From assembly GCA_038087875.1 (NCBI GenBank), contig CM075998.1, forward strand, positions 2,356,001-2,420,000: a DNA stretch of 64,000 nt, written 5' to 3'. The position numbers were made by a program, and so were the translations under genes. Source of the stretch: Malacoraja senta (taxonomy: Eukaryota). Numbering within the stretch: position 1 is the first letter of the stretch; every line of letters begins with the position of its first letter. The notes beneath the pieces were generated by a model, which made no database searches, was not told the origin of the DNA, and worked only from the letters and a program-made list of their open reading frames with translations. Positions 1-64,000 of the stretch are shown here, piece after piece.

Positions 1-2545
1 GAACTTTGGAAGGTGAGGGGAGGGTGGGGATAGGGTGAGAATGGGTGACTTGATCTCATAGTCAGAAGACTGACAATCTAACTGGAGGAACTGACTAGTT
101 TACTAATGCCTTTGTATGTGTGTGTCATCCAATTTGTGTCAGTCATGATAAATACACACACACACAATGTAACACTCCAATCTCCTGCCGTTGATGTCAA
201 GTACAAAGGAGATTGCCGTGCCTTTCCAGCAGAAATGGTTTTACGCTGTTCCTTCAAAGCAAAAAGCAAGAGGAACCTAGGTCTCTCAAATGGTCGTTGA
301 GAGAATCTGGTTGTTGATAATAACCAGGCAATGGTACTGTCCCTTGCAGCACAGGCAGTTTTAATATTGGACCTGTCAGATATTTGGGAAGGAGGCAAAC
401 TAGGCAAAACAAAAAAAACTGGGAGTGCAAAAACCATTGCCTTTTACGGACTACATCTTTGGACTAATGATTCCAATGGTACATTGCTTATTATACAGCT
501 GGAGAATTGCCACTGGTCACTGTTAATGAACAAAGAAAACTTTGTAGCACAAAGGGGTAATTGCACCAAATAGTGTACTCGAGTGGGCAGAATGAAGTAT
601 AATTTTATTTCCCATTCATAATATTTGCTCTTTGAGACACTTGAAGATTGAGAGGCCTGAATTAGCATTGAATGGCCTGTTAATCTGGTTCAGTGGTGAA
701 AGGCAACAATTTGGTTTTCAAGGCAGCTAAAGGATTGTGATAAGAGGTTAATGCCTGGAAATCGGGCATCAATATTCTTATTTCTGTAATTACTTGTGGA
801 ATTGTTTTTTTAAATATTTTTTAAATGCTCTGATCTGAAATATAATTTCTCAATCTTTGATTACCACCATCTTACACAAGGTTGTTAAAAGAACTTGGCT
901 GAGGCACGACCATATGTAGGTGGGGGAGAGAAAAACATCAGTTCTGGGATGGAGGGAAATAGAATCCATGCTCAAAAATTATTGAGGGAAGTGGTATAGA
1001 AAGAAGGAACTCCTCCTTCACCCTAGTCTCCAGTCATGGCTTTGCTCAACTACCGGTTAGGTTAGTTAGACTGAGTCAGATTAACTACCAGTCAGGCTGA
1101 GCCTTTCCATGAGCCATGCAAAACTGGGAAGAGCAGTATGTTTTCAGTCAAGTTACGCAATCATTACAATAAAATATTCTGTGCTTTGAGTATCGATGAA
1201 CCAAACATTAGCCTGAGTGACCACAAAATAAGTACCTGGAACATTCAGACAGCACTCTGTGGTATATCATGGGTAGGAAGAAGCTTAAATCCTTATCTTC
1301 AATTGCTTACTTTGATCTGTAAAATATGACAATAGATTTGGGCATTTTTTTGTAAGTTGAAGTTCATGTTTGAAAAATTGAATTTGCTCCTTCAGTTATT
1401 TGAGCAGTGTTTCTAAGTAACTCATTAAGAGAAACCATCGTGATATCATATTGTGCAATGGCTTCACTACCTTCAACTCCCCATCCCACCACCAAGCAAA
1501 TCATCCTTTATTGTTGCAACTCATACTAGGAGGAAGAATAGTGAGAGAAATTATTTGTTTTATCTGTATATAAATGCCGAGCCAAGATACTTGAACATAA
1601 TAATGTGTGATCAGTACTTTGATTAATTAACTCTGAAGAGTACAACAGATCACAAGGCATTGATCCAAGGACCTATCGTGGGTATTTGTAGAATTTTGTG
1701 AATTAGTTGCTATACTGTATTTTTTTTTTTTGTTGCCTTTTTCAAATGAAGCAGCAGTGAAGAGTTTATGAGCCAAATAATGTCAGACTCCTTTTGGTGT
1801 TACTTGATGCAGATTCCCTGAACAATTCAGTGATCAAATTTAGTACTGATCTATTCGTCTTTGATATCATTTTTATATGTGTGTATATATATTTATCCCT
1901 TTTTGTTAAGGCTTATGGGATATGATTTCCTCTGGTATACACACTAATGACCATTCTTTCTATGAAAAAGAGGGTTATTGTTTATGGACCAACAGCTTAT
2001 TCTTTTCTCGCATACTTTTACCAGCATGGTTGGAGGTGGGTGGGGAGCAGGAAGATGGGTGGCAGGAAGGGCTTGTCACAATGGAATAAGCACCGATAAA
2101 TCTGGCGTGTGTACTTCTCCACTTGCCAACCCAGGGCTCCTAGTGCTTTGGCTGAGATCAGCTTATTCAGATTTAGCTCTTGTGATCTTTATGACATTTG
2201 TGGTTTTATTCACCAAACTGTTTGAGGAGCAAACATCTTTTGTTAACCATTTCTTCTCCCATTCTCCTGAAAATGCTCACTGTTGGTTTGGCGACCAGGT
2301 TCACAGGAATTTGAAGTCCTCAGCACCTTGCTCAAACCTCTTTGTTTTTATGTCTGAGGACAGATATATGTACTGATGGGGCAGCGTATATGCAAGTCAT
2401 GTGGCCTAGAAAATCTTTTGCATAATGCAACATTTTTGTGCCCTGCACTGTATAAAAGTGTGCAAACCCAAAATGATACTGTGCAAGCCTCACTCACTGA
2501 AGCAGGTCTTAAATGGAGGGTGAAGGCATTCTTCAATTTTAAGCA

Positions 2546-2835
2546 GCACAGTGGCACAGCTGAAGAGCTGCTGCCTCACATCACCAGCGAGCCGGATTTG
2601 ATTCTGACTTCTGGTATTGCACATTCTCCCAGTAACTTGTGTGAGTTTCCCCTGGGTGCTCCGTTTTCCTCCCCAACCTCAAAGACGTGCGGGTTTGTAG
2701 GTTATTTGGCCTCTTCAAAATTGCCCCTCATGTGTAAGACGTGAATGCATTAGTGGGATAACATGGAACTAGTGTCAATGGTCGTCACGGACTTGGTGGG
2801 CGGAAGGGACTGCTACCATACTGTGTCTTTCAATC
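2546..2835 (+). mobile_element. tRNA-derived V-SINE (HE1-like)
   Basis: tRNA-like head, V-domain-like gggtgctccgttttcctccc, CR1-like tail. Confidence 0.7.
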
Positions 2836-2874
2836 AAACCAAGCATGGCCTTACCTAGCTGCCTCTAGATGGTC

Positions 2875-3410
2875 ATAGAATCATACATCTTTACTAGTCC
2901 CACCTACTTGCATTTGGCCCATATCCCTCTAAACCTATTCTATCCATGTACCAGTCTGAATGTTTCTTAAATGTTGTGATAGTACCTGCCTCAACTACCT
3001 CCCCCACAGCTCGTTCCATACCACTACCAACCTTTGTGTTTAAAAAAAAAATTTAAAATGTTTTTAAAAAAAAATCACCCCTCGGTTTCCTATTAAATCT
3101 CTCCCCCTTCAGCTTAAACCTATGTCCTCTGCTTCTTGATTCCCCTACTCTGGGCAAAAAACTGCATTTACCCAATCTATTCCTCTTATGATTTTGTACA
3201 TCTCTATAAGATCAACCATCATCCTCCAGCACTCCTAGGAATAAAAGTCCTTGCCTGCTAAACCTCTCCCTATTGCTCAGGCCCTTGAGTCCTGGCAACA
3301 TCCTCATAAATCTTCTCTGTACCCTTTCCAGCTTGACAACATCTTTCCTACAGCCTGGTGTAGGAAAACTGAACATAATACTCTAAACATGGCCTCACCA
3401 ATGTCTTATA
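2875..3410 (-). mobile_element. CR1 LINE 3' fragment
   Basis: Reverse-complement similarity to the CR1 3' segment at 29757-30260. Confidence 0.75.
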
Positions 3411-6400
3411 CATTGGAGTCTAAAATATCCACCCTCCAGATTGGTGCACTTTCTTCAGTGATTGCTGCCTTCCCACCAATCCCCTCCCCACTGCTGCAAA
3501 GACCCTTGGGGCCTGTGCTCAGTACAGCGACTCTGATCGAACCCTGCCTCTGAACATGCCCACCTTTAAGTTGTCCTAGCCTGCTCAACCTCTCCCACCA
3601 CCTGTCGTCCGACTTGCTTCCTGCGTCATGTCCACTCTGCATAATTGAGAGTTTGCAGTGGAAAGGCCTTTGTATGACTTTCCTAGTGAAAAGCCTATTC
3701 TACGATGTGTGATAGAATATCGCTGCCTGGGGAGCGCACACAAAACTCACACAGGTCTTTGCACAGTGCCACTTTAGGGCACATTTTCAGGGATGTTACT
3801 ACTGCTTGGAATCTGTATGTACACCAATCGACCCACTGATATTTCCTGGACTCTCACATGAAGAAAAGCTGAATGAAGGGCAACTGAATCTGTGCCCCAA
3901 GACTGGCTGTGCCTTCAGAGGTGGTTACAATGGAGAAGGGAAAACTATTTTATTTAATAAAAGAGTGACTTTGTTGCTGCTTGAGGACTGTAACAAGTTT
4001 CAGAGGGTTATTTCATGTAGAATTAACCCTGTGATTACTTCAAACCAATCGTCTCTTGAAGTACTCAAATTCTAATACCTACAGGACTGACATATTTTCA
4101 TTTTCTGGCACTACAGTGCTTAATATATTATGTTGACTGGAATGAAGAAAACCGTGGTAAAATAAAACTTTTAATTTTCTATTTTTTAAAGATTTATCAG
4201 GATTAATGTGATTATGTTTTACACAGTATGAGTTTGTGACCGAAGACTTGCTGAGTATTAAATACAAAGATGATTGTAGTGTAAAATAGGGGAGACGAGT
4301 ATATGTCGCTTCTTGTTTAGTTTCTTAATTGCTATTGTACTTAGTGCTGTTTTTACGGAATCTCGGGGAACTGGTTGGAAGCTGTACAGCCCCTTGTGTA
4401 AAATTAAAATAAATATTTGTGTAAAAAAAAAATCTGCACTCATCTTGTGAGATTGAGCTCAAAGTTTTGATCAACAAGAAAACCATAATGTTTTTACTTT
4501 TGCTTGTCTTCTCTTAACTGTTAAGAGTAAGGATGTTTTTGCACAGCAGGAACATCATCACAACACAGATTAAGCTTCCCCTTTAACCCTTGTGTTGAAG
4601 AAGTGATCAAATCGATGTGTTCTCGGTAAAGGGATTAGTGAGGGTACATGCCTAGACACTATATTTCCTCTGGTGGAGGATTTAGAACTGGAGCTTTCAG
4701 GGGTGAATTGGAAAATAATTCTTCACATAAAGGTCAGTGAAAAGTCCCACAAAAGGCTGCGTGGGGGGTGGTGCCGAGGGATCTTTGACATTTCCAACAC
4801 CTGAGATTTGATTTTTGTTGTTGTCGTTTGATAAGAATATCCAGGAACATGAATTAAAGGTAGGTAAATAGAACTGAGCTACAAACCATGACCTAATTGA
4901 ATATCAGAATCATCTCCGCAGTCTGAATAGCTAACTATTTATGATTGTATTGAAACCCTAATTGTTTGAATCAGGTTAAGAGTAACAATATTGCTGATTA
5001 GATACTGCTATTCTCTTTGTCTCAGTGGAAGTTATTCATGTATTAACAGTATGTTAATGTTTAATGAATATGGTTGGAATTGCTTTCTCCATCTTCGTTT
5101 AAAATGAATTAACGCTTCCGATTAAATAAAGGAAGGAAATTGGAGGGGATGCTATTAATTTCCTATTTCATCATTTTACCCTTTTCCTGGTCCTTTCTCT
5201 ATGACCAATGGCAGGGATTTACTTACCTGGAAGATTTTTTTTTAAATCATTGGAGGCTTTTCGTATTTCTTAGTTTGTTGTCTTCTGTCTCTCTGTAACC
5301 TCTGGTGATAAACAGCTCTTGTGAAATTGGAAAAATTCCATTAAGGAAGCTGAATTTTCTGCCATCATATCCGAATATGTCAGGTTGTAATTAGAAATAG
5401 AAAAAGGATAGCTATAAATTAACCTGTTTAAATTAATCTGTTTCATTTCTACATAACAACAGAATGACTGATATTTCTATATCTAACATTTGAAAATATC
5501 TGCAAATTGTATAGTTTTAATAGAGTCCATGGACAGAGATATTTCAGGCAGAACAGGCAAATCTGTCTGCACAGTGCGAGGGATGTAGAAAATACAACAA
5601 AGTATTAAAGAGACACCACCTCTTTTGTTCTGGTGTATGACATTCAGAACAGGCTGTTCTGTATTGTGCTAAAACAGGGTTGCACAAGGCTGTCAATGGG
5701 AGAGGGCTGGTTCATGATGCAATATGCACAGGAAACCTACTTTGGCCAGCAAAGCCTTAGGAAATGAGGCAACTTATTTGTTTTGATGTTCCTCAAATAC
5801 CTTCCATGAGTTTTTCCTCCTTTGCGAGGATTTGGTTCCAGCAGATTTGGTCTTCTGCTGCCCTCTCTCAAATAGTCATTCTTTATTTGCAAGCCTTGAC
5901 AATGACCCTGAGCAGAGTGCTCCAGTAGCCTGTTATAAATCATTATGCATTCTTGTTACAGAGTGAGGTAGAGAGCTGAGGATTGTTCTGAGCACAATTT
6001 CTCACAACCAGTATTGCACTGAAGAGTCGAACTCGAGCTGATCCTGAGCCCATAATCTCTTGGCGTGTGGGTCAGAGTGATACCAGCTAAGTCAGCCTGA
6101 CACCGACTTTACATGATAATGGAGGTCCAAAGAAGGGTCTCAACCCAAAACGTTGCCTGTCCATTCCCTCCCCAGATGCTGTGTGACAAGCTGAGTTCAC
6201 CCAGCTCTTTGTGTTTTGCTCATGATAGTGAAGGGGTTGAGGAACTTGCATGTGCCATAGGTATACGAGGCCAGCGGTAAAGTCATCTCTCCCATTACTA
6301 GTACAGACCCTACCACTATTCCCTTGCCTTTCAGACTTTACAATCCTCTCCTGCCTAAAATGACTCAATCCTGGGACCTTTACATCATTACTTCCAAACC

Positions 6401-7444
6401 CCCCCCCCCCCCTCCAATGCTATCAGATCCCTTTCCAGTGGAATAGAGGCTCAGTATCAAATCCCACTGCTTAATACACTAGATCCCCATCCTATCGTGC
6501 TATTATACTGCAGAAACATACCACCGCAAAGCCCCTGGAAATATATTCCATCAGTTATACTAATCAAGATTGTTAGGTTCTTGATTAGTAAGGGTGTCAA
6601 AGGGAAGAAGGCAGGAGAATGGGGTTGAGAGCAAAAAATAGATCAGCCAAACCCAAACATGACCCAATTTAGAAACATTTAATACAAATGTAAATCAATA
6701 TACAATAATCAAGGCCACTCATATTTCTTACTTGGAAAAATGGACAGAATCTTGGAATTTGATCCTGAAATTCTAGAAAACCATGTGATTGATACACTTG
6801 GACTTATTCAGTAACAAGCCCTGATAACATATTGTGTATCGTGATGAGCTTTCTTTATACTCCCTTCAATTCACCAAAAGCAACAAAGAATGAGATTCCA
6901 TGAAGTAATATTTTGTAAATAGAAAATCTCATATACTGTTTCATAACAATTACCAAACCTTGCTTTTTTTTATTGCAGTTTATCGTGAAAGTTTAGACTG
7001 ATATGCAAATCAAATCTCGCTCAACAGAAATTAATTTCCACTGATTGGATAATATTGAAATAAATGGAATCAAATTTATGCCTCCTAATCCAAATTATGT
7101 AACAAAGAGAAGGTCAATCATTAAAGTCCGTTTTTTGAAAATTGTAAAAATGTTAATGAAAACGTGTACATTTCAGAAAGTTTAAAAAAAAACCATACAG
7201 CTTCTGTTTAGTTAGATCTCTTTGGTACAGTTTGCAAGAAAAAAAAACTATCACTTTACCTACCTCGCTAATCATTACCTTGCTTAAAATAACTCGGCTC
7301 ATGCCAGCTGCTCATACTGCCTGCTATATACTGTTCTCTTAATGCCCATTCCTTCCAACTGCACATCTCCACTTTGTAATGCAAATCTCTCTAGTTGTTT
7401 GATTTAACTGTGCCACAACTTGTGGGGGATCTTCTAGAAACATA

Positions 7445-7832
7445 GGGGGATCTTATAGAAACATATAAAATTATAAAAGGACTGGACAAGCTAGATGCAG
7501 GAAAAATGTTCCCAAAGTTGGGTGAGTCCAGAACCAGGGACCACACAGTCTTAGAATTAAGGTGGAGGCCATTTAAGAGTGAGGTGAGAAAAAACGTTTT
7601 CATCCAGAGTTGTGAATTTGTGGAATTCCCTGCCACAGAGGGCAGTGGAGGCCAAATCACTGGATGGATTTAAGAGAGAGTTAGATAGAGCTCTAGGGGC
7701 TAGTGGAATCAAGGGATATGGGGAGAAGGCAGGCACGGGTTATTGATTGGGGACGATCAGCCATGATCACAATGAATGGCGGTGCTGGCTCAAAGGGCCG
7801 AATGGCCTCCTCCTGCACCTATTTTCTATGTA
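7445..7832 (+). mobile_element. CR1 (HER1-like) 3' fragment
   Basis: GDLIETYKIIKGLDKLDAG...GYGEKAGTGY plus 3'UTR; nearly identical to 40221-40501. Confidence 0.88.
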
Positions 7833-9136
7833 ACTTGAATTCTATCTGGCCCAAGGGGTCCTAATTATCAAAATATTCTCAGCCCCAAACTACACAGTGG
7901 TTTTCCCCAACCTTTTATTGATGAGTCCTCAACCTGCTCCTACATACAGGTGATCCCCATGTTATGAGGGGTTGCATTGCTAGGAAATGGTCTGCACCGT
8001 GCTTTTCTGTAATGTGAAGCCGCATCATCTGTCCACTGGTCAAAATACGCGAGTTGAAAAAAACTTGTGTTCATTTAATTTTTTTCACATGATTTCCATG
8101 TAAGCAAATTTTATTCCTTGTCTCAAATTTCGGGGTAGTGATTTGTGAATTCTGTCTGTGTGAACTAGGATGGCCATACTGGGGAGGTGGGTCACCTGTA
8201 TTTCTTTGCAACTATTTATTTGTATTCTTACCCCATTACAAACTCCTTGCACAAATTCACCATCCCTTTGAAAAGTTTTGCTCAGTTACCATGAACAGAT
8301 CAATGAATATTGACTTCTTCATAAAAAGCCTTGAAAATCTCCAGTAGATGTAGTTACTTTACAAGTTGCCAGTCCCATGGGAATTGACTTCAAGTTCAAC
8401 TTGTAGGAACCGTTGCTAAGTATTAAACCAGAGCAGAGCATCTTTTGTGGTGAAATAGTGTTGGTTATAGGATCATTGATTGTTGTTATTCTGAGCATCG
8501 TTGGGGAAAAAATATATAGGGAATGGCCAACCTGTTAGTTTGACATCACTAATTGGGGAAAATGCTGGAATCTGTAAAAGGATGCAATATCAGCCTGGTA
8601 AATTTATAAGACTTTTCCTTAGATTTAATAATGTTTTTGCTATCTCTTGTAATCCATGATTAATTCATTTTCCCATTGTGTCTTTATTGCCTTGAAAGAA
8701 TGTATTTTTGTTACAAATCACATATTATTTCTTTAACTGCTAATGATTGCTTTGTCCAACATTACTGAAGTCTGAAGAAAGGTCACGACTCGAAACGTCA
8801 CCCATTCCTTTTCTCCAGAGATGCTGCTTGTCCCGTTGAGTTACTCCAGCATTTGTGTCTACCTTGTTAATTAAACCTTTCTTTCTGTACTGTTAGGTCT
8901 AAAATTGTTTGTTCCTCAACAGACCAGTTCAGAAATTCACCTGAATTTATATTCCAGGAATTCATCCTCTAAATGTTTTCAGACTAGTAATGGATCAAAA
9001 ATGCCATGATACGTGTAGTTAAACACACATCTCTGATATGCTCATTTATAGTGCACCCTTCATCACGACTTTCATTCAGATGCCTATGAACAACTCCCAC
9101 CAATGTTTCCTGCCCCCTGCTGTTTTTTGGCAAAAC

Positions 9137-9370
9137 TTAAATTATTTCTAATTCTATGTCACCATCTGCCAAGCCAGCATAATTTCTGAGCATTTCTGAG
9201 TACGTACTGTACTGGTGCCATCTCATGCCTCCTTTTTCCTTATGCCTGTCCTTCTCAAATGTCATATACCATGAAATATTTAGTTTCCAAGTCTGGCCAT
9301 CTTGCAGCCATGTTTCCATGATGGTAATTAGATAATTTCTATTTAGGGCTATTTGTGTTGTTAATCCACT
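9137..9370 (-). mobile_element. degraded CR1 endonuclease-domain fragment
   Basis: ITIMETWL...LNISWY...DRHKEKGG resembles APE endonuclease motifs. Confidence 0.6.
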
Positions 9371-9380
9371 CACCTTGCAG

Positions 9381-9580
9381 NNNNNNNNNNNNNNNNNNNN
9401 NNNNNNNNNNNNNNNNNNNNNNNNNNNNNNNNNNNNNNNNNNNNNNNNNNNNNNNNNNNNNNNNNNNNNNNNNNNNNNNNNNNNNNNNNNNNNNNNNNNN
9501 NNNNNNNNNNNNNNNNNNNNNNNNNNNNNNNNNNNNNNNNNNNNNNNNNNNNNNNNNNNNNNNNNNNNNNNNNNNNNNNN
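9381..9580. other. assembly gap (200 N)
   Basis: N run. Confidence 1.
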
Positions 9581-9889
9581 CTTCGTGCTTCTAAGACAAA
9601 GACGCAGATAGGGGCAAATTCTTAAAAACGATGATTGAAGTAAATACTTCCACCCGAAATGTCGAGTGTATTGTCATATATGCACAAGTACGTGAGTTAC
9701 AGGTGCAATGACAAACTTGCTTGCAACAGCATCAAAGGCAAGTAGACTCGGACAACACACAGGACTTAAATTATACATAAATTAAACAATACAGTGAAAA
9801 GAAAAAGACAGCAAAGCAAGATGCAAACTTCCAAAAAACAAATATAAGTAAGTCCGTGGTGGTGTAGTGTTCTGTTGCTGAAGTTGGAT

Positions 9890-10060
9890 TAAGGCTGTGC
9901 AGGTCAGTTCAAGAACCTGATCTTTATAGAAAAATAGCTGTTCCTCAACCTGGTGGTGTGGGACTTCAGGCTTCTGTACCTCCTGCCCGATGTTGGTAGC
10001 GAGAAGGCAGCAATTGCCCGGATGATGGGGATCTTTGATGGGTGTCATCTTCTTGATGCT
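9890..10060 (-). mobile_element. Rex1/Babar-type LINE 3' remnant
   Basis: IKDPHHPG... and RYRSLKSHTTRLRNSYF-type C-terminal peptides. Confidence 0.6.
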
Positions 10061-13000
10061 TTTGATTGTGGGGTGGGCTATGCCCACTATCCACTACTTT
10101 CTGCAGCCTCTTTTCTATTTTCTTTGCTGCTGGATGCATTTGACTTCTTGTTGGGCCATAGCTTCACTTTTCCATGTGAGTCTTGATCAGGCGTGACCAT
10201 ATAGCTATCGTGTTTGCCTCCAATTAGTGTTGCCTCCAATTAGTGTTTGCCAATTGCTTGTTAGTAGCCTTACATCGTATGAGGCTAGGGCTAATTGAGA
10301 CCCTCTTATCACTGTGATCGTGAACTGCACAGGCGCCCAGTGAACCTTTTGTGGTAGAATAGTTTATTCTATGTTGAGGGAGGGGAAAGTGAATTTTTGT
10401 TATACCTCTTTTAATTATTCTATTTTAAAACAAAATGTTGATATACACTTGTGCGCTTTCATTGTGCTATGAAAAATTTATATTGGAAATATTGGCCCAA
10501 CTAATTTTAAATTACAAATAAAAGTGCAGATGTTGGAAATCTTAAATAAAACAGAGAATGGTGAAAACACTCAGCAGGTTAAAACGGTATCTTTGACCTG
10601 AGATGAAACCCCTTTTTCTCTTTCCACCGATGCTGCCTGACCTGCTCTGTGCTTTCTGTTTTCATTTTAGTTTTAAATTATGCAGTGTCCTGGAAGTTTA
10701 GTGATGGAACGTGTGCAGAACCCTGGGAATCATGACCGTAGTCAGAGGTTTTGACGAGGTTCCCTACTTAGTTGAAGTTGAACGTGGAAGGACAGACGTT
10801 TGCTGCATAAAAATCATAAAATTGTTAACTTGCCATATTGCCCACTATCAATTATTGCAAAATTCACTTATCAGAATTCATTGTTTAATTATTAACTTTA
10901 TTACCTGCTGCCAATAAATACCTTTCATGCAAAAGTAACGCTTTCTGTATAAAACTGAACAAAGAGACCAATTGCACTCAAGTCGTGTCTCATGTTGTCA
11001 GACGGGCTTTTTATATATGTTTGTTTCTCGGCTCGGTTTCAAGTTTGAGGTTTGCTGCAAATCTGTAACAGTTCAGTAGGTCTAATAACTTAACTAGACA
11101 GGATGGCGGGACCATATAAAACTATTGGAGCCTCTAGGTTAGTGATTTTAGTGTCATGTGATTTTTGCATTTTATTCGTTAGGGGTCGTGATTTATCCTT
11201 GTTTTTAAAGCATTTGTCTTTGGGTGCAAATTGTTGAAGTTATTGCAATCCGTACATTCTGACAGCCTGATTTCCTTGAATTCCGTTAGTGTGTTCATAA
11301 TTAATTTGACAACATAATCACAATGGTGATCTGGGATAAGTGAAGCAAATTTAGCCATAAGCAGTAAGTTGGTTTATGGTCATGGTTTGAACTGAATTAA
11401 GGAGTGCCCTTGTAAGAGTTTCTTCATAGGCAATGTTTGTTTGGGTTTTGTACCCAGTTTTCGTATAATAGCCTTGCTAGAAAAATTGACACGTCTGCAG
11501 TTCTCAGTATGAATTAGAAGAAAACTGTTCAGGGGTCTTCTGATTGCAATCCCTTAATGAATGCAGGAAGCACCTATGCATGGTTATTAAGGAGTGGATT
11601 GGCTTCAGTTGTAAATGGCTGTCCTTTCCTCCCTTTATTCACCATCTCAGCTTTCAGGTTGGAGGGAGGGGTGCTGATTGACAAGTTGGCTGTTATCAGA
11701 GGTTGTATCTGCATCTGGCTACTAAATTAGCCTCCCTGAGGACGTGTAGAGAAAACGGACTTTCTGGTTAAAAGCTACTGTAGACAGCCCCATGATAGCT
11801 AAGATGGTACGAGGTGTAATATTAGATTGAGTGCAAGCTGCAATTTTGGACATATGGATTTTGTTTTAAATGTCCCATAGGCCTATTCTGAAGAAGAGCT
11901 AGGAGTTAGACACAAATGCTGCGATAAATCAGCGGGACAGGCAGCATCTCTGGAGAGAAGGAATGGGTGACATTTCGGGATGAGACCCTTCTTCAGACTG
12001 AATAACTCCAACATTTTGTGTCTATCTTCGATTTAAACCAGCATCTGCAGTTCTTGCCTATACAAGAGCTAGGAGTGGTTCTTGGTGTCCTATCTTGCAA
12101 AAAAAGATTGTTTGGTCATTTCTCGCTGTGCCCAAGATTTTGACTGTTTTCTAATTACAACAGCAACAGTACTTCATTGGCTGTAAAGTGACTCAGGATG
12201 TCCTGGTGTTGTGAAAGATACCATATAAACTGAAGTCTTTGTTCCTTTTGAAAACAATCTGTAATTGAAGCATACAGATCAAGGCTCCAGCCGGCAGTTA
12301 AGTGATCTTTGCTATGTCAATAGAAGAAAGCAGCAAACTTCCTTTTTGTCACATTTATTTCCTGCATGAAATCTTCATAATCAAATGACAGTTAAGGACA
12401 AGTTTGACCTTGCATATGTATACCCTTTTCCTGGAACCTCTCCAGCGCCCTAACCACTCTTCCCCCCCCCCCCCCCCCCCCCCCCCCAGTCTCATTATTG
12501 TATGAAGAGTTATCACTTGGACAAAGTATTCGAGGGCTGCCAAAATTTGGAATCCACGCCGTATATCAGGAAGAGAGACACAGGGAAATCGGCAAAATAT
12601 GGCTACCGTATTCAGTAATAGAGCAGTTGTTCAGTGGTAACTAATCATTACTTTCTGCAGATTTATACGTGTGTTCTGGTTAATACATCATTTAATAAAA
12701 ATCTTTAAACTAAAATTGCTCAACATCCTCCCTCTTGCGTAACAATAATGCCCCCATCTCATCTATCTTGCATAGCTGACTACAAATAATTAAGTTGGAA
12801 TTGTTTCAAGGTGCTATGGAGTTTAATCACAATACAAGTGTAACAAATCAATGGTAAATGCTGGTGTTCAGGTGATCTTATGCTATTTTTAAGTATAGTT
12901 ATTTAGGTACAAGCAAAGATTAGAATGGAAGCTTTGAATGGGAAGGTTGTGGATTTCCTACTCCATTGACTTCACGCAAATCTACTTCTGCCTTCAACAG

Positions 13001-14611
13001 GTGGCGCCTGCGATGTAGGAAGTGATCCACATTTTTCCAGTGTCTTGTTAAACTTTATTGTGGGATTGCATGTTGAGCAGCAGAGGCAGATTGGCAGAAG
13101 ATCTGTCTCGAGAGCGAGGTGAACAACAGCAAAGAAGAAATTACAGGGCACCTCAGATTAACTGTAATTGTGACCATTTTTTAAGAAAGAAGACAAATCC
13201 AATTGAACTTCAATATGCTTTCAATATGTCAGCACAGTCCTTGGACCATTGTAGGTCAAGACCTTGTATCTGTCACAAAATTAATTGTTTAGAGTTTAGT
13301 TTAGAAATAGTGTGGAAACAGGCCCTTCAGCCCGCCGAGTCCATGCCAACCAACATATACCTGTATGTTAGTTCCATGTTATCCCACTTTTTGTATCCTA
13401 CACATTAAGGGCATTTTACAGAGGCCAATTGCTGTACTGGACAGCACTATTATCTGCACTCTTGTATGATCTGAGACCTGAACTACCTACAACAGTCACC
13501 CTGAGGTACTGGGAAGTTGCCACCAGTTGCGTCTCAGGAAAATTCTCAATTCACTGAAATGATAAAACCAATATCACTGTTCTCTCCAATATTCACTGGA
13601 TGCAGGGAGCCCAGGATCCTTTGTCAACATTAGTACTAAATGCTTATGGGCAACAACAGAAAACAGCTATTTTGGGGCTGTACATTTCTTAAATAACCTT
13701 TGTTCCATTCTCTTTTGGCTAATAATGTCTGCTGCCTGCAAGAATGAATTTGACTTTGGAGATGTGGTGTGAAACTGTGTCAAGGGGATAGTATTGCATT
13801 GATTTGGCTTTGTTTGGTTGAAGCAGGATAGCAGCTGGCGTGAAGCCAGCATTTAAACTTTAATTTTACCTTGAAGGCTGCAAGGCTACTGTTACACTTG
13901 CATTGTTAAATGCAAATTGCAAAGTGTTCTGTAACTGAGGAAAGGTTGCTGCTATTGTTATGTTTAGTATAATTTGCTGTTGCAGAAATACATTTTTGAA
14001 ATGGTCTTGCTATTAACTGTGGACTCTGCTGGATTGGCCTTCGTGTACTGCTCTAGATTTTAGCTAAACGTTAAATAGTAATTAGCTCTAAAGCCATTAA
14101 CTAGAGGAGGGGCTTGGTAAACATCCCCATTTTCAGTGATGGCAGACCCCAAGCAGGCAAAGACTAGGCTGAAGTGTTTGTAATATTTGGGCAGAATGCC
14201 AAGTTCACAATCTGTTTGGACTTCCTAAATGTCAATCTTTGGCCAGTTTGATTCACTATATTGCAGTAGGCGCAACTATTCCTGTGGGTCCAGTGAGGTG
14301 CTGCATACTCGTACTCCACTGCTAGTCCTGTTCCGAGTCATGCTGCACCAGTACAGAACAGTGAAAAGAACCAGACTAAGGAAAATTAACCTGCTACGTC
14401 TGGAATAATAAAAACAGGACAAATCTAATCTCTATTGTTCGCTTGACTTACCTGCTCACTGAAGCCTTTTATGGATTGAGCTATGGATTAGCCCTGCATT
14501 TAATTAAAGAGTTAAATGAATTAGAAGGTTTAGTTTGACTTTAAATTGGGCGGCTTTGTTTTGATCTGTGCATACGCCCCAGCCTGCCTCCTTTGTTTCT
14601 TCAGTTGCAAC

Positions 14612-14850
14612 CCTCTTTAGCCAGAGTGTGGTGAATCTGGAATTCATTGCCACAGACAGCTGTGAAAGAAAGCCAAGTCAATGGATATTTTTAAGGTGGA
14701 GATTGACAGATTCTTAATTGGTAAAGGTGTCAGGGGTTATGGGGAGAAGGCAAGAGACTGGGGTTGAGAGGGAAAGATAGATCAGCCATGATTGAATGAC
14801 GGAGTGGACTTGATGGGCCGAATGGCCTAATTCCTGCTCCTTGAATCTAT
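14612..14850 (+). mobile_element. CR1 3' fragment
   Basis: cagagtgtggtgaatctggaattc...ggggagaaggca...gggccgaatggcct tail. Confidence 0.75.
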
Positions 14851-15333
14851 GATCTCCATTGTCATTTGTTCCCAGGTGTCTTTCTTTAAAGAAGCAGCTG
14901 GCTCAAGTGGCTGCATCTTTGCTATTAAAGGAATCGCATTTTATATTTTGTTTAATTTTATTTACTAAATGTTTTCCCAGTCGAGTTATTCTACAACTGG
15001 CAATGAACAGGCTTTTAGAGGCAGGTGGGAGGGCTAGTGCAGCTGCTACCTAAGCACTTTTTTCTTTAAAAGAACTAAAGCCCCTTTGTAAAATCTTAAA
15101 TAGCTAGGTTGAGAATTTATTTTAGAGTGGGGAGTGCAACCTTTAAAACTTTACCGCACAGCACATCCTCTGCATTGCAAGACCTCTTCCACAGCCTGTG
15201 GTAGTGGTTCAGATAAGGATTGCCAATATTTTAATTAAAATATTACTCTTTGGCTATAACATTTGGCAGTTGTTGGCTATTAACTATGAAGTTGATGCAA
15301 AGGGAAGCATTGCTAACATATATTCCTTTGCAG

Positions 15334-15462
15334 GTGTTTTGAAGATGCTGGTAGATGCAGCGAGGGTGGATGTATCTGTCGTAAGCCTTTGTGAGAAAGG
15401 AGATGAAATGATCATGGAGGAAACGGGGAAAATTTTCAAGAAGGAGAAAGAAATGAAAAAAG
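15334..15462 (+). CDS. pa2g4: pa2g4 exon 2 ([42 protein letters not shown])
   Basis: tttgcag acceptor, G|GTCAGT donor, 129 nt, EBP1 peptide. Confidence 0.96.
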
Positions 15463-16112
15463 GTCAGTGGCACTTGATCCTGAGTTTCCTTTTTTAAGAC
15501 AAGCATCATACATATGTAAACACAGCTGTAATTTCTACATGGTGAAACCAAAATGTATAAAAATATCCATTAATAAAATCTGACAATGTGCACTTTAACC
15601 ACATGTGATTTTTTTCTATTACAAATCTCAAATTGTGGAGTACAGAGGCAAATAAATAATTGATGGGTCTTTGTCCCAAACAATATGAGGGCACTGTAAG
15701 CAGTTGTAAGCAGAATAAATATGAGTAATTCACGTCTTTGTAATACTCAGCCATCAGACTGATGAATGGTGTTACCAGAAAGCCAGCTCAATTTGTATAC
15801 AATAATGCTTAAATTTGTTCCAGTAATTGCTCTTCAAAAATGATGGTTGTGTAAGTGCCTCTACCCTCTTCTTCCTCAGATGTAGTTATCAAGTCACTGG
15901 ATCCCATGCATCCTTAATCCCTCTGGATCAACTTACCATGAGGGACTTCTGGTCAAAAAAAACACCTCTTCTCTGCCTCATATCACCAAGCCAATTTTGC
16001 AGCAAATTTAGACGCCTAGTGTCTTTAACCATTAGCTCAATTTGTATTTGACTGATATTAACATTAATATGTTTTTTTGTGAGTAAATGGTATGTGTGTC
16101 CCTTTTTTAAAG

Positions 16113-16219
16113 GAATTGCCTTTCCCACGTGTATCTCAGTGAACAACCTGTGTCTGCCATTACTCTCCTCTCAAGAGTGACCCTGACTATGTCTTGAAGG
16201 AGGATGATCTTGTTAAAAT
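16113..16219 (+). CDS. pa2g4: pa2g4 exon 3 (IAFPTCISVNN[+C]CVCHYSPLKSDPDYVLKEDDLVK), contains +1 frameshift
   Basis: ttttaaag acceptor, AT|GTAAGT donor. Length is 107 nt where the phases require 106; the extra C is at 16147/16148. Confidence 0.93.
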
Positions 16220-16289
16220 GTAAGTACATTTTCACGTTTATAAGCCTTTGAGGATGCTTTTAATGTTAACCTGATTTGTTAGGTATCTC

Positions 16290-16495
16290 GCATCTTGTGT
16301 CAGAAGGTTGTGGGTTCAAGTCTTACTCCAGGATTTTAGCATGCCATTTACCATGGCACTTCAGTATGGAATTGAAAAAGTGGGGATTAATTCAGAGATG
16401 CCATCTTTCATATGAATGTTAAATCAAGTATGAATGTTCGGGTGGGAGTAAAGGATTCCAAATACTGTTGGAAGAACAGCGGGGAGTTTTGATCC
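16290..16495 (+). mobile_element. old DeuSINE (SacSINE1-like) fragment in pa2g4 intron 3
   Basis: tcagaaggttgtgggttcaagtc head and gtaaaggat...gaagaacagcggggagtt core; related relics near 43605-43925, 12080-12245, 57470-57680(-), 63280-63450(-). Confidence 0.55.
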
Positions 16496-16863
16496 ATTTC
16501 GTGCTCGACATTCATACACCCACTTTCCAGCAGTGGTTACTGGTCACTGATCCTTGGGAAACACTGATTCACTTCATTTTTTTCCCTTTGTTCTCTCTTT
16601 TCCTCTTTGAAATCCAGAGGCAAGGAAAAGGTTGTAGTGGCCCTATCCAAGCCTTGACTGATGGGCACCCTGGGTCATTTTGCATACTCTTTTTTTACCA
16701 TTTTTCTCATGGAGGAAGCTCCTGTGCGTTCTTCATTTGCATATTTGTAATGATGGAGAGGGTTGGATTCAAAATTATAAAAGAACTGTGAATATCACTC
16801 TATTCTATGTGTACAAGTTGCAGATGAGATTTATGCAATTTTTTCCTCCCCCCTTCCCAACAG

Positions 16864-16933
16864 TGATTTGGGCGTCCATGTGGATGGATTCATTGCTAAT
16901 GTGGCGCACAGTTTTATTCTTGGTGTCAGTAAG
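16864..16933 (+). CDS. pa2g4: pa2g4 exon 4 (DLGVHVDGFIANVAHSFILGVSK)
   Basis: cccaacag acceptor, AAG|GTATGT donor, 70 nt. Confidence 0.96.
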
Positions 16934-18009
16934 GTATGTTCATTTCTGGAATACAAGCAGTTAGGTTGTTGCGATATCCGAGGTATGTTCTAGCTGTATA
17001 GAAAGGAATGTTCTCTGCCTTCTGGTTAATGAGGCTGCTTAGAATATTGAGATAGATTTTGGCAGCATACGTGTAATTCATTTTCAGCTCAAACCTTTAA
17101 AAAAGGAATCTTGCTGCAAATTGAGTCACTTAACTCCCTGTTCATTTAAAAATAAAAATAAAAATCTGTGCCTCGTTGAGAGCAGAGAAAGTAAGTGATC
17201 TGTTGCCAGGCCTTTTGCAATAGTAGCTTAAAACTACTCAATAACAGGTGGCGGACACCTGCCTGTCTGCCCAAGGAAGAGAGGAAGGGGAATTTCAAAC
17301 TCTTGTCTTCCTCAGAGCTTCTCCGCAACAGTGCAGCTGCTCAACGTGGAGATAATTATGGGTACAAGTGTGATTCCTGCCATCTCTTGGCATAAGGAGC
17401 TGACTGAATATGCTCCACAATGAATTAACATTTTAATAACTCAGCAATGATTTAAAAATAATAAAGTGACTGATCTCTATCCATGAACCCAGATGTTATG
17501 AATCTCTAGTGCTGACTGAACAGCTATGCTCTTAGAATTCCCCACTCTAGTCTGATCATCACCATTTATCCTGCTTTTTCGAATGAACATTTGTAGTGAT
17601 GGGGAGGGTTGGTTTCAAAATTCTAAAAGAATTAGATTCTGAATATCAGACTCAAACGTCTGGTATTCTGTGTGTACAAGTTGCAGATGAGATGTATGCA
17701 ATTTTGGGGGGAATAACTCCAGTTACATTTACTGAAGCACGCTGCCGTCGGACGCATGCAACGCTGACTGCACTCCTACATTAACTTTCCCCGTTTTTTT
17801 TTGCTTTGCTGGACATGGCCTAGCAAGCGTCAAGGTTCACAACGGCCATGTTTGTTAAAAGATTACGTTTAGTTTGCTTTTAAATCTATTGCTGAGTTTT
17901 TAAAATGTGAATTGCTTCATTTGATGTTGTTCCCAATGCCTTTGGTGAAATGGGTTAATAGCCATGTGATGAGGACTGTTTGAGAATTGGGACAATTAGG
18001 AGATATTTA

Positions 18010-18950
18010 TGAACATAAAAGTTAGGAGCAGGGTTTGACCACTTATCCCCACAAGCCTGCTCTGCCTTTTAATTGATTACAGTTCATCTGACTGTAACCT
18101 CAACTCCACGTGTCTGTGTAACTGCAGTAATCTTTCATTCCTTGCTAATTATCTGCCTCTGCCTTAAAAAACATTGAAGGGCTCTATTTGCACCACCTTT
18201 TGAGAGTTACAAATCTCTAGGAGAAGGAATTCAGCCTTTCACACATGCTCACTCACTCCCCTTACACGCACGCAGACACAGACACACAGACTCCACACCC
18301 ACCTTGTCAAGACTCCTGAGGATCTTGTTTGTTTCAATATAGTCAGCACTCTTGTAAATTCCAGCGGATACAAACCTAGCCCATATAATACTTTTCCCCA
18401 AGGCATTCTGCTCATTCTAGACATTGGACAAGTAAACTTTCCCTGAACTGCCTCCAATGCATTAAAACAACTTGAAATAAGGAGGGTAATGGTATAATCC
18501 AGGTGTGGTCTCAGCTGTGCCCTATATAAATTTTCTCCAGTTAATTTAAGAGGGAGTTAGATGTGGCTAAGGGGATCAGGGGGTATGGAGAGAAGGCAGG
18601 TACGGGATACTGAGTTGGATTAATTGTCCCTATCACTAAACCTATCACTATCATATCTCAATTACTTGGACGATCTGCCAACCAGCCTTTTGCAGATCAT
18701 GCAAACTCTGTGCAACTCTGAGATCTATAATCTCTTGCCATTTTAGATTATTTGCTATTTTGCTATTACTGCCAAAATAGACAACTTTCCCACATGATGC
18801 TACATTTGCCACTTTATGCCCATTATACAATCTATCCCTTTTGTGGACTGCTTGTCCTTTTCGCAACTTGTTTCCTGTCTATTTTTGCGTCCTCTGCAAA
18901 TTTAACAACCATACCTTTGATCACTTCAGGAAGTCATCAAATGTAAATCA
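18010..18950 (-). mobile_element. old degraded CR1 LINE fragment
   Basis: Degenerate ORF2 peptides (EAVQGKFT, GLYPLEF, GKVVYFG); interrupted by a templated insert. Confidence 0.7.
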
Positions 18951-19437
18951 TTTCCCATGACTAATGCCAATATAGTGAGTATTGCTGGAGCACTCGATCT
19001 TAAAGGATTTCCCCCTTATCCTTAAGCTGTGACCCCTTGTCCTGGACTTCCCCAACATCGGGAACAATCTTCCTGCATCTAGCCTGTCCAACCCCATAAG
19101 AATTGTGCACTATTGCGCCTTCATATTTTTTCAACCCATTATTTAAGGGGTTGATGGAATTGTACTGAATTGACTAAAAGTAGCATGCAGTGATAACTTG
19201 CAGCATATTTTTTGTTTAAGTAGGAATAAATCTATTTTCAGTCTGGGTTTATCTAAAATCCTATTGGAGCCATGCAGAGCCTCTTTAGATTGCTAATAAA
19301 TATCATTTGAGAATGGTTTCTTAAAGATTCTGGACACATTTTCTCCATTATAAATGACAGGAATGGCCAAACTGAAATGATGTCCAATTTTAATTTAGCC
19401 TGAGCCTTAAGAAGTTTGGAAGAAATAACTTTTGGGT

Positions 19438-20297
19438 CATAGATACATAGATACATAGAAAATAGGTGCAGGAGTAGGCCATTCGGCCCTTCGAGCCTGC
19501 ACTGCCATTCAATATGATCATGGCAGATCATCCAACTCAGTATCCCGTACCTGCCTTCTCTCCATACCCCCTGATCCCCTTAGCCACATCTAACTCCCTC
19601 TTAAATATAGCCAATGAACTGGCCTCAACTACCCTCTGTGGCAGAGAGTTCCAGAGATTCACCACTCTCTGTGTGAAAAAGTTTTTCCTCATCTCGATCT
19701 TAAAGGATTTCCCCCTTATCCTTAAGCTGTGACCCCTTGTCCTGGACTTCCCCAACATCGGGAACAATCTTCCTGCATCTAGCCTGTCCAACCCCATAAG
19801 AATTGTGTACGTTTTTATAAGATCCCCTCTCAATCTCCTAAATTCTAGCGAGTATAAGCCAAGTCTATCCAGTCTTTCTTCATATGAAAGTCCTGACATC
19901 CCAGGAATCAGTCTGGTGAACCTTCTCTGCACTCCCTCTATGGCTATAATGTCCTTCCTCAGATTTGGAGACCAAAACTGTACGCAATACTCCAGGTGTG
20001 GTCTCACCAAGACCCTGTACAACTGCAGTAGAACCTCCCTGCTCCTATACTCAAATCCTCTTGCTATGAAAGCCAACATACCATTCGCTTTCTTCACTGC
20101 CTGCGGCACCTGCATGCCTACTTTCAATGACTGGTGTACCATGACACCCAGGTCTCGCTGCATCTCCCCATTTCCTAAACGGCCACCATTTAGATAATAG
20201 TCTGGTTTCCCGTTTTTGCCACCAAAGTGGATAACCTCAAATTTATCCACATTATACTGCATCTGCCAAACATTTGCCCACTCACCCAGCCTATCCA
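19438..20297 (-). mobile_element. young 5'-truncated CR1 (HER1-like) LINE in pa2g4 intron 4
   Basis: Uninterrupted ORF2 C-terminus ([20 protein letters not shown]...RPHLEYCVQFWSP...RGHSLRI), 3'UTR and (CTATGTAT)-type tail. Confidence 0.93.
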
Positions 20298-20373
20298 TTG
20301 CATTTGGGGTCATATTGCATTTGCTTTAATATTTGGTCTTGCTTTTCATTTATCAAAATACTTTCTTTTGCAG

Positions 20374-20466
20374 GATACCCCTGTATCCGGGCGCAAGGCT
20401 GATGTCATTAAAGCTGCACACTATTGTGCAGAAGCAGCTCTGCGGCTAGTAAAACCTGGCAATCAG
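20374..20466 (+). CDS. pa2g4: pa2g4 exon 5 ([31 protein letters not shown])
   Basis: ttttgcag acceptor, CAG|GTAAGG donor, 93 nt. Confidence 0.97.
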
Positions 20467-21248
20467 GTAAGGTTGTCGAAAAAGGAGATTAAAAAAGAAA
20501 CAAGCATTGTTTGCCCCAAGTGAATCAAATATACTTGCTAACATTGGCCACAGAAGGTTCTGTTGTGGACCCTACCCTATCCCAAGCATTCCAGATTTTT
20601 ATTAACTAATTAGCTACTAACCATTTTATTAACCATTAGCTACCAATCCTAATTTTTACCCTAATCTCTTGTTCTCGATTCTTCTCCCCCCTCCTCTTTC
20701 CCCTGCCTGGGAAAATATTTTTCCTGCACCCAAACAAGGCATTAACACTTAATTAAGGGATACAAGCCAAATGAAACTCTTTGATCAAGGAATCGATGCC
20801 AGATTCATGTAGCCTGTCTTTGTAATTTAACCCGTTAAATCCAGTCAACGTGTACTGCATGTACTCTCAGAAAAGTGCACCCTGTCCAAAATGCAGCACT
20901 TGTCGCCGAGCACAATGTAAGCAAGGCTGGATCAATTGATAATTTCCTTCTGTTTGTGTTTCAACTTCAGATGTTGAACTCAGGCGTTTTTCAACTTTTC
21001 ACCCGTAGCCATTCCACATGTGTTACCTATTTTTCTTGTTATCTACAATATGTATTCGATTTCACCAAGCATTGTTCTGTCTATATTTATATTTTATTCA
21101 ACTCATTCTATAATTTCTAATTTGCCTTTGAGTGGTTTTATTTGGAGAGCAATAAATTATTGTTGGAAGCCCGAAATGTTCTTCTTGACTTTTTATATGG
21201 ATATTGTTATTTGAGTGAAATGTTATTGATGTTTCCTTTTCACCTCAG

Positions 21249-21312
21249 AATACTCAAGTGACAGAAGCCTGGAACAAGATTGCTCAGTCCTTTAATTGCA
21301 CTCCAATAGAAG
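21249..21312 (+). CDS. pa2g4: pa2g4 exon 6 ([21 protein letters not shown])
   Basis: cacctcag acceptor, AAG|GTGAGA donor, 64 nt. Confidence 0.96.
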
Positions 21313-21904
21313 GTGAGATGTCCAATTCTGATTGCAGGAAAAAATTACTGTATCGTTTTCAATCCTAAAAACAAATTCCCACTTTCCTCCAATGTTTTTT
21401 ATAAACTGGGAAAGGCTCTCAGTGTGAAGAATGCCATATCCACTGTATATGATGAGCATTCGTACTTGCAAGTGGGAGTAGGTTGCACACTATGTTTAAG
21501 ATGGATCAGTATTCGGCTGATTGGGTAAACTTGCATGCTCTGCGTGCACTTTTCAGGAGCTGCATTTATTTGTATTTAGAGAAGGCTATAAACTTCAGTA
21601 AACTCTGACGTCACACACAGAGTGGACTTGCTGTCCAGCAGATTGCAAATACTCCGCATGAAAGGTTAAAATACTGGCAGACACTTTTATTTGGTCTTCA
21701 ATAAACAGTAATACATCCCCTACGGGTAAGTTGTATCAACATAATGCAGGAAGGTCCTTGATTTGTCTGAAGTGGCTGCATATGGGCTTTGTGAATGGAG
21801 TTATTCTCATTCAGACCCCTTTCACAGAAGTATTAATTACATTACAAGGCATCTGAATTGAGAAGCAGTAAATTCAGTTTACCTACTGTTTGGAAAGTGA
21901 ACAA

Positions 21905-22270
21905 CGGCAGTAATTAAATATTCCTGGACATTCGACATTCAATAAAGACTGGCAAGAAGGTGAAGGTGGAGGGGTTGCTCTGTTAATAAGTGATGACATC
22001 AGTACAGTAGTTAGAAAGGATGTTGAGCTAACAGATAGTTGTTCAGAATTAAATCTGTTTTGGAGCTACGGAAAAGCAGGGAGCAGAAAACATTAGTGTG
22101 CATTGTTTTTGGTCCTCTGACAGTTATGGTGGTATATATGAAGAAACAAGAGGAGGGTATATTAGTAATTATGGGGGAGATCTTTAATCTACTTGGGGAA
22201 AATCAAATTTGTACGAACAATTTTGAGGATGACTTCCTCAAATCGTGAGAGTGATTTCTCGATCCGTATG
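21905..22270 (+). mobile_element. degraded CR1 endonuclease-domain fragment
   Basis: LNIPGHSTFNKD...GGGVALLI...MGEIFN motifs. Confidence 0.6.
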
Positions 22271-22354
22271 TTTTTCTTTTGGCATTTTAAGATTTGGGCT
22301 GGGGCAGACAGATGGTTTCAAACCACAATCTGAGTTGCAATTATTTCTGTTCAG

Positions 22355-22433
22355 GTATGCTGTCACACCAACTCAAACAGCATGTTATTGATGGGGAGAA
22401 AACAATCATTCAGAACCCCACAGATCAGCAAAA
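22355..22433 (+). CDS. pa2g4: pa2g4 exon 7 ([25 protein letters not shown])
   Basis: ctgttcag acceptor, AA|GTAAGT donor, 79 nt. Confidence 0.97.
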
Positions 22434-22478
22434 GTAAGTTTTGAAAGTTTGGCTTTTCATTTCAAATGAACTGATGTA

Positions 22479-23159
22479 TCTATTATACTAAAAGTCTTGT
22501 CTTGTTTGTCTGTCTGTCTGTGAGATCAAGGAACGACGCCAAAATGGTACACAATAGCGCAATTTTTTTTTGCCGAATCTTACTCGACTTTTTCCTGTGG
22601 TCGTTAGTATCAAGTTTTTCACATTTGATGTTATATTTCACGTTATTGATATTTAACGTTTTTAAAAAGCCAACTTTGAAAATAATAACTGCCTTGGAGA
22701 GTGAGACTTTTCTAGCAGCCTCCAGTGATGATGTCACAATGGCATCTCACGGTCGTCCAATCGCAATGGGATCTCATTTACACAAGCTGCCATGAAGATT
22801 CCGAAAACCGAAAATGACATCACTGCACGGTGATCTCTGCTGCCAATACAGAAGCTCTGAGAGTTGACGGAGTGGGTGATGGGAGGAGATGAAATGTTAT
22901 TTAAACATTGTCTTTAATGAGGGGGGAGTGCGAAAGGGGAGAGGTGAGGGAGGGAGTGACTGAGGGTAGAGAAAAGGAGAGGGAGGTAGAGGTGACAGAG
23001 AGACAATGGGATCAGCAGCTTCAAGGGGAGTAAGGAGAGAGTGAGATTTTTGACCCCCCACCCCCCACGTGGGAAGGATTATCCTCCCGTATGACGTCGT
23101 GACCCGACCACCCCCCCCTGCGTTGGGGGGGCGGGGCCCAGCGGGTCCCACTTTGTCTA
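22479..23159 (+). mobile_element. non-autonomous Helitron-like element H1 (pa2g4 intron 7)
   Basis: A^TCTATTATACTAAAA 5' end followed by (GTCT)n; 3' hairpin GGGGCCC-agc-GGGTCCC (23133-23149), then actttgtCTA; no TSD. Confidence 0.75.
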
Positions 23160-24887
23160 TATATATATATATATAACTAAAATTCTCATCTTGTTATCTG
23201 CAGGTTTGCATTGTACCTCTATTTGCGCAAAAACGGTACACGATAGCGCTATAATTTTTGCCCCACCTTACCATTGTCCTGTGGTGCAAATGAAACAAGT
23301 TTTGTGCAGATTGATGGTATATTTTAAAAGTCATTAACGTTTAAAGGTTTGTGTTGTACCTCCATTTGCGCAAAAACGGTACACGATAGCGCTACCATTT
23401 TTGCCCCACCTTACTCATTGTCCTGTGATGTACATGAAACAAGTTTTGTGCAGATTGATTTTAAAAGTTATTAACATTTAAAGGTTTGTGTTGTGCCTCT
23501 ATTTGCGCAAAAACGGCACACAATAGCGCTACAATCCCCCCCCCCCCCAGCCTTATTCTCCATTGTCCTGTGGTGTAAATGAAACAAGTTTTATGCAGAT
23601 TGATAGTATATTTTTAAAGTTATTAACGTTTAACGGTTTGTGTTGTACCTCTATTTGCGCAAAAACGGTACACGATAGCGCTACAATTTCCTCCCCGCCT
23701 TATTCACCATTGTCCTGTGGTGCAAATGAAACAAGTTGTGTGCAGATTGATGGTATATTTTAAAAGTTATTCACGTTTATAGGTTTGTGTTGTACCTCTA
23801 TTTGCGCAGAAACAGTACACTATAGCGCTACTATATTTGGCCCACCTTATGCACCATTGTCCTGTGTTGTAAATGAAACCAGTTTTGTTCAGATTGATGG
23901 TATATTTTTTAAGTTATTGACGTTTTAAAAAAAAACTTAAAACAGCGCCCCCACCCGCGCATGCACAGTTGGGGTGAGTTTCTGTGCTCGTCATTATTAC
24001 CGTCACAAAGGGCACCCAACGGGTCCTCAGCAGCGTCTGTGCAGTTGGGGCCGTGCCAGAATTCAGATCGTCATCTTTTTTTCACAACGGCGACACGGGT
24101 AAGATTTTAAAAACAGCATTTTACTGCTGCTCCGGGCCCGCGGGGATCCGCCACCTTGGCGCTGAGGCTAGGGCTGTAGCCGGCTCCGGGGACGGGGAGA
24201 GGCCAGGCTGATGATCTGAGGCTTGGGCGCTGAGGCTGGCTCTCCAGGCCCGCGGGGATCCGCCGCCTTGGCGCTGGGTCTGGGTCTACGGGCGGCAGCG
24301 GCCAGGGGCGGGGAGAGGCCGCGCCGAGGATCCGGGGCGCTGAGTCTGGCTCTGAGGCCGACGGCTGCTGCTGCTGCTGCTCCGGGCTCGTGCGGCGGGC
24401 TGAGGCAACTCCGAGGCCTGGGCGCTGAGCCTGGCTCTGAGGCAGACGGCTGCTGCTGCTGCTGCTCCGGGCACGCAAGGAGAGGAGCGGCAACCTCGAG
24501 ATCCTGGGGAGGTGAGGAGGGAGAGTGGGGGGATTGAAGAAGGGGGGGAAAGTGGGGGAGGGGAGGAGGGGCAATAGAGGGAGACGAGGGTGGGGGAGGT
24601 AGGGAGTGGGAAATGGGAGAGGAGGGCAGTAGGGATAGTGGGGGGGGGATAGGGAAAGGTGAGGAGTAGTGGATAGAGGGGGTAGGGAGGAGAGATTATG
24701 GAAGGAGGGATTGGGGGAGGAGATGATAAAGAAGAGGGAGTGCTGGGGGCTGAGGAAATGAACCGCGCCTGCGCAGTTGGGGTCCATGGGTGAGTGGTGG
24801 AATATTGTGTTGGGGGAATGGGTGAGTGGTGGAATATTGCGTTGGGGGAACGGGTTGCGTTGAGGGAACCGGACCCACTTAGTCTAG
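23156..24887 (+). mobile_element. non-autonomous Helitron-like element H2, head-to-tail with H1
   Basis: TCTA(TA)nACTAAAA 5' end, internal ~145-bp tandem array, GC-rich cargo, GA-rich tract, ends ggacccacttagtCTAG^T. Confidence 0.75.
23203..23925 (+). repeat. minisatellite, 5 units of ~137-152 bp, inside H2
   Basis: Units start ggtttg at 23203, 23346, 23483, 23635, 23782 (core tgtacctctatttgcgcaaaaacggtacacgatagcgct). Confidence 0.92.
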
Positions 24888-25465
24888 TTTTTAATAAAAT
24901 TCTTGAAAAAATGATCTTCATGGTGACATTGACCTGTCAATAGCACCTAGTCATGACGGGTTGTTTGTGAGCATTGTGAACAACGGCGGTGCTTTAATTT
25001 TTACCGTGATGGTTGTGAAGGACTTTTCGGATGTGCCAATAAGGGCATGGACAAGAATTTAAACTAAGTAAAATCATAGAGCACAGAAATGTCCTTTTGA
25101 CTCACCTCCATGCCAACTATGATGCCTATCTATGCTATTCCCATTTGCCCACATTAGTCCCATGTTGAGTACTGCCTTGCTGCAGCATCTAAATCATGTT
25201 TACATGTTACTAGTGAGAGTGAATGTCAAAAGAAAATACTAATCCATTTTAAGAGCGTTACACCATGTGGATGATATTTTCGCACAGTGAGTTTCTCTGG
25301 ATAGTGGTGTGCCTTGAAATTATTCCCAAGATTGGATAGGATGCATAGAAATGAAATTCAACCATTTAAGTCTATACTGCTTCCTTTCCCTATCCTAATG
25401 TGTTACTGAGTCTAATCGTACTCTTCCATCAGTGGTGGTCTGACTGTGCTCATTTTCTTGTAAAG

Positions 25466-25544
25466 GAAAGATCATGAAAAGACAGCATTTGAAGTACATG
25501 AAGTTTATGCCGTTGACGTATTAATCAGCACCGGAGAAGGCAAG
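25466..25544 (+). CDS. pa2g4: pa2g4 exon 8 ([26 protein letters not shown])
   Basis: ttgtaaag acceptor, AAG|GTGAGG donor, 79 nt. Confidence 0.96.
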
Positions 25545-26623
25545 GTGAGGAGTTGGTACATTACAGGCCATGAGTTTGTTTTATTTTGGGCTTGGAATGG
25601 AAAGTTTACTCTCAGCCTTCCAGCATCCATGGGGAATGGAGGGTTGTGCGAGAATTGCTTAAAACATACAACCAAAGCAAAGCAAAGTCTGAAGAAGGGT
25701 CTCGACCCGAAATTCCTTCTCTCCAGAGATGCTGCCTGTCCCGCTGAGTTTCTCCAGCACTTTGTGTCTATCTAAAACAAACTCGCCATTGCGCAGCAGT
25801 AAATTGCCAAACTATATGTCATCTCCTCACCGTTTTAAATATCAATATTTGGTACTACAGTTCTATTTCTGATGGCTAAACGGTATTACTGTAAAATGCA
25901 GCAAAAATCAAATGGATGACTGTACTTGCAATCATGTGAAGTGCTAAATCTGCAAAGAGGATGTTACTGTTAGCAGCCTATAGCTGCACAACCTTTGTAT
26001 AAATGTAAAGCTCAATATGTCTTTTCACACCTATTTTGCTCAACACTTGAAATAAAATTCACTGTTTGACTCTATTTTCATAAAAAAACAAAGAATCTTA
26101 TGTAAGCTATGCCTAGACTTTTACACCTACCATTGCTTGGCTATCATTTAAATTCCAATTACTTTGCTCTCGGTCAGATGGGGCAGGCTAAGAATGTTAA
26201 GCAATTTAATGAATTATTTGCCTGTTGCATAAACTCCAGATAAATGACAATGTACTGTCGTTGGAATTGTGAAAGTGAAATCAGTGGCTGGGAAAATGGC
26301 CTTGCACATGTAGTGTCAAAATGCTAATATATTGCAGGCGTGAGACAGTGAGTTTTCGCCATCAATTTAAATGTTCTGTATGGAAGGTAATGATGTGTAT
26401 GTACATCTACCATGGAGTGCAGTCTAGGCTAAAGATTGCTGTGGAGCGTGTATGTGTTTACTAATGTGCACCTAGATTTCTTTGGTTTCCAACAGTGGGA
26501 GGGAAATGACAGATTTGAACGAGCTGGGATATGGGGTGAAGTTCAATGGATTTGAACCTGTTAAAATGCCAACGAGCATGCATATGTTTGAAAACAAACT
26601 CCTTAACTCGTGTATGTCTTTAG

Positions 26624-26758
<135 letters not shown>

Positions 26759-26935
26759 TAAGCCTGATTGAGCATGTGGCTGTTACTTCATGTAACCTGG
26801 GATTGCATTGGTATTACTTCATTTGATCTAAATCAATGTAATATGCATATTTCTATTGACCCTCTACGTTCAATGTGAAATAGTTGTATTTCCCTCAAAC
26901 TTGAAACATGAGAATTGCAACTGCAGCTGCTTTAG

Positions 26936-27106
<171 letters not shown>

Positions 27107-27260
27107 TAATTTAAGTATGCTTCCCTAATTTGTTAAACTGCAATGGTATTCCCTGTTGTAATAAGTGACCATTTTATTCCCTGTTGACTCCATGTTGGAT
27201 ATATATTCTGTGACTGCTGGCAGCTTCAGATCGTGTGTGTAGATGACCATTCTTCATGTG

Positions 27261-27482
27261 ATAGACACAAAGTGCTGGAGTAACTCAGTGTGTCAGGCAG
27301 CATCTCTGGAGAAAAAGGATGGATGACATTTTGGGTAGGGACCCTTCTTCAAACTTCTTTGTGTCCCCGCCCAAAACGTCACCAATCCTTTTTTTTTCCA
27401 GAGATGCTGCCTGACCCGCTGAGTTAATCCAGCACTTTGTGTCTATCTTTGCTATAAATCGGCACCTGTAGTTTCTTGTTTC
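27261..27482. mobile_element. inverted pair of short Penelope-derived units (pa2g4 intron 10)
   Basis: Minus copy followed by plus copy of the ...gatgctgcctgacccgctgagtt.tccagcactttgtgtcta unit; related copies at ~6126, 8768, 11907, 25684, 34280, 35009, 47160, 49475, 57310. Confidence 0.8.
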
Positions 27483-27802
27483 TGCCATTATTCATGTGCT
27501 GAGCTTAATCCACAAATGATTAGGTTGTTCACTGCTGATTATGTCAATGCAGAATCTCACACACTTTCCAGGAGGGGGCTTCTTTTACCTTGGCTACTGT
27601 ACCTCCAAGTTTTCCTGTTCTGTGTTGAAATTTTAAATTTTATTTTCTAGTGGTACATTTGTAACTGATCCTTGGTGAAGTTGTAATTTTGTTAGATTAA
27701 ATACTGGGGACATTTAACACCTGAAATGTTGTCATTTATTGATACCTGAATTTGAAGTCATGCTTTTTGCTTCACTGATGTCTGTTCTTTGTGCTTCCCT
27801 AG

Positions 27803-27930
27803 GGGAGTTTGTGGCTCAGTTTAAGTTCACAGTCCTGCTCATGCCAAATGGTCCCATGAGAATCACCAGTGGAATATTTGAAAATGAACTTTACAAGTCT
27901 GAATTGGACATTAAGGACCCTGACCTGAAG
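27803..27930 (+). CDS. pa2g4: pa2g4 exon 11 ([42 protein letters not shown]), GC donor
   Basis: ttccctag acceptor, AAG|GCAAGT non-canonical donor, 128 nt. Confidence 0.94.
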
Positions 27931-28612
27931 GCAAGTTATGAAAACAACCCCTTTTTTCTCAATTTCTTTTGCAATCAAAAGCAGATTTCAAAATGTAAAA
28001 AATCTTTAACGTTGTATATTGGCCTTGAGGCATCTTTTAATTTTAACCCATTCTGCTTGCAGCATCAGTTTCATCGGGAAATGCTTAGGGTTTTCATGAA
28101 CTTGCATTGCTTTCTTTCTCTAACTTTGTTTCTTGACGTCGAAGCAAAGATAAACCTTGCATACAATTGTACTATGACTCAAACCTATACTTTGTGGAGG
28201 TCTGTAAGTGAAGTTGTTTACAAAATTGATCTGTTGCCCCTTTTTGACTCAGTTGCGATGAAATGAACCATTCAAACTGATTTAGGATTAAATGAACCCT
28301 CCGTAACCTCTGAAACGAGGGTTACTGTTTTTATCGCACCCTTTGTTTCTGGTTGGCTGAGTTGATGGGTCTAAGTTTTCCATCTGTATGATAAATGGAA
28401 ACCCAATTGGCAGAGTTGAAGGTTAGCAAAACCAACATTGACTCATTGGAGTCTAATAACTTTGCGATTATTAGTCATAGATTCCCAAATTTCCAGTTTG
28501 AGAAAATTCCCAATTCCAGTAGATTTTGCTTTTTGAAAGACAGTAATCATAAATTATGTTAGAGTTATAGTTGTTACTGAATTCCTATCTATAAAAATGC
28601 ATAGGTACAAAG

Positions 28613-28942
28613 ATGTCAAATCTGCTGTCTAATCTGGTTTGGTCTATACCCACTCCAAATACGTAGGAATCAACCACAATGTTAAATGCTTCCATATGAA
28701 ATGGCCCAGCAAACTATTCAGGGGGATAAATAGGAAAGAGCAAACTATTCAGGGGGATAAATAGGAAAGAGCAATATGTCAAATCTGCTGTCTAATCTGG
28801 TTTGGTCTATACCCACTCCAAATACGTAGGAATCAACCACAATGTTAAATGCTTCCATATGAAATGGCCCAGCAAACTATTCAGGGGGATAAATAGGAAA
28901 GAGCAAACTATTCAGGGGGATAAATAGGAAAAGAGCAATATG
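28613..28942 (+). repeat. nested tandem duplication: 2 x 163 bp, each holding 2 x 31 bp
   Basis: atgtcaaatctgctgtc at 28613 and 28776; agcaaactattcagggggataaataggaaag occurs four times. Confidence 0.93.
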
Positions 28943-29340
28943 AAATATGCACCTTGTCAACAATGGCCACATCCTGTTGGAGTGCATAAAATGCGTCTGC
29001 GTTCTTGAAGCAATCCAATCGATCTCATTCCCCTATGTGTTTCCACGTGACCTATTTTCTCTCGTCTACCATCAAGTCTATTCTGATTCCCATATCAATC
29101 CTCAGCGGTTAATTTTCAATAAAAAATGAACCTAGCAGTCAGCACATCAGGAAACACAATGGAAACCCACCTGGTCACAGGGAAAATATGCAAACTCAAT
29201 AACCCTTTTTCTGACTATATTTTAGTATTATGCCTAAAATATTTATTGATGTACAAGTTGGTGTGTCTCATCATCTTTTGCTCTTTGTCCTACCTCTTGT
29301 AACTTGCATTCAAGTTAATCTTTTTAAATCACCTTTTTAG

Positions 29341-29397
29341 GCCCTGATTCAAAGTTCTGTGAGCCGAAGGAATCAGAAGAGGAGGAAGAAGAAGAAG
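29341..29397 (+). CDS. pa2g4: pa2g4 exon 12 (ALIQSSVSRRNQKRRKKKK; polybasic nucleolar signal); alternative end at 29400
   Basis: ctttttag acceptor; two in-frame donors, AAG|GTGGTA (after 29397) and GTG|GTACGT (after 29400). Confidence 0.9.
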
Positions 29398-29756
29398 GTG
29401 GTACGTATTATGTTTTGAGAGCTCAGCGATAATGCAGCTGCTTTCATTTCAGTTCCTGCAAGTGGATTTTGTTCTTTACATTGTAGAAACTATCTTCTAA
29501 TTAATCTTCCATGTAGAATTTTATAATCGTGCCAATTTCTTGGGTGAAATGTACAAAGTGACAATATGTAGTTTTGCCTTGCTTGCACATACGTTTCAGA
29601 TAAATGGAGCTTTTGGGCTAAATAACTCGATGTATTATAATTACATGGAATGAAGCAAAAAAAGCATGTACACCCAATACAATAATCTACAGAGAATTCT
29701 GCATCCATTTGTTCTACTTAAAAGATTGAAAATTGTGATTGAGACTCCAATTGTGA

Positions 29757-30260
29757 TTCCAATATTTAGATGTTATCAAGCTGGAAAGGGTGCAGAGAAG
29801 ATTTACGAGGATGTTGCCAGGACTCGAGGGCCTGAGCTATAGGGAAAGGTTGAGCAGGCTAGAACTTTATTTCTTGGAGCGCAGGAGGATGAGGGGTGAT
29901 CTTACGGAAATGTACAAGATCATGAAAGGAATAGATCGGGTAAATCCACAGTCTTTTGCCTAGAGTAGGTGAATCGAGAACCAGAGGGCATAGGTTTAAG
30001 GTGAGGGGGGGAAGATTTAATAGGAATCTTGAGGGGTAAATTTTTTACACCAAGGTTGGTGGTTATATCGAACGAGGAGGAAGTCGAGGCAGGTACTATC
30101 GTAACATTTGAGACATTTGGACAGGTACATGGATAGGACAGGTTTAGAGGGTTATGGGCCTAGCATGGGCAGATGGCACTAGTATAGATGGGGCATGTTG
30201 GTCGGTGTGGGCAAGTTAGGCCGAAAGGCCTGTTCCCACGATGTATGACTCTGACTCTAT
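29757..30260 (+). mobile_element. CR1 3' fragment in pa2g4 intron 12
   Basis: DVIKLERVQRRFTRMLPGLEGLSYRERL...RRMRGDL plus tail. Confidence 0.88.
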
Positions 30261-30398
30261 TTGGTGAGTAAAAGCTCTTAAATACAATATGATGGGCTCC
30301 TCCTCCCCCACCCCACCGCCCTCACAAAAGCTGTGGTGGTAAATGGCATGCGTTTGTCCCGCAGTAATTTAATCCACTTGTATATCTTTCATCTCCAG

Positions 30399-30464
30399 GC
30401 TTCCCAGTGTGGACTCCCTGCCACCACTGGCAGCACCAATGAGGAGAACGAGACTGGAGACTGA
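30399..30464 (+). CDS. pa2g4: pa2g4 exon 13 coding part (ASQCGLPATTGSTNEENETGD*)
   Basis: atctccag acceptor, TGA at 30462-30464; resembles the recalled human C-terminus ASK...TLEENEAGD. Confidence 0.92.
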   Translation, partial: ASQCGLPATTGSTNEENETGD

Positions 30465-31004
30465 CATCTCGTAACCATAGCCCCAGAACTAACCTGACCT
30501 TTGACATACTGTCTGTACCTGATGACGAGCTGTTTAGTGTACAGCTTGTGGGCCCCTATATTCTTACACTGAGGGAGGATTCTTCCACAAGACTCGCATT
30601 TATGACTGCAGACTACTTCAAAAAAATAAAAAAACAAAAAAAATCTTTGTGCTATTTGTATGGTTTTATATTTTTTATCCAAGCAAGAACATATGGCAAT
30701 GAGAGTAATTGGTATAGAAGATTTAAAGGTAGCTGTTTAACTCTAACCCCAGGCCCTTTTTTTTGCTATGCAGTAGTTTCCCTCGGGTGTTTGTGTAGTC
30801 ATCCAACTTGTTGGCTATTACTGCGTACTGAGACGGTGTTATAGTCATCTAATGCTCTTTGCTCAGATCTTGGGGTGGGTGGAATAGGGCAGAGTTTCCA
30901 AAACATTTTTAAACTGTATAGATTATTAGACAACATTTTCCACCACCTTTTGTATCCAGTTTTATGAAATATTGCCATTCTCCCCGTTACCTATTGTGGT
31001 TATA

Positions 31005-31010
31005 AATAAA
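31005..31010 (+). terminator. candidate proximal poly(A) signal of pa2g4
   Basis: AATAAA about 540 nt after the stop codon in TE-free U-rich sequence. Confidence 0.4.
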
Positions 31011-32017
31011 AATGCTGCAATTGCTGGTAATCTTTCCTCCAGTAGAGTTTTCTGTAGACTCGAAACAGCTCAGGATAAATTGAAAAAGTACATGCAAAGC
31101 TATTATTACCTATACCAAGTAATTCAGAAGTTTTTCCGCAATCTCCAGGAGGCTGGGAATATTTTGTTTTCAAATTAATACCAAGATTAATTCTGAACCT
31201 CTGTGCATAATGGGCCAAATAACAATTGACAATAGACCAGTTCGGAGTCCATGTACATTGTTTCTGTACTGTGAAATGTTTTATTTTTTTCTCTCTCATA
31301 TTTTTGGGGAAGAGGGAATTTCCATTTTACAGGCCTGAATTGCAGGATTGGAAGTGTACTTGTGAGCAAACGCTGAATTGATGCAGATTTATATAATATA
31401 ATGAATTGTGTGGTTCTGTCTGATTTCTGTCTCTTTTGAAGATTGGCCAGTATTCTGTTGATATTTGAAAATGCTGTCCCTACCTTTTTTATTTAAAAAA
31501 AAACTAAAAAAGAATAGCATACCAAACTAGAATAAGGACTCTTGTTTTGCCAGCCCTTACTTACCGTCAATGACTTCTGTGTGTTTGTGTGAGATAGGAG
31601 CTCAGTGTAATACCATGATTTGTTTTGGGTCACTGTGGGGATTAAATAAATAAGTGAATATTAATCCTGCATTTGGTTTGTCTTGCTTCATGTCCCCTGC
31701 CATTGACTGCAATACCTTCCAGTCATTAAAGGACCCTTGGTGTAATGTGATTCTGGTCATAATGGATGATTCCCAGTCTTTATGGATGTTGTTCATTGCT
31801 GTTGATTATAATGGTTCCTTTGTGATTGCACCACACTGCTACCACTTGGTGCGCACGACCTTTGCAGGCAGCAATGCCTCCTTGTTCATCTGTTGTTGCC
31901 CTGGCACTGACCCTGGAGCAGCTGCTGGGAGTGATCTTGCATTGTTAGTGCAACATGGCTGCCTACCATCTGCTTTTGATACTCAAAATATGCACTCCGT
32001 GCGTTTTTAAGTCGTCG

Positions 32018-32023
32018 AATAAA
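32018..32023 (+). terminator. candidate distal poly(A) signal of pa2g4
   Basis: AATAAA followed by a U/GU-rich tract (gtttgtcttttttctgtg); repeats resume about 400 nt later. Confidence 0.5.
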
Positions 32024-32744
32024 AAACTCAATTCAAGATATTTTTTAATAAGTTTGTCTTTTTTCTGTGCTGAATCCAAAGGGATTTTGGAGGTGCTTTA
32101 ATACGGATTTGAAGCTGGACATTGATTGATATTGCAGCTGGACATAATTATCTGTCGCAATTTTTTTTGTAGGAATTTCTCTTAACCTTGTCTCTAGGTA
32201 GTGATTTGAAAATTTGGGACCTCTTTCATTACAATCTCTTCACTCAGTGGAACAACTTTCTCTTCATGCTGCTGAATTTTAAACTTGTATGTGTAAAAGC
32301 TCCCATACTGTGTAGTGAAAATAGGTTAGTATCAAAATCTCATGAGCACGTTCGAGTTGACCCAGCGTGTCCTTCATTGCTACGTTTGGGATTATTGCAC
32401 AGCACCAATGGCATTTTGGAACAGCACAGGAACAGGCCCTTCAGCCCACGTCTGTACCGAACATGATGGCAAGTTAAGCTAATCTCCCCTGCCTGCACCA
32501 TATCCCTCCATTTCCTGCATGTACAATGCAATATCTAAAAATCTCTTGAATACTACTATCGTATCTGCCTATTGCCACCACCCCTGGGAGTATGTTCCAG
32601 GCACCCAAAGCACTGCACATCACTTTCAAAATTTGCTCCTCTCACCTTAAAACTATGCCCTCTAAGATTTGACATTTGTACCCTGGGGTAAAAGGTTCGG
32701 AATGTCTTCTGCATCCTCTCCAAAGCCTTCGCTTCCCTCCTGTA

Positions 32745-33024
32745 GGCGCGACAGATAGAGCTTCTGCATCACAACGCCAGAGACCCAGGTTCGATCCTGA
32801 CCTCGGGTGATGTCCGTGTGGAGTTTGCACGTTCTCCCTGTGACCACGTGGGTTTCCTCCTACATCAAATAGACATGCGAGTTTGAAGGTTAATTGGCCT
32901 CTGTAAATTGCCTCTAGTGGGTGAGAAAGTGGAATAACATGAAACTAGTGTGAACGGGTGATCAATGGTCGGTGTGGACTCGATGGGTTGAAGAGCATTT
33001 CCATGCTCTTATCTCTCAACTAAA
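32745..33024 (+). mobile_element. tRNA-derived V-SINE (HE1-like)
   Basis: B box ggttcgatcc; V domain gtgtggagtttgcacgttctccctgtgacc. Confidence 0.8.
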
Positions 33025-33098
33025 CTGCACACCAAATACGGCCTAACGAAAGTCCCTATAACGTTGGAAAATGATTTCTTGACTTATGTTCAATCATA

Positions 33099-34655
33099 TC
33101 TAACTTTATATTTTTAAAACTTTCGTGTTGGTTTGCCCGGGTTCTATTTCGCGAATATTCGTTTAAGGCGCTTGTGGATCTCCTCCGAAATTTGCAAAAA
33201 ACTGAACAATTTTTACATATTCCCGGAGGGTTTTTCCTCCTCCACTTAATGTTTGGAAAATTAGAAAATTTGGTTCATCCTTTCCCTGCTTTTTCGGTAA
33301 AAAACATATTAAAAAAATGCAAAATGTTTTTAAAAATCCAACTGCTTCTCACCCATAGAACGTTGAAGCACGTTCCATCGTGTGATGTCACAATGCCCAA
33401 TGCTCAGGACAGAATAATATCGACAGAAAACAATATTTCCTCACCTTTGTTATTGGGGAACCTGAAGAAAGACAGATAGGGTCGTCTACATTGTCGATTA
33501 CAGCAATTTATAGCAGAACAGTGAGCTGTAGATGTAGTGGACGCCATGACGGTATCGAGGCAGTCCTTCAAAATGGCGCGAACAATCGACCCTCGCGTTC
33601 TCAACGGCCGCAACTGTCCAGCGCCAACTGTCGACGACCCCCCCCACAACTGTTGCGTTAAACCCCCCACCACCTGTTAACCTCCCGCCTGTCCGCGCCA
33701 GCTGTCGTCTCTCCCCCGCACGGCTCCAGCTTTCGACGCCCGTTAACCTCCCGCCAACCCAACTCTCCAGCCCGGTAACATCCCGCCTCCCCCGCCGTCG
33801 ATGTCCGTTAACCTCCCGCCGACCCAACTATCGACGCTCGTTTGCTCACGGCCTCCAGCTGTTGACACTCCCGCCCGCCTTCACCCTCTCAATTGTCGAC
33901 GGCCATCAACTGCCCACCCCCCCCAGCTGTGTCCGCACGGTTGAACTGTTGCCGACCCTTCTCGCCCGTACACTCAAACAATTGTTCAATGCCCGTTAAC
34001 CGCCCCCCCCCCCCCTCCCAAATGGCGACGCTCGGCCATCCAGCTGTTGACCTTCGCTCATTCACGTAGCACAACAGTCGACCATCGCTCCTGGGCTGCT
34101 GGACCAACTGTCAATGCTCTCTCCTGGCCGACCAGACCAACTGTCGACGCGCGCTCCCGGCCCGACCAACAGTCAACGCTCGCTCCCGCGCAATGGCGGC
34201 CGTTGCTTCCCACCCTGCCCGCACTGATAGCGGCAGCTTCTTTTCAAATCCTAAATGCCAAGTCATTATGCCCGGCTTGGCACTGCAGATACTGGTTTAT
34301 ACTGAAGATTGATACAAAAAATGGAGTAACTCAGCGGGTCAGGCAGCATCTCTGGAGAAAGGAAGGGGAGGTTTTGTGTCCCTCTACTCATCTCTCTCTT
34401 CCCCCCCCCCCACTCTCCCCCCTTTCCCCTGTCCCCCTCCCTCTCCCCCTCTCTCTCTCCCCCTCTCTCTCCCCCTCTCCTCTTTCTCTCCCTCTCACCC
34501 TCCCTCCTCTCTCCCCACTCCGTCTCCCCCTACCCCCCTCTCACCCTCCCCCCCCAGTGTGTGTGTGGGGTGGTTAGTGTGCGTGTGAATCCGCAGCACC
34601 CCCCACCCAACCACGTGTTGGGGGAACAGACCCAGCGGGTGTGCACTTGGTCTAG
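33099..34655 (+). mobile_element. non-autonomous Helitron-like element H3 with captured cargo
   Basis: A^TCTAACTTTATATTTTTAAAAC 5' end; shares gatgtcacaatg with H1; ends gttgggggaacagacccagcgggtgtgcacttggtCTAG^T like H1/H2/H4. Confidence 0.72.
33445..33547 (-). pseudogene. orphan THAP-domain first exon (MASTTSTAHCSAINCCNRQCRRPYLSFFRFPNNK) inside H3
   Basis: C-x4-C-x-N...LSFFRFP is the N-terminal THAP signature; strong Kozak gtcATGG; donor AAG|GTGAGG; no second exon visible. Confidence 0.75.
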
Positions 34656-36205
34656 TAGATTTTATTTATCTAGTTAGTTGCTTCAAAAGAAAATCATTAA
34701 ACTTGTAAAACATACATTTTTTTAACAGATCTATGCAAGATGTCTTTAAAACACTCCTCTAAACATTGAGTAATTGGATTTTGTTGAAATTGACCCACAA
34801 CTTCTGTTGAACTTGCTGGATTCTGGATTATCCTTTTTCTTCAGCATTGACGTTGCTACCTTGTGAAGTTAACATTCATTTTTTCCCACTGATGTTTACA
34901 GTATTTCGACACTTGTGTACCATTCACGTTGTTGGGCAAATGCAGTTTTGCTATTGTTTGCAAATACCCCGTTTCAGAAAGGATCCCAACAACTTTGTCT
35001 GTCAATCCCAGTCTGAATAAGGGTTTCGGCCCGAAACGTTGCCTATTTCCTTCGCTCCATAGATGCTGCTGCACCCGCTGAGTTTCTCCAGCATTTTTGT
35101 GAACCATCCCAACAACTTGTTGTTTTAAAGCAGCCAGGCCAAACAAACTGCTGATTAACACAATCTTTGAATTTGAAGTTGGAGATTTGCACTTAAACAG
35201 TGTCTATTATTCAACACTATTTACTGTAGTCTCTAGACATGTGAAAAGCAACAGTTTTGACCCAGTTTCCTTTGCATGCCATTGCATCTCCACCACTAGA
35301 TTCTGCTAACAGTGAGGGAAGAAGCTATTCCTGTCTTATGAATGGACCTCTTAAAAGCTAAGGATGTCGTCCTGATCTCCCAATCTACCTCACTGCAGCC
35401 CTTAATTTTTGTTTGTAAATCTGTACTTTCTCTGTAGCTGTAACACTATATTCTGCACTCTGCTTAATTTTCTTTGCACTACCTGTTGTACTTGTGTGTG
35501 GTTTGATTGTACTCGTTCGTGGTATAATTTGCCCGGATAGCATGCAAAACAAAGTTTATTACTGTATCTCAGTACATGTGGCAATAAACCAATTACCAAT
35601 TCATGCAGAATTGCTGCTCCTTTTGCAGGTGAACAGTGCAGCCTGTTTCATGCACTATTTTGATTGCAACAGTGATTGATGCGATAATTAAACATCTTAT
35701 AAAGGTGAGAAACAAATGACTCTACTGAGGTTAACAGAAAACTGTTGCTGTTATTGAAGTAATGTGGTTTTCAGGGCTCCTCCCTACATCACCATTGTAT
35801 GTTGACTGAACATTTTCTTCTGCATCCGGTACTGCATCTCTCTCCCAACAATGTTTAAAAGATCACAATGACCAAATTGAATGAAATATAAACTTTGATC
35901 ATACTTCTTTCTACTTAAGCTGTTGTTTGCCAGTTGCTTGTGCTTCTATATGCGATTATTTGAAAGCCTGACCTTACTCCAGTACTTCCCATCCACCTAA
36001 AGAAGATAAAGGCTTCATTCGCAAATTTCCCAAAGTTCAAGGGGGTTTGCTTGACAGAAAAGCACAAAAGCAAACTTTATCAAGAGAGAGCTATGAAGGT
36101 GATGTCAGTGATTCAAATATTCCTGTGTATTCACTCCACTTTATCCTTAATTGAGCTCCATTTGGCGTGATACATTGGCCATTTTAGGCAGACAATGTAT
36201 ATGTA

Positions 36206-36624
36206 AGATAGACACAAAAAGGTGGAGTAACTCAGCGCGGCAGGCAGCATCTCTGGAGAAGAGGAATAGGTGATGTTTTGGGTTGAGACCCTTCACACTG
36301 AGAGTTAGAGGAGGGAACCGACAGATATGAAAAAAGTACATAGAACAAACTAATGAAAGATATGCAAAAAGAGAGATCAAAGCCAGCAACGATGATCAAA
36401 AAAAGATTGAGCCCACAATGATCCATTGTAGGCTGTGGGGAAGGTGATAACTAGTAATACAAATGGTGAAACTCAGCAGGACGACTGAAACTAGTACGAC
36501 GACTAGGTTGGGGGAGGGAATGGAGAGAGGATACAAGAGTTACTTGAAGTTAGAGAAGTCAATGTTCATACCACTGCGTTGTAAGCTGCCCAAGCGAAAT
36601 ATGCGGTGCTGTTCCTCCAATTTG
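36206..36624 (-). mobile_element. Penelope-like element 3' end
   Basis: Minus strand reads KLEEQHRIFRLGSLQRSGMNIDFSNFK* followed by a UTR homologous to 48895-49213. Confidence 0.85.
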
Positions 36625-37614
36625 AATATCCGTCAGACAATGGAGGTGCAGGCAAGCACCGAGAAAACACACATGGCTGAGATAGCGAGTCTGGGTTAAA
36701 ACTTGGTCGGAGAGCAGGAGGAATTACAGAGGGTGCAGCGAGAGAGGGTGTTGCAGAACCTTGACCAGCACTTTATAAAGCCTTGGCATTGCATCCTTCC
36801 TCTGATTCTTACATTTCTTTAATTCACTGCTTTTGGAGGGGCACCTTAAAAGTATGATGTATGCATACATTTTATGCAATTCAGACTTGTTGCCTGTTGC
36901 ATTTTGCTTTTGGACTTCACTTCAACATGATTAAAGTGTTCTTTGGGGTTGGGTCAGTACCTCCTATCCTTGCTTCTTCTACCCCACTTCCATACACAGA
37001 CCAGCATAGGATTGAGTTACACGTTGCCGAGAGCAGTGGTGCGTGTGTAATGAGTTTTCGTCAGGGTCAGAGTGACGGTCCAAATCGCTCCTGTAGGTCA
37101 CAGTTATTACATTTTAACTATAAATGACCAGACGCTGTTACTTTAAGTCGCATACATGGAGATACACATTCTAAAGTTCATGAACTGACTGATTTCTGCT
37201 GAAATTGCTGTCAAACACGCCATTAATGCTCATTCAAAATCCAATCAACTATAATTGTTTTTTGTGTTTGACAAGATAATTGATTTGAAATTATTTCTAG
37301 TATCTTGGAGACTCAAGCTGTCTGGATTTTGATCTTACCAACATCTTATTGTAAGTATTTAGATAATCACTGCATTACAAATTAAACATTGCTTTGGAAA
37401 GTATACCACTTGGACTGGCCCTGTTTACTTTTTTTTTAAATATCAATTTTTTGTCCTGTAAATTGTACTTAGACACTTGTGTTTGTGCTTATTCTTTATT
37501 AAACATCTCATTTCAGATGAAGTTTCAGATAGAAATATTACAGATCTTAATTTACAGATATACTTACAAAAATATCTGGAGAACATGGACAGTGCACGAA
37601 GAAAGATTCCGACC

Positions 37615-37877
37615 TGAAACGTCACCTATCCATGTTCTCCACAGATGCTGCCTGACCCGCTGAGTTACTCCAGCACTCTGTGAAACGTCACCTATCCATG
37701 TTCTCCACAGATGCTGCCTGACCCGCTGAGTTACTCCAGCACTCTGTGAAACGTCACCTATCCATGTTCTCCACAGATGCTGCCTGACCCACTGAGTTAC
37801 TCCAGCACTCTGTGAAACGTCACCTATCCACATTCTCCCCAGATGCTGCTTGACCCGCTGAGTTACTCCAGCACTTT
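37615..37877 (+). repeat. 4 x 66-bp tandem array of the Penelope-derived unit
   Basis: tgaaacgtcacctatcc... recurs at 37615, 37681, 37747, 37813. Confidence 0.93.
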
Positions 37878-38510
37878 ACCTCAACCTGAAATGTTTGTCT
37901 ATTTCTCACTACATGCACATGGCTGCCAATATTTAACTAAAATGAAGCGACTTACCATAGTGCATCCGGAGTAAACTCACAAGAAGTAGGACCACCTATG
38001 CATTCGGTTCTTGGGTTTATTTGGCGATGCTGAGACATACCAGAGAGAAACTTCTCTCATCCATCCCCGGTTTAATGGTCGGACTCCAATGCGGGCAGAA
38101 ATATACGAGTACGGATTCTAAATACTTGCAGTAGATTTCTATAGCTTTAATTGTAACGTGATTTTTCCAATGCTAGAGTTTATTTTGTCTCTGATTCGTG
38201 CTTGTGGCCACAATGTGTTATAAATTTGGTGTTCAGTTCCACAGGAGAGATTCCTGCCTTCTCTCTCCCTGCCCTGCTTGGGTCGTGAGTGAGTAACACC
38301 ACTAGAGGGCAGAGTTAAGCTAACAACCCAATCTTTTTCAAGAATCATGAAGGAGATAGCCCCTGTATAAGTATCATTGCTGTATCCATCAACACAGCCT
38401 AGAGTTTGTGAGGAATTATTAGCATCTTGAAATAGTTGGTAAGATGATGGGGGGGTTCAGCAGCATTGGCCATGGAGCGAGAGAGAGCAATGCAAAGCCT
38501 GTGGCAGAAT

Positions 38511-38795
38511 ATAATAGACAATAGGTGCAGGAGTAGACAATTAAGCCCTTCGAGCCAGCACCGCCATTCAATGTGATCATGGCTGATCATCCCCAATCAG
38601 TACCCCGTTCCTGCCTTCTCCCCATATCCCCTGACTCTGCTATTTTTAAGAGCCCTATCTAGATCTCTCTTGAAAGCATCCAGAGAACCTGCCTCCACCG
38701 CCCTCTGAGGCAGAGAATTCCACAGAGCCACTCTCTGTGAGAAAAAGTGTTTCCTCGTCTCCGTTCTAAATGGCTTACTCCTTATTCTTAAACTA
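38511..38795 (-). mobile_element. CR1 (HER1-like) 3' fragment
   Basis: Reverse complement of the same subfamily tail as 39030-39556. Confidence 0.85.
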
Positions 38796-39029
38796 TTGGT
38801 TTAGTTGTTCAGGTCGTGGGTTTGCAATCCAAAAACCTGGCCCAAGTTCAGATCCCACCACGGCACGTGAGAATTAACATTTTAATTCAATATTTTTCTT
38901 GATGTGAACAAAAACATAGTTTTATGATCACTGCTTTTAAGACTAACAGATTGTTATTAGGGCCCCAAATTAGAAAGGTGAACTGCAGTTTTGCTAGAAA
39001 TTGGACGTATATCCAGAAACAAGTTGGGA

Positions 39030-39556
39030 AAAGGGAAGTACAAATGGGATCTGGGGGTCCTTGTTCATCAGTCTATGAAAGTACACATGCAGGTACAGCA
39101 GGCAGTGAAGAGAGCGAATGGCATGTTGGTCTTTATAACAAGAGGAGTTGAGTATAGGAGCAAAGAGGTCCTTCTGCAGTTGTACAGAGCCCTAGTGGAA
39201 ACACACCTGGAGTATTGTGTGCAGTTTTGGTCCCCTAATTTCAGGAAGGACATTCTTGCTATTGAGGGAGTGCAGCGTAGGTTTACAAGGTTAATTCCCG
39301 GGATGGCGGGACTGTCATATGCTGAGAGAATGAAGCGGCTGGGATTGTACACTCTGGAATTTAGAAGGATGAGAGGTTCTCTGGATGCTTTCAAGAGAGA
39401 GCTAGATAGGGCTCTTAAAAATAGTGGAGTCAGGGGATATGGGGAGAAGGCAGGAACGGGGTACTGATTGGGGATGATCAGCCATGATCACATTAAATGG
39501 CGGTGCTGGCTCGAAGGGCCAAATGGCCTACTCCTGCACCTATTGTCTATTGTCTA
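39030..39556 (+). mobile_element. CR1 (HER1-like) 3' fragment with internal deletion
   Basis: DLGVLVHQSMKV...HLEYCVQFWSP...FRRMRG|SLDAFKRELD...GYGEKAGTGY. Confidence 0.9.
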
Positions 39557-40220
39557 AAATGCTGGAAAATACCCAGCAGGTCAGGCAGCATCGGTGGAGA
39601 GAGATGCAGAGATACTATTACGGGTTGGAGACCCTTTGAGTGTTTCCATCACTTTTATCTTGGTTCACTCTTGTCTTTTTGTCATCAAATTTTGCCACGA
39701 TTGATGGTTCTGACCTCTGGCTGCTAGTCTGGTCACAACACCCTGTTTTAAACATCTCTGCATCAATATACATTTATGTATTGTTGGAAGCAATGTTCCC
39801 AGTGTGAAGTGAATTGCAGGCCGTCTGTTTCCATTTATGCTCGTCAGTTGTCCTGTTCCACGTAGTTATGGAGTCATACAGTGTGGAAACAGGCCCTTCG
39901 GCGCAACTTGCCCATGCCAACCAAGATGCCCCATCTACGCTAGTCCCACCTCCCTGTGTTTGGCCCATATCCCTCTAACCCTGTCCTATCCACAAACCTG
40001 TCTTTTAATGTTGTATAGTCCCCGCCGCAAGTACTCTAACAGTTCCTTCCCTGTACCCACCACCTTCTGAGTGAAATGTGGCCCCTCGGGTTCCTATTAC
40101 ATCTTCCCCCACTCACCTCAAACCTGTGTCCCCTGGTTCTTGGTTCCCCTACCCTGGCTCAATCTGATCCATTGGGCCTTGTTGGTGTTTTATGAATACT
40201 AAGTAAGAATTATAAATAAA

Positions 40221-40501
40221 TTAGAATAAAGGGGAGGTAATTTAAGACTGTGAGAAAAAAACGTTTTCACCCACAGAGTTGTGAATTTGTGGAATTCCCT
40301 GCCACAGAGGCAGTGGAGTCCAAGTCACTGGATGGATTTAAGAGAGAGTTAGATAGAGCTCTAGGGGCTAGTGGAGTCCAGGGATATGGGGAGAAGGCAG
40401 GCACGGGTATTGATTGGGGACGATCAGCCATGATCACAATGAATGGCGGTGCTGGCTCGAAGGGCCGAATGGCCTCCTCCTGCACTATTTTCTATGTTTC
40501 T
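40221..40501 (+). mobile_element. CR1 (HER1-like) 3' fragment
   Basis: Near-identical to the 3' part of 7445-7832. Confidence 0.88.
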
Positions 40502-41916
40502 AAGTAGCTACCAGCAAGGAATTTTCAGCAGGCATGGTTTAAAATGCTAAGATTGGTGTCACAAAGCATAAAATGTATCACCTCTTCCTTTCCCACCATC
40601 TAGTGGACTAAACAATTCTCCCATGGTTGGTGCATACTCAGAGGGATGAAGGGCCTATTTCCATGCTGTCCCTCTGTGACTCGGGTGGAGATGAGGATGG
40701 GGTAAGAGTGGGGGGAGCAATAGAGGGGGCAGAGAAAATGTGAATGGTGGACCATGTGAAGGGAGGGGAAGAGTGCAGCAGAAATGAAGGAAGGAGAGTG
40801 AAGGGGTAGAGAGAGAAAGACGTGTGTCTACGCCTCTCTCCTCTCGCTCAGATCACGGGAACCTCCCTTAATCTGGAGAGCCCTCTGTCACGGGGTCTGT
40901 TGCAGGCACCGGGATAGATGTGCTGCAGAATGACAGTGACCACTGTCAGAATCATCAGAGCTGAGCACTGGCGGAGGGCCACAGCAGAGGCTTGGCAAGG
41001 CCGAGGGTGGCCATTGTCTCCCGCCATGAGCACCAGATGCTGCCTGGGCTCTCTGGGGTTACTGGCTGCTGTTTCCTGTTTTCACACGCTGCACTGGGAC
41101 AGGCAGCCGTGGATTAGCCAGGGCTGGAAACTAGTGTGGAAAGAGTGATTTGAAGTATCGGAATCATTTTGGATTCAATTCAGTCTTTCGGAATAATATT
41201 TTTATTAAGATCCTCTTTGCCCTCAGAAGAGCGGGTCATTTACTGTAAAGGGCTGAGAGTCCTGGAAGCCAAACTCTTCAGCTGTGTTTAAGTGTGATTG
41301 TGGAGAATTTTACAACACTGCGTATATTTTTTAAAAAGAAATTAACTCTTTTTATGCTACACTTCAACTTGGTCTGTGCATGCGAATTTTGAACGTTGTA
41401 CTTGTATCTGTGAGCTCATTGCAGGCTTTGTGAATTTTTTTATTTCCCAAACGGTTTAATTCACCACTTGGGGCCACAGATTAGTGACGGCGTGATGGGA
41501 ACAGAGTGGACGGTTTCTGGCTCTTTGCTCTCTCTGAAATAGCCCCGCTGAGAATCCTCCTTCCACTCAACAGGTCCATGATGGTCAGAGATTGATTCAT
41601 AAATTGGGCCCGATGTTAAGGGACAACACTTGCACAATCGAGGCACTTGGCAGCAAAATAACCCTGGACCCCAATTCCCAGTCCCATCCACGTAACCTCA
41701 ACTCCTGATCACAACTGTGATGGAGCAACTCATAAATAGGTTCCCGATTATACCCAGGGGATTTCTGTCGGTGGTCAACCTTGGTTCGGCTGATGAGGTT
41801 AAAGAAGGTTTGAAGAGAAGTCGCGGCTCTTTTGGCAGGAAAAGGCAAGGAAATTTGGTCCTTTTGTCAAAACTTTCTCTCCGTAATAACTCCCTCCTAT
41901 ACCCCTCTGTGTGGGT

Positions 41917-42197
41917 CTCTCTCTCTCACACTCTCACACTCCGCACTCTCACTCTCACCTCTCTCTCTTGCACTCTCGCACTCTGCTCTCTTGCACTCTC
42001 TCGCACTCACTCTCGCTCTCTCGCACTCTTGCTCTCTTGTACTCGCACTCTCCCTCTCTCGCACTCTCCTCTCTCGCACTCTCTCGCACTCTCTCTCACA
42101 CTCTCTCTCTCACGCTCTCTCGCACTCTCTCGCTCTCTCGCACTCTCGCACTCTCTCTCACACTCTCTCTCTCTCTCTCTCCCCCACTCTCGCTCCT
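41917..42197 (+). repeat. (CT)n/(CTCGCA)n compound microsatellite
   Basis: Direct inspection. Confidence 0.92.
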
Positions 42198-45100
42198 CCT
42201 CAGCTGTTTGGGACCCCAAGCTCTAAAGCTCCCTCCAAACACCTCTCTGCCATTCTCTCTCCTGAGCCTTCTCAGGAGCCCCCTCTGCCTCTCTTCCCTC
42301 ATTCAGGAACCTTTTTAAGCCCAAATCAGTGACTGAGCCTTTGGCTGCTGCCCTCGTCCTCAGTCTGGCTTGGTAGCAAACATCTGTCTGATAATTGTAC
42401 CATGTAAACATGAGTGACTCTTCCAGGACTGTGAGAGGCGAGAACAGATTCCCAGTCACCCAGTGGCCAGACAGATCATTTAAAAAAAAACGTTTAACTT
42501 CTAATCTTCTGGAATAAAATGAATTACAAACTCAAGAGCTGCAGGTATTAGGTCGACTGTAGATTTTGTGTGACCCGGTCCTTAAAAGGAGAGGTCAAAC
42601 CACTTTCCCATTGTCTCACAAATGTTAATCTGAATTACTAACCGCTCTGAATTTTAGCCTGCGTCGACCAACAAGAATGAATGTTGCAGTTAAACTTATT
42701 AAGTATTCTTTTGGCCGGGTGCCCATTTTAATGGTCTCTGTGTTAAGAATTTGTGAATCACTCCCCAGTCGGACTTTAACTCCATCGTACATGAGTTATG
42801 ATTGATGCTTTTGAGTATTGGTGTGGAACGGTTTTGTGAAATGTTATACACTTTAATAAACCGCATACTGCGCCCACTTCATCAAGGCCCACACTGTTTC
42901 ACAGGGAGAGCTTGATGTGCTGGCTGTAATGCTTTTTCTTCCTTAATGAAGATTAAGGATGTTAATGGTTTTCTCTTTAAGTTGAGCATTGTTACCTTGT
43001 CTCTCCAACAGCGACAGCGTAAGTGATGGCTTGGATTAAACATTTATTTCACTTGTTTAAATAAGATCTTGGATGGTTGTTTTTTTTTTCTTTTAAATAA
43101 CGTGTTTTGGAGCCAAAGTTGACAATGGCGGGCTGACCTTCCAAAGTGTTGCCAAGGAGACGACAGGTTATCGCTGAACACTGAGAGCTGGAGGTGAGGC
43201 TTCTGCAGACAGAGATCAGCTTTCACAAGACAGCCTGCCTGGCTCTTGCTCCCCACCCCTTCTGTCTACACCCAGCCCCTCTGGCTTGCCAACATGAAGA
43301 CCATTCATCCATGCTTAACACCGACCCAACTTCCCATCCCACTGATACCATGGCTCAGGCCGAACCAAGGGTCTGTAAATCTGTCGTGCCATGATATGTG
43401 GCTGTCATAAGTTCATAAATGATAGGAGCAGAATTAGGCCATTTTGCTCTTCAAGTCTACTCAGCCATTCAATCATGGCTATCCATCTTAACCCCATTCT
43501 CCTGCCTTCTCCCCATAACCCCTGATACCCGTACTAATCAAGAATCTATCTATCTCTGCCTTCAATATATCCATTGACTTGGCCTCCACAACGTTCTGTC
43601 CTGCTTCTGAGTCAGAGGGTTGTGAGTTCAAGGCCTCAGCACTGGTCTACCTCAATGGGGGCTGACTCCAATACTGAGGAAATCCGTGCCATCAGACGTT
43701 AAACCTTCTGCTCTCCTGGGAGGATGTGAAGAAAATCTCATAGACCTCTACCCACAGTCCTAGCCATCATTCAAAAGTCAAGAGTACATCATCTAGTTAT
43801 CACATTGCTGTCTGTGGAAAGTTTTGTACACGTTACTTGTATGTCTTCTACCTTGCAGCAATGACTATGTCTCAGAGGTACGTAGGTGGCTAGAAAGGGC
43901 TTAGGGCATAGAAATGCAAAGTCCTCTTTACTACGTTGCCCTGCGGTTAGTTTTCAGAGCATTAGAAAACAGGTCAGGAGTAAACACATGGCCTCTCAAA
44001 CCTGCCCTGCTGTTCAATACGACCATGAGTGAATATCTAAAAACTGCAGATGCTGGTAATCTGAAACAAAAACAGGAAATACTAGAAAGACTCAGCAGGT
44101 CAGGCAGAAACGATCAATGTTTCGATGAAGCCTTGCAGCCACTCTTCTGTGCCAATGAATTCCACAGATTCACCACCCTCTGGGCTAAAGAAATTCCTCC
44201 TCATCTCCTTTCTAAAGGTATGTTTGTTTATTCTGAGGCTGTGCCCTCTGGTCCTATAAATACTGACACACTCCCCAGGGACGCCCTGTAAATATTGACA
44301 CACTCCCTGGGGACGCCCTGGGAATACTAGTAAGGGGAACGGACTGAATGGCCTGTTTCTGCAGTGTTTAGTGCTTTGTGAATCTAAGTGGAATGGGCGC
44401 ATAAATTGAACTCTGCGGTGATTGCAAGAGAGCCTCAGATAAGGTTTCCGGAAGTGACTGCAAATGATTTCATGCTGTTTGCAATTGTGACGAGAAATGA
44501 CACTCTAAACATTTCAAGACTTGTCCACCTCCAGTGACTGAGTGGACCAGACCACGTAACAGTACTGTTTTGTTTAAACGTTCCAAATGTTGAAGGTGTA
44601 CAGGCGATGACTTGTAAAACTGTTCTGTTGAAGCTAAAAGATTTTAAGATCCAGTTTTGTTTTAAGTGGCCAATAAAAGCCTCCTTGTTCATGCATACCA
44701 TGTGCTTTTGGCAATCTGGCCCGACCAAATGAGATTTGTATGTTAAACCGCTCCACGGCACATGATTTAACAGCTAATAAAGGGGAGAGAAAGTATTTTA
44801 ATGTCCACGGTGGTCAAGTGCTTCTGATGCAAAGGGTAAAGTTTCTTTCAAAAATATATCAGATTATGAAATGCTTTCTTTAGAATAAAAAGATTTTGAG
44901 GAATGTCATTGGAGAGATCAGGATTATGAAAGATTGAACTCAGGAAATATTTGTTAAGACTTCAGATACCAAGGAATAAGGGAGAGATGAGAGAAAAAAT
45001 AAATCCAAGAAAGAATTCTAGAGAACAGCAGTTCAAATACAAATTCCAATGAAACGTTGGAATGGTTCGCAGGTTATGAAAGGTAATTGAATTGAATCTC

Positions 45101-45321
45101 GAACCCTGTGTCTCTCTCTGCAGATGCTGTCTGACCTGCTGAGTATTTCCATAGGAACTTAAGCAATAGAAGTTGGGTGTCCCATTCAGCCAATATGATT
45201 GTGCCTGATCTTTACCTTTCATCTCCTTTCCTGCCTTCTGATCTCCTGCTCCACAAGAGGGCACCCAGGGTTTATGGTAAAAGTAGAATACAAAGTGCTG
45301 GAGTAACTCAGCGGGTCAGGC

Positions 45322-45968
45322 AGTTTAGTTTATTGTCACGAGTACCGAGGTACAGTAAAAGCTTTTGTTACATGCTACCCAGTCAGCAGAAAGACAATAC
45401 ATGATTACATTCGAGTTATTACAGTGTATAGATACATGATAAGGGAATAACGTTTAGTGCAAGGTAAAGCCAGCAAAGTCCAATCAAGAATAGTCCAAGG
45501 GTCACCAATGAGGTAGATCATAGTTCAGCACTGCTCTCTGGTTGTGGTCGATGATTCAGTTGCGTGATAACAGCTGGGAAGAAACTGTCACTGAATCTGG
45601 AAATGTGTGTTTTCACACTTTCTATACCTTTTGCCTGATGGTTTGTGTGATGCTCTGGGCTGCGTCCACAATTTGTTGCATTTTCTTGTCTTGGATGGAG
45701 CTGTTCCCAAACCAAGCTGCGATGCATCCCGATAAAATGCTTTCTATGGTGCATCTGTAGAAGTTGGTGAGCGTTGTAGGGGACATGCCAAACTTCCTTA
45801 AGCCTTCGAAGGAAGTAGAGGCGTTGGTGTGCTTTCTTGGCCGTTGCTTCAATATGGGTGGTCCATGAGAAGTTGTTGGTGATATTGATTCCTTGGAACT
45901 TGAGGTTTTCAACTATCTCTACTTCGACACCGCCAATGCAAACTGGGGTGTGGTTGTACCTCTTCGCT
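45322..45968 (-). mobile_element. Rex1/Babar-type LINE 3' fragment
   Basis: KKAHQRLYFLRRL / KFGMSPTTLTNFYRCTIESILSGCIAAWFGN in two frames. Confidence 0.85.
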
Positions 45969-47249
45969 TCGTGTAGACAGATGGGTGGATTTTTTTTTAA
46001 TACGAAAAGAATTAGAGGGTAAGGGGGCAACTGTAGAAAGGTGTCCTTGAGCGAAAATGTCAGCCGCAAGTGGCTCCATTCCTGCTTGTATTTCTTACTT
46101 TTCTAGGCCTGGCTTTTAAAGGAGGAAGGGATGGCTCCTGGGAGGATGATGCCTTGGGGAATGGTGCGTTAGGAGATGACATCAGTACAGCACGGCTCCA
46201 AAGCCATGAATGCAAACAAAACGGACCACCTCACCACCAGAACCAAAGGATAAAGCATTGAAGAAGTGTCAAGTGAGACTAGCCTTGTACTGTGATGGAT
46301 ATTCCCTGTTCAGGACCAGGCCACGCTAGTGCACAACATTCATGGCGACAGATTTAAGGTACGATGTGCTCAAAGTTTGGAAAGAACAAAAGGGGAAAGT
46401 TCAGCACTTGATATGATCACAATGCACAGTGCTTTGGCAGCATGCCAACAAAATAGCATCTTGTTCCCATTGAGTGGAGTGCTGTGTGCGATTGTACTCG
46501 CCGAGCCTCAGACAGCATTAACTGATCTGTGCGTCATCCATGGGGTTGAAACTGCCTGTCTGTCCTGGGAATGCGCCACAATCTCAGTCATTAAAACTGT
46601 AACATCCCTGGTCTTCTGGTTGGGATTCAGATGTTCATGGGTAATGATTAAGATGAAGATGCTTTTAATGCCAGCAATCGCAATCCCTTCCACTGATAGC
46701 TTCATTCAGCCACCGACATGTTTAGCTTTGCCCACAGAATGCCCTTCACCCCATCTAGTTTTACAGGCTAGTAACCCGCCTCCCTTTAAATTTCCAGCGC
46801 CCGACTGTGTTTTAAGTGATTCTGCCAGTGTATTGTTTTTATAATGTGAGATTATGAAATTATGGCAGTAAGAGGGACCTGTTTGAACGGGAAAACGCTA
46901 AATTAGCATGCATGTTCAGCAAGTAATTTGGAAGGCAAATGGGAATGCAGGAGGAGGGTCTGAAGTAGGGAGGCAGGGGATTCTTGCTGCACCCGCACCT
47001 GGAGAACTGCCGAGTCCGGATTTCTTCGTATCACGAGGGAAGATATTTGCATTGGAGGCACTGCAAGTAATGTTTGCCAGATGAAATAATAATATTGATT
47101 CGCGGGACAGCACTCCCGGAGAAACGGACTACTGGAGCATTCGATGGAGCGATGCAGCATCCTTCGCTCCATAGATGCTGCTGCACCCGCTGAGTTTCTC
47201 CAGCCTTCGGTTTCCAGCATCTGCAGTTCCTTCTTAACGACTAGAGCGT

Positions 47250-47922
47250 TCGCCTGGTTTCTATTTGAGCACGTGTCGCAGCCACAACTGGTACCACCAC
47301 TGGGCTACTTCTTCGCACATCTGTTGCAAGTTCTGCAAGACATATGCTGGAACAGCATGACCAACGTTTGTCCAGTTATGATGAACTTCCCAGCGCTCCC
47401 TCCGCACTCCATGTTAAACATTTGCTGTGAGTGATACTACTGTCTGCACCGATTGGAGCTGTCTGCCTCCCCCCCCCCCCCCCCCCCCCAGTTTAAGTAA
47501 TTGTTTGCAGGTTACAGTTTGCCCCAAGAGAAGGAAGGAGAGAGAGAAAAATGCTATTGAGTTTAAATACTCGCAGCATGCCGTCATCTTTTGTTCTTTG
47601 AAAACCCAATTTGATTGATCGGCGTGTTATGAAATCTGAAGTGCAGTCCAATAAGTGCAGCTGAAGTTTTAGTCCGAGCCAGTGCCCGAGTGAGATGAGA
47701 CTGGCTCCTTGCGAGCACTATTGACATCTGTTTGTGAGGCAGGGAACAGCAACATCTGTACCCCCCCCCCCATCCTCCACATCTGGCAAGCCCGCTTCTG
47801 CTGCGATGGTGTTCAACGCGGAGGCGGTGCTTAGACTGAAGTCAACTGGGCTCGGTCTCTCTCAGTGAGAGGGGGGCGGTAAAAGCCATCTCTCGACCCG
47901 GCAACCCGCAGGAGAGAGCTGC
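47250..47922 (+). promoter_or_regulatory. putative promoter/5'UTR of the tns2-like exon
   Basis: Raised CpG content, GC box (GGGGCGG near 47873), no recognisable TE, directly upstream of the ATG. Confidence 0.4.
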
Positions 47923-48021
47923 ATGGGCTGTTCTATAAGCCTCGATTGCTGCGGGAAGGAGCTTTGCGGAACCCCAGATGAACCCACGAAAAAGAAAGAA
48001 GAGAAAATGAGGCTTACAAAG
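47923..48021 (+). CDS. tns2: probable first coding exon of tensin-2 (MGCSISLDCCGKELCGTPDEPTKKKEEKMRLTK)
   Basis: Open 33-codon frame from ATG to a phase-0 donor AAG|GTACTT, in a CpG-enriched TE-free stretch. Resembles recalled long tensin N-termini (TNS1 MGCTVSLVCC; teleost Tns2 MGC...EKMRLxK). TNS2 and PA2G4 are both on human 12q13. The downstream C1-domain exon was not seen in the window. Confidence 0.68.
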
Positions 48022-48667
48022 GTACTTCAGACCATCCGCTGTCAGTGTGTGTGTGTGTGTGCATTGGAAGAGTGTGTGAGCGCTATGTACATTGTGTGAC
48101 AATTGCTATCGTAAGTAGCGGGGCAGTTCAGATATGTAGCCTGCCCGACACAATTGAGCTCTTTAGTTTCTGTTGACTTTGTCAGACTTGTTTTTGTTTC
48201 ATTTCTTTGCGAGAATGTGCACGCTGTTGTTTTTGCTGTTTTACTCAGTGCGAGGAGTTTGGGGCCAAAGTTCAAGTAACTGAAATTGTTTGTTTTCCTT
48301 CTTCTGCAAAGCACGAGTTGTTAATGTTTTATTTCCGAGAATTTGCAACACACGATTTAAAGAAAAAACATCACGGAACAGAAAGTGACAGGAAAGGGAT
48401 TAGAGCCAGTTTGGGAGTAGTCTGGGACAGTTTATAAAAGGCACATTGCCTGGGTAAATAAATCTAAAACATCTCCTGCCGTTTATTTGGATGAAGCCGG
48501 GTGTGTTGCGATGATTGTCACATGCGAACCACGGCGCACGTCATTGTATTCAACGCTTGGCAACACTTTTTTTTTGTTTTGGCTTGCGGATGGGCGAGTG
48601 AGGGGAGGCGCCCATTTGTGGGACCAGCAGAATGGTTGGACTTGGACAATCCCGCCTAAACCTACTT

Positions 48668-49213
48668 GATCTCCCGGTTGCTAAACACTTTAACCCCCCC
48701 CCCCCCCCCCTCCCATTCCCACACTGACCTTTCTGCTCTGGGCCGCCTCTACTGTCAGAGTGAGGCCCAGTGCAAATTGGAGAAACACCACCTCATATTT
48801 CGCTTGGGTCGCTTACATCTCAGCGATATGAAATATTTGACCTTCTCTAAACTTCTTACATCTCAGCGATATGAATATTGACTTCTCTAACTTCAGGTCC
48901 CTTGCTTTCCTTCTCTCTCCATCCCCTCCTCCTTCCTAGTTCTCCCACCAGTCCGACTATCCCCATAATTACATTTTACCTTTCTGTGCTTGGTTGTTAA
49001 CTTCCCCGAGCTAACACTGATCTATTCTATATTTCCTTTGAAATTCATTCCCTTTGATGGTTCGTTTTCAAACTTACACTTCCTTATCTCTGTGTCTTGC
49101 TCTCCCCTGACTCTCAGTCTGAAGAAGGGTCTCGACCAGAAACGTCACCCATCCCTTCTCTCCAGAGATGCTGCCTGTCCTGCTGAGTTACTCCATTTTT
49201 TTGTGTCTATCTT
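48668..49213 (+). mobile_element. Penelope-like element 3' end (GIY-YIG C-terminus, UTR, hammerhead-like core)
   Basis: DLPVAKHFN..SHSHTDLS.LG...CKLEKHHLIFRLG...MNIDFSNF, then CTGAAGAAGGGTCTCGACCAGAAACGTC at 49119. Confidence 0.85.
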
Positions 49214-51013
49214 TGAACAATCCTTGCTTGGCTATGAAATGAAATGAGAGCACACCAGTTGGAATAGCATTGGCCAGCCAACCACTAATGCTGTATGTAG
49301 GCCACAAGGCATAGTAGCCACATTCTATGCCAAACATTGGGTAATACCTGCTTTTCTGCAGATTAGGGGCTGCCGACAGAATAACATTCTGCCTGAAATC
49401 AGAATACCTGAAAGTGCTGAAAATCCTCAGTAGGTCAGACAGCATCTGTGCAGAGTAACTGAGATGAGGCTGATGTGCTGGAGGAACTCAGCGGGTCAGA
49501 CAGCATATGTGGAAGGAATGGACAGATGACGTTTTGGGTTGGGACCCTTTCTCAGTCCTAAGACTGAAGAAGGACCCTGACCTGAAAACATCATCTGTCC
49601 ATCCCCTCCACAGTTGTGCCTGATCCGCTGAGTTCCTCCAGCACTTTGTGTTTAGCTCAAGATTCCAGCATCTGCAGGCTCTGGTGTCTCGATCTTTCAT
49701 CAGAAATGGTGAAAGAAACACAAGCTCTGACAGAACCTCATCAATCGGAAATGGTAACTGTGTCCCCCTCTCCCCCGCAAGGTGCTGCCTGACCTGCTGC
49801 GTACTTGCACCAGCATCAGTAAAACCAAATTAACAGCTCAGCGTCCCTTTTCTGTAGGTGGGATCTTCCTGTACCTGCATTGGCTGCCACATTTTCCACG
49901 TTACAATGGCGATTGTTGGCCATGAAGGGGCTTGGAGTATTTTAAAAGGGACATGAAAGGCATTATAGAAATGCAAGTCTGTCCTACTTTATTCTTGCTT
50001 TATACAATCTCTACTTTGTGCTGGCTGATGCCAGCAGGAAATGACTGGTTTCCTCCTTTTCTTTTAATTTTTTTTATTTGCTATGTCGTCAAACTTTGCC
50101 AATGTAATGCCTGAAGTTGGGATAGACATCCTGTATTCCAACCTATCTCCTGTGGCAGGATGCCAAGTGCGGAACTCCAGGTGGACCAGGGCCACAGATG
50201 TAATTCAATCTGCCTTAGGATTCAACTGTGCTTGCTCTTTTTTGTATTTCCATTCCAAAGCTCTTATGTTTTCATTTATGATGGGACCATTCTATGTACA
50301 TTGGTCACATCACAAGGGGCATCCTCTGTGCACCAGTGGCACTTCAGCACCGCCTTTAGCGGGAGAGTTTCACTGCAGCGAGACCGGTATACATCGACAG
50401 TTTCCACATTAAGTGTATTCGCCAGTTGCAATGAACAATCTTCACGGGAAATGCATAAAACGTTTTGTATGTTGCTGCAAAGCAGCAGTTCCCAGCTCAG
50501 CATGTGCCAAAGATCACAAGGGCGCTGTGGGTTTAATGCTATTGAGGTTTATTATTGAGGTCGAAGAACATTCACAAGAAGTTAAAGTAAATAAAAAACT
50601 TAGGTCCCAGAGAATTCAGGGGACAACCCCAAACTCCTCAATGGGGAAAGCTCATCAGGCCTTTATAGGGGTGGGGAAGATGTGTGCATATTTTAACGAG
50701 TGTGAACAAATGGGCCTTTCATTTAGTAGGGTAGGGAGCCAATGCGGTGGAGTGCAGACGGTGATTTCACTTTGAACATAGTGTGTGTTTATTGCTGTGA
50801 ATATCCCAACTGATTTCACACTTCTACAAGGACATAGTTTATTTGAAACGGTTGTCACTAGCCATGCTAATCATTAGTATTGATTCCTTGTGTTGACCTG
50901 ATTCAAGCTATGCTCTGACTGTGTCCGATGGGAATTCTGTAGACTACAATAGATCTTTTCCCAGACTCTTGCACCTTCTGGGGAGTGTACGCCACCTATA
51001 AAGTGGTACAGTG

Positions 51014-52058
51014 TAGGTATGTTACAATACTTACCTTCAGCGGCGCTGCAATTCTGCCACAGGCCGTGTGCGTGATTTTGGCGCCTTTAAGGGGGGGGCG
51101 GGGTTAAAACGCGGGTTTCTCCTACCTTGTCCTGGTTAATATTTCGTTGGAGTACAAGCGTTTGCTGAAAAATCGTTCCGACGGGCGTTTTGTGTATTTT
51201 TTATTTTTATTCGATCGACAATGTCAGCGCTGGAGTCATTTTAAAATCAGCTTCTGAAGCCGTCAATGCCGACAACGGGGACGGATTTCACACACGGGAC
51301 AGGTAAACGAAAGTAGTTTATTTTAATGTATAAAAGTGCTTCTTAAGAAGCCTTTAATTCACATTTTTTAATGCGAAACGGTAATTCTTTTCCCCGAACT
51401 AACGGCAGAAATTTTCATGCCGATACGGGTTTAAATTCACCGCAAAGCAACGTTCCAAATGATCGCGTTCCAGAAAACCCCATTCGCAAGATTATTTAAA
51501 TGGCCATTAATTTACAGGTTATTAAACATTAAATTCCTTCCATTTGGCCTGTAAATCCATGACAATGAGATTTAAAAATTATGTTATATTGTGAATTCTT
51601 GTGTGAATGTTATTTGGACACTTAGGCTATTTAAAAATGTTAATCTATTCTTAAGAAATTGATAGATGTTTAGATCTAGTAATTGAATTTTGTAATTAGC
51701 TACAATTAGGTAACTAACTAATTATATGCTTTAATTTCATGTCATCTAAGTAAGATTGTTTCATATTTGTTTCAGAATGCTTCAATCTATAAATAACTGA
51801 AAATTTCTTTCAGTTCTCTTAATTTTTAAGAAAGTTATGGGCTTTTGACTGTCCTCGATCACAGCTTTTGTGTTAAGTCAATGGAAAAGCAATAGGGAAC
51901 AAGATGCTAATTTCCGAGTATGAAAATGGCCATAACTCTTTTAATACTGAAGATATGAAAGTGAATTAGGTGTCAAATTAAACTTCTTTTTATGCTTTAT
52001 CTGATGGGATAAATTACAGACTTGATTTTAGAAATCTCCAAATTTTGTAACATTGCTA
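51014..52058. mobile_element. non-autonomous TIR DNA transposon (1045 bp), hAT-like, 7-bp TSD
   Basis: TIRs TAGGTATGTTACAA / TTGTAACATTGCTA (12/14 match); TSD TACAGTG at 51007-51013 and 52059-52065. Confidence 0.85.
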
Positions 52059-52472
52059 TACAGTGATTGGACTCTTTCTGAAAATGGGAGGTTGTTTCCG
52101 AATAACTTGTATAGAACATAGAACAGTACAGCACAGGAACGGGCCCTTCGGCCCACAATGTCCATGCCAAACATGATGCCGAGTTAAACTTTCCTTTCCC
52201 TCCATATCCATGGGCCTATCTAAAAGCCTCTTAAATGCCACTATCGTATCTGCCTCCACCACAACCTCTGGCAGCATGTTCCTGGCACCCACCACCCTCT
52301 GTGTTTATTTTAAAAATAAAAAAAACTTTCCCGCATATCTCCAATAAAGTTTACTCCTCTCACCTTAAAGCTATGCCCTCTAGTCTTTGACCTTTCCATC
52401 CTGGCCAAAAAGCTTCTGACTGTCTACCCTATCTCTCCCTCAGCTTCCGATGCCCTGAAAGGGCTTTGTGTG

Positions 52473-52938
52473 CAGGCACGGAAATCGCTATCAAAACATG
52501 GGGGGACACAATTTCTTGGCGCGCGCGTGCACACACACCTTCAGCCGTGGGCCTGTGGAGACCCACTGTCAAAATAAACTTAAGCGAGAGAGGTGGTGGT
52601 GCTCGGTCTGTTCAGCAGCAAGGGTGAGATCAACATCAGACAAGGCGCTAGTGGGCGAGAAAAAAACTCCGTACAGACAGCGTCCGGAGACAGGATCTAA
52701 ACNNNNNNNNNNNNNNNNNNNNNNNNNNNNNNNNNNNNNNNNNNNNNNNNNNNNNNNNNNNNNNNNNNNNNNNNNNNNNNNNNNNNNNNNNNNNNNNNNN
52801 NNNNNNNNNNNNNNNNNNNNNNNNNNNNNNNNNNNNNNNNNNNNNNNNNNNNNNNNNNNNNNNNNNNNNNNNNNNNNNNNNNNNNNNNNNNNNNNNNNNN
52901 NNTGTCCCCCCTGTACCCCCCAGGATTTCCGCCCCCTG
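52473..52938. mobile_element. hAT-like TIR element spanning the second assembly gap
   Basis: Ends CAGGCACGGAAATC / GATTTCCGCCCCCTG; subterminal GGGGGACA / TGTCCCCC; flanks TTGTGTG / TTATGTG. Confidence 0.6.
52703..52902. other. assembly gap (200 N)
   Basis: N run. Confidence 1.
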
Positions 52939-55000
52939 TTATGTGGCTTCTGTCCAACCTCATCCGGACATGGGTATACGGACACAGCTCAGCGAGGGTG
53001 CTGCCTGCATCGTACAGGGGATGGTAATGACCAGCGTTGGCGTGTCCCTGTGTTACAATCCAGATTTTTTTTTATGGTCAAGTGGAACTTGGTGATAAAA
53101 CATCAGGCAGAAATGCGTGCAAATTTCTAACCTGTACATTGCGATAAAGTACTTTGTGCACTCAGCAAACATACCAAGTTATCCAGCACCGCAAACAGCA
53201 AATCTACCAGGACTCGCAAGAATTTACACCTACATCAGCCACTTACATGTATTACTGATATTGGAGACAGTCTCGGGTGTGTCACCTGCAAGACTGCACT
53301 CACAGTCCCTCCCAAATCTGTGACTACCATCGATAAGGGGAGCTTCAGGTGCATGGGAATACCACCCCTGAAATGTTTCCCTCAGTCACGCACTGGAGTT
53401 CTAACACTCCTCTCCATTGAAACTGCTCTCAATAAAAATAATGGCGAGCAAATCATTAAAATAAGTTTACAGCATTGTAGAATGAGATACACTTAGAAGG
53501 AGGTCCTAAAAGGATCGATTGTCAGAGCTTGTTTCCCCACCAGGGCAAGGGGTTCTAAAACTACAGGGCACAGGATTAAGGTGAGAGGGGTGAAACTTAA
53601 AGGAGATCTGTGGGCCAGGTTTTTCACAGGGGATGGTGGTTAGATGGAACAAGGTGGTAGAACCGGGTACAATTAACTCTTTTAAAGGCATATGGATAAA
53701 TACCTGGATAGGAAAGGTGCAGAAGAATGTGGGCAAATGGAATTAGCATAGGTGGGTCTCTATTTCTATTCTGTTGCTGTATAACTGACTTTATTTGGTC
53801 GAGTTGGCCCCACTTTCTCTTTCTCCTTGCTCTGCAAAACGATTGAGGTTTGATCCAATTCCCCTTTCAGAAGTTCACATTGAAGCTATTCAAATACCCT
53901 TTTAGGCAGTGCAATGTAGATCTTTGCTGCTCACCTGCCTACCAACGTGTCCCTGATCAAAGTGCTGCTTGCATTCTGTTCTTGGATACTGTGGTTTGGT
54001 CTGCACCTTTTTTTTTTCAAGAATTGTAGTGCCTCTTTAAATTGCTCTGTTGTAAAATCAGACTTTTTTTCCAAATAAATCTTGATTTAATTCCCTTCAT
54101 CGCAGTGTGCTGTCCAGGTCTTCTGTGTAGGAGCCAGGACAGTTTATTTCTCCAGAAAATCTGCTCCACACTCAAGGAGAGAAGAGTTCATGCTAATAGA
54201 GACCCAAACATGTGTGACCTAATGTCCTGTCAAAAGGCCGACACTCTCCTTTCTAATGAGTCACATATGGACCACACGTGTTCAATAAAATCAATATTTA
54301 ACAGAGCTCTTGAGCTTTCGTAAAAGTGTATCTGTAAAGTTATGCCTCCTGGGCAACAGCCTGATGGTTTCAATTGTCAGAAGAATTACTGTATGCTCCT
54401 CTGCCAAGGTGAAAGCCGAGCTAAGATTTCTAATGGAAATTTGAAGGAAAAAAAAGTAAATCTGAAAGGATTAAAATGAAGATGTTCAAGAACTTAAACT
54501 GGGCATGCCTGGTGACTGGAAATCCTCTAGCTTCCAGTTGCAGTCGCAAAGCAACAGGCAGAATAGAAGTTGCCCCTGACAGTTTCCATCTTATTTCATG
54601 GGGCTAGGACACGGATTATTTTGAAACATTGAATGCAGAGCTGCCTCTCTGAGGGAGGGGTCGGCCTTCATGTGCCAAGTTATCTGTTTCCCAGTGTACT
54701 GTCGGCCGGATGTGGTGCTGCAGAGGTCAGCTGAGACGGTGGCTATCTGGTGACCCAGCCAACTGCAACAATTAACTCTGCATGGTCATTTAAGTGGTGT
54801 TTCCAGAATGGCCGATGTACCTGAACCAAGCTCGACTTGAGAACTACTTGAAGTATGAAGATTTTGCTAATGGCATGCTGGTCACCAGAATGAGGCCAAA
54901 TCATTTTTTAAACATATGAAGTATTCTACTAAAATATCCAAGGATTAAGGTGTACAGAGAGTGCTGTATTACCATTGGTGTTTCAGAACAAGTGGAGTTA

Positions 55001-55305
55001 TCTTAGAGAGGGGTTATGGAGGGAGTGACTGAGGGTACGGGAAAGGAGAGGGAGGGAGAGGTGGGGGAGGGGAGGAGGAGAGGGGAAAGAAGAGGTGAAG
55101 AGGAGTGGGAGGGTGTGCTGGGGATGAGGAGGATAGGGGTAGGAAGAGGGATGGCGAGGATCAGTTGGGGAGGGTTGCCGTGACTCGCGTCACAACGGGG
55201 ATCTCTGGCGTCACAACGGTAACCGGTCAGCCGCGTCTGCACAGTTGGGGGCTATGGGTGAGTGGTGGAATATTGTGTTGGGGGAACGGGGCCCACTTGG
55301 TCTAG
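55001..55305 (+). mobile_element. short Helitron-like element H4 (3' portion of the family)
   Basis: Shares ggagggagtgactgagggta with H1 and gggtgagtggtggaatattg with H2; ends cccacttggtCTAG^T; starts A^TC. Confidence 0.7.
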
Positions 55306-58300
55306 TTTCATCTAAAGACCTCCAGTTAGTAATGGGACTTGAAGGCTGGCATTCACCCGATGCTCATTACACTTCAGTTTGGAGGTGACGTGGACCATCT
55401 GGAACAGAAGGAGGATTCTGCCCAGTTTGGGTCCGCAGTTTGAGCCAAGTGTTTAGCGTCCAGCCCAATGAGCTCATGTACTCTGTGTGGACTCCCCAGT
55501 GCAATTTTTAACACACCAGCATATGGCATGGAGGCAGCGCCTTGCACAACTCTACTGATGTCAACCCCTTGGTGTTTGTTTCATGGCTCAAGGACATGCT
55601 GTGCTCCGAGTGCCCAATGAGTTACTGGGACTGTTTTTTGACAGATGCAACAATCACCATTCTTACCCTGATCTAAGTCAGATGTAGCCGTTGTTGTTGA
55701 AAGCTCCAAGAAGCACCAGTCCAATTGAGTTCCAACTCCAGTAAAGACACTTGGCACTCTCTGAATGGTTCTATTTTGTTTTTAAAGGGAGAAAAATATA
55801 TGCAGAAAAGTTTGACAAGGGAGAATTTCTATTTGCATTGTGCCTTTAACATTGTAAAACATACTTCCCAAGAGCAAATATAATCTGACACCAAGCTACA
55901 TGAGGAAATAGTAAGGCAAGTGAACAAACAACCACAAGTAAGCATGCACCTCCTTGCTTGTGAAGAATGTACCAACATCTGCCTTTAAAGTATTCAGACG
56001 CTGCTTCCATTACCCTTTGAAAAAGAGTTCTAAAGACTCACAACCCTCTGAAGGAAAAACAACTGCCTCACGTCTGTTTTAAATAGAGACCCCCTAGTGA
56101 AAGATTCGCCCACAATAGCAAATGTACCCTCCACATCCACCCTGTCAAGACCTTTATGTTTCAATTTAGTCAACTCTCGCTCTTCTAAACTCCAGCTTGG
56201 CCATAGAGTTAGGACTTAAGAGTTAGGACTTGAAGGGTGGGAAAGACCAGTAGAGAAGTTTAAGGAAAGAATTCCAAAGTTCAGGATCCAGGCCCCAGCG
56301 GTGGAGTGGTTAAATTCAGGGATTCTCAAGAGATTGGAATTGGAGGAGCGCAGTGAATGTTGAGTTGTGGGGCTGGAGGAGGGGGTTTGACGACAAGGAT
56401 GAAGGTTTTAACACTGAGTTGTTACTTGACCTGGAGCCAGTGTTGATGAGTGAGCTCAGTGGATGACGGCAGGCCAGGGCCGGCTGCCAGTTTGGATGCG
56501 GGGCAGCAGAGATTTGGATGAGGTGGAGTTTACAGAGGGTGGAAGATGGAAGGCTGACCAGGAGAGTGTTGGAACTGTCATGCCTAGAGGTCACAAAGGC
56601 ATCAGCAACTCCTGATGTAACTGAATCCTGTAATTCCCTCTCCGTCTTTGTTAACCCTAGCCGTGCTGTAAACCAGTTTGTTCGGCACAAAGATTTGTTT
56701 CGGCTGTAACAACAGAGGTGCAAGTAGGTCTTCAAACCCTGCTAGCCTGGAAAAGATTAAAATGGTTGCCTGTCAAACAGGGCAGAGGTTGCGTCTCTCT
56801 GGGCTTTAAGCATGTGCTGAACAGACAGCTGAGATTTTTGAGATGAAAAATCTGTTTTATTTATGTGAGGCAACTGCTTGTGGTTCCCAGAGCATTTGAG
56901 GTCTGTCAGGGCTGCTGATAAATTGGAATGAGAGATTAGCCTTCAGTGTTATTGGAGCAGCAGGATGCTTGCTTATTTGTCTGTATCTGTTACATTTAAA
57001 GAACAGTGCCTGATGTGAATTGAATATGCTGGTATAATGGCGATAGTAAGCAGACTACAGAGTGAGGAGCCAGTCTGATCTCACTGAACTGTTAACTCTG
57101 CTGCTGACAGCACCACTACAGCAGTTCATTCGGGTAATCTGGGGCTGATGGTTGGTGAAGTCCTAAATTGAGAACAGATTTCTGTAGCATCTTTCACAAG
57201 TACGGGAGGTCTCATAGCCAATTGGGCGCTTGTTGTAATGAAAGCGAGCTTCCAGACACACTACGCACAGCAAACAAACAAAGAATTATAAATGCTGGAT
57301 CTCACAAATAAAAACAGAAAGTGCTGGAAACACTCAGCATGTCAGGCCGCATCTGTGGAAGGAGAAACAGTTTATATTTTATGTCAAAGTTGTTCTGTTT
57401 CTCCCTCCACAGATGCTGCCTGACCTGAGGAGTGTTTCCAGCATCTTGTTTACATTGTGTGTACAGCAAGATTCCACAAACAAGGATATGAAAGGCAGCG
57501 TATAATTTATGTTGCCGATGTTGGTTGTGGAATCATTATTTGCCAGGACACCAGAGAGAGCTCCCCCTGCTCTCCAGTCAACAAGTGCTTAAGGATCTTT
57601 TATATCTACCTGAGAAGGTAGATGGGGTTTTGGTTTTATGTCACGTCAGATAGCCAGCACCTCCAGCATTCCCTCACAATAGGTTGTATTGATCGGCAAG
57701 GTTGACTGGAGTCTCCAATGAAGCCTGAGCTGTCCGGGAGTTGGGAGTGATCAGGGTCTGTTGGCTGTTGGGAGAACTGTTGGGTTTTTTCCAGGGGCTC
57801 TGGCTTCCTCCCACATTTCAAAGATGTGCAGGTTTGTAGATTACTTGGCTTCTGTAAACAGTGTGTACGATAGAACTAGTGTACGTGTGATCAGCGTGTA
57901 CTCGGTGGGCCGAAAGCCCTGTTTCCACGCTGTATCTCTAAAGTAAACTAAAATTAAACTGATATCTCAGCTTTGTTTCACAGCCTCCAGAAACCAGGGC
58001 ACACATAATGAAGGTGACTGTGAGAAGAACCAAAAGTGATACAAGGAAAAACAATTGTTTTTACCAAATACGTGTTTGGAGCCTGGAATGCACTGCCGGG
58101 GAGCAGTGGAGGCAGACTAAATTTAAGGGGGAGCTGGAAAACGAGTTACAATGAAATCCGGTGCAGGTTGGCACTGGTTAACATGGCAGCTGGCATCCTT
58201 TTGGAAAAACTGGTCTGGCCTACAAGTGCCTCCAGGTCCACACACTATGCAGTTGGTTCTTTGTGCCCTCTATAGTGGTCCTGAAACTCACTGCCACTAT

Positions 58301-58770
58301 AGAAGGCCTATCAAGTCAGGGTCTTGAAATTGTTGGATAAGAACATGTTAAAATAAATAAGCTGTAATTCACATACTAAGGCTTTCCTTGTTAACTCCAC
58401 CATGATTGCATCAATGTCATTCTATGATTAAACTTAATGTTCCTCACAGCTGGATCAAGACTGGTGTGCAATCAGATCAAAATGATATCGTTGAACATTA
58501 ACACAGTTGTTTACCTGGATTTGGGATGTTGAAATAAATATAATTTCTTGAATTTATTAAATCTGATTTTAATCACTTTTCATCCCCCAAATCCTTTTCT
58601 AATTCTAAATTCTAGTTGCTGATTTCCTGACATCTGTGCAATATGTATCCTGATTTAACTGTACACAATTGGGGAAACACATTGTGAACTTGCCTGCTTT
58701 AATATTATTAAATAGTGTCATCTGGAGGAACGGATGTGTCAGAATCAGTTCTATCCTTTTGTTTTACTTA

Positions 58771-59071
58771 GTTTAGTTTAGAGATACAGCGTGGAAACAG
58801 GCCCTTCGGCCCACCAAGTCCACGTCGACCAGCGATCCCCACACATTAACACTATCTGACACACACTAGGGACAATTTTTACATTTACACCAATCCAATT
58901 AACCTACAAACCCGTACGTCTTTGGAGTGTGGGAGGAAACCGAAGACCCTGGAGAAAACCCACGCAGGTCACGGGGGAGAACGTACAACTCCGTACAGAC
59001 AGCACCCGTAGTCAGGATTGAACCTGGGTCTCTGGCTGCTGTAAGGCAGCAACTCTCCCAGCTGTGCCACT
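58771..59071 (-). mobile_element. tRNA-derived V-SINE (HE1-like)
   Basis: Reverse complement of head, V domain and (ctaaa)n tail. Confidence 0.82.
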
Positions 59072-60574
59072 GGAACTACAATCTTCTGTGATAACTGCTC
59101 ATCTTCTGTAAGATCAATGAAACAAGCACAGTGTACAAGTTACATAGTCTTACAGCTAATAGGATAATCACCAATTAATCCAATAGGGTATTTGGGAGAT
59201 ATCTATTATGCAGAGAGTGGAGAGGATGAGGGACTATTTCTCACGAGGAAGTGGACAGCCTGGATATGTTTCAAATGGGAGATGGTACAACGGTTGAGTG
59301 GAAGGAGTAGAAGAGGATCAGTTGGAGAGAGGTGGGCAGAGGCTGGTGTGGATGACTGTGATTAAATGGCTACAAGTACTTTCCATGCTGGATTAGAATG
59401 TGGGAGTCACTTCGATCACAACCTGCAGTGTTGCAAAGGATGGTGCAACTGGAGCTGAAAGGAAGCAAGTTCCAGACGAGCGCAGCAAGGAGAAGGGCAA
59501 ACTGACCATCATCCTAGAGTAGAATGACGGGAGCTCGCCCCGAGGTTCTCTTGGGCAATGCTGCATCCAACTTCACGAGTCCCTCTGCATGGATAGGTTT
59601 TTATTAAAAACTGTTTGTCCGTCAGAAGTGACACAGCTCTATTAAAGTTGCTGGCAGGGGCTCAAGCTCGATATTTGAGAACCCATGAGGATTAACTCTC
59701 AACTCAAGCATTTAATCTGTCCACTAATTAATGTCGATTTGAAGCAGTTCCAAGAATGTGGGAGTGCATTACAAGCAGGCAGCAAAACAGCTCCCCACTG
59801 TTCACTGACATGACCATATACAGTGCTCTTTGCACACTATCTCGAGGCAAGTGAGGAGCTTGTCGCCAATGTTCAAAGATTGCTCGGTCATGCAAGGTAT
59901 GAGGTTGGCAGGTCATTTCTGAGGGGACAGGTGTTTGTACTTCGTGCTACACCACAGCACATTAGATAGGTACCTCTCTGTCTGGCAAGTTACCTGCTGG
60001 CTATTTAACTGAGGGTGAAGCATCCAAGCCTGATCTCTCACATACTGTTGCACTGTCACTGCAACCCTTCTTCTCTCTCGTTAACCTAATGGTGCTGAGG
60101 TCAATCGAGGGTTGGCGGAGACCTATACTTCCTTTAAGTTTGTTTTAAGCGTTGGACTGGCTGGAGGTGCGGGCTTGAAATTCACCACAGGAGGGCAGCC
60201 TGCCTACGCTATGCCGGCCTGCACATTGATTTTAGTACAGGGGTTTAAAATGCTAGCTGGCTGCCGCCTTGGCAATGGAGGCAGTTTTGGCCACACACTG
60301 AGACAGATGTTCCAATATTAACCACTGCCACAACCATCAGCGTTTGCTTGGTGGAACTGACAGCACCTTAAGGATTATGTGTATGTGGTTTATTCTGGAC
60401 ATTGGTTGGGGGGAGGGGGGGGGGGCATGCATATATAATCTGGAGCAGGATAGTATTATAGAGGAGGTGTTGGATATTATTGGACTGCATAAGGGTGGAT
60501 TAAGCCCCAGGACTGAATGAGATCTATGAGAAGGGAAGAGATTGCTAGGCCCCTGATGATGATTTTTTGCATCT

Positions 60575-61392
60575 TCACTTGCCATGGGTGAGGTGCCAGA
60601 ACACTGGAGGATAGCTAATGTTTTCCTGTATTTAAGAAGGGCAGCATAGATACGCCAGGAAATACAGGCCGTGTGTCAGTGGTAGGTAAATTATTGGAGA
60701 AAATCTTAAGAGGAAGGATTTATGTACACTTAGACAGACTGGCTAATCAGGGAAAGTCACTGTGGCTTTGTGCGGGGAAAATTCACTCAGTGTATTGAGC
60801 ATTTGAGGAGGTAAGTAAGATTGGTGAAGGCAGGGTTGTAGACGATGTCCATTTGGACTTTAGTAAGACATTTGACAAGGTCTTGCATGGTAGGTAGTCC
60901 AGAAGGTTACGGTACATTGGATCCAGCATGAGCTGGCTAATTAGATCTAAATTTGGCTTGCTGATAGGAGGTAGAGGGTAGTGACAGAAGATGTCTTTTA
61001 TGATTGAAATATGTGACCAGTGATATATCGCAGGGATCAGTGCTGGGACCCTGCTTGTGATATATATTATTGACTTGGATGTGAAAGTAGAGCTAAGATT
61101 AGTAAGTTTGTGGATGACATGAAAGTTTGTGGATAGCATGGAAGGTTACAGCAGGATATAGATCTGATGGAAAGTAAGTTGGAGTATTGGCAGATGGAAC
61201 TTAATCACGACAAGTGTGAAGTGATGCATTTTGAAAAGTCCAATGGTTGATGGTCGGGTGCTAAAGAATGTTAATGAACAGAGAGACCTTGGACCAGATG
61301 TGGGCAAATGGGATTAGTGTCGGTGGAAAAAAGGTTGAGATGCATGTAGTTGGCTGAAAGGGCCTGTTTTGTGCTGTACAACTCCATGACTT
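60575..61392 (+). mobile_element. degraded CR1 reverse-transcriptase fragment
   Basis: VPEHWRIANV, DFSKTFDKV, QGSVLGP, KFVDD, WQMELN.DKCEVMHF motifs with frameshifts. Confidence 0.82.
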
Positions 61393-62334
61393 TACAGTGA
61401 CATTAATTAAATGTGAATGAATATGCAATGAACTAATTATAGTGTTCAGTTGCAGATGACTCCATAGCACTTGGGCGTTTGTTGAAATGGCATATGTACA
61501 CTGTTTATTTTGATTCATGTGCGTGTGTTGATTTGGTTTAATGGATGCAATGTGTGCGCGTTTAACATAGCCTTCCAAGAGCTGTCAGTATTAAATGCCT
61601 GTGCACTCTCTAGCCTCATTCAAACATGGCACCTTTCACAGTGCAGCACTCCCTCCATTGCACTGAGATGCTGGCCCAGGTTTTGTAATCGTCTGATCTG
61701 AAGGCAATAATGCTACTGACAAAATATGTTTGAAGAATACAATAACACCATCTTATATAGATTGGCGTGATGAACCAGCCAGGATTTTAATCCAAAACTT
61801 AACCGTATTCAACTAACTTACAGACCTTATATCATTTCATAGGCCAAGTATCTTATCCAATCTTATTTTCTTAATTATCCCCAGTATGGGGTGCTATTAA
61901 TTTATTTTATGTGATTATTTTCCAATGATGATGGAAGATCCACATTCTTGGAAAACAGAGGAAACGGATCCCTCCTGGGTTTTAATTGATTGCAAGTTTA
62001 ATCCGAAATTCTTTTTGCACCAGATGCTCTGGCGTGTCCATTGGGTTTTTAGACAGTTTAAATGTGGGTTTTATGTATGTTGACCATGACACATCCTGTG
62101 AAATATAGCAGCATTTGGCAAGAAAAAGGGGCGAGTTTTAAACCTTGAACTTTGATTAACTCCGGCTGAGGGATCTGTGATTCCATAAATCTTTGCTTCA
62201 ACTATTTTCCAAGCCCTTTCCTGTCAGGGAAAAATAAATTAAGGTCTCCCTCCTTCCTTTAAAAAAAAAAAATCTGCTTCTAATTTTTATTTTTGCTTTG
62301 TTAGTTTAAGGCAGCAATTGACATGGTTTATGTG

Positions 62335-62441
62335 ACATGATCAGTCTGAAGAAGGGTCTCGACCCGAAACGTCACCCATTCCTTCTCTCCAGAGATGCTG
62401 CCTGTCCCGCTGAGTTACTCCAGCTTTTTGTGTCTACCTTC
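62335..62441 (+). mobile_element. short Penelope-derived insertion with hammerhead-like core and 15-bp TSD
   Basis: GACATGGTTTATGTG at 62320-62334 and 62442-62456; CTGAAGA-A-GGGT-ctcg-ACCC-GAAA-CGTC at 62346-62373. Confidence 0.88.
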
Positions 62442-62956
62442 GACATGGTTTATGTGTTTGGTAGTTACATTCAATGTTGCCAACATAATTCCTAATATTT
62501 AGACTTGATGTTGATATCCTAGTAGGAGTAAGAGTAACTGGGTCATGCTTTGAAACAACCTCCAGCCTATTTTGCAATTGCTATTTCTGGATTTTAAGGA
62601 TATGGTGCAATTTAATTAAAAACCTAAATAGCGAGCTATCTTGCACAACCCTCTCAGATAATGTATAGTCGGGTGAATGAATATCTTCCTTTCTGAAGTA
62701 TGAATCTCCCAGTCTACATGTTGCTGTTTGATGGAAAATGTGAAAGACTGGTCACCCATTTCAAAATGAAAGGATTTGCTTCCCAAACCTATGTGTGGCC
62801 AAGAGGTGGCGTTCAAGTCTGGCAAACTCTTGACTTTCTCAACATCCACCACATAATGTTTCTGCCCCCACGGGGAAGACTTGGACCACGATCTTTGAGA
62901 TGTTAACGATAAATAAAGTGCGATTGTCATTCCTTGTAAAATAACAGTTACTTCGA

Positions 62957-63275
62957 CAGCATAGTGGGCAGCTGATAGAGCTGTTGCCTCCCAGCTCCAG
63001 TGATCCGGGTTCAATCCTGACCTTCGCTGTTGTCTTTGTGGAGTTCGTATGTTCTCCTTGATTGCATGGGTTTCTTCTGGGTGCTTCAGTTTCCCTGAAC
63101 ATCCCAAAGGCGTGGGTTGGTAGATTAATTGGCCTCGTGAGTAGGTGAGTTGTAGAATCTGGGGGGAGTGGACAGGAATGTGGAGAGAATAAAATGGAAT
63201 TGGTGTTCATGGGTTGTTGATGTTTGGCTTGAACTCGATGGGCCGAATGGCCTGTTCCTCTGCTGTGCCTCTCAA
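62957..63275 (+). mobile_element. tRNA-derived V-SINE (HE1-like)
   Basis: gggttcaatcc B box, V domain, CR1-like tail. Confidence 0.75.
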
Positions 63276-64000
63276 TAACTCATCTGTGCACAAGATATAT
63301 GTTGGGTCAAGCACGATGCAGCTGTATCTGTTTTTCATGATATTGGTGGAGGAATAAATGTTGGCCTGGATGTTGAGAAGAACTCCCCTGCTCTTCCTCA
63401 AAATGATTATGGGATGCCTTGTGTCACTCAGGGGTCAGATGTTGATCTTATTAGGTGGGTGGGTTGGGGAGTGGAGGTTAGCACATAAGGAGGAATGTGC
63501 ATGGGTCCTTCTCTGTAGAAGGGACAACATGATACAAATCTTGGTTGAGGAGAAGCCCTTTCTCTTTGCTGGGTGAACTACAGGAAACTATTAATTCTCA
63601 ATTTCAGAATCTAGAAGGAATTTTCTTGCACAAAGAGTTGCAAAAGTGTCGGGGAGCTCTCTGACTAAATATAGAGTGCTTGAAGCAGATATAAAGGGAA
63701 GCCTGATGTCCAGATGAGAATGGTTGGGCACAGGGAGAAGGCTGGGGAAAGGTTTCCAAATGTAGAACAGAGGGGTCAAATGGCCTGTTTCTCTGCTCCA
63801 GATTCACTGTAAAATACTGTACTGTCCAATTGACAGAGAAAAGTACTTTCAAGAAGTGGGCAGCAGCCATGACAAACACAGATTGAAACCAAATGGAGCC
63901 TGTGCCTTGCCAAATTTGGCTGGTTTTCCTGCCAAATTATCAATCAATTATTTGTTTTCACCCATTCTCCCCCTCTCCTTTCTCCCCTGCATGGTTGACT

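What the first reader, a model, noticed from the sequence alone, without database searches (positions are those of the whole stretch)
33099..34655. Helitron-like element carrying an antisense promoter-like region and a THAP-domain first exon with an intact donor
Seen: the element has A^TC...CTAG^T termini shared with three other copies in the window. On its minus strand a CpG-rich stretch with a YY1-type motif (CAAAATGGCG, 33569-33578) leads into gtcATGG, then 34 stop-free codons (MASTTSTAHCSAINCCNRQCRRPYLSFFRFPNNK), then AAG|GTGAGG. About 40 nt further on the sequence returns to Helitron-family DNA (gatgtcacaatg, also in H1). Established: C-x4-C...SFFRFP is the N-terminal half of a THAP zinc finger, and Helitrons capture promoters and 5' exons in maize and bats. 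Inference: this is a mobile promoter + THAP-start + splice-donor cassette in an elasmobranch, able to start chimeric or antisense transcripts wherever it lands. Here it points back at the pa2g4 3' end, about 1.4 kb from the distal poly(A) signal. The source could be a host THAP gene or a THAP-bearing DNA transposon (P, Kolobok, Harbinger/ISL2EU).
Basis: partly seen in the sequence, partly recalled or inferred. Interest (0 to 1): 0.8.

Follow-up and report, generated by a model that had tools for sequence, protein, structure and literature searches.

The report
Helitron carrying a stolen transposase exon
A 1.56-kb rolling-circle (Helitron-like) transposon that landed just downstream of the skate pa2g4 gene carries, backwards, a roughly 195-base piece of a P-element-like transposase gene (its THAP first exon and splice donor). 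It looks like a decaying passenger fragment, not a working promoter-and-exon cassette.

Summary
The sequence features are real. On the minus strand, an ATG at 33547 is followed by 34 open codons and AAG|GTGAGG.

An empty site in Rhinoraja longicauda (TTCAA|TAGATT) shows that window 33094/33099-34655 is one insertion between A and T, with no target duplication. It starts with TC and ends with CTAG. Its 3' end is shared with at least eleven other copies in the window and in skate loci, so "Helitron-like" holds.

The THAP piece is not from a host gene. It is a fragment of about 195 bp (-48 to intron +43) of a P-element/THAP9-like transposase gene that is abundant in skates.

The functional reading is not supported:
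- P homology stops 48 nt upstream of the ATG.
- The CpG-rich stretch is a repeated, minisatellite-like sequence. Its CpGs differ between species at least as often as flank CpGs do.
- This copy has lost 4 nt at the exon end, which shifts the phase.
- The Amblyraja radiata ortholog is split by another Helitron.
- The only RNA reads over the exon carry letters of other copies, and they come from another species.

The scan has already noted this exon-capturing Helitron family many times in this genome. This is a new member of a known kind, of low to moderate interest.

The parts
33094..34655 (+). Whole Helitron-like non-autonomous insertion. It starts TCATATCTAAC... and ends ...GGTCTAG. The left edge is 33094 by the empty site, or 33099 if Rhinoraja lost 5 nt.
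   Evidence: Rhinoraja longicauda (L005) reads ...TTCAA|TAGATTTTATTTATC, with nothing in between. The A. radiata alignment of the left flank ends exactly at 33098.
33094..33401 (+). 5' part of the element. It is AT-rich and itself a multi-copy repeat. It resembles other family 5' parts only weakly.
   Evidence: Contigs of a relative match 33107-33380 and 33250-33397, and the summed depth is far above single copy. The match AATGTTTTTAAAAATCCAACT with H1 is reached by 1 of 300 shuffles. This part is absent from the A. radiata ortholog, where 4.46 kb of tandem Helitron units stand in its place.
33402..33444 (-). Start of intron 1 of the P-like transposase gene (about 43 nt), part of the captured fragment.
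   Evidence: DNA homology to P-like loci L001 (Priapulus), L003 and L006 (A. radiata) runs through the donor into the intron and stops here.
33445..33547 (-). Exon 1 of a P-element/THAP9-like transposase. It has the ATG, 34 codons holding the first C-x4-C and the SFFRFP of a THAP finger, and the donor AAG|GTGAGG. A 4-nt loss (AAAG) at its end shifts the phase from 2 to 1.
   Evidence: The canonical end AAAGAAAG|GTGAG is seen in L003, L006 and the A. radiata ortholog. About a third of the paralogous depth inserts CTTT behind 33444 (table 4).
33548..33595 (-). The last 48 nt or so of the P-like 5' leader, including the GCCATTTT (YY1-like) motif at 33569-33578.
   Evidence: Alignment by eye with L006 and L003. 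BLAST homology to L006 reaches 33592.
33596..34250 (.). CpG-rich, degenerate minisatellite-like stretch with repeated CAACTGTCGAC-type motifs and periods of 29-32 nt. Its origin is unknown, it is not P-like, and it has no coding signal.
   Evidence: It is multi-copy, but the paralogous contigs share only blocks of 150-230 nt. It is conserved in the A. radiata ortholog at 83-89%. CpG sites differ at 19%.
34298..34380 (+). Fragment of a very abundant SINE-like repeat, part of the cargo.
   Evidence: In one search the depth is in the millions, and loose ends show that other copies continue on both sides.
34381..34560 (+). CT-rich low-complexity tract, part of this Helitron subfamily's own 3' backbone.
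   Evidence: The same tract precedes the 3' end in the L. erinacea copy in L007.
34561..34655 (+). Conserved Helitron-family 3' end. It has GTTGGGGGAAC, a remnant of the hairpin (ACCC AGC GGGT), about 11 nt of spacer and the terminal CTAG.
   Evidence: (80% over 60 nt with L007-L009). The hairpin is clear in sister copies (GGGGCCC/GGGTCCC and GGGACCC/GGGTCCC).

Best explanation
Window 33094/33099-34655 is one copy of a non-autonomous Helitron-like (rolling-circle) transposon family of skates.

It inserted between an A and a T, about 1.4 kb beyond the pa2g4 poly(A) site. This happened after the lineage of the window species plus Amblyraja radiata split from Rhinoraja.

Between the family's own 5' part and its CT-rich tract plus 3' end, it carries a patchwork of foreign DNA:
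- a fragment of about 195 bp, in antisense orientation, of a P-element/THAP9-like transposase gene (-48 to the ATG, exon 1, the donor, and 43-55 nt of intron 1);
- a CpG-rich minisatellite-like stretch;
- a piece of a SINE.

The fragment includes intron sequence and both of its breakpoints lie inside P-like sequence. It was therefore taken from genomic DNA as a fragment (inferred: Helitron-type capture or filler DNA), not by insertion of a complete P element.

The copy is inert as far as can be seen, and it is drifting differently in the two species that have it. Shown: the insertion, its ends, its family, the origin of the exon, and its decay. Inferred: the capture mechanism and the lack of function.
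For: Empty site:
- L005 (Rhinoraja) joins window 33093 to 34656 as TTCAA|TAGATT, with no duplication.
- Two more filled/empty pairs of the same family show A|TC...CTAG|T. The window is empty where A. radiata has L004 37079-38503. Rhinoraja is empty where the window has 22467-24887.

Family:
- The 3' ends match C(A/C)CTT(G/A/T)GTCTA(G/T), preceded by GTTGGGGG and a hairpin.
- They lie at window 23160, 24887, 34655 and 55305; at L004 24463, 32900, 36321 and 37079(-); at L003 287(-); and in L007-L009. None occurs in 40 kb of Rhinoraja.
- No terminal inverted repeats were found.

Origin of the exon:
- phmmer hits are N-termini of THAP + Tnp_P_element proteins. These include skate proteins such as P0016, which reads NRQCRRPDLSFFRFPNNKER.
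- DNA identity of 79-81% to L001, L003 and L006 is confined to about 33402-33595.
- No second half of a THAP domain lies on the minus strand anywhere in the window.

Age and decay:
- The A. radiata ortholog has the same left junction and shares 33404-33508 (94%) and 33510-34385 (83-89%).
- In A. radiata the exon is split by another Helitron, and the 3' end is deleted together with 128 nt of flank.
- Codon 16 is Cys in the window, Tyr in A. radiata and Ser in the family.
- The 4-nt loss is specific to the window lineage.
- CpG decay is not reduced.

Published properties match. Helitrons have 5'-TC and 3'-CTRR ends, a 3' hairpin that acts as a terminator, an AT target, and they capture promoters and 5' exons (PMC4778049, PMC4224331).
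Against: - The 5' end of this copy resembles the family only weakly, and its exact start is ambiguous by 5 nt.
- Its own 3' hairpin is reduced to 4 bp, and the folding energies are no better than shuffles.
- No autonomous Rep/helicase partner was looked for, so 'Helitron' rests on ends, target site and behaviour.
- The left 305 nt of the window copy and the 4.46 kb at the same place in A. radiata are unrelated. The history therefore includes a replacement that I cannot reconstruct.
- The copy number of the composite was not measured genome-wide.
- The RNA data come from other species, so 'inert' is an inference, not a measurement.
Confidence: 0.8

Rival explanations
1. The element is a working, mobile promoter + THAP start + splice-donor cassette. 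It fires minus-strand transcripts towards the pa2g4 3' end, or makes chimeric transcripts wherever copies land.
For: - The ATG, open exon and consensus donor are intact.
- A GCCAT(T/C)TT motif sits about 25-35 nt upstream of the ATG, as in genuine skate P-like copies.
- CpG o/e is 1.14-1.18 in both species.
- Bat and maize Helitrons do create such transcripts (PMC4224331, PMC4528327).
- RNA reads of a related species cover the exon family at a depth of about 8 per mate orientation.
Against: - Those RNA reads all carry G at 33476 and at 33501. Both orthologous copies have A at 33476, and C or T at 33501. The reads therefore come from other P-like copies, and from another species.
- RNA depth is essentially zero over 33649-34239 and over the unique bins 31679-32269.
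- P homology ends at -48, so the P promoter region is not shown to be on board.
- CpGs in the stretch differ between species at 19%, against 14% in the flank, and non-CpG sites at 4.8% against 2.0%. There is no constraint and no protection.
- The 4-nt loss shifts the exon phase. In A. radiata the exon is interrupted by a 1.4-kb Helitron.
- The inspected paralogous contigs do not bridge the junction between exon and CpG stretch (table 8).
Confidence: 0.06
2. Nested insertion instead of capture. A P-like transposon inserted into a Helitron that was already sitting there (or into the donor copy), and was later whittled down by deletions to the 195-bp remnant.
For: - P-like elements are abundant in skates. 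The exon region has a summed contig depth hundreds of times the single-copy depth, and many skate proteins belong to the family.
- The two families are found nested in the other direction. Helitron copies lie inside P-like genes in three L. erinacea loci, and a Helitron splits the P fragment in A. radiata.
Against: - No inverted repeats or 8-bp duplication flank the fragment.
- Both breakpoints lie inside P-like sequence. Genuine copies L003 and L006 share a further block near -100 that is missing here, and the intron homology continues in them. Two independent deletions would therefore be needed.
- The neighbouring cargo is also made of fragments, such as the truncated SINE. That is the usual look of Helitron cargo.
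Confidence: 0.12
3. It is the promoter and first exon of an ordinary single-copy host THAP gene next to pa2g4, and the Helitron-like ends are coincidence.
For: There is a CpG-rich stretch upstream of an ATG exon with a good donor.
Against: - The whole 1.56 kb is absent from the orthologous Rhinoraja site.
- No further THAP exon lies in the 33 kb downstream on that strand.
- The exon is 79-81% identical at DNA level, intron start included, to P-like transposase loci in skates and even in Priapulus.
- The exon region is highly multi-copy.
Confidence: 0.02

Closest known systems
Helibat / HelibatN elements of vespertilionid bats with captured promoters, 5' UTRs and first exons (PMC4224331), and the Helraiser mechanism (PMC4778049)
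   Same: 5'-TC and 3'-CTAG ends, a subterminal 3' hairpin in family members, insertion at A|T without duplication, non-autonomous copies with conserved ends and variable cargo, and cargo made of a first exon with its donor and the start of intron 1.
   Different: - The cargo here comes from another transposon's transposase gene, not a host gene.
- This copy's hairpin is degenerate.
- No Rep/helicase partner was identified.
- No chimeric transcript is shown.
- The lineage is a skate, for which my paper searches found no description.
Maize Helitrons that give chimeric transcripts from captured exons (PMC4528327)
   Same: A patchwork of captured fragments that keeps splice sites, giving the potential to contribute exons.
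   Different: In maize, transcription and splicing are documented. Here there is none for this copy, and the exon phase is broken.
P element / THAP9 transposases (PMC7776569, PMC8230255)
   Same: The exon encodes the start of the N-terminal THAP DNA-binding domain. The nearest relatives carry THAP plus the Tnp_P_element HTH domain, and some also the RNase H-like N-terminal domain.
   Different: Only 34 codons are present. The C-x2-H half of the zinc finger, the HTH domain and the catalytic domain are all missing, and no TIRs or 8-bp TSD are found. It cannot encode a DNA-binding or catalytic protein.
Other cargo-carrying copies of the same Helitron family noted by this scan in the same genome (ALG13, HTRA2 and SAC3D1 first exons)
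   Same: The same kind of element, and the same kind of cargo (exon 1 + donor + start of intron 1).
   Different: Those cargoes are host genes and are reported as spread to hundreds of copies. I did not check those notes. For the present cargo, amplification as a unit is not shown.

Membership tests
Helitron (canonical, Helitron1-type) | 5' terminus TC | tested here: met
   The insertion begins TCATATC (33094) or, five bases on, TCTAAC (33099). Sister copies begin TCTATT, TCTACT, TCTGCA and TCTATC.
Helitron (canonical, Helitron1-type) | 3' terminus CTRR | tested here: met
   It ends GGTCTAG at 34655. Ten of the 12 other family ends listed are CTAG and two are CTAT.
Helitron (canonical, Helitron1-type) | Insertion between A and T without target-site duplication | tested here: met
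   The Rhinoraja empty site reads TTCAA|TAGATT. Two further empty/filled pairs of the same family agree.
Helitron (canonical, Helitron1-type) | GC-rich hairpin about 10-12 nt before the 3' end | tested here: inconclusive
   This copy keeps only ACCC-AGC-GGGT. Sister copies have 7-bp stems 10-11 nt from the end (window 23133-23149, L004 36293-36311). Folding energies are not better than shuffles for such short GC-rich DNA.
Helitron (canonical, Helitron1-type) | No terminal inverted repeats | tested here: met
   The inverted-repeat scan of 32900-34800 gives only short chance-level pairs, none of them terminal.
Helitron (canonical, Helitron1-type) | Autonomous partner encoding a Rep/helicase protein in the same genome | not tested
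   No tool here searches this genome as a whole. No long ORF lies in the element or in the A. radiata array.
THAP domain (PF05485) | Complete C2CH zinc finger (C-x2-4-C-x35-53-C-x2-H) passing the Pfam threshold | tested here: not met
   Only C-x4-C and SFFRFP are present. The score is 13.6 bits against a cut-off of 23.9, covering profile positions 1-27 of 87. No C-x2-H or AVPT half lies downstream. It is a fragment of a THAP domain, homologous to the N-termini of full domains.
P-element / THAP9-like transposon | Transposase with THAP + Tnp_P_element HTH + RNase H-like domains | tested here: not met
   The relatives have these domains (P0002, P0005, P0011). Here only exon 1 and its immediate surroundings are present.
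P-element / THAP9-like transposon | Terminal inverted repeats and an 8-bp target duplication | tested here: not met
   None lies around 33402-33595. The search for inverted copies of the leader in L003 and L006 was also uninformative.

The most novel reading that the evidence does not exclude
Skate Helitrons may pick up 'first exon + donor + start of intron 1' modules preferentially. The examples are the host ALG13, HTRA2 and SAC3D1 first exons in this scan's earlier notes, and now the first exon of a P-like transposase. That would point to a capture step tied to the 5' ends of transcription units. The antisense P fragment, if transcribed from the Helitron or from pa2g4 read-through, could then feed small-RNA silencing of the P-like family, making one transposon an accidental trap for another.
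Probability: 0.08. Interest if true: 0.55.

Novelty: new member of a known kind. Interest (0 to 1): 0.25.

Why it matters
The finding documents, with an orthologous empty site, that a Helitron-like family was active in skates (Rajidae) after they split from Rhinoraja. It also shows that the family shuffles pieces of other mobile elements as well as host genes. That helps repeat annotation of cartilaginous-fish genomes. It also warns against reading the many 'THAP first exons' there as genes or promoters.

By itself this copy changes nothing about pa2g4 and opens no long-standing question. Helitron exon capture is textbook in maize and bats, and this scan has already met the family repeatedly in this genome.

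Tried and rejected
1. A run search with the element itself found only small shares (0.18 or less) in many organisms, probably low-complexity or SINE words. It was useless for copy number.
2. A protein search with the 89-aa read-through ORF found no candidate.
3. The look-up by sequence in earlier findings was blank.
4. A regex and tblastn search for the second half of a THAP domain on both strands of the window found none.
5. The search for P-type inverted repeats around the fragment and in P-like loci gave nothing convincing.
6. Pfam scans of seven ORFs in the 5' part, the CpG-rich stretch and the CT-rich tract gave no coding signal.
7. Folding of the 3' ends gave energies not distinguishable from shuffles. 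The hairpin argument rests on conserved position only.
8. I considered whether the CpG island is protected from methylation. The comparison with A. radiata shows CpG sites changing at 19% (flank 14%), so this was rejected.
9. I considered that the RNA reads on the exon show expression of this copy. This was rejected because all of them carry the paralogue letters and come from another species.
10. A simple 3'-end-bypass transduction model does not fit. In the A. radiata ortholog the Helitron/P junction lies inside a Helitron unit, not at a CTAG end.
11. One look-up (P0018) failed for lack of a free slot and was not repeated.
12. To reach PA2G4 orthologues I used an artificial two-row alignment, because the length filter excludes single exons. 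It only served to obtain protein ids, and the loci were then checked by DNA alignment.

Full report
**What is in the sequence**

On the minus strand the window reads gtcATGG, with the ATG at 33547. Then come 34 open codons (MASTTSTAHCSAINCCNRQCRRPYLSFFRFPNNK) and G|GTGAGG, so a consensus donor AAG|GT sits at 33445/33444. CAAAATGGCG lies at 33569-33578.

Upstream on that strand, 33548-34250 has GC 0.63 and CpG o/e 1.14, against 0.40 for the whole window. It is built of degenerate repeats with periods of 29-32 nt and recurring CAACTGTCGAC-like motifs. Next come a fragment of an extremely abundant SINE-like repeat (34298-34380), a CT-rich low-complexity tract (34381-34560) and the end ...GTGCACTTGGTCTAG|T at 34655.

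**Is it an inserted element, and of what kind?**

I obtained the orthologous pa2g4 loci of two other skates. The window's PA2G4 exons match protein P0085 almost exactly. Its 90% cluster holds the proteins of Amblyraja radiata and Rhinoraja longicauda, whose loci are L004 and L005.

In Rhinoraja, the alignment of the left flank stops at window 33087 and the right flank resumes at 34656. The junction reads ...TTCAA|TAGATTTTATTTATC. The window has TTCAA, then TCATATCTAAC...GGTCTAG, then TAGATTTT. This is an empty site: one insertion of 1.56 kb between an A and a T, with no duplicated target, beginning TC and ending CTAG.

The same 3' end (GTTGGGGG, a short GC hairpin, about 11 nt, then CTT(G/A/T)GTCTAG) closes:
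- three other elements in the window (23160, 24887, 55305);
- four in the A. radiata locus (L004);
- one in locus L003;
- copies in three Leucoraja erinacea loci (L007-L009).

None occurs in 40 kb of Rhinoraja.

Two more filled/empty pairs behave the same way. The window is empty (GCTA|T) where A. radiata has a 1.4-kb copy. Rhinoraja is empty where the window and A. radiata have the tandem pair 22467-24887 in a pa2g4 intron.

There are no terminal inverted repeats. These are the defining features of Helitrons (PMC4778049, PMC4224331).

Weak points:
- This copy's own hairpin is reduced to 4 bp.
- Its 5' part resembles the family only faintly.
- No Rep/helicase partner was sought.

The CT-rich tract plus the last 110 nt or so recur in the L. 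erinacea copy. They are therefore backbone, not cargo.

**Where the THAP exon comes from**

Pfam gives THAP as the only hit, but a weak one (E 0.12, profile positions 1-27 of 87), as expected for a third of a domain.

A phmmer scan of 1.84 billion proteins returned 15 hits. Most of them match through an N-terminal THAP segment, and every one of the eight I scanned has a full THAP domain (E 1e-17 to 1e-19). Three of those also show the P-element transposase HTH domain, one only just below Pfam's cut-off. A profile search added many skate proteins. The closest is P0016 of A. radiata, which reads ...NRQCRRPDLSFFRFPNNKER.

At DNA level the window is 79-81% identical to P-like loci of A. radiata (L003, L006) and even of the priapulid Priapulus caudatus (L001). 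The identity holds only from about 33402 to 33595. That span is 48 nt of leader, the exon, the donor and about 43 nt of intron.

Genuine P-like copies share more sequence on both sides: a block near -100 and the continuing intron. The window therefore holds an internal fragment taken from genomic DNA. No second THAP half exists on that strand anywhere in the window. No P-type inverted repeats flank the fragment.

**Copy number and RNA**

I laid contigs of a run that matches the window without a single difference over 30300-32446, where single-copy depth is about 10-20. At 85% likeness this gives the following summed depths:

| Region | Summed depth |
|---|---|
| Exon bin (33452-33648) | about 6,500 |
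| 33255-33451 | about 88,000 |
| CpG-rich stretch | 900-2,000 |

So every part is repeated in the genome. The exon's abundance is what an abundant P-like family predicts. Nearly all paralogues have G at 33476 (a synonymous change in Tyr24). Most have G at 33501, which gives Ser16 and the canonical CSAINCSNR.

The few long paralogous contigs shown do not bridge the junctions. One exon copy diverges upstream of 33582. Copies of the CpG-rich stretch share only 150-230 nt, then diverge towards the exon (table 8). Amplification of the composite is therefore not shown, but this sample is small.

The oligo-dT RNA reads are from a related species; they differ from the window at fixed positions in the pa2g4 3' UTR. 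They cover pa2g4 up to about 31,700 at depth 50-60. They give zero depth over the unique bins 31679-32269 and essentially zero over 33649-34239. Over the exon bin they give about 8 per orientation, and every read there carries the paralogue letters. Both orthologous copies have A at 33476. There is thus no RNA evidence for this copy, and equally no real test of it.

**History and state of the copy**

A. radiata has the insertion at the same left junction (...TTCAATCATA|). It shares 33404-33508 at 94% and 33510-34385 at 83-89%. The insertion therefore predates the split of the two species (2% divergence at non-CpG flank sites) and postdates the split from Rhinoraja.

The two copies have since drifted apart:
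- In A. radiata another Helitron splits the exon at about 33509.
- In A. radiata a deletion removed the CT tail, the 3' end and 128 nt of flank.
- In A. radiata 4.46 kb of tandem Helitron units with 51-nt minisatellites stand where the window has 33099-33403.
- The A. radiata copy keeps a dozen more bases of P-like intron, so its left junction is probably the older one.
- The window copy alone lost AAAG at the exon end. The family and the A. radiata ortholog read AAAGAAAG|GTGAG, in phase 2. The donor is regenerated, but the phase is now 1.
- Codon 16 is Cys in the window, Tyr in A. radiata and Ser in the family.

Within the CpG-rich stretch, CpG sites differ between the species at 19% and other sites at 4.8%. 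In the flank the figures are 14% and 2.0%. Nothing suggests protection from methylation or selective constraint. The high CpG content is more simply explained by youth and by the GC-rich minisatellites typical of this family's interiors, such as window 24100-24500.

**Verdict**

The exon is a captured piece of a P-like transposase gene. The functional reading (a mobile promoter-exon-donor cassette aimed at pa2g4) has no support and several points against it.

Earlier notes of this scan describe the same family elsewhere in this genome with host first exons as cargo. They also describe P-like THAP transposons in the same genome. I did not check those notes; they agree with what I found independently. 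My paper searches found no description of Helitrons in skates, so the lineage is new but the phenomenon is not.

Noticed in passing
L001 (Priapulus caudatus, GCA_000485595.2) 6017-9798 against L003 (Amblyraja radiata) 8023-10255: The P-like THAP transposase gene of a priapulid worm and that of a skate are 82-86% identical at nucleotide level over 130-635-nt blocks, and alike even at the start of intron 1. Relatives turn up patchily in sea urchins, octopus, a moray eel, pipefishes and hagfish. This looks like horizontal transfer among marine animals.
   Followed up: partly
P0012 / P0017 (Leucoraja erinacea, annotated TRIM55-like): These predicted proteins join the THAP domain and N-terminal region of the P-like transposase to a B-box and a TRIM coiled coil. 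They are a candidate host-transposase fusion gene.
   Followed up: no
L004 32503-39320 (A. radiata, orthologous site): The site holds a tandem array of Helitron-like units joined CTAG|TATAAT and CTAG|TCTGCA, with 51-nt and 48-nt minisatellites inside. An inverted sister copy splits the THAP exon. The site seems to have attracted repeated Helitron insertions.
   Followed up: partly
window 22467-24887: Two Helitron-like elements lie in tandem in a pa2g4 intron; the first ends CTAT at 23160. They are shared with A. radiata and absent from Rhinoraja. The second carries 147-nt tandem repeats and a GC-rich repeat block (GC 0.70).
   Followed up: partly
L007, L008, L009 (L. erinacea), about 6680-7450 in each: Three separate loci encode the identical P-like protein P0024, and each holds the same Helitron copy in antisense orientation downstream of exon 1. 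A P-like element that already contained a Helitron was therefore itself multiplied.
   Followed up: no
window 33569-33578; L003 about 7965; L006 about 4965: A GCCAT(T/C)TT motif (YY1-like) sits 25-35 nt upstream of the ATG in the skate P-like copies, and GCGCCATTT lies about 100 nt upstream in Priapulus. It may be a conserved promoter or leader element of this transposon family.
   Followed up: no
window 54929-55305: A short (about 375 bp) member of the same Helitron-like family begins TCTACTAAAAT and ends GGTCTAG|T. It has a GA-rich interior related to that of the 22467-23160 copy.
   Followed up: no
window 37615-37875 against L005 38968-39472: A 66-nt tandem repeat derived from the abundant SINE-like element has three to four units in the window and more in Rhinoraja.
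   Followed up: no
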